A stretch of DNA of 64,000 bases from Macrostomum lignano. Its lineage: Eukaryota. This document shows, in pieces, positions 1 to 64,000 of the stretch. Where the stretch lies: the NCBI GenBank assembly GCA_002269645.1, contig NIVC01003519.1, forward strand, positions 29,601-93,600, in the 5' to 3' direction. Numbering within the stretch: position 1 is the first letter of the stretch; the number at the start of each line of letters is the position of its first letter. Below the pieces are notes generated by a model. That model made no database searches and was not told the origin of the DNA. It worked only from the letters and a program-made list of their open reading frames with translations. Position numbers and translations under genes: made by a program.

Positions 1-104
1 GGGTTCAATGGCCCACTGTCGCCCGTCTCAAGGCTGTACGCGATTGGAAAGTCGAAAAAGGTGCCGATGCACTGGGGAATGGGAGGTGTTTGAAATTTAC
101 TTGA
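1..104 (-). CDS. Possible further WD40 exon of the NWD-like gene (runs off window)
   Basis: Open minus-strand frame SSKFQTPPIPQCIGTFFDFPIAYSLETGDSGPLNP, with a YSLETG motif like the FDLSTG of the upstream exon. Phase 0 fits, but the acceptor (GAAG|) is weak. Confidence 0.4.
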
Positions 105-204
105 CTTCACTTTCAGATGACGAGCCGTAATTTTTATAATTAAAATTTTCAACAAAAGCAACATTTTAGACGGGCGAGAAATTGCGAATCTAGTTAGACG
201 GAGA

Positions 205-900
205 AGAGTCACCTGTTAGAAGTCACCTGTTAGAAGTCACCTGTTAGACAGATGAGTCACCTGTTAGACACAGATGATCCACCTGTTAGACACAGAGGAG
301 TCACCTGTTAGACACAGATGAGTCACCTGTTAGACACAGATGATTCACCTGTTAGACACAGAGAAGTCACCTGTTAGACACAGATGAGTCACCTGTTAGA
401 CACAGATGATCCACCTGTTAGACACAGAGGAGTCACCTGTTAGACACAGATGAGTCACCTGTTAGACACAGATGATCCACCTGTTAGACACAGAGGAGTC
501 ACCTGTTAGACACAGATGAGTCACCTGTTAGACACAGAGGAGTCACCTGTTAGACACAGAGGAGTCACCTGTTAGACACAGGTGAGTCACCTGTTAGACA
601 CAGATGATCCACCTGTTAGACACAGAGGAGTCACCTGTTAGACACAGATGAGTCACCTGTTAGACACAGATGAGTCACCTGTTAGACACAGATGATCCAC
701 CTGTTAGACACAGAGGAGTCACCTGTTAGACACAGAGGAGTCACCTAGCTGTTAGACACAGAGGAGTCACCTGTTAGACACAGAGGAGTCACCTGTTAGA
801 CACAGATGAGTCACCTGTTAGACACAGATGATCCACCTGTTAGACAGAGAGGAGTCACCTGTTAGACAGAGAGGAGTCACCTGTTAGACAGAGAGGAGTC
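205..900. repeat. 22-bp minisatellite (GAGGAGTCACCTGTTAGACACA), ~30 units
   Basis: Direct inspection; intronic in the NWD-like gene. Same family occurs as reverse complement at ~49870-50220. Confidence 0.95.
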
Positions 901-913
901 ACCCGTTCGACAT

Positions 914-1992
914 GGGTCCACCCCAACTGCCAGCCGGAAAACTGCCAGCCGACAACTGCCAGCCGACAACTGCCAGCCGGAAAACTGCCAGCCGACAATT
1001 GCCAGCCGACAACTGCCAGCCGACAACTGCCAGTCGACAACTGCCAGCCGACAACTGCCAGCCGACAATTGCCAGCCGAGAAAACTGCCAGCCGGAAAAC
1101 TGCCAGCCGACAACTGCCAGTCGACAATTGCCAGTCGACAATTTCCAGCCGAGAAAACTGCCAGCCGGAAAACTGCCAGCCGACAACTGCCAGCCGAGAA
1201 ATCTGCCAGCCGACAACTGCCATCCGACAAGTTCTAGCTAATTGAATCTACTGTAGCCTACTTATTAGCTAAGTAAAAAGCACGAAACTGTTTGGCTAGC
1301 AAAAGGCTTGTGGGGTAGCCTTAAATGTCGCCCTTCCCTACCCTAATTTTTTCAGATTTTCATTAGAAGTATATATGTGAAGGAGAAAGCATTCAAATTT
1401 CGTATTTTAGGTAGCCTTTGGTCTTTCTTTGAAAGCTTTATTTAATTAAAGTAATTTAATAGACTTATCTAGGATTGCGTCATATAGCAATCGCAAATTA
1501 AATAATAAAGTAAATAAACTTTCAATACAGAAATATTTACAATAGGCATTACAGAATGCCATCTCCTTCACATATATACTTCTAATGGAAATCTGAAAAA
1601 ATTAGGGTAGGGAAGGGCGACATTTAAGGCTACCCCACAAGCCTTTTGCTAGCCAAACAGTTTCGTGCTTTTTACTTAGCTAATAAGTAGGCTACAGTAG
1701 ATTCAATTAGCTAGAACTTGTCGGATGGCAGTTGTCGGCTGGCAGATTTCTCGGCTGGCAGTTGTCGGCTGGCAGTTTTCCGGCTGGCAGTTTTCTCGGC
1801 TGGAAATTGTCGACTGGCAATTGTCGACTGGCAGTTGTCGGCTGGCAGTTTTCCGGCTGGCAGTTTTCTCGGCTGGCAATTGTCGGCTGGCATTTTTCGG
1901 CTGGCAGTTGTCGACTGGCAGTTGTCGGCTGGCAGTTGTCGGCTGGCAGTTTTCCGGCTGGCAGTTTTCCGGCTGGCAGTTGGGGTGCTCCC
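914..1992. mobile_element. Non-autonomous Foldback/MULE-type DNA element
   Basis: Arms ~914-1400 and ~1554-1992 are inverted repeats. Each has GGG(T/A)(C/G)CACCCCAAC termini, an array of 13-15-bp ACTGCCAGCCGACA units and ~170 bp of near-identical unique sequence. Spacer is ~150 bp and AT-rich. A perfect 9-bp direct repeat GTTCGACAT flanks it (905-913, 1993-2001). Confidence 0.85.
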
Positions 1993-2083
1993 GTTCGACA
2001 TGTACTTTACCACCAGTAAAATATCTAACGACTTACAAAGCTCTTAGCAAAATACACAAAATATAGCATTAATTTCTATTCAC

Positions 2084-5000
2084 CTTTTTCCCATTTGGCG
2101 TGAGCCCGACCTGATTAAAGCCGTACAGTCCGGGCATTTTATGCATTCGCTCCCCAGTTGATAGGTCAAATACGTATCCGTAGCATTCCATACCGGCTTT
2201 ACCAGCCACTAGAATGTTGTTGCTAAGAGCCAGACAACTCGGCTCGCCTCCCTCGATCGATAGAGTGTGCAATTCTGCGCCTAAAATGCATTTAGTTTGT
2301 TACATATATATATACTTGTTACAACGTACACTACTTTGTTTAATATACTTTAGATGCTATTAACTTACACTTCTTCAGTAGTATGCAGTGCAGAACGCCG
2401 TGCTTTTCGGCAACAACGAGCCAACTTTCGTTGGACTCTGTCAGGCAGATGGGCGATTCGTATTTGCGACTTTGTTTCGGTTTCAGATTTCCGCTGCCGA
2501 GGTCGTGGAAGAGAACCCAACCGCTGGATCGAATGCAGGCTAACAGGTTGTACTGGCTACAGAGTTTTTGTGTGGGTGCAAATGTAATTTGGTTACTGCC
2601 TTCCAGTTACATTAGCTACTGGCCGTTGTGGCTTAAAGTACACTTCTTTTCTAGCATGGCTTAACTACCACCACGAATCTATGATGGTTGTGGCTTAACT
2701 ACTATCACAAATCTAACAGTTGTGGCTTAACTACCCTCAGTTGTACCACAGAACTCACACGCTCAGATGCAAGCCAACAGTTTTCTCCGATTCAGGATTT
2801 TTCTCGTAGCCAGTCTGAGCTTCCAGCTCTTGCAGTTCTCGCATCACTTCCGGATTCGTGCTCCGTCGATGACTGACTGCTCGATCAATCAATTTCTGTC
2901 GATCCCAAACGCAACAAATATTGTCCTTAGCAACGGTTAGTAAATAACCTCGCCAAGACCAGCACAATAACAGTTCGCTCTCGTGCCCACCAATGCTGCA
3001 TAGCGTTTCGGCTTCGTCGAGATATTTACTAGCTTGCAGGGTTGCCGGTCGAAAAGTGCTGACCGTGAGATGTCGATCGTGGTTGAGGCAGTGGCACACC
3101 AGGCCCTGTTCAATTGACAGCCAAGCCATGCCGGTCACAGCGTGCCTGCTGGCGGGAATTCTGCTGACAACCCGATGTCTGGCCATGTCGTACACTAGTA
3201 TTGGCCACTGACTGTTGCCATTGATGATTATGTGCTGATTGTAGGCTGCCAATAGGAATCTAGCGTCCGGACTGGGACACAGCAGGCTCAGCTTGTACTT
3301 TACGTAGCCATTCGGTAGACGCTGTGCTTCGCCCTTGCTGACGTCAATCAGAGCCAAATCGCATTCGCCAGTTTTGTCCAAATGAGACGTACTCAACGAG
3401 GGGAACTCGCTTGTGACGAAGGTGTGCGGACCGACTGGCACGAGGAGCTGATTCCAGGTAGCTAGGAACTCCAGCTGGTCTCTGACCAACGAAGCCGTGA
3501 ATTTATCTTTATCGGAGTACTCTTCGCCAATAAACGAACGAATTCTATAAGACAGTTTTTCGGACTCAACGGGCCAGACTAGGTACTCGAGTAGGCTGCT
3601 AATTCCTACCACGTAGCGACCGCACACAGACGTGAATGCGTGCAGAAGAACGTCCTCGGAGTCCAGAGAGTACACGACTCGAACCTTGGGCGCATCACTG
3701 CTGGACAAAGATTCCAAGGGGAAATCGAACAGCTGCAGTCTAGAGGCTTTCGGATTGGTGAGGTCAAGACAGAGAAGCGACCGCCCGGAGTGAGTAAAGC
3801 AGAGACGCCAGCACTGCTGCGGCGACCCGAATACCAGAGACTTGCTGACCGTGTCAAACACGGCGTCCATGCCCTGCGACATTCGTGAAAAAAAACAAAA
3901 ATGTTTAGTTCTTCCTTCTAAGGACAATGTTACACACAATGACAGACGCACTTTAATAAGTCGCTATTTTTTCTGAACTGCACTGGCACAACAGTAAAAA
4001 GTCAGCAATTTAACCAACCTTAGCCTGTTCGTAACTCTTGTCCCGATTAAAAGTGACGGACAGAATAACATATCGCTGATCCGCAGCATTCTGCTGTTTA
4101 ACCTGATGAATATCGAACGGCAGGTCGAAGCTGTCAGTCATGCGCAGCCGAGTGTCCAGCATCTGCAGCTGTGAGGTCCCACCGTGTTTGAATTGCGTCA
4201 CGAATAGCGATTGGTAATCCAGCGAGCGAGCGAACGGGCTGTCGTTGAAACTACCTGACATGAAATTGAACAGAATGTTTGACAGGATTCTACCCTCGTA
4301 AAATAAGATTATGAAAATATATTTAATATTTTGACACTATTGACAGCATCTTTGACTCGCGTAGAGGTCATCTCATCTTTCTTACACGTAGAGGTTACCT
4401 ACGTGTTAGAACCGATGGGTCAACCCATTGGGAACTAGGTTCTCGAACTTTTTAGTACACAATTTCCACTGATTATAAATTAGACCCCCAACCAATTTTC
4501 ACGTGGAAAAATAAAAAAGCAGCAATTACCAGTGTTAAATAAAAATCTACTCACCTCCGGGGTATCCGCACACAACTTCCCGCCTAGCAACAAGTTCTCC
4601 ACCTGGCTGCGGCACGCACTGGCTTAATGGCAGCAGACAGGGAGCCTGCTGACCTTCAGCGAGCTCTACGGCGCGCTTGCAAAGGGTTTTAAAGTGCGCC
4701 GGCACGCTGCTGCAGCCGGCCCACTGGCCAACCAGCTGCGCAGTAAGCGATCTGGGGCTCGAGATCAAACAGCTGTGCAGAAGCTCCAGCGTTGCTAAGA
4801 GATCTTCGCAGGCTCGTTTCGATTTGTTATCGGCTTCGTTTATGGACGTCTTTTCGATAGCCAACTCCAGGTCACTGAGCAGTCTAGACAGGCCTAGGGC
4901 TTCAGCGACGCCGATCAACCAATCGACGTTGCAGGCGTATCGATCGACAAATTCGGCAACTCGACCGCCCAGCATGAGGTGGTGCGGCAGCTCGTCTAGT

Positions 5001-8000
5001 TGACGAAGATTCAACTGGAACGAAGTCAGTCGAAGGGGCTGCGCAGGAGCGCCTCTGTCGCAGTCGGCGTACGAAGCTTTCTTGCGCTTGAACAGCTCCA
5101 GCGGTTTTGTTTGACCGTACCAGCGTCCTGTGTTGAAGGGTTAAAAACAACACATACATACTAATCATTCATACGAAAACAAAATCCTTATCACTTCCCT
5201 CCTCGCAGTACCGTCTGTGAATTTCTAAGAAAACTTACCGCTAAAGTAATCGGCAAGGCAGCTGTGCAGTTTCTCGTTCAGCTGAGAGTCGCTGCAGTAG
5301 CGCCTCTCCGCAGCCTCGGCAAACTGTCTATGGTACCAGGCCACAACTCTGGAGCCGCCGAAGCCCTGCCTAGTGACTAAATACTCTCCGCAATCGTCCC
5401 TGATTCTAGTCCACAGCAGTGGCGGGAGGCGCACCATCTTTGGATCTGGCGGCAGCTGATGCAGATAGGTATCCTGGAGGACCTCGTCGTCTAGCGAGAG
5501 CACGTCTTCGAGCTCCTGCTCGGTGAGGCCGGACCGACTCAGCGCTAGATAGGCGAATGCTCGAGATACTAGCATCTGACCATGGCTTTTCTCCAAGCCG
5601 GTCAGGACCTGATCGATCGCCTGATCCAAAGTTGTTGGCAGTGAGTCGTTCCCAACCTCAGTAAATGAGCGCCATTTTAGAGCCTGATCAACCAGAAGCT
5701 TTGAAAACAACGGCTGGCCAGTTTTGGATACTGATTGAAGCAGCACCTGTCTCTGTCTATCGTAAGGGTTGGGAAACGGGGCACGGAATGTAGGCGAGCT
5801 CAAATGACCATAGGAAAGTATCGCGGGATCATTTTTGCACAAATACACCAAGCGAGACTTACTTTCCCGTGAGACTTCTTCCAGCAGCTTTGAGAAGCGA
5901 CTCAACTAGAGCCTGTGAATCGGCCGGAACCATCGGGTCCAGCTGCACGAGGCAGTCATTGGGAAATCTACCGCGAGCGCTGCTCAAACAGACGCCGAGG
6001 CAGCGATCGCTAGCAAAAGTGACCACGAGTTTGACATTCGCTGGCAGCTCAGAGGGTAAGAAGCTCAAACTATGAGCACCATCACTAGTCTCAAGTTGGT
6101 CCACCGAGTCGAGCACAAGAAGCAGAGCTCGTCCGTCAGTTGCAGCCGCTGACGCTCGATAAAGCAGCGCTTTGAAATGCTTGACAAGAAAGTGATAGTC
6201 TGTCGACAGCTCTGGATCGGTGTGCACGTCAAGTTCGTGCAAGCTGTACAGCAGGCAGATCTGGTGGCACATAGACGCCAAGAGTCGTTTGATAGTCAAC
6301 GACTGAGCAGATGTTCCTAGGAATCTTAGCACTTTCACCGGCACGGTTGGGAACCAGGCGTCTGCAGTGGATGCCACCGCGGCGGCTAAGGACGTCTTGC
6401 CGCTGCCCGAAGGTCCGTGCAGGATCACTGGGCGGGAAATCAGATCGCCAGGCTGTGACAGCGGCGACTCCGTCAGCTTGCGCTGTCGCTCGCGCTCGCG
6501 CTCCTAGAGAGGAGGGAATAAATATTTGTGAGCTACACAGGTACATATTATATTGAGTTTAGGCTCAAGGGTACTTATGTTCGCAGCGAAAAGTACTACT
6601 GAAAATCAAGTTCTATAGCGTCAACACTGAGCTTAGTTTGGCCCAATCTAATGCCTAACCTCTGTGTCGTCCATAGCGAAACTGACTCCCATTTGCTCCT
6701 GCAACGCTTCGCCCATCTTCTGGTGCTGTTGGCTTAGACTTTCTTCTTTGTCTTCGTCCTTTTGAGTTTTGGCCGCGGTTGCATCACCCTGAGAACGGCG
6801 CTCACTCATCAAAGCGAGACGGACTCGCTCAAGATCAGCTGAGCGGCCAGCGAAGGTTTCTAGTTTACTGACAGCCAGATGCAGATGATGCAGTACTTCA
6901 GTGTACAGTTCCGGCGACTCCATACTGTAAGAAAATTGAGATGACCTAGCGGAGTCCACCTGTTGGCGAACAAGGTTGACGAAATCGCGACAGAGATTCT
7001 TTAGATAGTGCGTGTGCGACAGCAGGCCGCTGTCAACACCTTTATCTGTCCATTTCAGTCCCAAGTACTTCAGCATCTGCGACTCGGACAGCACGGCGGG
7101 AATCTTTGTTGATTTTAAACGGTGCAGAAGCGCCTGCGGTTCAGAGGCCACCTCGCCATCCTCAATGTCGATGAAACGACCTGAATTTGTTAATGTAAAA
7201 CGTTGCAAGTTTACAATTTCTATGATTGTATTAATGACGTGATACCAGATCAAACTCACTCGCTATTCTGTCGCCGATATTTATTTCGTCAAATTCTCGA
7301 ACTATGCACAGGCAGCGAGAGTCAGCATCAGCTTTAGCCTCGGCATCAAGTAGTCCCGCTTGAATTTCTTGCTCAGTAACAGAGGCTAGATACTTGAATG
7401 CGTCAGCTTCAGTCATTGTTGCCTTGGAAACGCAGGATTTGGCGCAGGATCGAAGAAATTCCGTTATGGAAGCGTTCTCCAATTGCCATTTTTTCTCGTC
7501 TTCCCGTCGGAGTCTCTCATCATCTCGATTGTCGTAGTTGACCAGCACAGCCGTAATTGGCAGCAGAATGTAACGTGGAGGTCGCGAGTTTGCGTCAAGT
7601 TTGAACCAACGATGAATGGATTGATCATCCAATTTAAGGCGTTTAGCTTCGTCAATGAGCTGATTGAATTCTTCAGTAGGAATCTCGTTGGGATAGTAGC
7701 GGTGACCATATTTCGCACCTAAGATTACCTGGAATATTTATTTTTCTAACTTTAAAAAAATATTCATAGTTGACTTGTAACTTATTGGCAGAAAAATAGA
7801 GACAGGTTTTTATTTCTAAATGTGTACATGTCTAGTCTTAGAAATTTAGTGTGTTACTCACAGCAAAACATGGTCCCAACGAAACCTGGCGACATTTCAA
7901 CACTTCTCGAATGCACAGATCCGTCGTTTTGTGCTCCAACGCTGCGTCGTCTCTGACGCCCCATCGCATGTCGGCAACCTTTGAATTATTCACGAATCAA

Positions 8001-8380
8001 TCAGTAACATTAAGCCCTCAATATCAAGACGGCTACCCGGTGTACTGAGATAAGCTTACCTGAAAATCGAGTCGTCTTTCTCGGCAGTAGACCCTGAGTT
8101 TAGGAATCGCATCACGAAATAAAGCATTGCGCTCTTCGCCAGTGTCTGAATGAGACAAGCATACGAATTATTTTTGTTGACATCTAGAAACTATCTGAAC
8201 CTTAATTGATCAACAAAAAGATTTAAATCGCTGAAGTAAGTTATACAGTTTCTCACCTGTAAAAGTTGAGCTCAAAAACACTCTGACAATTGTCTTCTCC
8301 TGATCTGGCAATTCGCGCAGGCAGCCTTCAAGGACCTGCTTAAACTTGGCTTCTGCACTCTCCCTGCGAGGTGTGAGCAT
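2084..8380 (-). CDS. NACHT and WD40 repeat protein (NWD1/NWD2-like STAND NTPase), 3'-incomplete
   Basis: Exons with phase-consistent GT-AG junctions: 8380-8257, 8145-8060, 7978-7862, 7728-7260, 7180-6660, 6503-5863, 5756-5239, 5127-4555, 4254-4019, 3873-2759, 2556-2369, 2280-2084 (4,785 nt, ~1,595 aa, no stop). N-terminal DUF4062-like motifs VRVFLSSTFTD, ERNAL, VADMRWGV, GAKYG. Walker A GPSGSGKT, Walker B LLLVLDSVDQL, then PLFSKLLVDQALKWRSF, LPPLLW, WYHRQF, NLRQLDELPHHL and WD-like repeats. Last exon ends at a donor (AAG|GTGAAT), so the gene continues leftward. Confidence 0.9.
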
Positions 8381-10377
8381 GCTGGATTTACTGGATTTTA
8401 TCCAGCTATATTATTTTTGTTATTATGAAATTAAGTGTGTGGAAAATGCTTGGTTTAGCATTGGAATAAAATTGAAACAGCTCAAGTTTAAGCGACTATT
8501 AGGAATAGCAAGAACAAAAATAGCAACATGAGTTTGTGCACTAATATAAAATGTGTGCTACCAGCTTGTCTATATAATATTGCCATCTGTAATAATTAAG
8601 ATTGCATTATGATTTTAAAACATAAGTAAGCTTATAGTTGTGCAGAACTAGAAAAAAATCTACAGCTCTGTTATTGAATAAAATTTTCAGCATTTAATTA
8701 TTTCTATCTGTTATTTTTAACATAAAAAAGCTAGTGTGCAGGGCGATTGTGGCAGGCGGGTTGCCACTAAACTGTAATACTTAAAACTTAATAATAATAA
8801 TTTTTCCAATTTAAATTGGTGCCCAATTCCTGGACTTTTTATTTTTATTTTTCAACGTTTGTGCCGCATTATCCTTTCCCATCGTTGCCCTTGTGCTTCC
8901 CATTGTTGTCCCTTTGGGTTGCCCTGCCGTTGAAGCGATTTTTCCTTTTGTTGATCCCTGCCATTTTGCTATCCAATGCTATGTGTTTAATTCGTCCATC
9001 TGGTTGCCCACATGTTCGCCCATCCTGTAGCCCAGCTATCCGTCCCAACCCCCGTCCCTGAATTGAGTTTAATAATTTTGCTTATATAAACTGCGGTTCT
9101 GCCGCGATGATTTTTGCTCTCTGCCTAAACTCCAACTCCACCTCCTACTCCTGTTTAAGTTGTTTATTTGGTGATAGTCTTGTCCCGCCTCCTATAACTC
9201 ACTGTTCGTTTTGTCTGGTTGCTCGGTCGATTGTTTATACGTCGCCGCCCAAAAGAATTCTGGTGCGCAAGTAATAAATCTACGCCTGCGGATAGTACAA
9301 ATAAACCAACTACTCCTATAATATAACCAATAAATAACGACGACAAGTTAATCAATAACTTCTATTTATCCGTTGACATTGCCATAGCTTATCTTAAGTC
9401 ATTTGCCCGTGGGGCGTAAAATAACCAATTAGTCTCAACTCAAAGAAAGCTCGGGGACTCTATTCGTTCCGTAATACGTAAATTACGGTGGTGGCAGCAA
9501 CTACCCTACTAAAAGTAACAAGTTCAACTCATCGACGCATTAATTTACGGAGACAGAATCTCCTGTGTTCTACAACTGAACGACCGTGCCGCTCTACGAC
9601 CGCTCCGCTACGATTACAACTACCCTCCCCCCGGACTTGAGAACCCGGCTGTCGGAGTAAAAGGAGAAGAAATTCATTGAGATTATCGGCGCGAGTTTTC
9701 CGGCTTTATTCGTGTTTCAACAACGCCGGCGGCAATTCAAACGAGGAATCCGCCCCACCTCATTGGTGTCAGCAAATTTTCAAAACCGACCGATCAATAA
9801 TTCTCTTCTTCTCCACCCCCACCTCACGATCTATAATTGTATGAGTAATAATGTTTTTAAATTCGTGCCTAAACGCTAAGTAAATAGTTTGTTATACTGT
9901 ACGATTTTCTCATAATATTTTACAAATATAATTTTTGTTTTAAATCTACGAGTAAAATGGTATAAATAGAAGCAATTTTGGTGGAGGAAGAAGAAACCTC
10001 GCGCATCGCGGTTCAATAATAAAACAGTTGATAGCTAATCGTAAGAGTTCCAAGAAAATAAGAAGTGAAGAAGTGTTTTCTGTGTTAATTCTTTTTAAGA
10101 AGTAAGAGTGAAGTAGACAGAAGTGTGTACCGTATATACTACTGAGAAGGAAAGTGTTGAGTAGTAAGAAGTTGCGAAGTAGATCTGAAGTAATATGTGT
10201 AAGAATAATGGAGGCTGTGACCCTCTGATCTCGGTAACGCCCAAGGACTTGCAAAGTACATGAAATACATATACCAGTAAGACAAAATACCGCTCAGGCC
10301 ATTATTAAATAGAACGCTACCAAAATAATCAGAAGAGTAAAATCTTTCAGGGCTAACAGTTTTTCTAAGAATAATAC

Positions 10378-10435
10378 TCAGACTAAATACTCAGACTAAA
10401 TACTCAGACTAAATACTCAGACTAAATACTCAGAC
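10378..10435. repeat. 13-bp tandem repeat (TCAGACTAAATAC) x4
   Basis: Direct inspection. Confidence 0.85.
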
Positions 10436-11731
10436 CTATTCTAAGAAACATTTCTCGGATTATTCTAAGATTGATAAACTCATAACTTATTAATAGGATA
10501 ATCCTGGTGGCAGCTACCAACCTAAGAAGAACACTTAAGAGATTAGTAAATTAGCCCTGTGATAGCTTTTGGTGACAGTGTGAAATTATTATTAAGAAGA
10601 AAGAATCACCCCTGTTACAACTTTGGTGGCATTTAGTAGGATTCTCAGTGCACAGGAAACACACCTAGTACAACTTTGGTGGCATAACGGTGAAATTCTT
10701 ATAAAGAGCCAAAAGGCCTGTAACACTAGCAAGATAATTTCAAATATGTAAATTAAATACTTGTAAAACAAATAATGCAAAAAGTATGTATTTTAAAACT
10801 ATTCTAGTAACATAGTAATTCAGCTATGAAGTCATTATTGCATAACCCAAATTCTCAGAAGTTATTCATACTTCATTAATTTTTGTGGGATTCAAATCTC
10901 TTTTTAATAATGAATGATCTGCCTTTTGGCTTGTGCTTACAAAATGTGAATGAGGCATTCGAAAGGAAGCTGTATTGTTTTAAAAATTTATCTATTTATG
11001 TGAGAGCAGAACTTTTTATTACACTTTTAAAATATTATTCGATTTGCAAAAATTACTCATAGTAATAGTAAACAAACATCTTAAGTCGACCTTAGAATGG
11101 CTTAGATAAAACGTTTATTGATTAAATAGAAAATATCCTGTGTTTGTTACGCTGTAATAGTTAGAATTTTCGAGATAAAGATAAATTCTGTCATATGAGA
11201 AGTTAAAAAAACCTTTGTGACGGTACTGCCAAACCTCATCCCCGTGTTATTGGTTGATAATTTAAATTTATACATTGAAGTCATTAAAAATTTTATGCAA
11301 ATCACCGTATCGATTTTGTTCTCCTTATTTCGTTTTCTTTAGCAACGAATGTAGAAGCGTATTAATTTTATTTTAAAATTTTATTTTAAATTTTAAAATA
11401 GATTTATTTTTGTAGTTACTTGAGCCAATCAACAGAGTTTACTTTTTTATTTATTTTTTGTTTTGTACTTTGTTAAGATGCAGTTTTCTTTGAACTGAAC
11501 TAAATTAACTGCACGAATTTAAATAAACCTACATGCTTTATTGAACTTGGCAGACCAATTGACGCCAGATAGAACTGAGACAAATTTAATGGAGCACATA
11601 TGTTGCTCTAGTTTTGCTATTATAATTACTTCTCTGTCTCTATTTAAACTACGAGTAATCGCTGCGAATTCTCTCAAACTTTACGAAGATATCTCCTAGA
11701 GTGTGGCTGAATTTTCGCCGACTGCAGTATA

Positions 11732-14700
11732 ATGCTGCAATTTCTTCGCTTGCAATGCTATCATTATCAAGCTCGTAGATTATTTGGAAATTTTGCTGGC
11801 AGAGGCAATGCTAAAAAGGTCCTGGCTATTCGACGAGAGACTATTAATCTGTGGGAGAGACGCGCTCCACTGTCGCCTAATCATGTTCGCAAACTAGTCA
11901 AAGAAGGCCTTAAAGTTATCGTTCAGCCTTCTAATCGACGAGCCTTTACGCATAATGTGAGTATATTTTTAAGCTTTTTATTTGCTACACTTTAAAGTCC
12001 TTCAGAAAATAATTATGAGTTTAAGTTTGGCTGTTTAATTTTTATTTTTCCTGCCCCCCCCCTCTAATACAGGAGTACCTTCAAGCAGGAGCCGTGATTC
12101 AAGAAGATTTATCGGAGGCACCCGTTATTATTGGTGTGAAATCGGTGCCATTGGATTATCAAAGTCTCATGCCAAATAAAACCTACGCATTCTTCTCGCA
12201 TACCATCAAGGCTCAAGAGGAGAACATGCCCCTGTTAGACACTTTACTAGAACGCAACGTTCGCTTATTAGACTACGAAAAAATGGTGAATCCCGGTGGC
12301 AAAAGAATAGTGGCTTTCGGAAAATATGCCGGCATAGTTGGTATGATCAACATTCTGAATGGATTGGGTATTCGATTGCTGGCACTAGGGCATCACACTC
12401 CTTTTATGGTAAGCCCCTTAGTTTTAGTTAACCTTGGGAAAAATGAGGTTTGTTATTTACATGTAGCCACGTGGTTTTTGCTTTCATTTTAATATCATTT
12501 TCAGCTGCTCACTCAGCACTCACTAGTCTCTTCTCTGCATGCCTTTATTTACATTTGTAAACATGTTTACGATTCGAATTTTTTTCTTTTGGATTTTCGT
12601 CTTCCTGGCTTCACAACAAGAAACTTTATTTTCTTTAGCCGCTAAGTGACCCGGCCTCGAGGCCCTCCTCAACCTGCTAAACGCGTCAAGGCCGCGCGCC
12701 ATTCATTCATACCCTTCACTCTCTACCCCTACCCCAGCGGCTCAAGAGGGTATTCAGGAGCACGCACATTAACTGTCCTAATGTACATTGAACCCCTCGC
12801 CCAGCCCCCCCCCCGATGATATGCCAATGTACATCTCGTTGCCCAAAGGACGAAGGAATGTGGGTGTGGCTTTGATGCTCTGACGGGCCGCAAGCGCCAG
12901 GTCACGTGATCATTTATTTAAAGTTTAGAATGGCACTTTATTTTATTATGGCTCGGGGCGGGGTTGCCGATCGTGGGCCGAGATACAGAGTGAAGAGAGG
13001 GAGAAGAGAGAGGTAAAATTGTGAATAGCAGCTTGAATAAAAAATGAGCCCATTCAAAAGCCACTCCTTTTCTAGTCTTCTTCAGTCAATTCAACCAGTT
13101 TTTAGTCTAAAATTCGTTGTGTTTCCTAAACAAGAAACAGTGTATAACAAGAGCCCAAGAGATTCTATTATTTAACTATTTAACTAGGCATCAAACTATT
13201 TATTTGTCCAAGACCTTCCCGCATACCCTGGTCCTTTTCATAACCTACTGCAGAGTGCAGTCTACCACTTACCAGCAAGTTGTATCTAGATATGCCATGC
13301 CTTGTAGCTACCCTTATACAATTGAATTCGCTACCTTCATTGGAGTTCTCAGACAAATGAGAAGTTATAGTTAAGTTAAATGAAGCTACTAGGCTAGAGC
13401 TATTGAGGTGGGGTTGTGGGTTCGTTTCATTTTCATTTTCTATTTTATTACTCAAACTTTCTGCTTGCGGCCTTCGTGTCTGAGGCAGTCGATTGCGCTA
13501 TCAAAGCAACCGAGAAGTTTCTTCTACGAGCTTAAGTATTTGCAGTTGCATTATTTTAAAAGTACAAGTCCAACTTTAGTATTAACATTCTCTCATGTAG
13601 CCATAGATAAATTGGAGTATTTCTTACCAACGTTAACTTATATTATAATGTCGGATATTATTCAGATTGACCTTAATTGTTAAAATAAATCTAAATCGAT
13701 TCAGTGGTTAACTATTGTACTTAATTTTTTTGATGGTAAAGGTTGAGAGGATAATGAAGTTTGAGGAAATGGAGTTTGGTGATATGAAGTGTGTGGGATA
13801 AGAAGACTCGGGGTATGAAGTTTAGAGAGTGAATTTTGGGGGTATGAAATTTGGGGGTATGAAGTTTGGGGTATGAAGTTTTGGGGGTATGGAGGTTGGA
13901 GGGATGTAAAAGTTTGAGGATATGAGTTTGGGGAATACAAAGTTGGGGTATGAAATTTGGGGGTATATAAGGTTTGGAGGGTATGAAATTTGAGGGTATT
14001 TAAGGTTTGGGGGTATGAATTTTGAGGGTATGAAGTTTGGGGGTATGGAGTTTTGGGGATATGAAGTTTGAGGATATGACGTCTAGGGTGTTTAAAGGTT
14101 GGGACATATGAAGTTTGGGCAATACGAAATTTGGGGGATATGAAGATTGGGGGATATGAATTTTGGGGGTAAAAATTTTGTGGATTAAAAAAGTTTAGTG
14201 ATTTTAGGGGTGTGTAATCTGCGGATTGAAAAAATTCCATTGACAAAGGTTTACTACTGCATTTACTTACAAGATGACGATGCATTTCCTGCTTAAATTG
14301 AAATACATTTTACTTCCGCCTTTTACTTAATATGTTGCACCAATCGACAGCACATCGGACCGGCGCACAACTATCGCAGTGTGGAAATGGCCAAACAGGC
14401 TGTCCGCGACACTGGCTACGAGATATCGTTAGGCAATTTGCCGAAATCAATCGGCAACATGGTTGTGGTGTTTACCGGTTCCGGTAATGTCAGTCAAGGC
14501 GCTCAGGATATCTTTCGCGAACTGCCATTCGAAATGGTGCAAGTTGATCATCTGCCAGATATTGTGAAGCACGGTTCCAGTTCAAAGATCTACGGTTGTG
14601 TTTGTAGTCGTTCGGATCATATTCGGCACCGCCAGACTGGCAAATTCGATCCCGAGGATTACGCTCAGAATCCTCAAAACTACATTAGCCTGTTCGCTAA

Positions 14701-17700
14701 AAAAGTGGCCCCATACGCTTCCGTGATCGTTAATGGCATCTACTGGGACCCGAAATTGCCCAGGCTGATTAGTGTGCCGGATGCTAAACTGCTGTTGAGG
14801 GAGCAGCAGGATCACAGTCCATGGCTTGAGTCTTCAGCTGGTAAGAAATCTGAAACTTGGTGTTAATATACTCACCGAACATGGAAACTGGGCGGTCACA
14901 ATTGAAGGTCTATCAGCCACTGCCCCCCCCCCCCTATGATCCATCAGCGACTGCCCCCACCATGATCCATCAGCGACTGCCCCCCCCCCTATAATCCATC
15001 AGCGACTGCCCCCCTATAATCCATCAGCGACTGCCCCCCCCCCTATAATCCATCAGCGACTGCCCCCCCTATTATCCATCAGCGACTGCCCCCCTATGAT
15101 CCACCAGGCACTGCCCCCCCCCCTATGATCCATCAGCCACTGCCCCCCCCTATGATCCATCAGCGACTGCCCCCACCATGATCCATCAGCGACTGCCCCC
15201 CCCCCTATAATCCATCAGCGACTGCCCCCCCTATAATCCATCAGCGACTGCCCCCCGGCCCCCCCTATGATCCACCAGGCACTGCCCCCCCCCCTATGAT
15301 CCATCAGCCACTGCCCCCCCCTATGATCCATCAGCCACTGTCCCCTTGTTCTATTATTGTAGACAAAATTTTTAAGAACATTTCATTTTTGTAGCAGGCG
15401 ATTTGTATTAAATTTAAATCACTTTAGCAGCAACTGAGCAAGTTTAAATTTAAACAGAAAAAATAGTTTTATATTCTGTTTACAGGTTGTCCCCAGCTGC
15501 CACATCGAATGCTGGCCATCTGCGACATCAGCTGCGATCCCGGAGGGTCAATAGAGTTCATGAAAGAGATCACCACAATTGATAAACCATTCTGTCTCTA
15601 TGATGCTGAACAGAATATGAGCTACGATCAGTGAGTGCCTATTATAGAAATGGCGATTTAAAAAATGAAGTTCTCAATACTCTAGTCACTGTGATCAGTA
15701 GTCTGAACTGTTGTCGTTTTTTAACAACCTTGCCTTGTTTTGACTAAAGCCTTCGAAGGAATCGCCCCTTAGGCTCCTTAAAGAATCGCCCCTAAGCCTC
15801 CTTAAAGAACCGCCCCTAAGCCTCCTTAAAGAATCGCCCCTAAGCCTCCTTAAAGAATCGCCCTTGAGCCTCCTTAAAGAATCGCCCTTAAGCCTCCTTA
15901 AAGAATCGCCCCTAAGCCTCCTTAAAGAATCGCCCTTAAGCCTCCTTAAAGAATCGCCTCTAAGCCTCCTTAAAGAATCGCCCTTAAGCCTCCTTAAAGA
16001 ATCGCCCTTAAGCCTCCTTAAAGAATCGCCCTTAAGCCTCCTTAAAGAATCGCCCTTGAGCCTCCTTAAAGAATCGCCCCTAAGGCTCCTTAAAGAATCG
16101 CCCCTAAGTCTCCTTAAAGAATCGCCCTTAAGCCTCCTTAAAGAATCGCCCCTAAGCCTCCTTAAAGAATCGCCCTTAAGCCTCCTTAAAGAATCGCCTC
16201 TAAGCCTCCTTAAAGAATCGCCCCTAAGCCTCCTTAAAGAATCGCCCTTAAGCCTCCTTAAAGAATCGCCCTTAAGCCTCCTTAAAGAATCGCCCTTAAG
16301 CCTCCTTAAAGAATCGCCCTTAAGCCTCCTTAAAGAATCGCCCTTGAGCCTCCTTAAAGAATCGCCCCTAAGGCTCCTTAAAGAATCGCCCCTAAGTCTC
16401 CTTAAAGAATCGCCCTTAAGCCTCCTTAAAGAATCGCCCCTAAGCCTCCTTAAAGAATCGCCCTTAAGCCTCCTTAAAGAATCGCCTCTAAGCCTCCTTA
16501 AAGAATCGCCCTTAAGCCTCCTTAAAGAATCGCCCCTAAGCCTCCTTAAAGAATCGCCCCTAAGCCTCCTTAAAGAATCGCCCTTGAGCCTCCTTAAAGA
16601 ATCGCCCTTAAGCCTCCTTAAAGAATCGCCCCTAAGCCTCCTTAAAGAATCGCCCTTAAGCCTCCTTAAAGAATCGCCCTTAAGCCTCCTTAAAGAATCG
16701 CCCTTAAGCCTCCTTAAAGAATCGCCCTTAAGCCTCCTTAAAGAATCGCCCCTAAGGCTCCTTAAAGAATCGCCCCTAAGTCTCCTTAAAGAATCGCCCC
16801 TAAGCCTCCCTAAAGAATCGCCCCTAAGCCTCCTTAAAAATTCGTTTCTAAGCCTCCTTAAAGAATCGCCCCTAAGCCTCCTTAAAGAATCGCCCTTGAG
16901 CCTCCTTAAAGAATCGCCCCTAAGCCTCCTTAAAGAATCGCCCCTAAGCCTCCTTAAAGAATCGCCCTTGAGCCTCCTTAAAGAATCGCCCTTAAGCCTC
17001 CTTAAAGAATCGCCCCTAAGCCTCCTTAAAGAATCGCCCTTAAGCCTCCTTAAAGAATCGCCCCTAAGCCTCCTTAAAGAATCGCCCTTGAGCCTCCTTA
17101 AAGAATCGCCCCTAAGGCTCCTTAAAGAATCGCCCCTAAGTCTCCTTAAAGAATCGCCCCTAAGCCTCCTTAAAGAATCGCCCTTGAGCCTCCTTAAAGA
17201 ATCGCCCCTAAGCCTCCTTAAAGAATCGCCCCTAAGCCTCCTTAAAAATTCGTTTCTAAGCCTCCTTAAAGAATCGCCCTTGAGCCTCCTTAAAGAATCG
17301 CCCCTAAGGCTCCTTAAAGAATCGCCCCTAAGTCTCCTTAAAGAATCGCCCTTAAGCCTCCTTAAAGAATCGCCCTTAAGCCTCCCTAAAGAATCGCCTC
17401 TAAGCCTCCTAAAGCATCGTCTCTAAGCCTACTAAATAATCGTCTCTAAGCCTCCTAAAGCATCGTCTCTAAGCCTACTAAATAATCGTCTCTAAGCCTC
17501 CTAAAGCATCGTCTCTAAGCCTCCTAAAGCATCGTCTCTAAGCCTCCTAAAGCATCGTCTCTAAGCCTCCTAAAGCATCGTCTCTAAGCCTCCTAAAGCA
17601 TCGTCTCTAAGCCTCCTAAAGCATCGTCTCTAAGCCTCCTAAAGCATCGTCTTTAAGCCTCCTAAAGCATCGTCTCTAAGCCTCCTAAAGCATCGTCTCT

Positions 17701-20700
17701 AAGCCTCCTAAAGCATCGTCTCTAAGCCTCCTAAAGCATCGTCTCTAAGCCTCCTAAAGCATCGTCTCTAAGCCTCCTAAAGCATCGTCTCTAAGCCTCC
17801 ATAAGAATCGACATTCACCCTTCCAGAGATGCATGTGGGAAAATTATAGAAAAAGATGGGTTTTTCTGTAAAAAAATTTTTCAGTTTCTCAGGCCCTGGC
17901 GTGATAATCTGCGCTGTGGACAACATGCCGGCTCAAATGCCCCGGGAGAGCACCGAGTTTTTCGGCTCGCTACTGATGCCATATGTCTACGATATTGTGA
18001 GTCTTTGGGGTAGACTCTAAATCCCCATTCCAGTAGTCTCCAATGGGATAATTGGGATCTCAGACTCTAAATCCCCATTCGAGTAGTCTCCAATGGGATA
18101 ATTGGGATCTCAGACTCCAAATCCCCATTCGAGTAGTCTCCAATGGGATAATTGGGATCTCAGACTCTAAATCCCCATTCGAGTAGTCTCCAATGGGATA
18201 ATTGGGATCTCAGATTCTAAATCCCCATAGTATAGTGTTTCGAAGTTCTTTTAAGGATATGCAATCAAAATCCTAATTCTCATTTCCAATTCAGATGTCT
18301 TCTGACGCCAAGCAGCCATTCGACAAATGGGAAGCTGATCCCATTGTCAAAAATGCCGTCATTACTTCTAACGGCTCTTTGACTCCGAATTTCGAGTACA
18401 TTGCCGAACTTCGCGACGCCAAGCGCAAGCAGTCGGCTGGCAGAGCTCGATCCAGACAGGCCGTGAAGCACCGGCTGCTGGTGCTGGGCTCGGGGCATGT
18501 GGCTGGTCCGCTGGTGGAGTATCTGCAGAGGGATGCGAGCTTGCAGATCACCATTGGTGAGTGCACTGACTGACTGACTGACTGACTGACTGACTGACTG
18601 ACTGACTGACTGACTGACTGACTGACTGACTGACTGACTGACTGACTGACTGACTGACTGACTGACTGACTGACTTGAGTGAGTGGGTGACTCACTGACT
18701 GACTGACTGACTGACTGACTGACTGACTGACTGACTGACTGACTGACTGACTGACTGACTGACTGACTGACTGACTGACTGACTGACTGACTGACTGACT
18801 GACTGACTGACTGACTGACTGACTGACTGACTGACTGACTGACTGACTGACTGACTGACTGACTGACTGACTGACTGACTGACTGACTGACTGACTGACT
18901 GACTGACTGACTGACTGACTGACTGACTGACTGACTGACTGACTGACTGACTGACTGACTGACTGACTGACTGACTGACTGACTGACTGACTGACTGACT
19001 GACTGACTGACTGACTGACTGACTGACTGACTGACTGACTGACTGACTGACTGACTGACTGACTGACTGACTGACTGACTGACTGACTGACTGACTGACT
19101 TGAGTGAGTGGGTGACTCACTGACTGACTGACTCACTGACTCACTGACTGACTCACTGACTGACTCACTGACTGACTCACTGACTGACTGACTCACTGAC
19201 TCACTTACTGACCATAATGACAGGCCAACTCGATCCAAACAACTGCTTTTAAACGGAGTTTCCCTCATTTAACTTGCCATTTCCTTTCCTTCCTCAGCCT
19301 CCAACATCCGTCCAGACGTGGAGTCGATGGCATCCAAGTACAACTGTCAGCCCGTATTCGCGGACGTGAGCAGTCAGCCGGACGTGATCGAAGGTCTCAT
19401 AGCGGATCACAGCCTAGTGGTGAGCCTGCTACCCTACAGATTTCATCCGAGGGTGTTGAAGATGTGCCTGCGAGCGAGGCGCAATCTAGTCACGGCCTCC
19501 TATGCCACCGACGAGATGCGGGAGCTGAGCAAAGAGGCCAAGGAGGTCGGCATAACGGTGTCCATGGAGAATGGGTTGGATCCCGGCATTGATCACCTGC
19601 TGGCTATGGAAGCTATCGAGTCTATTAAAGAGCACGGCGGAATTATTGACAAGTGAGTCCGTGCTCAGATATATGCCTAGGCACAGTATACCCGGTCGTA
19701 ATTATCCCCGATAAAAGTATCCCCCATAAACATATCCTCCATACCCGAAAAATATGTATAATGGAATATCCTCATTATAACATTAATATTACTTTTTGCA
19801 GAGCATCAATGTAGAATTTTATGAGGGCGCTTACGGAGCAGCTTACGCGCCCTCACAAAATTCTACATTGATGCCCCGCAAAAAGTAATGTTTATATTAT
19901 TGTCATTAATGCAAGAGATTTCCGGGCATCAATGTCGAAAATTCCGGGCTCTGTGTTATTACATAGAATGCAGTTGAAATGTCTATGGCCATTCTTTCTT
20001 TTGATTTGCGAGCTCTGGGCCATAGACGAAGTTTTGATGGTCCAGGTCTAGAGATGGACAGTAAAACTGAAGGAGCTAGAAAAATGCTAAATGTATTTTT
20101 TTCAAATCTGTCAGGACTAAGCTTGAGTTCTGAAAATGATTAACCGTTTAATTAATTATTCCAATCTGCCGGGAGAAATGGTTTCCGGTATGTCGACCGA
20201 AGAGCTGGCGCGTGGGTATCATCCGAGTCGAACAGCCGGTATTTGGAGGAACTGAGCGAAGAATTTGCGCGCAAGATCGAATCAGAAGAGATTCTCGAAG
20301 GAGGACGTGATGCAAGAGTTGAATCAGCTTGAACGAGATGGAATACCGGACTCCTCCGCCCGGCAGATGGAGGACAATGTGAGCCGCTTCAAGACTTTTC
20401 TGGAAGAAATGAAACTGTCAACGGATCTGCTGCGAATTCCAAAGTCGATTCTGGCTAATTATTTGCGTTTCTTCTATTCGACACTGCGAACAAAGGACGA
20501 GCGGTACTATGCTCCAGCAAGTCTCATCTGCATTAGAGCCGGACTGTATCGCTTCTTCTGTCTCAGTCGCCCAGAGATTAACATTAACATTAACTTCTGC
20601 TGTTATTTGTTTGCCTCTGTTTCACACTGTTATTCTATTTCGCTCTATTACTGAAATAGAAAATACCATAGACAATTCAAGGCACGAATTGCCACATTGA

Positions 20701-23115
20701 CGCCCGGAAAAGGGACGCTTAAGCCCGCAAAAGTTAATGACAATAACAATACCGCCATCAAAAGTATCCCCTATTAATCATATATCCATTATAAATAGCC
20801 CTAATAAAAATATCCCTTACTAATAATATCCCCATTATCAATATCCCCAAAAAATGCCCTTACTAATAATATCCCCATTATCAATATCCCCAAAAAATGC
20901 CCTTACTAATAATATCCCCATTATAAACATCCCCAATAAAAATATCCCCAATAAAAATGCCTTTACTAATAATATCCCAAATAAAAATACCCCCCCCTAC
21001 TAATATTATCCCCATAATAAATATCCCCTTTAAAAGCATCCCCACGCAAAATATGCCCACCCAGATTCATCAGTTACTGCGGCGGGCTGCCGGCACCGCA
21101 GCACAGCACGAACCCACTGCGCTACAAGTTCAGCTGGAGCCCGAGGGCGCTCTGCTATCCACACTGAACGCTTCTCGCTACTTGAAGTCCGGCAAAATTG
21201 TTGAAATACCCCGCGGCGGTCACCTGATGCTGGCTGCTCAGGACATCGAGTACTTTCCCGGCTTCAATCTGGAAGGCTATCCCAACAGAGACAGCCTGCA
21301 CTACCGGGATCTGTACGGGATCGAGTCCGCCCAGACCCTGCTCAGGGGGACGCTCAGGTATCGGGGCTACTCCAACGCAGCCTGGGGACTCATCCAGCTT
21401 GGCCTACTGTCGGAAACTCCGCACGCCAGTCTGCATCCGGAAGGCCCAGACATCACCTGGAAACAGTTGCTATGCCAACTGCTCGGCAAACCTAGGGATA
21501 TTTTTGTTGGCACGCTTAAAGACGCCGTGTTTGCTAAAGTGGGCCGGGACAGGGAGAAGTTCCAGTGCATTGAGGAGCTCGGGCTGTTCGAGGATAAGCC
21601 TATTGAGAAGAGGCACACGCCTTTGAGTAGTATCAGCTGCATGCTGGCTGAAAAGCTGAAGTACAGTGAGTGCATGATGTACTTTTCTATTTTCAACTAT
21701 TGATCTTAGAATCTTAATCATTTGATGTTTTAGCCCTGATCCAGGAATCCTCAAATCTAATACTTCGATCCCCAATCCTAATCTCTTGATTCTAAAATCC
21801 CAATATCTAGATCTCTAATCCCAATAAACAGATCCCTAATCCTAATATCTAGATCCCTAATCCCAATATCTAGATCCCTAATCCTAATATCTAGATCCCT
21901 AATCCCAATATCTAGATCCCTAATCCCAACATCTAGATCTCTATTCATGCATGTATGTCTCAATCCCCAGACCTAGATCCCCAATCCCAATCCAATCACC
22001 TGTGAAATCATTCAGTACTGCTACTGCATCTAAAACTAAAAATCCGTCCATCCCCCCACAGAGCCAGACGAGACGGACGTGATCATAATGGTGCTGGATT
22101 TGTCGTGCCGGTTCCCCAACGGCACCCGGGAGAATCACGTGATCAGCCTGGTGAAGTACGGCGATCCTAAGGGCTATTCGGCAATGTCCCTCACCGTTGG
22201 CTATCAAACAGCTATCGCCGCCAAAATGCTGCTTGATGGTGAGTCTTGGAATGAGAATTTCAATGGAATGAGTCTGGGGAATGCTGCAAATGGATTGATG
22301 TGTCAGTGAATAGAACTGCTGTGTCACTGAATATAGCTGATGTGTCAGTGAATATAACTGATGTGTCAGTGAATAGAACTGCTGTGTCACTGAATATAAC
22401 TGATGTATCAGTGAATTTAACTGATGTGTCAGTGAATAGAACTGATGTGTCAGTGAATAGAACTGATGTGTCAGTGAATGGAACTGATGTGTCAGTGAAT
22501 AGAACTGATGTGTCAGTGAATAGAACTGATGTGTCAGTGAATAGAACTGATGTGTCAGTGAATGGAACTGATGTGTCAGTGAATAGAACTGCTGTGTCAC
22601 TGAATATAACTGATGTATCAGTGAATTTAACTGATGTGTCAGTGAATAGAACTGATGTGTCAGTGAATAGAACTGATGTGTCAGTGAATGGAACTGATGT
22701 GTCAGTGAATAGAACTGATGTGTCAGTGAATGGAACTGATGTGTCAGTGAATGGAACTGATGTGTCAGTGAATAGAACTGATGTGTCAGTGAATAGAACT
22801 GATGTGTCAGTGAATAGAACTGATGTGTCAGTGAATAGAACTGATGTGTCAGTGAATAGAACTGATGTGTCAGTGAATAGAACTGATGTGTCAGTGAATG
22901 GAACTGATGTGTCAGTGAATAGAACTGATGTGTCAGTGAATGGAACTGATGTGTCACTGGGTGACTCAAGCGAAGCCCGCTGTCATCTTTCAGAAGAGAT
23001 CCAAGACCGCGGTCTCGTGCTGCCGCTGTCAATGAACATCTACCGACCAATATTGAAGCGACTCAAAGCTGAAGGCATCTCAGCCGTCGCCAAGACAACC
23101 GAAATTGAAGGCTGA
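11732..23115 (+). CDS. AASS: Alpha-aminoadipic semialdehyde synthase (bifunctional lysine-ketoglutarate reductase/saccharopine dehydrogenase), mitochondrial
   Basis: Exons 11732-11956, 12073-12408, 14351-14840, 15486-15630, 17885-17996, 18295-18556, 19298-19652, 21065-21665, 22062-22238, 22994-23115. Motifs [116 protein letters not shown]. The N-terminus looks like a mitochondrial presequence. Spliced length is 2,825 nt (one base short of frame; ~941 aa when corrected), with a -1 shift at ~21140. Confidence 0.95.
13735..14175. repeat. Degenerate ~15-bp G-rich tandem repeat (GGGGTATGAAGTTT)
   Basis: Direct inspection; AASS intron 2. Confidence 0.8.
14918..15345. repeat. ~26-30-bp minisatellite (ATCCATCAGCGACTG-polyC-TAT)
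   Basis: Direct inspection; variable C-run; AASS intron 3. Confidence 0.9.
15748..17800. repeat. 24-bp satellite (AAGCCTCCTTAAAGAATCGCCCCT) changing to a 23-bp variant (AAGCCTCCTAAAGCATCGTCTCT) after ~17400
   Basis: Direct inspection; ~2 kb in AASS intron 4; source of the 520-aa [11 protein letters not shown]. Confidence 0.97.
18011..18228. repeat. 50-bp tandem repeat x~4
   Basis: Unit CAGACTCTAAATCCCCATTCGAGTAGTCTCCAATGGGATAATTGGGATCT fills most of AASS intron 5. Confidence 0.92.
18566..19212. repeat. (GACT)n microsatellite
   Basis: Direct inspection; AASS intron 6. Confidence 0.97.
19789..20746 (+). mobile_element. Crypton-like (DUF3504/tyrosine-recombinase) element relic, N-terminal coding part, with hairpin and inverted repeats
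   Basis: ORF 20265-20654 contains RFSKEDV...IPDSSARQ...FKTFL...[36 protein letters not shown]. This resembles the N-terminal core-binding region of Crypton recombinases and their domesticated relatives (KCTD1/QRICH1/ZMYM type). It is flanked by a 42-bp stem-loop (19789-19888) and inverted repeats (19897-19935 vs 20694-20746), and interrupts an ATATCCCC repeat in AASS intron 7. Confidence 0.65.
20760..21055. repeat. Degenerate AATATCCCC-type repeat
   Basis: Similar units also at ~19700-19775, on the other side of the Crypton-like insertion. Confidence 0.75.
21720..21990. repeat. 21-bp minisatellite (TAATCCCAATATCTAGATCCC)
   Basis: Direct inspection; AASS intron 8. Confidence 0.85.
22296..22960. 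repeat. 21-bp minisatellite (TGATGTGTCAGTGAATAGAAC)
   Basis: Direct inspection; AASS intron 9. Confidence 0.95.
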
Positions 23116-23814
23116 CGAGCTAGCTGTGCTAATTTATATTGCTGTGATGTAAATGTCAAGGATCCTAACGTAGGAAAAAGAAAGTTCTTTTACCTCTGTT
23201 ATAATCTGTTTTTTGCACTTGCTTCAGAAAAGAAAGAACTTTTTCTTAGTACAATATTGTACTTTACTAGAAGCATATCGTTTGTTTACTATTTTATAAT
23301 CTCTCCAGGTAAACAATACATACTTTCAAACTTCTCACTTAAAGTCTCATTATTTATTTCAATTTTTATTTACAGATTTTATTTATACTATTTTTAAATT
23401 CGCTCTACTCACTCCAGTAGTATGTTGCGACTGCGAATTTAAAATTTATATGGAGTATTTTTATGCTTATATCAGTAACTCGTTTTTGAAAAATGCCAAA
23501 AATTGCTTTGTTTTTATTTCATTCCTTTCTTTGCAAATGCATTAATTAATATATATTTTGTGATTAAATAATTTCATACGATCTCCGCTACTTTCAGTAA
23601 GCTATGTAGTTAATTAACGAAAACATTGCAGCTGTGACAGAAAATATACGAACTGTGCAGACTATCACAAATTTTTTATTTACGAGTATTTGTATGTTCT
23701 GATATTTATAAAGCCAGGCGTAACTTCTTAATAAATTTAATTATTGGCTTTTATAATCAGTCATGAGTCACTGTCTCAGCCCCACCTCCACGTTTTGAGA
23801 GTCAACTCCAGGGT

Positions 23815-24015
23815 CTCTGCCCTCTGCACTCTATAACCCATCCTCTCTGCACTCTATTATCAGCCCTCTCTGCACTCTATAACCCACCCTCTCTGCACTC
23901 TATAACCCACCCTCTCTGCACTCTATAACCCACCCTCTCTGCACTCTATAACCCACCCTCTCTGCACTCTATTATCAGCCCTCTCTGCACTCTATAATCC
24001 ACCCTCTCTGCACTT
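23815..24015. repeat. ~23-bp minisatellite (CCACCCTCTCTGCACTCTATAAC)
   Basis: Direct inspection. Confidence 0.9.
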
Positions 24016-24039
24016 TATAATCCAGAACCAACCCCTATT

Positions 24040-24520
24040 ATCCATGGCCCACTGAGGGGCGGTGCAAAACAAACCCCCGTTTTCCATGGCCCACTGAGCT
24101 AGGGGCGGTGCAAAACCAACCCCCGTTTTCCATGGCCCACTGAGGGGCGGTGCAAAACCAACCCCCGTTTTATATGGCCTACTGAGGGGCGGTGCAAAAC
24201 CAGCCCCCGTTTTCCATAGCCCACTGAGGGGCGGTGCAAAACCAGCCCCCGTTTTCCATAGCCCACTGAGGGGCGGTGCAAAACCAGCCCCCGTTTTATA
24301 TGGCCCACTGAGGGGCGGTGCAAAACCAGCCCCCGTTTTCCATAGCCCACTGAGGGGTGGTGCAAAACCAACTCCCGTTTTTTATGGCCCACTGAGGGGC
24401 GGTGCAAAACCAACCCCCGTTTTCCATGGCCCACTGAGGGGCGCTGGAGAACCAACTCCCGTTTTATATGGCCCACTTAGTGGTGGTGCAGAATCAACCC
24501 TAATTTTTCATGCCCCACTG
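24040..24520. repeat. ~39-42-bp minisatellite (GGCCCACTGAGGGGCGGTGCAAAACCAACCCCCGTTTTCCAT)
   Basis: Direct inspection; ~11 units. Confidence 0.92.
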
Positions 24521-25110
24521 AGGTTATACCATACACACATTCTTAATAACTGATTGCTTGGGTACAAACAAAGAAACAAACAAACAAGCAAAACTTGCAG
24601 ACAAACCCTCCTTACTTCTGTCTGTGGTATTATTAAAGTATTCTCCACTGCTTAGGCTGACCTAGCCGAAATTGAGAACTGTAATTGTAAGCACTGCTTT
24701 AGTTGCGCTATCTCTGCACTGACACTTAAAAACAGGGCAGAAAAAAGATAATATTGCTCTCTGAGCAGAGACTGCACAATCCGACGGTTACTTCAGATGG
24801 GCGCTAGAAAGCAGGTGAGCCCGCGTGCGCGCGTTGACGCCACCTGTCGCACCCTTTATACAATGCAGCTACTCCTATTGCAGAGAGAGAGACTCGCATA
24901 GTTTCACTTTGAAATAAACGACATCTCTAACCCAAATGTACAGTCATCAAACCCTGCAACCGAGGAATGAAAGCGAAACTGGGCAATGTTTGAAAATAAG
25001 CGCTACTTTTGGTGTATTTAAACTCGCGTTTTCATCTTAGGCGAATTTCTTTATCTGAAATATATTGAGGCAAGCAAATGCTATACATATAAACTAAGAC
25101 AGATACAGTA

Positions 25111-27079
25111 ATGCTTAAGAAGCAACTTCTAATTGCTTTGGCATTTCTGCTAGCTGGCATTGGTAAGTGTATTGGTGAGGACAGTAAAAGTAAGAGTTAT
25201 TAAAGGATTCAAAGATGGAAAAAGTGAATGACTGAATAGAAGAGAGTGAGAGAGAGAGTGAGAGTGGGGTAAAGGGGGAGAGGTGGAAGAGAGGAAGATT
25301 GGGAGAGAGGAGGGGAGAGAAAGACAGGGGGAGTGACAGAAAGTGGGAAACGGGGAGAGGGAAGAAGGAGAGATGGAGAGATGGGTCCAGGGAAGGAACA
25401 GGGAGCGATGGAGAGGGGAGAGAGAGGGAGAGTGGAAAGGGGATAAGGGAGGGAGAGAGGGAGAGTTGAGAGAGAGAGGAGAGGAAGAGAGGGAGAGTGG
25501 AGAGTGAAGAGGGGAGAAAGAGAGTGAAGAGTGGAGAGGGAAGAGGGGAGGGTGGGAGAGTGGAGAGGGAGAATCAAGGAAACAAGTGGGGTGTTGATTC
25601 AAAGACGCAGATGGACGAAAATAAGATTAGGCCAGTGTAGGCAAACCAGGAAATCAGTAGCTCTCCCCATCGCCAAGTGATGAAGTTCCGCCACCCACAA
25701 AAACCCAGCCGTGGACTCAGGCGCTGCCATCTTGTGCTACAGCCGGGACCAATCGACAGGCGTGGCCAATGGAACTGTAGACGACTGCCCGTCTGACTTG
25801 GCCTGCTATCTGTACACAAAAGATAAGGTAACTACGGGTAAAACTTTACACACTTTTTTGGGAAAGTGTATGCATAATGCCGCCAGGCCCAGATGTTCCA
25901 CACTTCCCTGAGTACTTGGTTTGAAACTAAATTCCCAATAGTATAAAAGTATAAAAATATTATCCACCAGATAAGCTACGCAGGATGCGGTCGCTGCACA
26001 GAAGAAAACACTGAAGATCACAACTGCGAGTCTTGCACATCTGACTACTGCAACGACTGGCCTTCGCTAATCGGCTGTTTCTATGCTAAAAGCGAAACTA
26101 AAAAGGAAAATTGGTTAAAAATATCCTGCAACAAGAAATTTTGCTACAGCTTTAACTACACTATCGGAGCCACGGTGAGAACTCGTTTCTGTAAAGCGAG
26201 ACTGCTGCAGATGCTTGCTTACAGAAATCTTAAATAGATAGATTCCACACCCCGCTGAGAGAAGTGTGAAACCAACACCCCCAATCTTCCACCCACACCC
26301 CACTGATAGCAGGTGTGAGACCAACCCCCCCCCCGATCTTCCACACCCTACTGATAGCAGGTGTGAGACCCCCCCGATCTTACACACCCCACTGATAGCA
26401 GGTGTGAGACCAACCAACCCCCCCGATCTTCCACACCCCACTGATAGCAGGTGTGAGACCAACCCCCCGATCTTCCACACCCCACTGATAGCAGGTGTGA
26501 GACCAACTCTCCCGATCTTCCACACCCCACTGATAGCAGGTGTGAGACCAACCCCCCCGATCTTCCACACCCCACTGATAGCAGGTGTGAGACCAACCCC
26601 CCGATCTTCCACACCCCACTGATAGCAGGTGTGAGACCAACCCCCCCCCCCGATCTTCCACACCCCACTGATAGCAGGTGTGAGACCAACCCCCCGATCT
26701 TCCACACCCCACTGATAGCAGGTGTGAGACCAACCCCCCCCCCGATCTTCCACACCCCACTGATAGCAGGTGTGAGACCAACCCCCCCCCCGATCTTTCA
26801 CACCCCACTGATAGCAGGTGTGAGACCAACCCCCCAATGCTTTACGAAGCGAAATAAATTGAAACTGTAGTGTAAGACAAAAGTGTCAAAGGAATTTTAT
26901 CCCCGAAATTGCAGTATTACGCTGCCGGTTGTGGTAACTGCTCTGGTTACGAGAAGTTCGATACCTGCAGAGTGTGCAGCACAGACTACTGCAACTCAGC
27001 TACTGCATTTTCAGCAGATAAATTACAATTTGTGGCCGGTGGCTTCATTATTCTGATCCTTCAGTCCTGGATAAATTGA
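25111..27079 (+). CDS. Two-domain Ly6/uPAR (three-finger)-like cysteine-rich surface protein, paralog 1 (~179 aa, probable GPI anchor)
   Basis: Exons 25111-25162, 25709-25827, 25971-26174, 26915-27079, phase consistent. Signal peptide MLKKQLLIALAFLLAGIA. Two 8-Cys domains ending CESCTSDYCN and CRVCSTDYCN. Small-residue site SATA followed by a hydrophobic tail FVAGGFIILILQSWIN. Confidence 0.82.
25200..25575. repeat. GA-rich low-complexity tract
   Basis: Intron 1 of Ly6-like paralog 1. Confidence 0.9.
26266..26835. repeat. ~41-44-bp minisatellite (CCGATCTTCCACACCCCACTGATAGCAGGTGTGAGACCAACCC)
   Basis: Intron 3 of paralog 1; homologous to 30300-31140. Confidence 0.95.
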
Positions 27080-27532
27080 CTCCTGGCAGATGCCGAGTAA
27101 GAGAGAAAAACGTACTCAAACTTGAAGAAACACGAGTCTCTTTTAAAGACAGAAATACCAATAAAGTGGTGTTTCTTTAATTTTTAAGCTCAAGTGTTGG
27201 TATCCAGATTTTAACTGCTATATAGGCTTTAGAAAACCCTTTTATCAGGGTTCTAATAACTAACTTCGATATACTTCATTTCTTCTGTTGTTAATGAGCG
27301 TTCGTCAGTAGCTTGCAAAAATTATTTGCGGAATAACTTAATTTGCCAGTTATTTGGAAAGCCACAAATAAATTACCAAATTAGCAGAGATTTTTTTTCA
27401 AACTATGTTGAAAATAGCGTAAAACCTAAATGAACACTCGCTTCTTCTATACAGCTTTCTTGGTGTCAAAACTCAGCGGTGTAAAAGTTATTTTGCCAAA
27501 TCAGTAGCTCTGTCAGTACTTGATAGGTGATC

Positions 27533-28172
27533 GTCTCTCTGACTCAGGGATCAACTCTGACTCAGGGATCATCTCTCTGACTCAGGGATCAACTCTGACT
27601 CAGGGATCAACTCTGACTCAGGGATCAACTCTGACTCAGGGATCAACTCTGACTCAGGGATCAACTCTGACTCAGGGATCAACTCTGACTCAGGGATCAA
27701 CTCTGACTCAGGGATTAACTCTGACTCAGGGATCAACTCTGACTCAGGGATCAACTCTGACTCAGGGATCAACTCTGACTCAGGGATTAACTCTGACTCA
27801 GGGATCAACTCTGACTCAGGGATCAACTCTGACTCAGGGATTAACTCTGACTCAGGGATCAACTCTGACTCAGGGATTAACTCTGACTCAGGGATTAACT
27901 CTGACTCAGGGATTAACTCTGACTCAGGGATCAACTCTGACTCAGGGATTAACTCTGACTCAGGGATTAACTCTGACTCAGGGATTAACTCTGACTCAGG
28001 GATCAACTCTGACTCAGGGATCAACTCTGACTCAGGGATTAACTCTGACTCAGGGATCAACTCTGACTCAGGGATTAACTCTGACTCAGGGATCAACTCT
28101 GACTCAGGGATCAACTCTGACTCAGGGATCAACTCTGACTCAGGGATCAACTCTGACTCAGGGATTAACTGA
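27533..28172. repeat. 18-bp satellite (CTCTGACTCAGGGAT[C/T]AA), ~35 units, each with TGACTCA
   Basis: Direct inspection; immediately followed by (TCTA)n at ~28180-28280. Confidence 0.97.
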
Positions 28173-28179
28173 GGGATTA

Positions 28180-28280
<101 letters not shown>

Positions 28281-28734
28281 GAGGGAGCAATGAAAACTAT
28301 ATGAAGCATTATTCCTTCCATTTGCATTAGCGAACTTCCATTTGCTCTTTTCAAAAAAATTTAGTTTGTGTTTTTTGTTCGAGCCAAGAAACTACTCTGC
28401 GTTTAGAATAGCCAGCATCATGCTGTGTACTGTACTCTGATGAGGCTGCCTCTTTAGTGTAGTCACTGGGTCTCAGCCTCTCCATTCATGCAGTGAAGCC
28501 TCACTATCCACTGCAGCTCATTTTCAGTTTAGACTGAATTCATTTCTTCGGCTAAGATGACCCAGCCAGGTTTTCTAGCCCGAGACACAAAAATGAAACT
28601 CAAAGAAATAATAAAAATAGGTGCCCAGGTTGTGTATTTAAACCCGAAGTCGTTTGTAAGGCTTTCTTATTGTATATTTTTAATAAACAGTTCAACGACA
28701 CGAAAACAGGTTTTCTGTGACATCACGCAGACAA

Positions 28735-29523
28735 ATGTCACGGACAAAACTTCTAATCCGTTTGGCAACACTGTTTGCTGCTTTTGGTAAGACATTTGTA
28801 TGTTTACATTATTTTATTGAGGGAGAGATGGGAGAGATAGTGAGGGAGAGAAGGAGAGAGGGAGAGAGATAGGGAGAGAGGGAGAGAGGCATAGAGAGAG
28901 GGAGAGAGAGGGAGAGGGAGAGAGGGAGAGAGATAGGGAGAGAGGGAGAGAGGGAGAGAGAGAGAGGAAGAGAGAGAGGGATAGAGAGAGAGTGAGAGGG
29001 AGAGAGAGACAGGGGGGAGAGAGGAAGAGGGAGAGAGGGAGAGAGGAAGAGGGAGAGAGATAGGGAGAGAGGGAGAGAGGCATGAGAGAGGGAGAGAGGA
29101 AGAGAGAGAGAGGAAGAGGGAGAGAGGGAGAGAGGAAGAGGGAAGAGATAGGGAGAGAGGGAGAGAGGCATGAGAGAGGGAGAGAGGAAGAGAGAGAGGA
29201 AGAGGGAGAGAGGGAGAGAGGAAGAGGGAAGAGATAGGGAGAGAGGGAGAGAGGCATGAGAGAGGGAGAGAGGAAGAGAGAGAGAGAGGAAGAGGGAGAG
29301 AGGGAGAGAGGAAGAGGGAAGAGATAGGGAGAGAGGGAGAGAGGCATGAGAGAGGGAGAGAGGAAGAGAGAGAGAGGAAGAGGGAGAGAGGGACAGAGGA
29401 AGAGGGAGAGAGATAGGGAGAGAGGGAGAGAGGCAGAAAGGAAGAGGGAGGGAGAGAGAGGGAGAGAGGAAGAGGGAGAGAGGGAGAGAGGGAGAGAGGG
29501 AGAGGGAGAGAGAGAGGGAGAGA

Positions 29524-29574
<51 letters not shown>

Positions 29575-31423
29575 GCATGAGAGAAGGATGAGAGAGGGAG
29601 AGAGGGAGAGAGGAAGAGAGGGAGAGAGAGAGGGAGAGTGGGGGAGAGAGATTATGCAGGGAGAGAAGAGAGGCAGAGGCGATAGGCGAAGTCAGACAAG
29701 TTCATCCCGCAGCCAACAGCCAGCCTCATAGAATCCCTGTCACCTGTTCCCCCAGCCGTGGATTTCAGCGGTGCGATTTCTTGCTACAGCCGGGACAAGT
29801 CAACAGGCAGAGCAAATGGAACCGTATCCAACTGCACGTCTGATTCAGCCTGCTATCGCTACACTGCTGACGAGGTGTGTAAATTTGTGCTTGTAGTCAT
29901 TGGCGTCACGGATAGTGGCATTGGTGTCTAGGTGTTTAAGATGAACTAGGACGCAGCTGGGTTTACTAAAAAAAGTTTTTCATAAGTCAATCTCGAATTC
30001 ACCACCAAGGTAAGCTACGCAGGATGCGGCACCTGCTCAGCTGCTGACACCAGAGATTACAGCTGCGAGTCTTGCACAGCTGACTACTGCAACACTTGGC
30101 CACCGTTGACTGGCTGTCTGTATGCCAAAGGCGAGTACAGGAAGGAAAAATGGGTGAAAGTATCCTGTTCCCAAGCCAGCTGCTATCACTTCAGCTATGG
30201 ATACGGTCCTACTATTGTGAGATCTTTGACACTGTTATTCTAACGAAACTTAACAACAATCTAACTGAGGTGTAGCATTTGAAAATATTGAATACCCAAC
30301 GGGAGCAGGTACAAAACCAACCCTCCAATCATCCACACGCCACTGAGAGCAGGTGCGAAACCAACCCCCAATCTTCCACACCCCACTGATAGCAGGTGTG
30401 AAACCAACCCCCAATCTTCCACACCCCACTGATAGCAGGTGTGAAACCAACCCCCAATCTTCCACACCCCACTGATAGCAGGTGTGAAACCAACCCCCAA
30501 TCTTCCACACTCCACTGATAGCAGGTGCGAAACCAACCCCCAATATTCCACACCCCACTGATAGCAGGTGTGAAACCAACCCCCAATCTTCCACACCCCA
30601 CTGATAGCAGGTGTGAAACCAACCCTCCAATCTTCCACACGCCACTGAGAGCAGGTGCGAAACCAACCCCCCAATCTTCCACACCACACTGAGAGCAGGT
30701 TTGAAACCAACCCCCAATCTTCCACACCACACTGATAGCAGGTGTGAAACCAACCCCCAATCTTCCACACTCCACTGATAGCAGGTGCGAAACCAACCCC
30801 CAATCTTCCACACCCCACTGATAGCAGGTGTGAAACCAACCCCCAATCTTCCACACCCCACTGATAGCAGGTGTGAAACCAACCCTCCAATCTTCCACAC
30901 GCCACTGAGAGCAGGTGTGAAACCAACCCCCAATCTTCCACACCCCACTGATAGCAGGTGTGAAACCAACCCCCAATCTTCCACACCCCACTGATAGCAG
31001 GTGTGAAACCAACCCCCAATCTTCCACACCCCACTGATAGCAGGTGTGAAACGAACCCCCAATCTTCCACACCCCACTGAGAGCAGGTGCGAAACCAACC
31101 CACTATCTCCTACACCCCAGTGATATCAGCTGTGAAACCAACTCTCCATCAGTTACATTTAAGTACTTTAAGCTTTAACTTATCAAGTATAAACTCTAAC
31201 TAATCATGAACGAATAGTCAATAAAATTAATAAATGAAAACTTCAGTTTTTTTTTGCTGGCTGCGGTGACTGCGCAGATTACGGGAATTTCGACAATTGC
31301 AAGACTTGCGCAACCGACTATTGCAATTCAGCAAAGGTTCTGACTGCAGTGCAAACGAATTTGATGCTGACTGCAGCTGGAGGCCTTCTCGTGATGGTCA
31401 TGCAGCTCTGGGGTCATGGATAA
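28735..31423 (+). CDS. Two-domain Ly6/uPAR-like cysteine-rich surface protein, paralog 2 (~184 aa, probable GPI anchor)
   Basis: Exons 28735-28786, 29756-29874, 30010-30216, 31247-31423, with the same intron positions and phases as paralog 1. Sequence MSRTKLLIRLATLFAAFAVDFSGAISCYSRDKSTG...CESCTADYCN...CKTCATDYCN...LLVMVMQLWGHG. The exon 3 acceptor is AAG. Confidence 0.82.
28815..29650. repeat. GA-rich low-complexity tract
   Basis: Intron 1 of Ly6-like paralog 2. Confidence 0.9.
30300..31140. repeat. ~41-42-bp minisatellite (CCAATCTTCCACACCCCACTGATAGCAGGTGTGAAACCAACCC)
   Basis: Intron 3 of paralog 2; same family as 26266-26835 with array-specific variants. Confidence 0.95.
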
Positions 31424-31744
31424 CAGTTCCAATTTATCAGTAGCTAAAACTGATTGACTAACACTACAATGAGTTCTCTAAACTGACTCTGTTTATTTCA
31501 ACATTGACAAGTTTTTATGGGCTTTATACATTTCTTTATGGAAATTTAACAACCTGCGTGAAATAATATTACCGATTTCATCAATGTTTTCGATATATTC
31601 AAGTAAATTAAATCTTTTTTATTGTTAGATGCATATTGTTGTTTTAATGAAACGATTTGCACAAAAGTTTCTCGTGTTGAAACCTTTTATTACGCCCGTA
31701 TCCTAACTCTTTTGAAAACTCAGATTTTGTTCGCTCCTCTGGCT

Positions 31745-33630
31745 CAATGATGACCTCTCTGACTCAGTGATCATCTCTCTGACTCAGTGATCATCTCTCT
31801 GACTCAGTGATTATCTCTCTGACTCAGTGATCATATATCTGACTCAGTGATCATCTCTCTGACTCAGTGATTATCTCTCTGACTCAGTGATCATAATATC
31901 TGACTCAGTGATCATCTCTCTGACTCAATTATTATCTCTCTGACTCAGTGATCATAATATCTGACTCAGTGATCATCTCTCTAACTCAGTGATTATCTCT
32001 CTGACTCAGTGATCATCTCTCTGACTCAGTGATCATAATATCTGACTCAGTGATCATCTCTCTGACCCAGTGATCATATATCTGACTCAGTGATTATCTC
32101 TCTGAATCAGTGATCATATATCTGACTCAGTGATCATATATCTGACTCAGTGATCATATATCTAACTCAGTGATTATCTCTCAGACTCAGTGATTATCTC
32201 TCTGACTCAGTGATCATATATCTGACTCAGTGATTATCTCTCTGACTCAGTGATCATCTCTCTAACTCAGTGATCATCTCTCTAACTCAGTGATTATCTC
32301 TCTAACTCAGTGATCATCTCTCTAACTCAGTGATTATCTCTCTAACTCAGTGATCATATATCTGACTCAGTGATTATCTCTCTGACTCAGTGATTATCTC
32401 TCTGACTCAGTGATCATCTCTCTAACTCAGTGATCATCTCTCTAACTCAGTGATTATCTCTCTAACTCAGTGATCATCTCTCTAACTCAGTGATTATCCC
32501 TCTAACTCAGTGATCATCTCTCTAACTCAGTGATTATCTCTCTGAATCAGTGATCATATATCTGACTCAGTGATCATATATCTGACTCAGTGATTATCTC
32601 TCTGACTCAGTGATCATCTCTCTAACTCAGTGATTATCTCTCTGAATCAGTGATCATATATCTGACTCAGTGATCATATATCTGACTCAGTGATTATCTC
32701 TCTGACTCAGTTATCATATATCTGACTCAGTGATTATCTCTCTGACTCAGTGATCATATATCTGACTCAGTGATTATCTCTCTGAATCAGTGATCATATA
32801 TCTGACTCAGTGATTATCTCTCTGACTCAGTTATCATATATCTGACTCAGTGATTATCTCTCTGACTCAGTGATCATATATCTGACTCAGTGATTATCTC
32901 TCTGACCCAGTAATCATATATCTGACTCAGTGATTATCTCTCTGACTCAGTGATCATATATCTGACTCAGTGATTATCTCTCTGACTCAGTGATTATCTC
33001 TCTGACTCAGTGATCATACATCTGATTCAGTGATCATCTCTCTGTTCATCTCTCTGACTCACTGTTCATCATCTCTCTGACTTAGTGATCACCTCTCTGA
33101 CTCACTGTTCATCATCTCTCTGACTTAGTGATCACCTCTCTGACTCACTGTTCATTATCTCTCTGACTTAGTGATCACCTCTCTGACTCACTGTTCATTA
33201 TCTCTCTGACTCACTGTTCATCATCTCTTTGACTTAGTGATCACCTCTCTGACTCACTGTTCATCATCTCTCTGACTTAGTGATCACCTCTCTGACTCAC
33301 TGTTCATAATCTCTCTGACTTAGTGATCACCTCTCTGACTCACTGTTCATTATCTCTCTGACTCACTGTTCATCATCTCTTTGACTTAGTGATCACCTCT
33401 CTGACTCACTGTTCATCATCTCTCTGACTTAGTGATCACCTCTCTGACTCACTGTTCATCATCTCTCTGACTTAGTGATCACCTCTCTGACTCACTGTTC
33501 ATCATCTCTCTGACTTAGTGATCACCTCTCTGACTCACTGTTCATCATCTCTCTGACTTAGTGATCACCTCTCTGACTCACTGTTCATCATCTCTCTGAC
33601 TTAGTGATCACCTCTCTGACTCAGTGATAC
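31745..33630. repeat. 20-bp satellite (TCTGACTCAGTGATCATCTC) changing to a 43-bp dimer (23+20) after ~33050
   Basis: Direct inspection; shares the CTGACTCAG.GATCA core with the 18-bp array at 27533. Confidence 0.96.
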
Positions 33631-34047
33631 TATTTTTAACTTGGCGATAATCTCTTTATGTCGAGGAAGAGGATTTCTGAGTCCGAGTCTATGCATCATA
33701 AAAATCGTTTTTGATTGTAGTTTGCAGATAGCAAACAAAATACAATTAGAATTGCGCTTTCCTGAGTATCATATCGGCTAGCTGGATCCCATCAACCGGT
33801 ATTGCATATAAGTTGATATTTATCGATTTGGAATTTTGCTGTTTACATTCTCATCTGGTAGATACTCGTGTGAAGCATTCCCTACTGCAGATGCTGAAAA
33901 CTGTTTGCACTGCAGTTGAGGCACCAATCAGGGCTCTTGGAGACAATTAGCTATTAAACATTGTATAGCCTTTATCTGCTGAAGGTGACTATTTAATACT
34001 TGTCGATTTCAAAGACCTCTTCTGCAGCCATCTTTCGGGAAACGAAA

Positions 34048-35481
34048 ATGGCATTCTTTTGGAACTCTGAAATGAAATTGCACCTTATCCTAATTTGGTT
34101 ACTTCTCTCCGGGGCCTGCAGTCGTCAGCTCAATTATTATTTAATAGGCTGCTATGTTGACGACAATGGAGGCGTCAGAGATCTGTCCGGTTTTGTTGGG
34201 ATCAACAGCTGGAGCAGCTACGAGGTAGTGGCCGAACATGCTCAGGTGTACAGCGTGTCGATGACTCGACGATACTGCCGTCAGGTGTGCGGTCTTGGCG
34301 GATTCGCCTACATGGGACTGCAGAACGCGTACTCCTGCTACTGCGGCAACAAGTACGGCTCGCAGGGAGCTGTCGCATTAGCAGATTGCGGCAAACCGTG
34401 CCCTGGAAATGGTAGCGAGACCTGCGGAGACATGGACAGGAACCTGGTCTTCGGATTGAATTACCTGGGTGAGAATAACGGGAACAGACACGAAATCGGG
34501 TCAATGATTGAAATTAATGTAGGATTGACATTCGAAGCTCTCCTAGTCGTTTGTGTTTAATTTAAACAAAATTGCAACCCAATTCAATTAGGCCATGGAA
34601 CTTAAAATTGTTAGGTTATGCCATAGACAAAAAACAGGATCGCTTACCCAACTGATACGTGCTCAATAAATATACCTTTTCAACCTTGAATGTGGCCTCA
34701 GGTAATTTCAAACGTGACCAATAACGTCTATGGATATAATCTCTGTGAATACGTAAACACATAGACGCCTATTTTTTAGCTCGTTGAATGTTAACAGTCG
34801 TAAAGGTCAAATTCGAAGTGTCGCCTTCGAGGTTGAAAAGGTATACCGGTAGTAGATTGAATAATAAATAAAAATTGATTACACCTGCCCTAATTGGGCC
34901 AGATGTGCAACCGACAGCTCAGCCGCAGCGATTGCGCGACGCATCTGAAGGCTGCGTACGGCTGTTCAGTCCAAGGACTGGGGGGTCGCCACACACAGCC
35001 TCAATTACCCCAGCTTATGCTGGCACCCATTTTACAGCTGGGTGAATGGAAACAATGCAGAGCCAAGTGTATTGCTCAAGGACACAAATTGTTCTCGTGG
35101 GCTCGGGAATCGAACCCCCGACCTTCAAGTCCTGAGGCCGACGCTCTAACCACTTGGCTACAACCCCTTAATTAGCTTGAGGAACTTTTGAATCTACTTT
35201 TGTTTACAAAATTTGCTGTGTGCACAATTTCAGAAAACAACCAATTTATATCGAAACCAACAAGACCGACAGTCACTGCCAGTGCTGCCTACGGAGAACT
35301 CGCTTATCCCCAAATCGTGGCCACCAGTGCTATCGATTGCATCAGCAGCTGCCAGACATTCGGGAAAGACTGCCAGGCCGTGATCTACATTCTGCCGAAT
35401 CAGCTGTGCCACTTGCTGAAGTTTGCGCTGGTTCCGGAGGCTCTTGTTGGAGTGACTGGCCAGTTTTACGTCCGAGTCTGA
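34048..35481 (+). CDS. Secreted WSC-domain + PAN/apple-like protein (~214-222 aa)
   Basis: Exons 34048(or 34072)-34468 and 35234-35481, phase 1. Signal peptide [20 protein letters not shown] pattern YLIGCY...[10 protein letters not shown]...[13 protein letters not shown]...[15 protein letters not shown]-terminal SAIDCISSC...CQAVIY...LCHL is PAN-like. Confidence 0.85.
34884..35163 (-). mobile_element. tRNA-derived SINE, family A, copy 1
   Basis: Minus strand begins GTAGCCAAGTGGTTAGAGCG (A box) ... GGTTCGATTCCC (B box), then a GTGTCCTTGAGCAATACACTT...CACCCAGCTGTAAAATGGGTGCC central domain. Alignable over ~280 bp with 37585-37865. Confidence 0.85.
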
Positions 35482-35565
35482 TTGCCTTGAGATTCTGAGG
35501 TTTTGCTTATTTGAACTTGGCTCAACATTGAGCATCAAAGAGAAGAAAAATATTGGTACATAGAA

Positions 35566-35920
<355 letters not shown>

Positions 35921-36328
35921 ACAAAGCGCAATAAATCGATCTATTTCTGCTTCAAAAGCAGCGACAGCTACTGGTTATTTATCCATGTTGGTAAATTTTT
36001 ACAACGAAAAGCAGCATGCACCGACGAACACAGCAGCCGCTGTAACCAGTGCGACTATCACACCACAGAAGATGAAATTTCAATATTCGTATAGTATGCG
36101 AAAAGCAAGATGATCGAGGTCTATATTAATCTAACTACTGTTACAAGACTACAGACTGAACTATAACTACTCTATCGATATTTTGCTAACAGCTGTTTGT
36201 TAGGTTGTCAGTTTGCTACAAAAAAATCTACTTCGAAGTGACATGCAGCTCGCCAGACGCTGTAGCATGGGAGACGATTTCATAGAAATTCAGTATGAAT
36301 TTTCCCACAGTACTGAACTTTGAGCATC

Positions 36329-39300
36329 TCAGAAGCGCGTCTCCTCGTGGTAGCCCTGATTGTCCAGCCCGTCCTCCGGCAGAGCTCGCAGGTGTCCGTC
36401 ATCGCCTTGACCGACTGCCGAGTCAAAACCGCTCGACCTGTGCCGGAGGTCCGGGCAGAGGTGCGCCGGATGATCCAGCGAGCTGTACTCCGGCAGAGAC
36501 AGCTGTTGCTGCTGTTCGTCGTGAATCGAGTGAAGGTAGCCGCTGAATGCTTCCAGATGGCGGACACATTCACTTGGTCGTCGAGACGAGCCGACGCCGT
36601 GTAGCGATGGGTCCTCGCCGGCGCTGTGGCTGATGCTGTAGGTCCGCGTCTGTCGGCGCCGCTCTCGAGCCGCGTCGTTGGCGTGCTGCGAGATGGACAC
36701 TCGGCGACTGCGGGTTTGCGAGCGAGTTTGTTTGCAAGGAGCTAAAGCCCCTTGGTGCTAAAGCCCCTTGGTGCTGGCGCCCCTTGGTGCTAAAGCCCCT
36801 TGGTGCTAAAGCCCCTTGGTGCTAAAGCCCCTTGGTGCTAAAGCCCCTTGGTGCTAAAGCCCCTTGGTGCTAAAGCCCCTTGGTGCTAAAGCCCCTTGGT
36901 GCTAAAGCCCCTTGGTGCTAAAGCCCCTTGGTGCTAAAGCCCCTTGGTGCTAAAGCCCCTTGGTGCTAAAGCCCCTTGGTGCTAAAGCCCCTTGGTGCTA
37001 AAGCCCCTTGGTGCTAAAGCCCCTTGGTGCTAAAGCCCCTTGGTGCTGGCGCCCCTTGGTGCTAAAGCCCCTTGGTGCTAAAGCCCCTTGGTGCTAAAGC
37101 CCCTTGGTGCTAAAGCCCCTTGGTGCTAAAGCCCCTTGGTGCTAAAGCCCCTTGGTGCTAAAGCCCCTTGGTGCTAAAGCCCCTTGGTGCTAAAGCCCCT
37201 TGGTGCTAAGGCCTTGTTAACCTTGCAAACTGTCTTCTGTTTGAGCTTCTTTTGAAAAGTTCTTTCAGTACTAAAACAGTCGTTGAATAGACAGCATAGA
37301 GCTGTCATTTTTACATAGACACTTGCATGAATTACATTAGCTAAACTTAATGAAAGTGTTTAATAAAATATTATTTCACTAATGTTCTTTCGTACTCGGA
37401 TAAACTGACGCCGCTGGTTGATGCACCGCCTTGCTCGCCAATGCTGCTTCCCGTTTCATCCTGAAAATTATGCAGGCACTCGCAAAAATGTAAATTCCAT
37501 CTAGATCGAGTCATGGACAGCTGAAGTAGAAGGACTCCCTCGAATCGTACGAATGTCGCCGGTAAAAATGTTATTTTTTATTTCACACCTGACCTAATGG
37601 GCAGATGTGCAACCGACAGCTCAGTCGCAGCTATTTGCGTGGCGCATCTGAAGGCTGCGTACGGCTGTTCAGTCCAAGGATTGGGGGCCGTCACACACAG
37701 CCTCAATTACCCCAGCTAATGCTGGCACCCATTCTAGCTCATTCACCTTGGTGAACTGAAGCAATGCAGAGTTAAGTGTCTTGTGCTCAAGGAACCAATT
37801 GTTCTGAGAGGGTCGAGAATCGAACCACCGACCTTTGATTCCAGAGTTCGACTCTCTAACCCCTTTTATAACATTCTTGAACGTTTAATAATTCTAAATT
37901 GATGAAGTATGTTTTGTCCGAGGTTGACTCAAAACTTACTCGAATTCGGAAGTTCAAAAGGTGAAAAATCACTAAAAGCACAAAGAACTTATCAATTTGC
38001 AAATTCAGCGTCCTTCTACTTTAGCTATTGATTGCATAATGAACAATATTTCAGTAGCCTTTGCACCTCAACCAGCTCCTGGTAGAAATTGGACAGCGCG
38101 TAAATCACCGCGTCGTGGACGGTCACAAACAGACCAGCTTCGGAGCGTTTGTCGAAGAAGTTGGCCTTCCTCAGAAGCGAACGGACAAGCGAAGTGCAGC
38201 CGGACAAGTACATTTCGACGCCAATTTTACTGAAATCGTCGACAATTTTTGTCAGCAGACGGACACCCACGGCGTCAATGAAGGCGCAGGCCGACAGGTC
38301 CAAGATGATGCAGAAGACGTTTACAGTCGGCTCGCTTTCGTCGTCGCTATCAACGGAAGCTGGAAGATCAGCCGAATCGATGGAGCCCATGGATTCGTAC
38401 GACTTTGAGGCGGTGATTGGCAGGTTCTTGAGCTCCTCCGAGGAGCTCAACTGGGCGCGCTGGCGTGCTATGGCGCTCTTTTATGGCAAATAATTTGGGG
38501 AAAGGTTAAGTCACTTTGTAAACAATCTCTGGTTAGAAAGTTCGTTTTTTAGGGGGCAGACTAGTTTAAGCAATCAACTCCGACGTCCGGCTTTCGTGCC
38601 AAGGTACCCAGGTTCGATTCCGTGTGTAATTCTACAATAATTTGAGACCCTGTCCTAAGGCATATCTCGGTAAAGTCAGGGTCGTATGTGTATACGCTCG
38701 TACCTGCGTACGTTCGAGTATCTGTGTACGTGTGAGCGATTCGTGGTCAGAAGGGATGAGCATGATTGCTTGCCTCCTCGTTGGCGTTGGCTACGAAAAA
38801 ACGTATTACTGAGACAGTACTGTAGTTCTCAATTTTTCTTAGGGCGAGTCTGGTTGCTTCCCGAATCCATGGTTTGACTTGGACGCGTCGATGTTAACTC
38901 GGTGTTCAAGGACAGTAATTATAGTTAAAGGTACAGTGCCTGACAACAACTAGGTCAGAGTTGTTGCAGACCATGTGCTATTTTTGCATGTCTTCTTTTT
39001 TATTCCTGTACCTGCCCCTGTACGTGATTTCATGACTGTTGTATTGGTTTAACAGCAGTAGCCCCAGCGGAAACGTAGACAGATTAACATGAATCCGTTA
39101 AATGATGATTGCAAAAACAATGTCGTTGAATTTACCGGATGACTTCCCTCTTCCTTGACAACTCCGAGCACTTCCTTGATGCCCTGGGCGTTGAGCACGT
39201 CAGTCCGAAGGTTCATATCGCCGCTGGCTCCTCCGCTTCGCTTGGCTGCGGCTTTAGCGCGTTCGAGAATCTTCTTCGGATTCATGGCCACGGAGCGGAA

Positions 39301-42300
39301 TAGGCGCTTGCGAAAGTTGTCTGCGCTGGCGAAATAGAGCGAGCCGTCGAATTTAAAAATTTTCAGGCCAGGAATTTCTTCAGCCTGAATAGTAAATATT
39401 TTTTGGGTTCACGAATTTCAGTAAAAACGAAGTGTCGATTTTTTGCGAGGCCATGTTACTTTTTGGCTTGTACTATTCTCAGCTGTTAAGAGTCAACCAC
39501 TAGAGGCACTGTGCATTACACGACTGGTGATAAGAGTTACGTAGTAAAGACTGTTTTACAGCTTGTGTGAGCGCTCACGGACCGTCATGCTGTCCTGTTG
39601 ACGTAAGTGGCCTAAGAAATGCATAGTGACGGCAGCAACTACTAAGAGACTGAGCTACATGCTAGCACGACCGCTATGTACCAATCGTCTTACAATAGCC
39701 TCATCGGCCATAACTCGATAGTTTTTTTAAGTTCTCTTTGCTCTGAAACTCACCCCTTTAATCTTCTTAATGTTCCTATAAATGTCAGTTTTCGGCACTC
39801 GCCCCAGCAGGTAGGCCTTCGGAGCCTGGGTCCGATAAATGATGGTGAGCAACGAGAAGGCGACCCCGATTCCCAGACCGATGGGCAGGTCCAGACCAAG
39901 GATTGCAGCCAGCGTTACAATCCAAATTGACTGTAATTACATGGGAATTCAACTAATTACAATCAATCATATTGTAAAAAGTAATAAACAGTGAGCGTAC
40001 AAAGTCGTATCGATTGGTTCGCCACAGTCGAGGCAGTTGCTCCACTTGCAGGATCATGTTCTTCAAATTCACGATTATAATTGCGGAAAGTACGCACTGA
40101 AATTGATAATGCAATTATAATATAGGATTGCTCACTTGATCAGCAAATTATGGAATAGACTGCTGATAAACAGGTATTCACCTTGGGTACCGGCTCAAAA
40201 TAGGAGCAAAAAGTAAGAATGCTGATTAGTGTAATTATTGTAGCGTAAACCGAATAGATCTGAAGTGCGAAATAAAATGGCACATTGTAAACGGCATAAG
40301 GTATCATTCCTAAATTATGACTCTTACTTAAGGCAACTTTTTCTTACTAGTGTCTTTCCTCTCATGGACTCGTGCAGCGAGGTGCAAGCAATGGACGAGG
40401 CCGACACGAACGTGCTGAACCAGCTCATGCCGAAGTTGACAAATCCGTAGGCTAGGACCTCCTGGTTGGCGTCCACTTCATATCCGTGACGTAGAGCGAA
40501 GGTCTTGGCTACAGACACCGACAGGGCATAGGAGATTATGCCAAGCACGATGCCGTTCACTAAAATTCCGGACCCGCTTGTGAAATGCTCCGGCAGTGGA
40601 GCGCGCGGCACCTCGAATCTGAAGTTAAATTTTGATGGGTCGCTTTTAAACCGGTGTCAGAAATGCGGTGTCAGATGGGTCTTAGTTAAAAAGTTCTATT
40701 TGCTTCACACACTTCATGTCTGCATAAAAGTAACCCCGTCAATCTGATAAAAATGCGTAAAAGTCTTTTTTAATCCTATACTGATGGATAAAGCCATATC
40801 CGACACTGACAACCTGACTTTCCATTACTGCTATGTTGAATTGTTTCTATTCGTTGCTTCTGTAAATTATGGTTGACTTTCAAAGTAAAAGACGTGTGGC
40901 TTTTTCTCAAAGAGAAAGTTTTTGAAAATTTTAATTATACCGTTAAAAGAAGCGATAGATAACGGTGGCAAAAGTGGTATTTTACATTTTCCAAGCGCGG
41001 CTTACCCTTGTCGAATGACGCCAACATTTTCCACTTTAATAGTCCCCTTCCAATTCATGAACTGCGACATTAGAAGACTTGTAATCAACTGAAATCGAGT
41101 TATATTGTGTTTGTGTGCTTCTTATACTCGCATCTTCTCGTAACAACAAATCAACGGTTTAAAAAAATAGCGCAAACCTTACCACAATGATGTCGATTGG
41201 AATTGGAATTTTCACATATTTAGAGCACTTCTCGTTCACCAGCTTGATGGCCAGCAGCAGAGCAAAGAAGGCTACGAAAATGCCGATTGTGTATCCGTTT
41301 ACCTGACCGGTGAATAGCCTTTTGAATGCCTCGATAAAGTACTAAATGGGGTTAGATGGAATACAAAAAAACAGATGTAGACATCTCAACTTATAATACT
41401 GACAGAATGTCAAATACCAATGGATTAGGTTACATCTCAAACGAAACTAGAACAAGTCAACGCTATTGCAAGTTTGTGTCGATTAAAAACTAAACTAGAA
41501 CGACTAAGAACGACAAAACTAAACTAGAAATTAGTTTAATTTCTTAGTATTTTTACAGTGTTCTATCTGGACTACTGAATTAAAAAATATGTCCAAGTAG
41601 AACAACCATGTGTCTTATCCTACGTTGATTAACAAATTTGTCGAACCAAAGTTTAACAAAATTTTATCAAAGAGTAATAAGAAATATTTTTAAAGAATTT
41701 TTGTTCGAATTCCTTTTGCGAACTTATTTAAAAATTAAATCTCAATTTAGTGAACAAAACTATATTATGCGCGTTTCCGCTCCATTAATTTTTCTTCAAA
41801 ACTATTAACATTAATGAACTTGCAAATTAGGACCTGAGTAACTTTATTACTAAAAAACGCTCACAATAGTTTACCTGACCACCTGCAAGAACCAAGGCCA
41901 TTGTTACTCACCATGAAGAATTTCCCGTTGCCATTTATGGCCGGAATTTTCGCTCCGAGCAGATTGCCCAACTGACTGCTGACGATGTGCAGCGCAGCGC
42001 CGCAGGTGAACGCGCTATTCAACGGATCGGACATGTAGATGGTGAGAAAGCCCAGCTGCAGAGCGCCCAGCAGAATCTGCAACAGCCCAGCAACCATGGT
42101 AATGGATAAGGCCACCATTGCGTTCGCGTCATCCCGGTTAATGCAGCCAGCTGGAAATGCGAGGGAAAATTCCAGTTATGTTGATTTGACAGGCAAATAC
42201 GCTTGAATAGCCTCCTAAAATTTTTTTTTAAATTTTTCTACATTTAAAAAAACTACCGTCGTCTAAAGTTTTTCTATTGGTACAGCTCGACGATAAGTTG

Positions 42301-43957
42301 TTGAAGTTTCTTTAAAAAGGAATCATAATTAGATAGATTTCGCCACTGATGCTTAAAAATGCAAAGAAACCAACCTGTCGCTCCTGTCGTGACATTCGGA
42401 GCCGTAGTAACCAAAGCCATTGTTGTAGATTCGGTAGCGATGGTAGTTGATTCGTTGCCAGTATACAGACCAGCATTAGAGACTGAGGCAGTTTCGCAGA
42501 GTCCAACACCATTGGGGTACACCTGTTGGACACCGGCTCGAACTGCTTCGCCAACAATTAGCGATACGGCGCCTTGACTTGCTAAAAATTAATTAGTTAA
42601 TTCGATTTCAAGATTAGCGGTTACATTGTGCATCGATGTTTACCTTTCAGGGATGCTAAACAAGCAATGCTGTTTTGTCTTTTTGGGTTGTTAATAAAAT
42701 GACAAATCGACTGTCGATCATGACGGTTGGATTGTTGATGAGGTGACGGTTGGATTGTTGATGAGGTGACGGTTAGATTGTTGATGAGGTGACGGTTGGA
42801 CTGTTGATGAGGTGACGGTTGGATTGTTGATGAGGTGACGGTTGGATTGTTGATGAGGTGACGGTTGGATTGTTGATGAGGTGACGGTTGGATTGTTGAT
42901 GAGGTTACGGTTGGATTGTTGATGAGGTGACGGTTGGACTGTTGATGAGGTTACGGTTGGATTGTTGATGAGGTGACGGTTGGACTGTTGATGAGGTGAC
43001 GGTTGGACTGTTGATGAGGTGACGGTTGGATTGTTGATGAGGTTACGGTTGGACTGTTGATGAGGTGACGGTTGGACTGTTGATGAGGTGACGGTTGGAC
43101 TGTTGATGAGGTGACGGTTGGACTGTTGATGAGGTGACGGTTGGACTGTTGATGAGGTTGGATTGTTAATGAGATGGCGGTTGGATTGTTGATAATGTGA
43201 CGCTGGGACTGTTTTTCCAATAGATTGAAATTCCAATTAGCTGGATGACGGTTCTGTCCTCATTAAATCCTTTAACAAATTTAGAAATGGAAAAGACAAA
43301 TTAACTTACACATGTTGAGATGATTCGACGTCCCGAAGATAAAGTAGATCAGCATAGCAAAAAAGGCCGAATAGAATCCGTATTGCGGCTTCACGTTTGC
43401 CAACAATGAGAAAGCGATTGCTAAAATTCAACAAGGAAAAGCTTGACTTTTTAACGTCATTAAAATTAATTGAAGTGCTTTTTAAACTCACCCTGCGGAA
43501 TGATGAACAGTCCAACGCTAACACCTGAAATAAGGTCAAACACAGCGTACTCGCGAACTTTATAGTTGACAAACACGTTGATGCATGGAAACGCTTTGTT
43601 AAGAATTCCCATGGCTTTAGTTTTTATGTCCTTTTTCTCTTTAAATTGATTGGCTTTGCGTTGCTGCATCAAATTGATCCGGTGCGCTTTGCGTTCGCTC
43701 GGTTCCAGACGAATCTGATACTCTTCTTCCAGCTGCACTTCGTTGTAGGTCGGCCTGGAAGCAATCGTCCCACCGCGTTTGCCGTCGTCTCCAGCACCGC
43801 CACCGGCTGATGCCGTGATGGCTGCGAGATCCGTCAGCCTCTCGTTCGACATCTGCTTGCGAAGATCTCTGGGAATGTTGGCCGGGTTTCGGTTCGGCTG
43901 GCCGGCTCCGCCGCCGCCGCCACCGCCGCCACCACCCCCAGGACGTCCCGAAGACAT
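36329..43957 (-). CDS. SLC26: SLC26 anion transporter with STAS domain, paralog A (~996 aa)
   Basis: 14 exons: 43957-43492, 43420-43310, 42581-42375, 42150-41912, 41341-41183, 41088-41006, 40618-40348, 40259-40182, 40096-40001, 39930-39754, 39384-39136, 38477-38067, 37460-37396, 36707-36329 (2,991 nt, in frame). Motifs DLISGVSVGLFIIPQ, YFIFGTS, LGFLTIYMSDP, KIPIPID, YEVDANQE, GKT, FKFDGSLYFAS, IILDLSACAFIDAVG. Ends ETRF. Confidence 0.93.
36742..37210. repeat. 16-bp minisatellite (GCTAAAGCCCCTTGGT)
   Basis: Last intron of SLC26 paralog A. Confidence 0.96.
37585..37865 (-). mobile_element. tRNA-derived SINE, family A, copy 2
   Basis: Shares GCAGATGTGCAACCGACAGCTCAG, CATCTGAAGGCTGCGTACGGCTGTTCAGTCCAAGGA and CACACAGCCTCAATTACCCCAGC with copy 1; B-box-like GGTTCGATTCT. 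Confidence 0.85.
38555..38760 (+). mobile_element. Degenerate tRNA-SINE-like fragment
   Basis: B box GGTTCGATTCC and a CCTGCGTACGT segment shared with the SINE at 61833. Confidence 0.45.
42720..43190. repeat. 23-bp minisatellite (GACGGTTGGATTGTTGATGAGGT)
   Basis: Intron 2 of SLC26 paralog A. Confidence 0.95.
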
Positions 43958-44052
43958 GTCAAATTTGTTAGAATTTTCCCAGTTTTCCAAAATTAATTCA
44001 CTCGACGTTCGGATAACTGGGGAATGGTTATAAAAGGGGATGTGAAATTAAG

Positions 44053-44614
44053 AGTCAAAATGAAGCCCGAAATATACGGTCCCGATTTCTCTAAGCAAAT
44101 CCCTTCATTTGGAGCCAAATTGCTCCCATTATGCCGAAAACGCGACCAATGTAGCATTTGGGGATCTCTACGCTCTTATGGGGAGAAATGGTTGTGAGGG
44201 AGCTTATAGCACCTTTGACCATGATATAAATGTGCTATTTATGTCTCCACGGAGACAGGGAAACACAATGAGAGCTTGGTTGGGGGCAATAACAAACAAT
44301 ATTGAGATAAAATAATGGAGGGCACAACATATCATTACTATATCGCTTCTATTCTTCATACTAACACATAAAAAGAGCGTTTATCGTCATATAAGCATTT
44401 GAAGCTCCAAATGAAGGTATTGGCGTAGAGAAACCGGGACCCAATGCTTCATGCTCCATTCTGGAGCCTTAGTTAAGTTCACGTGAAATCCTCATTTATT
44501 CGTTTTTCCCCATAGAGATCCCCAAATGCTAAACGGGTTGGTTTTTGGTGGTCGGAAGCAATTTGGCTCCAAGTAGGGAAATCGGGACCGTATATTTCGG
44601 GCTTCATTTTGGCT
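44053..44614. mobile_element. MITE-like element with ~120-bp imperfect terminal inverted repeats
   Basis: CAAAATGAAGCCCGAAATATACGGTCCCGATTT...TTGGAGCCAAATTGCT...TAGCATTTGGGG.ATCTCTA at 44056-44175 is mirrored at ~44505-44612. No clear TSD. Confidence 0.8.
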
Positions 44615-45119
44615 ATTCTGTTTCAACAATAGCCCTTAATTTATAATGCTAACAACCTACCATCTTATCCAACAACAACTTACCCAAACAGTAGTAACAG
44701 CCAGATCTCGGAATCGTCCTTCGAAAGAATCAACTCTTCTACTAAGACGAGGCTAGAAAAATCAGCTATTTAGAGTCAGAAAAATGGAGAAGAGATCAGG
44801 CCTAATTAAGCACCGGAAGAGAATGCAAAACAATTTGCTGCTTTAAGACCTGTGAAACTTGTTGGAATTAGCTGACTCTGTTTGCCTGTGCCAAGCTCTG
44901 TAATAGCTAATGAATTACCGGAAAAGAAAACAGTAATCAAGCGCGTTTAGCACTCTCAGACTTTATGGTTAACCGTTGAATTTCCAGTATCAATACCAAT
45001 TTTCTGAATCACTGAGTTCGTCGGTTTCGACTGATTGCAATTGGCAAATGTGTCTTTAGAATTGAGTCAGGAAAATGTATAGAAAATGGGGTATGTTGAG
45101 AGGCATGCTGAATTTTCAT

Positions 45120-46010
45120 CTGAGGGGCGCCAGTTTATTTGAGGGGGCGCCAGTTCATCTGAGGGGGCGCCAGTTCATCTGAGGGGGCACCAGTTCATCT
45201 GAGGGGGCGCCAGTTCATCTGAGGGGGCGCCAGTTCATCTGAGGGGGCACCAGTTCATCTGAGGGGGCGCCAGTTCATCTGAGGGGGCGCCAGTTTATTT
45301 GAGAGGGCGCCAGTTCATCTGAAGGGCGCCAGTTTATTTGAGAGGGCACCAGTTCATTTGAGGGGGCGCCAGTTCATCTGAGAGGGCACCAGTTCATCTG
45401 AGGGGACGCCAGTTCATCTGAGGGGGCGCCAGTTCATCTGAGGGGCACCAGTTCATCTGAGGGGGCACCAGTTCATCTGAGGGGGCGCCAGTTCATCTGA
45501 GGGGCGCCAGTTCATCTGAGGGGGCACCAGTTCATCTGAGGGGGCGCCAGTTCATCTGAGGGGGCGCCAGTTTATTTGAGGGGGCACCAGTTCATCTGAG
45601 GGGGCGCCAGTTCATCTGAGGGGGCGCCAGTTTATTTGAGAGGGCGCCAGTTCATCTGAGGGGGCGGGCGCCAGTTAATCTGAGGGGGCGCCAGTTTATC
45701 TGAGGGGGCGCCAGTTTATTTGAGAGGGCGCCAGTTCATCTGAGGGGCGCCAGTTTATTTGAGGGGGCGCCAGTTCATCTGAGGGGGCGCCAGTTCAACT
45801 GAGGGGGCACCAGTTCATCTGAGGGGGCGCCAGTTCATCTGAGGGGGCGCCAGTTCATCTGAGGGGGCGCCAGTTCATCTGAGGGGGCGCCAGTTCATCT
45901 GAGGGGGCGCCAGTTCATCTGAGGGGGCGCCAGTTCATCTGAGGGGGCGCCAGTTCATCTGAGGGGGCGCCAGTTCATCTGAGGGGGCGCCAGTTCATCT
46001 GAAGGGCACT
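45120..46010. repeat. ~20-bp GC-rich minisatellite (GAGGGGGCGCCAGTTCATCT)
   Basis: Between the two SLC26 start codons. Confidence 0.96.
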
Positions 46011-46652
46011 ATTTTATTGGAGAGGGCGCGCCATTTAATTTGACGGGACGCCATTTCCAAGAAAGCGTATTGCATTGCGACCGAAAAAAACGAATTCACC
46101 AAGCTGTATGTTTGTTTTAATCGCAGTCAAATTTTCTCAACACCGACAACTGTAACCGAGTTTTGTAGAAGGGGCTGCTGTTTCTGCAACTCAGTTGCTT
46201 ATTCGTCGCCAAAATAATTTTGGCTTCCCGTCAAAAAGTACCGCTTGCAAAGGGGCAACGGCTTGCTGCTTCATTAGCAAATTCGACGTATTCTGCTCAA
46301 TGCCTTGACTTTATTGCATTCTTTCTTATAAGTCAACCCCTACGTGCTTAAAACCGAGAACAGCGAACAAGCTGATAAAACTTTGACGTTCGTCCGACGT
46401 TCGGTTTGGGTTTAAAGTAGAAAAACTTTACGATATAAACTGCATTCAAGATAAAGACAGTGAAGCAGAACTCCCTGATCAGGACTTGGTCTGTGAGCCT
46501 TACTGACTGCTTAAGAATGCACTAAAAGCAGTCACGGTTCACCCTCATGGTCATAAGATCGAACGCTATTTGAAGTTTCCAACAAAATTATATCGCCTTT
46601 AAATTGCCTAAAAAAGAAGAACATCAAAAAGTTAATTAGCTGAAATACTTAC

Positions 46653-47843
<1,191 letters not shown>

Positions 47844-48339
47844 CTTCCCTTTAACGCCCATAGTGAGTCATGCGTGTGGCACGGAGGTTCAGTATTTTTC
47901 AATAGCCTTCAAAGGGAGTAGCCGTTCAGATACGGTAGACGCCAAAGGCTGGATGTCGAGCAGGCATATTATGACTTTTACTTGCCAGTCACCAGTGGGC
48001 AATGCATTATCGTTTTCTGTCTTATCAGCTTAGGGCGCGAGTTTTACAGCGCAGAGATAGATAGCGCCCCAGCAAGCTTGAGGTCACAAAAGCGCATAAA
48101 TAGAATGAAGAAATGAGCGCAATGCCAGAAACGCTATCAATTCGTGCTGAGCACTTAATCGGAATTTTTTGTTATCGACTTTGAGCAAAGCCTGAACGTC
48201 GAGCATAACGGACCGAATTTGATTGCTGAGCAGTGGAAAACAGAAGGACGACGGCTTACACACTGTTTTGCTTAAACCAAGTCTTTCTTCTCTTGAAACG
48301 ATCGAGGTAAGTCGAGTAATAATGTGAACGGTCCGTAAC

Positions 48340-49000
48340 GAATTCTAATGAACTCTTGATGATGGGATTTGAATGTAATCTATCGAATTCTAATGAACTC
48401 TCAATGGGATTCGAATGTAATCTATCGAATTCTAATGAACTCTCAATGGGATTCGAATGTAATCTATCGAATTCTAATGAACTCTCAATGGGATTCGAAT
48501 GTAATCTATCGAATTCTAATGAAATCTCAATGGGATTCGAATGTAATCTATCGAATTCTAATGAACTCTCAATGGGATTCGAATGTAATCTATCGAACTC
48601 TAATGAACTCTCAATGGGATTCGACTGTAATCTATCGAATTCTAATGAAATCTCAATGGGATTCGAATGTAATCTATCGAATTCTAATGAACTCTCAATG
48701 GGATTCGAATGTAATCTATCGAACTCTAATGAACTCTCAATGGGATTCGACTGTAATCTATCGAACTCTAATGAACTCTCAATGGGATTCGAATGTAATC
48801 TATCGAATTCTAATGAACTCTCAATGGGATTCGACTGTAATCTATCGAACTCTAATGAACTCTCAAAGGGATTCGAATGTAATCTATCGAATTCTAATGA
48901 ACTCTCAATGGGTTCGAATGTAATCTATCGAATTCTAATGAACTCTCAAAGGGATTCGAATGTAATCTATCAAACTCTAATGAACTCTCAAAGGGATTTG
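48340..49000. repeat. 42-bp minisatellite (GAATTCTAATGAACTCTCAATGGGATTCGAATGTAATCTATC)
   Basis: ~15 units ending ~75 bp upstream of the SLC26 paralog B ATG. Confidence 0.96.
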
Positions 49001-49076
49001 AATGTAGAGTTCGATCTCAGAATGACCAAAAAATGATTCCATCATACTCATTAATACTCAAACAGAAGCGACAGCC

Positions 49077-52000
49077 ATGACGGACAAAGACTTCAGGAGG
49101 CCAAGCGTCGCCTCCCTCAGCGAGTTGCGCAACCAACTGCCTGACGATCTTCGTCAGCAGCAGAACTCGCGACAGACCGCGTCGAGGCCAACCTACACGG
49201 AGGTGCAGCTGGAGGAGGTGCACCAAATCAAACTGGATGACGACGAGAAAATCCGACACAAGAAGCAGCTTATGGAAAATCGCAAGGCCGGCCCGAAAGA
49301 AGTCCGTAGCAAAGGCGCCGTGGCTTTGGGAATATTGAGTAAAATATTCCCCGTAATTAAGGTCTTCGTCAACTACAAAGTCAAAGAGTACGCGGTGTAC
49401 GATCTCCTGTCAGGAATTAGTGTGGGAATGTTTATCATTCCTCAAGGTGAGCGGGGTTACTACGGTTTCTAATAGCTAATGTATTCACAGATGCCACTAT
49501 TTACTGTCGTCATTGACAACTGACGTAGAAGGATGCTAACACGTTCAATTTCTTAGAAATCTGCACTGGAAAAATCTGATTTCTTAGCGTCCTTCTTTAT
49601 CGGTCTTCAGTTAATACTAACACCACCATCACCTATTTCAGCCATCGCTTTTTTCCCTGCTGGCCCAGGTGAAGCCTCAATACGGTTTTTATTCCGCTTT
49701 CTTTGCCATGCTGATTTACTTTATTTTCGGCACCTCAAATCATCTGAATATGTGTAAGTTTGACGCCTGCTATTTCAATTTTTATATGCTCTTGGAGATA
49801 GAAATCTGACAAGGAAGCTGCGTGTACTATCGATTGGTGACTTCTCTGCTTTTCAAGTCTCCGTGTCTGTCACTCGTTTAACAGGTGACTTCTCTGTATC
49901 TAACAGGTGACTCCTCTATCTAACAGCTGACCCATCTGTGTCTAACAGGTGACTCCTCTGTGTCTAACAACTGACCCCTCTGTGTCTAACAGGTGACTTC
50001 TCTGTGTCTAACAGAGTGACTCATCTGTGTCGAACAGTTGACTCATCTGTGTCTAACAGGCGACTCCTCTGTGTCTAACAGGTGACTCCTCTGTGTCTAA
50101 CAAGTGACTCCTCTGTGTCTAACAAGTGACTCATCTGTGTCGAACAGTTGACTCATCTGTGTCTAACAGGCGACTCCTCTGTGTCTAACAGGTGACTCCT
50201 CTGTGTCTAACAAGTGACTCCTATATCGGGTGACTCTCAATTTAATGAGTGATTGAAAAAAACCAAAAACGTCTGCTCACCGCCAACCAACCCCCAATTC
50301 AGCCAGTCAAGGTGCCGTTTCGCTCCTGGTCGGCGAAGCTGTGCTGGCTGGCGTGGAACAGGTGCACCCTAACGGGGCCGGGATCTGCGTCGAGCCTAAC
50401 GACACCATCACCACTTTGGGGCCGAATCTGAACTTCACTGATCTAACGACTGAGATGACGACAACTTTGCTGACGACTACAATGGATATGATTGGAATTA
50501 ACAGCACCGCTAGTAAGGAAAATTCCTGTCTGGGTTGGGTCAGATATGCCTCAGATAGAAAGTAATAAAAATTGCTACTTACCCAAATTGAAACTGGTTC
50601 TTAAAGAAAAATTATTTTGTCGTCAATCCCAGACCCAGACATGTGCATCCCCCGAGCTGACGCCAACACTCTGGTCTCAATATCCATCACCATGGTGGCC
50701 GGAGCTGTCCAATTGCTGCTCGGATTGCTGCAGTTCGGCTTTCTCACCATCTACCTGTCCGATCCGTTGAACAGCGCGTTCACCTGCGGGGCCGCTCTGC
50801 ACATCTTAAGCAGTCAATTGGCCAACATGCTCGGCACGACTCTCCCGCCAATCTCGGGTGTTGGAAAATTCTTCGTGGTGAGTCACGTTTGAATTGGTTT
50901 TGGCTGCTAGGATATAGCTCGTAGAGCTGGGCAACTTGAGCAGTTTGCTCTTATGTCGGTCAGTGTACATTGGCAAATTCTCTTAGCTGTCAATGCACCG
51001 CGTCCCTATTTGGTTTATGATAATCTAAGAAGACAACCAATTAGTTATTTGTCCGGCCCTTTGCTTCGTTTCAGTACTTTGTAGAGGCGTTCAAACAGAT
51101 TTCTGCCGGAAACGTAAACGTGGCATCGATCATAGTATGTCTGGTATCTTTCGCTGTGCTGCTAGCTGTCAAGATAATTAACGAAAAATGCTCAAAGTAC
51201 GTCAAGATTCCTATTCCAATCGACATTATTGTGGTGAGTTTTGCCAACATTTTCTTATTTTTACACAAGGAATTCTTAACACGTCATAAATTTTCTATAT
51301 GGTCAAGAAAATACTTGACGCTCGTAGGTTGCCAGAGATTAGATTAATTCTATGAATACCAAGGACATCTTAAAGAAGTCAAGGTCGTCTTTTGATGTCA
51401 AAAAATGTCTTAAGATGTTAAGGACGTCGTAGGATATCGTCTTAGGATGTTAGGGACATATTAGGCTATCAAAAATTTCAAGGTCTTAGGATGTCAAGAG
51501 TGTATTAGGGTGTCAAGGATGTCTTAGGAGTTCAAGGATGTGTTAGGATGTCAAGAATGTTTTAGGAATTCAGGGATGTCAAGATGTTTTAGAATGTCAA
51601 GAATGTCCAGGATATCTTAGGATGTCAAGGATGTCAAGGATGTCTTAGGATATCAAGGATGTCTTGGGGTCGCAAGGACAAAGATGTTAAGGATATCTTA
51701 GGATGTCAAAGATGTTTTAGGACATCATCAAGAGTGTATAAAACGACTTTAAAGACACATAATCATTTCGATCGAAAACGTTTCACTGTGGTAAAACATT
51801 TAAAAACATGATCCACTTGCTTCTCAAAACGCTAATTAAGCTTGTGACGAGTTTGCTGCTGTCACAGTTTCTGAACTGGGAAACCGAGCTAGATATTTCA
51901 ACTGTCGGAGCCATTGAGAGAGGGTGAGCGACTTCTTTGAATGTTTTTACTGTAATGCTCCATCAAGGCGCATTTACAATAGCTTGAAGTTCCTACTTAA

Positions 52001-55000
52001 AACGAACCTTCAGATTCCGGGCACCTACCGCTCCCCCCGTTGAGCACTTCACCAGCGGAACTGGGATCATAATTAACGGCTTGGTACTCGGTATTATATC
52101 GTACTCGCTCTCCGTCTCTGTCGCCAAAACTTTCGCCGTTCGATACGGCTACGAAGTGGACTCCAACCAGGAGATGATCGCCTACGGCGCTGTGAATTTT
52201 GGCATGAGCTGGTTCAGCACCTTCGTGTCCGCTTCGTCTATCGCTTGTACGTCGCTGCACGAGTCTATGCGAGGCAAAACTCTGGTAAGTGCAGTATACG
52301 AATAACGAATAACGGTGTTGTAACGGGTCTTGTAACTTTAAACTGCCGCGTGGAGCTGAGCCAATTAGCCCCGCCGATAATATTTTTGTAGTCCCTCTCT
52401 AGATGAGAGAAATCCTTGGAACCTTTACTGCAGAATAACCACCAGAATAACATCTGAGTATAGTTTTTTGAAAATATAGGCCTGTCTGCTGAATTTTCTA
52501 GATAACATCTACAATAAAATACATGAAATGTACAGTATAATGTACAGTAGAGTCTTCTTACAAAGACAAAACGCTGCCTTCTAAGAAAGTAAACGCTTGC
52601 GTAGCCGTGTTAAAGTGGCAGCGATAGTCTATGGCCAGGCTTATGGCCAGCCATGGTTAAAACAAATCGAATAATCAATTCAATAATAAATCATAAGTGA
52701 GAGAGTCGCTCGTTTCATTGTCAAAAATCAGCCTTTAGGATAATGCAATCGTCTATGGTTAAACCATGAGCACATTTATTTATTTTTTCACTTAAACTTC
52801 AGGATAATGATTTCAAACTCGGGATAATGGACACCTATTTTTAGAACAAAACAGCAAACACCAACAACAAAAGATTAGCGCTATGGAAAGTTAATTGTGC
52901 AGTATCAATATGGCGCAATTGTCATAGTGCCGAAGACCATTACAGATTGCAATTGTTGAAAGTGCAGTTGTTCATAATAAAGATATTCCGACCGTTCATC
53001 TGACGACCATCAGACACGCTCACTGCTTCTTGCACGATGGAACTTTGGATGCTGATGTCAGCAGGCATTGTTACTTGACCGTGGGTCGCGGCGCTTTGTC
53101 CCATGTTCAACGCACGCGACACTGCATCGCTGCATTGTTGCAGGGACTTGTCCCGTTTAACTGCCAGGTAGCGCCGGACCGTGCTCTCGGACTTTTGACC
53201 CGTGATAGCCATGATCTCGCTCATCGAATTCCCAGCCGATTCCAGGTCTCAAGAAAGTGCAAGAAGTTCAAAAAGTCTTCGTTATCCTTCATGTCCTTCT
53301 GAGATGTGGAAAGTCTTGAGATCCAATTGAGTTTGCTGCTAGATACGTTGGCTAAACTTTCGACAGGCAGATTGCCCCAGTTGATCGGATATGACGTCTG
53401 GTTCTCCATGGCCAAGCGAATGTAGCTATTTACGTTTTATTCTCTCTTTCTCTCCACATCTCCTTCCTTTCCACCCTCCTAACCCCCAGCCTGTTTGCAA
53501 CTTCGTTGTCTATGGCCCAAACTCCAGTAAACCACCTCAGTCTTTATGTCTCTCTCTCCTCGGTAACCCCTCTCTCCTTTCGATGCCCTTTTTGTCTATG
53601 GCCCCACTGAAATTCGACAATGCGGTTACGCGCACGAGTGAGCATAGGACTATTATCCTAAAGTCTCACTTACGAATAACCAACCAATGTTGTATCTTGT
53701 ACTCAATTGTACTCAGTTATGAGGATCCGTGCAGAGAAATAGATGCCTGAGAACCTAACGGCACAGAGATTTTACAGACCTAGCAAGCAAAAAGTCAAAG
53801 CGCTCTACACATGTGTGTTTATGGGTCAGCGAAATGCGTATAACTACACTCGAACTTGCTTAATCATGGGTTTATTAATAATCAAGTAATATTATATCGT
53901 AATTGGAACAACGCTTTTAATGAATCATCTGCACTTTTTAACGATAAGTAGTTTAATCATATATCTTTTAAATATATGCGCCCACTTCCAGCTCTACTCG
54001 CTCTATGCAACGATAATCACCTTAGTTGGAATTCTGACTTTCGCCCCGGTGTTCGCCCCGGTTCCAAAGGTAAGCTATTGAGATGTAAGCTGCAATGTAC
54101 TCAGCAAACAATTGATTTCTGTTTTCTTATTCTAGTGCGTCTTGTCTGCTATCATTTTGGTCAATCTGAAGAACATGATGATGCAAGTTGAACAGCTGCC
54201 AGGGCTCTGGAGAACTAATCGATACGATTTTGTGAGTTTTTTTTGTACTTTTTGTTCGAATTTTTAGAACAGGTAATGTTTAGTCCAATGTCGAGAATAT
54301 CGCCTTAGCGTTTGAGGATATCAGATCGGTAGCAACACCATTGTATTCCGGTTCAGTTCTATGAGAGCCAACCCCGAAGGCGTAGACTCACAGGGGTCGG
54401 CAAACTCCCGCACATGCGGCCCGTAAAGCCTCTATCCTTTGAGACTTAAGAACAGCTTGTGCCTCTTCTCAGCTCTCTTCTCCCCTCTTCTGTTTTCTCT
54501 TCGCTCCTCTCGTCTTCTCTCCTCGCCTCTCCTTTTTTCTCTCCTCTTTTCTCTACTCTACTCTCTTCTCTTTCCTCTTCTCTCCTCTCCTCTCGTCTTC
54601 TCTATTCTCCTTCAATACCCCACCACTCCTTTCTCCTAAATCTCTTATCTCTTCTCTGTTTCCCCTCTTTCTCCTCTCCCTTTTCTGGCCCGCAGTCAAG
54701 CACTAGGTTCTCTATTAGGCCCCTGATGTAAAAAGGTACTCGTACTTTCTACGATGAACAAGTCAATACAGCTGTACACCCTATGGGAGCGTGTGTCCGC
54801 GTGTTTATCTGTGTAAGCGTGTTGGCGTGCAAGCCTGGGTCATCGGAATGGGCATAAGTTTTAATTAGCCGTTATTCGAAGCAGGGGCCGCAAACCCTCT
54901 GCAAACCAACTACACCAAGCCAACCACACCAAGTATTAGAAAATTACACCTGTAGTACGATTTTCAATTTCGACATTCAGGCAATCTGGTTGGTGACTCT

Positions 55001-57990
55001 GGCAGCCATTCTGGGCATCGACCTCCCGATTGGCCTACTCGTTGGCGTCATCTTCTCCCTGGCAACTGTCATTTTCCGATCGCAAGCGCCTAAAGCTTAT
55101 CTACTGGGTCGGGTGCCAGAGACCGACATCTACAAGAACGTAAAGAAGATTAAAGGAGTAAGTTGACTTTCAACTATTTTTGAGTAATTTTTCAACTATG
55201 GGTCGTGGCCTTTTAAAAAATTAAAGACGCTAACTTAGCGAGGAATATGTTTTACTTTTTATCTTCATATTTTAGTAGTTATGATACATTTAAGCCCTCT
55301 CAAAAAATTAGGTGTTTACTCCAAAGCGCTCCTGATGACAGTGCTAAAAGGATGCCAGAGACAATTTAATTAGCAAGTTTTAAACAGAAGAGCCGTTGCT
55401 AAAACCTTGCATTTCTGACACAAAAAAATTGATAAATGCCTTCATTGATCATCCTGCATCTTCCCCAAAGAGGGGTAAATGGGATCCAATGTGAAATTAA
55501 GGCTCTTTGTCTTTAATACGCAAATAAAAATCCAAACACTCGACCCAAAAACCTCTTCCAGGCCGAGGAAATCGAAGGCGTTCGAGTGTTCAAATTCGAT
55601 GGCGCGCTGTACTTTGCCAGCGCAGAAAATTTCCGAACCCGTCTGTTCCGTCAGGTGGCGATGAACCCGAAGAAGATTCTGGCCAAAGCCAAAGCGCACG
55701 CCAAGAAGACGGGAGCACTTGCCAGCAACTTGGACATCCGCACGGAAGTTATGGACAAAGAAGAGATCAAGGAGCAGCTTGAGATTGTCAAAGCCGAAGG
55801 AAGTCATCCAGTGAGCATAAATAAATTTAATAGCACAATAATATGATAAATAAATTCACCGTTTTGTAAGCCAACCCCACCAAAAAGTGTCAATGGGTTA
55901 TACTCTTTGTAAGCGTGTGCCAGATATCTGTAGTAATATCTGTAGAGACAACGCATGAATCACCGGAGTAAAATTTTGCAGGACGACAGAGCTCGACAGC
56001 TAGCACAAGCATCCATGGACGAACTAAATCGAAGCAACAACAGCCAGACGGACTTGGATGACTACGACGACAAAGACGATGTCAATGGGCCTGTGGTGAA
56101 CGTGTTCTGCATCATCTTAGACCTGTCCGCTTGCGCGTTCACCGACGCAGTTGGTATTCGGCTACTGAGTCAGATTGTTGAAGACTTCAATAAAATCGGC
56201 GTGGAGATTTATTTAGCCAACTGCACATCCTTGGTCAGATCGCAGCTACGCAAAGCGAACTTCTTTGCTAAGCGAAGCGAAGAGAATGGCGTGTTTGTGA
56301 CTGTTCACGACGCTGTCCTTCACGCGCTGTCCACACTTTACCAGGAGCTGCTTGAGGTAAGCATTAGATAGGATTGGAATCGAGGTAAAACTTATAGCAA
56401 TAATTTTAAACGTTAACCTTTTTTTCTGGCGTAAAGGTGGAATTTTCATTTGTAGAAACTCCATAATTTTGTTTATTCTATTTAAGTCAAAATGAATACG
56501 ATCCATGTTGTGACCTGCAACGTCTCGGAAATGAAAATAAAATTTACGATTGTTAAGGAATACGAGGCAACCTATGCTAAAATATGCATCAATACGTAGG
56601 CCAATAGGCGCATCAGTGCGTGTAAGTATGCCAACATAAAAAGGAACTTGTTAGAAAACTTTATAACGAGAAACTGTCACATTTGTAACATTTTATCAGG
56701 ACGAGAACGAGTCAGAATCGGACTTCGAAGCCAGAGACCACATGGAGACTGTGCCTGCGCCCCAGTAAGCTTTTTGGCGAAAATTTAACACTTCTATATT
56801 TTGTATCCTGTTAGGAAGTCGGCGTGCTAGCTGACAGCTGACTCGATGCCATTGAGGAGGCAAGTAGCTCATAGTTGCGAGTATAACCCTTGAGCACGCT
56901 CACGCAGGCTCCGAATTACACAGTTGATCTGGCCCCTCCATTGCAGTCTGTCGCATCACCACGCCAACAAGAAGCTCTCTACCGGCAGCGATGAAGCGGC
57001 CAGAGAGCTGCGCCGACAGTCTCGCAAGGTTAGCAGGCAGCAGGCGATGTCGGCTCATTCAGACGACTTAAGCGGCGGTGCGGCTTTGTCTTCAGCGTCC
57101 AGCTCGAGCAGGAGGATCAGCCAGCGAGCTGAGCACGCCGACCGGATTAACGAGGAGCGCGAGCAACAGCAACAGCAGACGTCGACGAAGAATCGCTACC
57201 AGCCCGACGAGGCGAAACCGCTGCCCGTTTTCGATGAGGCACGGGATGCTGGACAAGCTTCTACATCGTCGCGCGGTGTTGCAGACGTTCTGGTTTGTGT
57301 TTTCATCAGCTTATTTTAGCGCAAGAGTTTATACTTGATAAAAATGAAGATTATCGTCTTGATGAAGCACAATTGCCTAAAAGCTGTTTCACCTTACAGT
57401 TTGACAACAGGTTCATAAAAATATGATTTCTTAGACACTCGTAGCAGCTAGTACGATAACAGTGGAAAAATCATAAAATTTAAATTCTCGATCTTCGGAG
57501 TCCTATAGCAACCGTTTTCGATACTCTAGAACACTGTTATTCAGTTATTCAGAGTTCTGCAGAAACTTATCGTCACTATCCTACAGAATCCATATTTAGT
57601 GCCTTATCGCACCTATATTCAGTGACCTACAGGATCGCTCTTTAGCGCTCTACAATTCCCAACTTCTGTGCTCTACAGAACCAATCATCAGTGCCCTACC
57701 ACAAAAACGTTTAGTTCCCGATCAGTAATCGAGTTTCACTGTTAGACGCCTTGCAGAACCCCTCTAAAGTAGACTCTAGCACTAATCTAAATTAACCATA
57801 AGTATCTTTACAGTGCATATTAAAAATGAAAATTGAAAACCCGAATTTTCAGGTGCACGAAGACGAAGAATCCCGGCGCGAACGGGAGGAAATGGACTTG
57901 AACTTTGCCGAGATGCTGAAAAGCCTACCAGACACGGACGATGACGACGCTGGGGAGGACAACGCCGGCTTCCAGGACTCCGCGCTTTGA
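49077..57990 (+). CDS. SLC26: SLC26 anion transporter with STAS domain, paralog B (~990 aa; apparent +1 frameshift in exon 2)
   Basis: 15 exons: 49077-49446, 49642-49753, 50303-50512, 50633-50877, 51075-51233, 51841-51923, 52014-52284, 53992-54069, 54136-54231, 54981-55157, 55562-55810, 55982-56356, 56700-56764, 56947-57292, 57853-57990. Seven consecutive exons (159, 83, 271, 78, 96, 177, 249 nt) and a 65-nt exon match paralog A exactly in length. Exon 2 is 112 nt vs 111 nt. Ends DSAL. Confidence 0.92.
49870..50222. repeat. 22-bp minisatellite (TGTGTCTAACAGGTGACTCCTC), same family as 205-900
   Basis: Reverse complement of the array at the window start; intron 2 of SLC26 paralog B. Confidence 0.93.
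51360..51720. repeat. Degenerate GATGTCTTAG/GATGTCAAG repeat
   Basis: Intron 5 of SLC26 paralog B. Confidence 0.75.
52940..53415 (-). pseudogene. Degenerate Crypton-like tyrosine-recombinase C-terminal catalytic fragment
   Basis: EIMAITGQKSESTVRRYL matches the IMxxTGHxSxxSLxxY box (His replaced by Gln, Tyr kept). Upstream, broken frames give KLNWISRLS and ITKTF*TSC, a plausibly decayed NHSLR box with CGA>TGA. Lies in intron 7 of SLC26 paralog B. Confidence 0.65.
54391..54725. mobile_element. hAT-like MITE remnant with internal CT-rich tract, apparently inserted into a SINE-like sequence
   Basis: Starts CAGGGGTCGGCAAACT...CGGCCCG and ends GGCCCCTG; no 8-bp TSD found. Flanks (54345-54390, 54745-54930) resemble consecutive parts of the SINE at 61833. 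Confidence 0.5.
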
Positions 57991-58177
57991 AACGGATTTT
58001 GTTTTAAACTTTTTATTGCACTTTTTGTTCGTTTTGCTAATTTAACAACACAATTAGGATTAAAAGTTGTACCCTCCTTCGGCACCCCTCCGTGTACATT
58101 AGATAAATTTGAAAGTGATATGATCGACAAACACAAGCATCTTCTACCAGTTCGGATCTAAACTATTTTAGAATATA

Positions 58178-58896
58178 GTCTTTTGCAGCCCATTTGAGCC
58201 TACGTGCATTGAATTTAATCCAAGATACGTTTGCCAATGCAACGGAGCTTTTGTCTATGGTGGCAAGGCTGGCACAGCGGCATTTGCATCAATTTGGTCC
58301 AAACGTTCGTGAGCCATTCGGCAAACTTTTGCCTCTGTGGGTTGATGCGTACCGCTGAAATGTCAGCGTCTCTACCAACAATTTCCAGTCGATTTTCCAG
58401 AGCTCTTCTGACAGCCGAAATCTGATAACTAACTGGAACTGTTCCTTCAACTTTCGCTGCTTTTTCTGCACCGTCAACAAAGGGTTCGTCTCAACTGCAT
58501 CGAGTAGCAGTTGGATCTGAGGTTCTCGAGCAACTTGCCTTGGCAATTACTCATACCACCCTTTCGCAGGCAGTCACTGCCGGCAGAGTTTCAACGCGCT
58601 GATGGATGCTATAAAACATCATTTTTTTACATTCAGCAACCTTGCAGTGTCCTTTGAGTGTTCACCTCTGTTGAATGTTTCGATCACAAGCCAATGGCAT
58701 TCGTTCGACAGCCTAGCATATGGTCCACAATTCTGGGGCTGATCTTGCTCCTCCGAAACAGTTGCAAATGAAGCTATGGACCAAATTAAGTGCCGCTGTG
58801 CCAGCCTTGATGCCGTAGACAGGGGCTCCGTTGCATTGGCGGACCTATCTTGGATTAAATTGAATGCGCGTGGGCCCAAATGGGCTGCAAAAAGCC
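58178..58896. mobile_element. PIF/Harbinger-like non-autonomous element (~120-bp imperfect TIRs)
   Basis: TTTTGCAGCCCATTTG..AATTTAATCCAAGATA..GCCAATGCAACGGAGC..AAGGCTGGCACAGCGGCA..AATTTGGTCC at ~58181-58300 is mirrored at ~58775-58893. Termini G(T/G)CTTTT; 3-bp ATA on both flanks. Confidence 0.7.
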
Positions 58897-60997
58897 ATAT
58901 TAATTAAAAACGGCAATTTACTTTTAAAAAGTGTGACTTAAGCTAGCTACTTATCTAGCAAAAAAATAAATATTCAAAACAATTACTTTGATTTTCCTGA
59001 TAACATTTCGCTGCGCGAAGTTTTACGAGCTATTTCGTCAATTTACGCATAACCATAATGTTTTACTAACTTGACATAACATTTTCAAAAAAAATGTTGA
59101 CCTATATTTTATGTCACTTGTCATCTCCTGGGCATCATTATTAACCTATAGTTTTAGCCATCAATAATTTTGATTGACACGAGTGTAATATTTTTGTCAA
59201 AATAAATTTTTACTGGTTGGAAGCCGTTCTTACTTCCAATCGAAAACGCTACGAACTTGATCTATTGCTATCAGAACAGTTGTGTCGCCAATTTATTAAG
59301 ATAAAGCGCTTTATTTCTTAAAGTGCGTTGTACCTTAGGTAGATATGAACAATAGACAGCGGCGCCCACCTAGCCAGTAAATAATTGACACCCATTAAAA
59401 TTGCGACCGTCTCCGAATAAAATTCCTGCGTAAAATACTGCTCTCTGTGACCCCAAAAATGGATCGGAGGCTTTAAAGTATTAAAACTGTGAAACGTGAA
59501 TTAACTTGAAATTCTAGTTTCATAATCCCATTCAGTTGTCGTACAAGTGCAAATTAATGCTTTTTAATGCCATTCATAGATGACAAATTAACAGTATATA
59601 TTTGTAGGCGAATATGTGCGCATACAATCAGTGGTTCGACGTGTTTCGTAAAAAATATAAAAATGTATTTTCGAGCGTACTGGTGAATTTACGATTGGTC
59701 AGTAGTTGAGTTGAGTCTAACCTGGCGCACGTTATGCCTCAGCTGGGGAGGCGTAAGCGATAGGATTCGGTTAGAAATATTTGTCAGATTTATGAAAAGC
59801 GCGTTAAAGAACCTTCCATGCATTGCTAAAACTTTGCATGGGCAGGCGAAAGGTAAAAGAATAACTTACAAACAGTAGCTATTAACAGGACAAACTTTAA
59901 ATAATGAACAAGTTGAAGCGAGTCTAAAACTTATTCTTGTTAGGTTGAGGTTAGTGCAAGAAGTTGAGCTACTACTGAATTAAAATTTTGCCTGACTTGG
60001 CTCTAACTCATAGAAAAAATAAGGAACCCACTCGTATGTTGCTCAAAAATCGAAATAAACAAGTTAAAAATGTACGCAAAGACAAGAGCACTATTGAGAC
60101 ACACAATTAAATTTTAAAAAACTGATAGACCGATCTCTGAAACTGAGCATCTTGTCAAATGAAATTAAATTCAGAATCTAAAATCTCTACTACTTAATAA
60201 TAAATTTGCTTGAAACATTCAAATTACGCAATAAAAGCCATGCAAAAGCGTTGCAACGTACTGAGGCGCTGGTTTTGAAGCTAATAAATAAATCATCCAT
60301 CAATAAATAGTTTGAGAATATCATATACGGAGGCATTGATTTGACTAGGATCACGGCAGATACGTGCTCGATTGCGCTCGTTTCAGGTGCAAAATGGTAA
60401 AAAATCGTAACGCAGAAAAAAGACATCTTTTTAGTTATAATTGGAGACTGGCCAGGAGGGGCAAACAAAAACAAAAATGCATCACAGTCTGTTTGCTTTT
60501 ACCCAAAGGCGCGCAAATTGAATTTATGTTACCCTTCAAACTAAGCAAGGTTAAGTATACTCGTATTGAAGAAATTTATGGTTAAAAATCGAAATTTTAC
60601 AGCATGTCGCGGGTCAAATTGAAATAGGTCAAATTATTTATGAGCATTTTTAGTCGAAATTTAAGTTTAAAAAATTTGCTACATACTGTTTTGTTGAAAC
60701 TTTCATGCAATTTTTTTTCTTTTAGCATTGACAAATGAAACCTTCCAGATTAGAAAAAAACATTTGCAAGACAGACTTAGGCAATTGACTTCATCTAAGA
60801 TATAGCAAATCGATACTTTTCGAGAGAGGATAAAACTAGGATAATTTATTATCTAAACTGAAACTAACTCCCTCCAACCTCCCAACTGTAACCTTTCATT
60901 TGTCATCACTGTTTAACTAGTGCCCAATTTTTATCGCGAATAGCCAACCTTTTAGATCTGACCTACCCTTCGTAGAAATCGCATCCCAATCACAGCG

Positions 60998-62484
60998 TCA
61001 CACAATCAACTCTTCCATCAGGAAGGCGGCATTTTCGGAGTCTTCAACTTTCTCGCTATTGTCCGCAGCCGACTTTCGATTAGCGATAGTAACGGCGGTG
61101 GCATTCGACGATGTTGCCGCTGTGTTCGCCGAAACGCCTCCGCCGACGTCGCTTCCAGCGTCGCTTGGCTCAATGCTGGCCAACTCGACGTGCAGCGGAC
61201 TGTCAACTCGACGATGCCGTCCGCTGCTATGCCGAGCAAACTTGAAGAAGCCGCCTCCGCCGCTGGACCCTTTGCTTCGCTGATTGCGATCTTCCGACAA
61301 TCGACCCTCCGGTATCGGCGATGGCAGGCCGTGAACTCCCGATGCCGCCGCTTGCGAGGACGTATCGCTGGAGTCGAGGCTGCTGCCGGCGCCGTGCGAT
61401 GACGATTTCTGCGATCGGCGTTGACTGCGCTGCTGACGACCGCGCCACGATTTGAATGTCTTGCGAGATCTGTCGCGGTTTGTTGATAACCGAATATTTA
61501 AAAATACTCAGAATGAAGTTCTTGAAGTTCTATTGCGTAGCAAGAAATATTTGTTATACAAATACCCCTCACGGAAATCCCTTAATCTCCTGAGTGCAAG
61601 TATTCTGTATTGCTAAAAAGTCTACATAAAGGCTTACAGTAAGATAACGATGTACTTTGAAAGATAAATATATATTTATCGGACCCATTAGACATTATTC
61701 TAGTGTCGTCATTTGTAAGATATATTAGATATATGATGTCATCTATTGTATTAGTGACTACGTTTCTTAATATCACGGAAGCTGTCCCGCAAAAAACGAG
61801 CGCTATCTCTTTGAAAAGCAACGCGATTTGTCAGGGGGGCCGTAGCCCAGCGGTAGCGCAGCTGCTCTGGTGTGCAAGCGACCCAGCCTCGATTCCAAGT
61901 GCAGTCACATTAATTTGGGGCTGAATTGGAATCTCGGCTTGGCTCTGCTCGTGCAATTAACGGCCTTGAGAGCCAACCCCCCAAGGCGCAGTGAAGTGTA
62001 CATGCCTAACGATAATATAAAGTTAGGGCCGCTGTACACTCCTGTGTGAGTGTGTGCCTGCGTACGTATCCGCGCGCTTGTATGCCTGCTCAGGGGAGTC
62101 GGCGGAATGGGTAGTAATGCCTCTCGCCGGTTGTGTGCCTATGTCGCTTAAAGTGCGCCAGCCAGGGTGCACACAACCCCCTGCCTCTAATAAAAAAAGC
62201 GATTTGTCGGCTCAAGTTTGACCGTGTCATCATTAGATAATCTTAGGAAACCATATCGCAAATCTACCTGTTATACTAACAGAAAAACAAGAGGAAATGT
62301 GTAAAAAGCGTATGCAAATAGCTGCAATACTTATTTATTATACAGTCACTACATAAATTTAAACTATGAGAAACTCACTTGGCGTCGTTTCGATGAATTC
62401 TAGATAAGTCGTCCTCTGTCTCGGTGACCAATTCGCATTCCTCGTCTAGTGTTCCCTGACTGGGTAAGCTGTCGACTGAGGGAA
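60998..62484 (-). CDS. 3' exons of an unidentified gene (Ser/Gly/Arg-rich low-complexity C-terminus); 5' part not resolved
   Basis: Exons 62484-62379 (PSVDSLPSQGTLDEECELVTETEDDLSRIHRNDA) and 61469-60998 (KSRKTFKSWRGRQQ...ENAAFLMEELIV*) join in phase, with good splice sites and GC-rich coding composition. A 27-nt phase-1 microexon (63648-63622, FWLHALRT) may precede them. Confidence 0.6.
61833..62198 (+). mobile_element. tRNA-derived SINE, family B, with TSD and A-tail
   Basis: Head GGGGGGCCGTAGCCCAGCGGTAGCGC (A box), degenerate B box CCTCGATTCC, 3' AATAAAAAAA, and a 10-bp direct repeat GCGATTTGTC at 61823-61832 and 62199-62208. Confidence 0.8.
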
Positions 62485-64000
62485 CTGAAAAAATTAAAAC
62501 GTACGTCCCTCGTTAGACATCAGATTCTGTTTTTCAGTGTTTTCCGTGGAATTGCTAGTCGAACTATTGGAATGATAAAAATTCAAGATCCGATTGTTAA
62601 GCGTACTAATTAATCTGTCAAATATTCAGCGCGTCATAAACTGCTTGACAGTTAGTGAAGGCTGCATTGATGATGATTGCGCGTAATTAACAACTGTCAA
62701 CTATGAGAAATCGATGATGAAAAATTGGGGATTCAATATTTATGTTACAATTAAAATATAAATCAACGGATTTTTAATTAGAAAAACCGCTCTGGTGTAG
62801 GTGAACTACGTATTAAATTGATTTACCGTACTGTCGAGTAGCTACGCTCGTAATTATGGCTTATAGAAAAAAACTACAATAATTGTGATCAACAATGTAG
62901 AAGCAAAATTTCGCGATGAACAATATGCATCGTTAAACTAGTTTTAACGAAGTCCCAGGCGTTGTGATTGGCTACGGAGTAATTTCTACTATAATGCCCT
63001 AATTAATAAATCCGGTAAACAAATTGCTTTGATAAATTGATCATTTGCAGTGAATTTCTAACTCCCTTAGACTTCTTTAGAGTAAAAACTGTTCTTAATG
63101 CAAATCTTTCGGGGGATAAAAAGTTTAGCTAGGACTCCGTAAAAATTGGAACTCCGTAATTGATCGGAGTTGATCTTTACTCCGTAAAGATCACACAAAA
63201 GCAACAATCCAAAACTGTTCTTGTACAGTTGTTCGTTCAGCTTCGGTTAATCTATTTTATAAAACTTCAGTAAAAACGAATATGTGAGAAAACCCCTAAT
63301 CTCTGACGCAATAAAAATATTAAAATATTACTCAAATTACTAGCACATAAATACTCATTACTGTTAATAGTTTCAAAAATACTGGTAAGTTAGTTTTCAA
63401 CTACCTTTCAGAGGAAATTTTATAGAAAGAATTAAAAAGTTATGATAAAACTTGGCGTGAAAAGCATGAGTCGTGTATCGGGAAGCGGTGAGGCCAATAA
63501 AATTAGAGAAAAAATCTAAACTTATATTAGCTGGCTAGACTCGCAGGTTCAATTAACTGGCAAATTTTTCCGCTTAAATTAGTCAATACGAGCGTAGATT
63601 TCTACGAAGAAATTAAATTACCAGTTCTCAGTGCGTGAAGCCAGAATACTGAAATTCGAATTTGTTGCGAAAATGAAACAGAAAAAACCAATTTACAAAA
63701 GCGGAACGGATTAAAGATTCAGTTCCACATGCGCTGGGGCAAAATTAGTTTTTGTTAAAGTTCTCACATCAGAGTAGTTTAAACAAACGCCAGAAAAAAC
63801 GTAGTTTTTTAAACAAAGCAAAAAGGTCAAATATTCCAAATCTTCATGCCAAGTCTTCATGCTGAAACAAACTGAACGATTTTGAATGAATTCAAAACGA
63901 ATTTCGAGACTCACTTAGTAAGGATAAAACAAAACCAAGTTCGTCATTCAGACTACCAATTCTATTTAGTGGAGCAGACAAACGACCTCATGATATTTTT

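What the first reader, a model, noticed from the sequence alone, without database searches (positions are those of the whole stretch)
40348..43420. Both SLC26 paralogs have a remodelled anion-binding site: TM10 Arg replaced by Cys and TM3 motif rewritten
Seen in both genes: TM10 reads FVSASSIACTSLHESMRGKT (Cys codon at 40384-40386 and 52246-52248), TM3 reads GTSNHLNMSSQGAVSL, and TM1 reads PQAIAFS. Established: prestin and pendrin have SLSRS (prestin S398/R399), GTSRHISIGPF and PQGxAYA/F here, and these helix ends form the substrate pocket. Channel-like SLC26A9 has Val in place of the Arg. Inference: identical changes kept in two diverged paralogues imply selection for a different substrate or mode (uncoupled/channel-like, non-anion substrate, or sensor/motor role) - a candidate new SLC26 functional class. 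The alignment is by eye, anchored on the downstream E and GKT.
Basis: partly seen in the sequence, partly recalled or inferred. Interest (0 to 1): 0.7.

Follow-up and report, generated by a model that had tools for sequence, protein, structure and literature searches.

The report
Flatworm SLC26 transporters lacking pocket arginine
Two neighbouring anion-transporter genes of the flatworm Macrostomum lignano belong to a flatworm-only branch of the SLC26 family in which the positively charged arginine and the phenylalanine that normally line the ion-binding pocket have been replaced and then kept by selection, so these proteins probably move ions differently from their well-studied relatives; nobody has tested this.

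Summary
The window comes from Macrostomum lignano. It holds two head-to-head SLC26 genes: A on the minus strand (BOX15_Mlig016666g2) and B on the plus strand, 68% identical.

- **Alignment.** Ala499 falls on S398 and Gln195-Gly196 on F137-A138.
- **Selection.** Synonymous sites between A and B are saturated (pS 0.73, dN 0.27), yet all three motifs are identical at the protein level.
- **Wider clade.** The feature is not limited to two genes. Several further M. lignano paralogue groups, planarian Smed-slc26a-1 (gut-expressed) and three unnamed transcript contigs form one clade (92.5% NJ bootstrap). At the Arg position the clade has Cys, Ala or Val, and Gln-Gly in TM3 is invariant. Gln occurs in 0 of 147 other SLC26 sequences, 97% of which have Arg.
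- **What is conserved.** The shared trait is loss of Arg plus Phe-to-Gln, not Cys itself. Clade-defining changes cluster in the pocket (P = 4e-4), and the pocket is more conserved than the rest of the membrane domain.
- **Function.** Untested. My best inference is anion transport with altered coupling or selectivity, by analogy with SLC26A9.
- **Gene B.** It carries a one-base frameshift as assembled, probably an assembly error.

The parts
36329..43957 (-). Gene A, SLC26 paralogue BOX15_Mlig016666g2 (996 aa, 14 exons). Exons 1-12: 43957-43492, 43420-43310, 42581-42375, 42150-41912, 41341-41183, 41088-41006, 40618-40348, 40259-40182, 40096-40001, 39930-39754, 39384-39136, 38477-38067. Then about 37460-37396 and about 36710-36329.
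   Evidence: GT-AG splicing worked out. 100% identity to P0001. Pfam Sulfate_transp 2.9e-82 and STAS 1.4e-16.
49077..57990 (+). Gene B, SLC26 paralogue, 68% identical to A and head-to-head with it. Exons: 49077-49446, 49642-49753, 50303-50512, 50633 (or 50639)-50877, 51075-51233, 51841-51923, 52014-52284, 53992-54069, 54136-54231, 54981-55157, 55562-55810, 55982-56356. Then about 56700-56764, about 56946-57292 and about 57853-57990.
   Evidence: Near-identical annotated copies or alleles are P0004-P0007. Identities 752/757, 770/772, 689/703 and 660/665.
40384..40386 (-). Gene A Cys500 codon (TGC), at the position of prestin R399 and pendrin R409. It lies in the first turn of the TM10 half-helix.
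   Evidence: The AF2 model has a helix at 498-506 preceded by a beta bridge at 495-496.
52246..52248 (+). Gene B Cys codon (TGT), same alignment column as Cys500 of gene A.
42571..42576 (-). Gene A Gln195-Gly196 codons (CAA GGC), at the N-cap of the TM3 half-helix. They replace the Phe-Ala of canonical SLC26 (prestin F137).
   Evidence: Gln is invariant in the clade and found in 0 of 147 other sequences. Gly is invariant in the clade where 82% of others have Ala.
50308..50310 (+). Gene B Gln codon (CAA), equivalent to Gln195 of gene A.
40348..40618 (-). Gene A exon 7, encoding TM9-TM10 and the segment FVSASSIACTSLHESMRGKT.
43310..43420 (-). Gene A exon 2, encoding the end of TM1 through GTSNHLNM. 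The TM3 motif continues in exon 3 (42581-42375).
49649..49654 (+). T6 homopolymer in gene B exon 2. It has one base more than the conserved reading frame allows, giving a frameshift as assembled.
   Evidence: P0005, taken to be the same locus from a separate gene model, reads in frame.

Best explanation
Genes A and B are two old tandem (head-to-head) duplicates. They belong to a flatworm-specific SLC26 subfamily with a rebuilt substrate pocket.

Shown:
- The fold is a standard SLC26 fold: a 14-TM UraA-type core and gate plus a STAS domain.
- The TM3 and TM10 half-helices sit where they do in prestin.
- The TM10 Arg, which in prestin supplies about 40% of the positive potential at the site, was lost once in the ancestor of the clade. 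It is now Cys (Macrostomum), Ala (Schmidtea) or Val.
- The TM3 Phe-Ala that packs against the anion became an invariant Gln-Gly.
- The TM1 Gln and Phe/Tyr are kept.
- The rebuilt pocket is the most constrained part of the membrane domain.

Inferred:
- The proteins are still working transporters of small anions. The two helix dipoles and two Gln amides would bind the ion in place of a guanidinium.
- Without the fixed charge, binding would be weaker and less strictly coupled. The result would resemble the fast uncoupled Cl- transport of SLC26A9, or at least a shifted anion selectivity, rather than 1:1 exchange as in pendrin or SLC26A6.
- The likely site of action is gut or other epithelia, because the planarian member is expressed in the gastrovascular system.
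- The Cys thiol itself is probably not catalytic or liganding, since Ala and Val serve in relatives.
For: - Alignment of C500 to R399/R409 and of Q195 to F137 is gapless and is reproduced by MAFFT on 120, 150 and 159 sequences.
- Selection between A and B: pS 0.73 (saturated) and dN 0.27, so omega is well below 0.1. The motifs are identical despite 9/39, 10/54 and 13/75 nucleotide differences.
- Monophyly: 92.5% of 200 NJ bootstraps for the whole clade and 100% for each subclade. The clade never groups with SLC26A9 or with the canonical M. lignano SLC26 P0123.
- Clade-defining positions: 5 of 10 fall in the 44 pocket columns out of 585 evaluated, hypergeometric P = 3.7e-4. Within the clade the pocket is 39% invariant against 16% for the rest of the membrane domain.
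- Fold: AF2 pLDDT is above 90 through most of the membrane domain, outside the 226-260 loop. Beta bridges plus half-helices are predicted at 192-213 and 495-506. The best Foldseek matches are prestin, SLC26A6, A3, A4 and A9, with TM-score normalised to the target of 0.72-0.87.
- Literature: SLC26A9 has Val393 and is an uncoupled Cl- transporter. R399V in prestin and R404V in SLC26A6 give small uncoupled Cl- transport (PMC11078650). In SLC26A7, F104A enhances Cl-/I- transport, so the TM3 Phe acts as a barrier (PMC12356840). R399 contributes about 40% of the site's positive charge (PMC10699807).
- Expression: Smed-slc26a-1 is listed as 'Gastrovascular system; Gut' (Vu et al. 2015, supplementary file 1).
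Against: - No transport, current or expression data exist for any Macrostomum member.
- In pendrin, R409C is a loss-of-function disease variant. In SLC26A9, V393R alone abolishes transport, and R399V barely opens prestin. The authors conclude that single residues do not set the transport mode. The A9 analogy is therefore weak.
- SLC26A9 keeps the TM3 Phe, so this pocket is not A9-like in detail.
- Subclade A has an extra basic residue eight positions downstream (R508 or K, in ESMRGKT / ESLKGKT). I could not place it in three dimensions because the structure tool returns no coordinates.
- The taxa behind three clade members (Logan contigs) are unknown.
- The tree is neighbour-joining only.
Confidence: 0.5

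Rival explanations
1. They are ordinary coupled anion exchangers. The pocket changes only retune which anions are preferred (for example HCO3-, sulfate, oxalate or formate), with Gln195 and the helix dipoles making up for the missing Arg.
For: - The whole elevator architecture, the STAS domain, the TM1 Gln/Phe and E505 (prestin E404) are conserved.
- Other vertebrate SLC26 lineages vary at this column: Lys in a crocodilian sulfate transporter / SLC26A1-like cluster, Thr in fish SLC26A10, Ser in a frog pendrin-like protein.
- Single-residue swaps do not convert the transport mode.
Against: - Every experimentally tested removal of this Arg from a coupled exchanger (pendrin R409 variants, SLC26A6 R404V) impaired exchange or uncoupled it.
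- The changes include the otherwise highly conserved TM3 Phe.
Confidence: 0.25
2. The pocket now binds a different class of substrate. This could be a neutral or cation-coupled organic solute, or a thiophilic or redox-active species that uses the Cys in Macrostomum.
For: - The fixed positive charge is lost and a polar amide is gained, with Gly giving extra room at the TM3 N-cap. The pocket is strongly conserved within the clade.
- The UraA fold is known to carry nucleobases (SLC23).
- The rice SULTR-like transporter SPDT carries phosphate (listed).
Against: - Cys is replaced by Ala or Val in clade members, which argues against thiol chemistry.
- The two helix N-termini still create a positive site.
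- No acidic residue was gained at any of the ten clade-defining positions.
Confidence: 0.13
3. They are non-transporting proteins: a sensor, a regulatory partner acting through the STAS domain, or a prestin-like motor.
For: Gene copies are expanded. The long, poorly conserved C-terminal tails are disordered in the model (pLDDT below 50 after residue 901).
Against: - R399 is required for prestin's non-linear capacitance, so a prestin-type motor is unlikely.
- The pocket is more conserved than the rest of the membrane domain, as expected for a binding site still in use.
Confidence: 0.07
4. It is an artefact or decay: the genes are pseudogenes or mis-assembled, and the motif has no functional meaning.
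For: Gene B has a frameshift as assembled. The M. lignano assembly is repeat-rich.
Against: - Omega is well below 0.1 with saturated dS.
- About 690 codons remain open after the frameshift. In-frame copies exist in other contigs and gene models.
- The motif is shared with intron-less contigs from independent sequencing runs, which I read as transcript assemblies, and with a cloned planarian gene.
Confidence: 0.03

Closest known systems
SLC26A9 (vertebrate; uncoupled, channel-like Cl- transporter)
   Same: It has an uncharged residue (Val393) at the TM10 position where other SLC26 proteins have Arg. The overall fold matches (Foldseek target-normalised TM-score 0.78-0.80). Putting Arg at that position abolishes its function.
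   Different: It is not orthologous: it groups with the flatworm clade in 0 of 200 bootstraps. A9 keeps the TM3 Phe-Ala (PGTFAVIS) where the flatworm clade has Gln-Gly. The flatworm residue is Cys, Ala or Val.
Prestin (SLC26A5), pendrin (SLC26A4) and SLC26A6
   Same: These are the best sequence and structure matches (E = 1e-134 to thermostabilised prestin; Foldseek ranks 1-5). The TM1 PQ...F motif, E404-equivalent, GKT motif, STAS domain and half-helix geometry are shared.
   Different: They have S-R on TM10 and G-P/T-F-A on TM3. Here these are A-C and S-S-Q-G. The same change in pendrin, R409C, causes disease in humans.
Smed-slc26a-1 (Schmidtea mediterranea; Vu et al. 2015, eLife)
   Same: It is a member of the same Arg-less clade: 48% identical to clade member P0125 and inside the sister subclade, which has 100% bootstrap support. 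It has the same GAQGVVSL TM3 motif and SMSASALHES on TM10.
   Different: It has Ala rather than Cys at the Arg position. It belongs to the sister subclade, not the A/B subclade. Only an in situ pattern (gut) is published. No one has commented on its pocket.
Canonical M. lignano SLC26 (BOX15_Mlig005698, P0123)
   Same: Same genome and same family.
   Different: It keeps SLSRS on TM10 and lacks the TM3 Gln-Gly (GTVAIISL). So the species has both pocket types, and the Arg-less form is a derived addition rather than a replacement.

Membership tests
SLC26/SulP superfamily | Sulfate_transp (PF00916) membrane domain followed by a STAS (PF01740) domain | tested here: met
   Pfam E-values 2.9e-82 and 1.4e-16, both above the gathering scores.
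SLC26/SulP superfamily | 7+7 inverted-repeat UraA fold, with TM3 and TM10 as half-helices preceded by short beta strands | tested here: met
   AF2 model with pLDDT above 90 through most of the membrane domain. Beta at 192-193 with helix 196-213; beta at 495-496 with helix 498-506. The top 43 Foldseek hits are all SLC26/SULTR structures.
Canonical eukaryotic SLC26 anion exchangers (A3/A4/A5/A6 type) | Basic residue (Arg) at the N-terminus of TM10 in the anion site | tested here: not met
   Cys500 in genes A and B. Arg is present in 97% of 147 non-clade sequences.
Canonical eukaryotic SLC26 anion exchangers (A3/A4/A5/A6 type) | Conserved Phe at the N-terminus of TM3 (prestin F137, A7 F104, A9 F128) | tested here: not met
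   Gln195. Gln is found in 0 of 147 non-clade sequences, where Phe is the commonest residue (53%) and Met, Ile and Val come next.
Canonical eukaryotic SLC26 anion exchangers (A3/A4/A5/A6 type) | TM1 Gln and Phe lining the pocket (prestin Q97, F101) | tested here: met
   Q155 and F159 align to them. P0002 has Tyr at position 159.
Canonical eukaryotic SLC26 anion exchangers (A3/A4/A5/A6 type) | Coupled anion exchange activity | not testable with these tools
   Needs flux or electrophysiology assays.
SLC26A9-type uncoupled transporters | Orthology to SLC26A9 | tested here: not met
   0 of 200 NJ bootstraps group the clade with the A9 representative P0203.
SLC26A9-type uncoupled transporters | Uncharged residue at the TM10 Arg position | tested here: met
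   Cys, Ala or Val in the clade against Val393 in A9.
SLC26A9-type uncoupled transporters | Large uncoupled Cl- conductance | not testable with these tools
   Needs patch-clamp or two-electrode voltage clamp.
Prestin-type voltage-driven motor | R399, which is required for non-linear capacitance | tested here: not met
   Cys at that position. R399V abolishes non-linear capacitance (PMC11078650).

The most novel reading that the evidence does not exclude
The Gln/Gly/Cys(Ala,Val) pocket defines a new functional class of SLC26 proteins in flatworms. On this reading they carry a substrate, or use a coupling mode, that no characterised SLC26 has. Examples would be a non-halide or organic solute, or a redox-modulated or very-low-affinity anion pathway in the gut. 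The class would have expanded by repeated duplication in Macrostomum.
Probability: 0.15. Interest if true: 0.75.

Novelty: new variant of a known kind. Interest (0 to 1): 0.45.

Why it matters
How SLC26 proteins that look almost identical end up as coupled exchangers, fast uncoupled transporters or a motor is an open question. Single-residue swaps in the human proteins have not answered it (PMC11078650).

This clade is a natural, selection-tested experiment. Arg is removed and the TM3 Phe replaced together, with three different residues at the Arg position in relatives. A canonical Arg-type SLC26 sits in the same genome as an internal control.

Expressing a few of these proteins and their back-mutants would show directly what the Arg/Phe pair contributes to coupling and selectivity. 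It would also say something about ion handling in the flatworm gut. M. lignano and planarians are both open to RNAi, so an in vivo test is practical.

Tried and rejected
1. I first assumed an insect genome from the gene structure. The homology search showed Macrostomum lignano.
2. The second homologous-protein search, using a clade alignment, returned essentially the same candidates as the first and no new clade members. The word index appears to have followed the first sequence only.
3. I tried to identify the organisms behind the Logan contigs from their run accessions. Only ERR14224705 appears in a paper, a coral-reef microbiome survey. The taxa of P0125/P0280, P0157 and P0128 remain unknown.
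4. I searched the literature for the M. lignano locus tags and for planarian SLC26 function. There were no hits for the tags and no functional work.
5. The AF2 model and Foldseek confirmed the fold and helix boundaries. The tool returns no coordinates, so I could not measure pocket geometry or where R508 sits.
6. I considered that a nearby Arg might slide into the R399 position under a different alignment. I rejected this because three independent alignments are gapless across TM10 from the conserved NQE motif through GKT.
7. I considered gene conversion as the reason the motifs are identical in A and B. I rejected it because the motif codons differ at 17-23% of nucleotides.
Full report
**What is in the window.** The sequence is eukaryotic and very rich in tandem repeats. 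Translating the minus strand between 44.0 and 38.0 kb gives 12 exons with canonical GT-AG borders. Read to a provisional in-frame stop, they encode 862 aa of an SLC26 protein. This is 100% identical to the annotated Macrostomum lignano protein BOX15_Mlig016666g2 (P0001, 996 aa). That model adds two further 3' exons, which take the gene to about 36329. A second SLC26 gene lies head-to-head on the plus strand from 49077 to about 57990. The two proteins are 68% identical. Pfam finds Sulfate_transp and STAS domains. The finding's coordinates (40348-43420) run from the end of exon 7 to the start of exon 2 of gene A.

**Check of the observation.** The Cys codons are at the stated coordinates: TGC at 40384-40386 on the minus strand and TGT at 52246-52248 on the plus strand. 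The key question was whether the by-eye alignment holds, and it does. phmmer against all PDB sequences aligns TM10 to prestin and pendrin without a gap from the conserved NQE motif through GKT. This puts C500 on R399/R409, A499 on S398 and E505 on E404. It aligns TM3 without a gap as well, putting N188 on the Arg of GTSRH and S193-S194-Q195-G196 on G-P-F-A. MAFFT alignments of 120 word-index hits and of 150 library representatives give the same columns.

An AlphaFold2 model has pLDDT above 90 through most of the membrane domain. It predicts the hallmark short beta bridges and half-helices at 192-213 (TM3) and 495-506 (TM10). Q195 is therefore the N-cap of TM3, and C500 lies in the first turn of TM10. 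Foldseek returns prestin, SLC26A6, A3, A4, A9 and A2 as the best matches.

The conserved frame stays open for about 690 codons afterwards. UniProt A0A1I8HB94 (P0005) matches window gene B at 770 of 772 aligned residues. It also contains the neighbouring WSC-domain gene, so I take it to be the same locus from a separate gene model. It reads in frame. I therefore treat the frameshift as a probable homopolymer assembly error, not as evidence of a pseudogene.

**Is it more than chance?** Between A and B, synonymous sites are saturated (pS 0.73) while dN is 0.27, so omega is well below 0.1. The three motifs are identical at the protein level although their codons differ at 9/39, 10/54 and 13/75 nucleotides. 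This excludes recent gene conversion and shows long-term purifying selection.

**How far the feature extends.** An exhaustive HMMER search of 1.84 billion cluster representatives found a very large score gap after the query's own cluster (1881 against 508 bits). Arg occupied the TM10 column in 139 of the 150 sequences aligned. The exceptions were informative:
- Two further M. lignano clusters (P0127 = Mlig027200, and P0129) carry TCQGVVSL in TM3 and SSM[TS]CS.LHES on TM10.
- Three unnamed contigs from public sequencing runs also belong here: P0128 (MTNQGAVSL), P0125 (GAQGVVSL with Val) and P0157 (Ala). They carry uninterrupted coding sequence on short contigs, so I read them as transcript assemblies.
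- A search with P0125 added two more M. lignano genes with Cys (Mlig006231 and Mlig022511) and Schmidtea mediterranea Slc26a-1, which has GAQGVVSL and SMSASALHES with Ala.
- M. lignano also has a canonical gene (Mlig005698, P0123) that keeps SLSRS.

In a neighbour-joining analysis (159 sequences, 598 columns, 200 bootstraps) the Arg-less flatworm sequences are monophyletic in 92.5% of replicates. The A/B subclade and its sister subclade each have 100% support. The clade never groups with SLC26A9 or with the canonical M. lignano gene. The simplest reading is a single loss of Arg before Macrostomorpha and Tricladida split, followed by repeated duplication in Macrostomum.

**What defines the clade.** I compared 12 clade members with 147 other SLC26 sequences. 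Only ten positions are clade-defining.
- Gln195 is invariant in the clade and absent from all 147 others.
- Gly196 is invariant in the clade where 82% of others have Ala.
- The Arg column is 97% Arg outside the clade and Cys (8), Val (2) or Ala (2) inside it.
- Positions 156 (TM1) and 191 (TM3) are also on the list.

Five of the ten fall in the 44 columns that make up the three pocket segments, out of 585 columns evaluated (hypergeometric P = 3.7e-4). Within the clade those segments are 39% invariant, against 16% for the rest of the membrane domain. So the pocket was rebuilt and then frozen. That is what one expects of a site still in use, and the opposite of decay.

P0003 keeps the Arg of GTSRH. 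PQS, the sister-subclade form of the TM1 motif, also occurs in ordinary Arg-type SLC26A6.

**Mechanism: the inferred part.** Established knowledge is as follows.
- The anion sits between the N-termini of TM3 and TM10, next to the TM1 Gln/Phe and the TM3 Phe.
- R399 supplies about 40% of the positive potential at the site (PMC10699807).
- SLC26A9 has Val at this position and is a fast uncoupled Cl- transporter. V393R abolishes its transport.
- R399V in prestin and R404V in SLC26A6 produce small uncoupled Cl- transport. R399V abolishes prestin's non-linear capacitance.
- Pendrin R409C/H/L/P variants are pathogenic (PMC11078650).
- In SLC26A7, the TM3 Phe acts as an energy barrier, and F104A increases transport (PMC12356840).

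On that basis my best reading is that these proteins still bind small anions, using the helix dipoles and two Gln amides. With no fixed charge and no aromatic barrier, transport would be less tightly coupled, or selectivity would be shifted. Because relatives use Ala or Val, the Cys thiol is unlikely to be essential. The shared requirement seems to be a small uncharged side chain. A prestin-like motor role is unlikely without R399.

The only expression datum for the clade is Smed-slc26a-1, listed as 'Gastrovascular system; Gut' (Vu et al. 2015, supplementary file 1). This points to gut epithelium.

All of this is inference. The authors of the mutagenesis study stress that single residues do not determine mode, and SLC26A9 keeps the Phe that is lost here. 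I put 0.5 on the overall account. The descriptive part is secure. Most of the remaining doubt concerns the transport mode.

**Comparison with known systems and novelty.** The proteins are unambiguous members of the SLC26/SulP family by domain content and fold. They fail two pocket features of the canonical eukaryotic exchangers, the TM10 Arg and the TM3 Phe. They share with SLC26A9 only the lack of a basic residue and are not its orthologues. Variation at the Arg column exists elsewhere: Lys in a crocodilian sulfate transporter / SLC26A1-like cluster, Thr in fish SLC26A10, Ser in a frog pendrin-like protein. Loss of Arg alone is therefore not unprecedented. The combination with an invariant Gln-Gly in TM3, fixed across a whole animal clade, did not appear in any other sequence I could examine. 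I found no paper that mentions it. I rate it a new variant of a known kind, of moderate interest, and useful as a natural experiment on what the Arg/Phe pair does.

**Limits.**
- The tree is distance-based only.
- The taxa of three clade members are unknown. One run accession appears in a coral-reef microbiome survey.
- Neodermata, Catenulida and Polycladida were not sampled specifically.
- No coordinates were available for the model, so I could not assess the position of the extra basic residue R508/K in subclade A.
- No functional data exist.

Noticed in passing
window 49649-49654 (gene B exon 2): A T6 homopolymer puts gene B out of frame right after PQAIAF. The conserved frame downstream stays open for about 690 codons. 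UniProt A0A1I8HB94, which I take to be the same locus from a separate gene model, reads in frame. Probably an assembly error.
   Followed up: partly
window 42721-43213 (gene A intron 2) and 49879-50222 (gene B intron 2); also 235-912: Both paralogues carry a tandem-repeat array in the same intron, with units of 23 nt in A and 22 nt in B. The gene B unit is the reverse complement, with one mismatch, of the 22-nt satellite at 235-912. The same satellite family therefore occurs twice in the window in opposite orientations.
   Followed up: no
window 43958-49076 (between the two start codons): The roughly 5.1 kb divergent intergenic region is largely tandem repeat: a 20-nt unit x45 (45115-46006), (ATAG) x298 (46653-47843) and a 42-nt unit x16 (48339-49006) ending just upstream of the gene B start. 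Any shared promoter must lie in very little unique sequence.
   Followed up: no
window 50633 / 50639 (gene B exon 4 acceptor): Two in-frame AG acceptors lie 6 nt apart (cccag|acccag|). The annotated copies use the upstream one, adding Pro-Asp (ANPDMC instead of ANMC). This may be tandem-acceptor alternative splicing in the extracellular TM3-TM4 loop.
   Followed up: no
window 33997-35478 (+), with parts of gene A antisense and gene B: UniProt A0A1I8HB94 (P0005, 1472 aa, 'WSC domain-containing protein') is a chimeric gene model. It fuses the upstream WSC-domain gene, antisense translation of gene A exons, and gene B.
   Followed up: partly
window 2758-7737 (-): Exons of a large NACHT / AAA_16 / NPHP3_N P-loop protein with weak WD40 matches downstream (NWD/NPHP3-like). 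Pfam NACHT E = 1.3e-10.
   Followed up: partly
window 11711-21700 (+): Exons with AlaDh_PNT_N and saccharopine dehydrogenase domains. This looks like a bifunctional lysine-ketoglutarate reductase / saccharopine dehydrogenase (AASS-like) gene, interrupted by long satellite arrays such as the 24-nt unit x86 at 15759-17810.
   Followed up: partly
gene A residues 214-262 (exon 3, 42581-42375) and the equivalent in gene B: The extracellular TM3-TM4 loop is long, rich in Thr, Ser and Asn with several N-x-S/T sequons, poorly conserved between paralogues and of low model confidence (pLDDT below 50 for 226-260). It is likely a heavily glycosylated loop.
   Followed up: no
L001 (Logan ERR14224705 contig, 3345 nt): The Val-type clade member P0125 comes from a run that a paper links to a coral-reef microbiome survey. 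An Arg-less SLC26 from an unidentified animal, possibly a reef-associated flatworm, is therefore present in that sample.
   Followed up: partly
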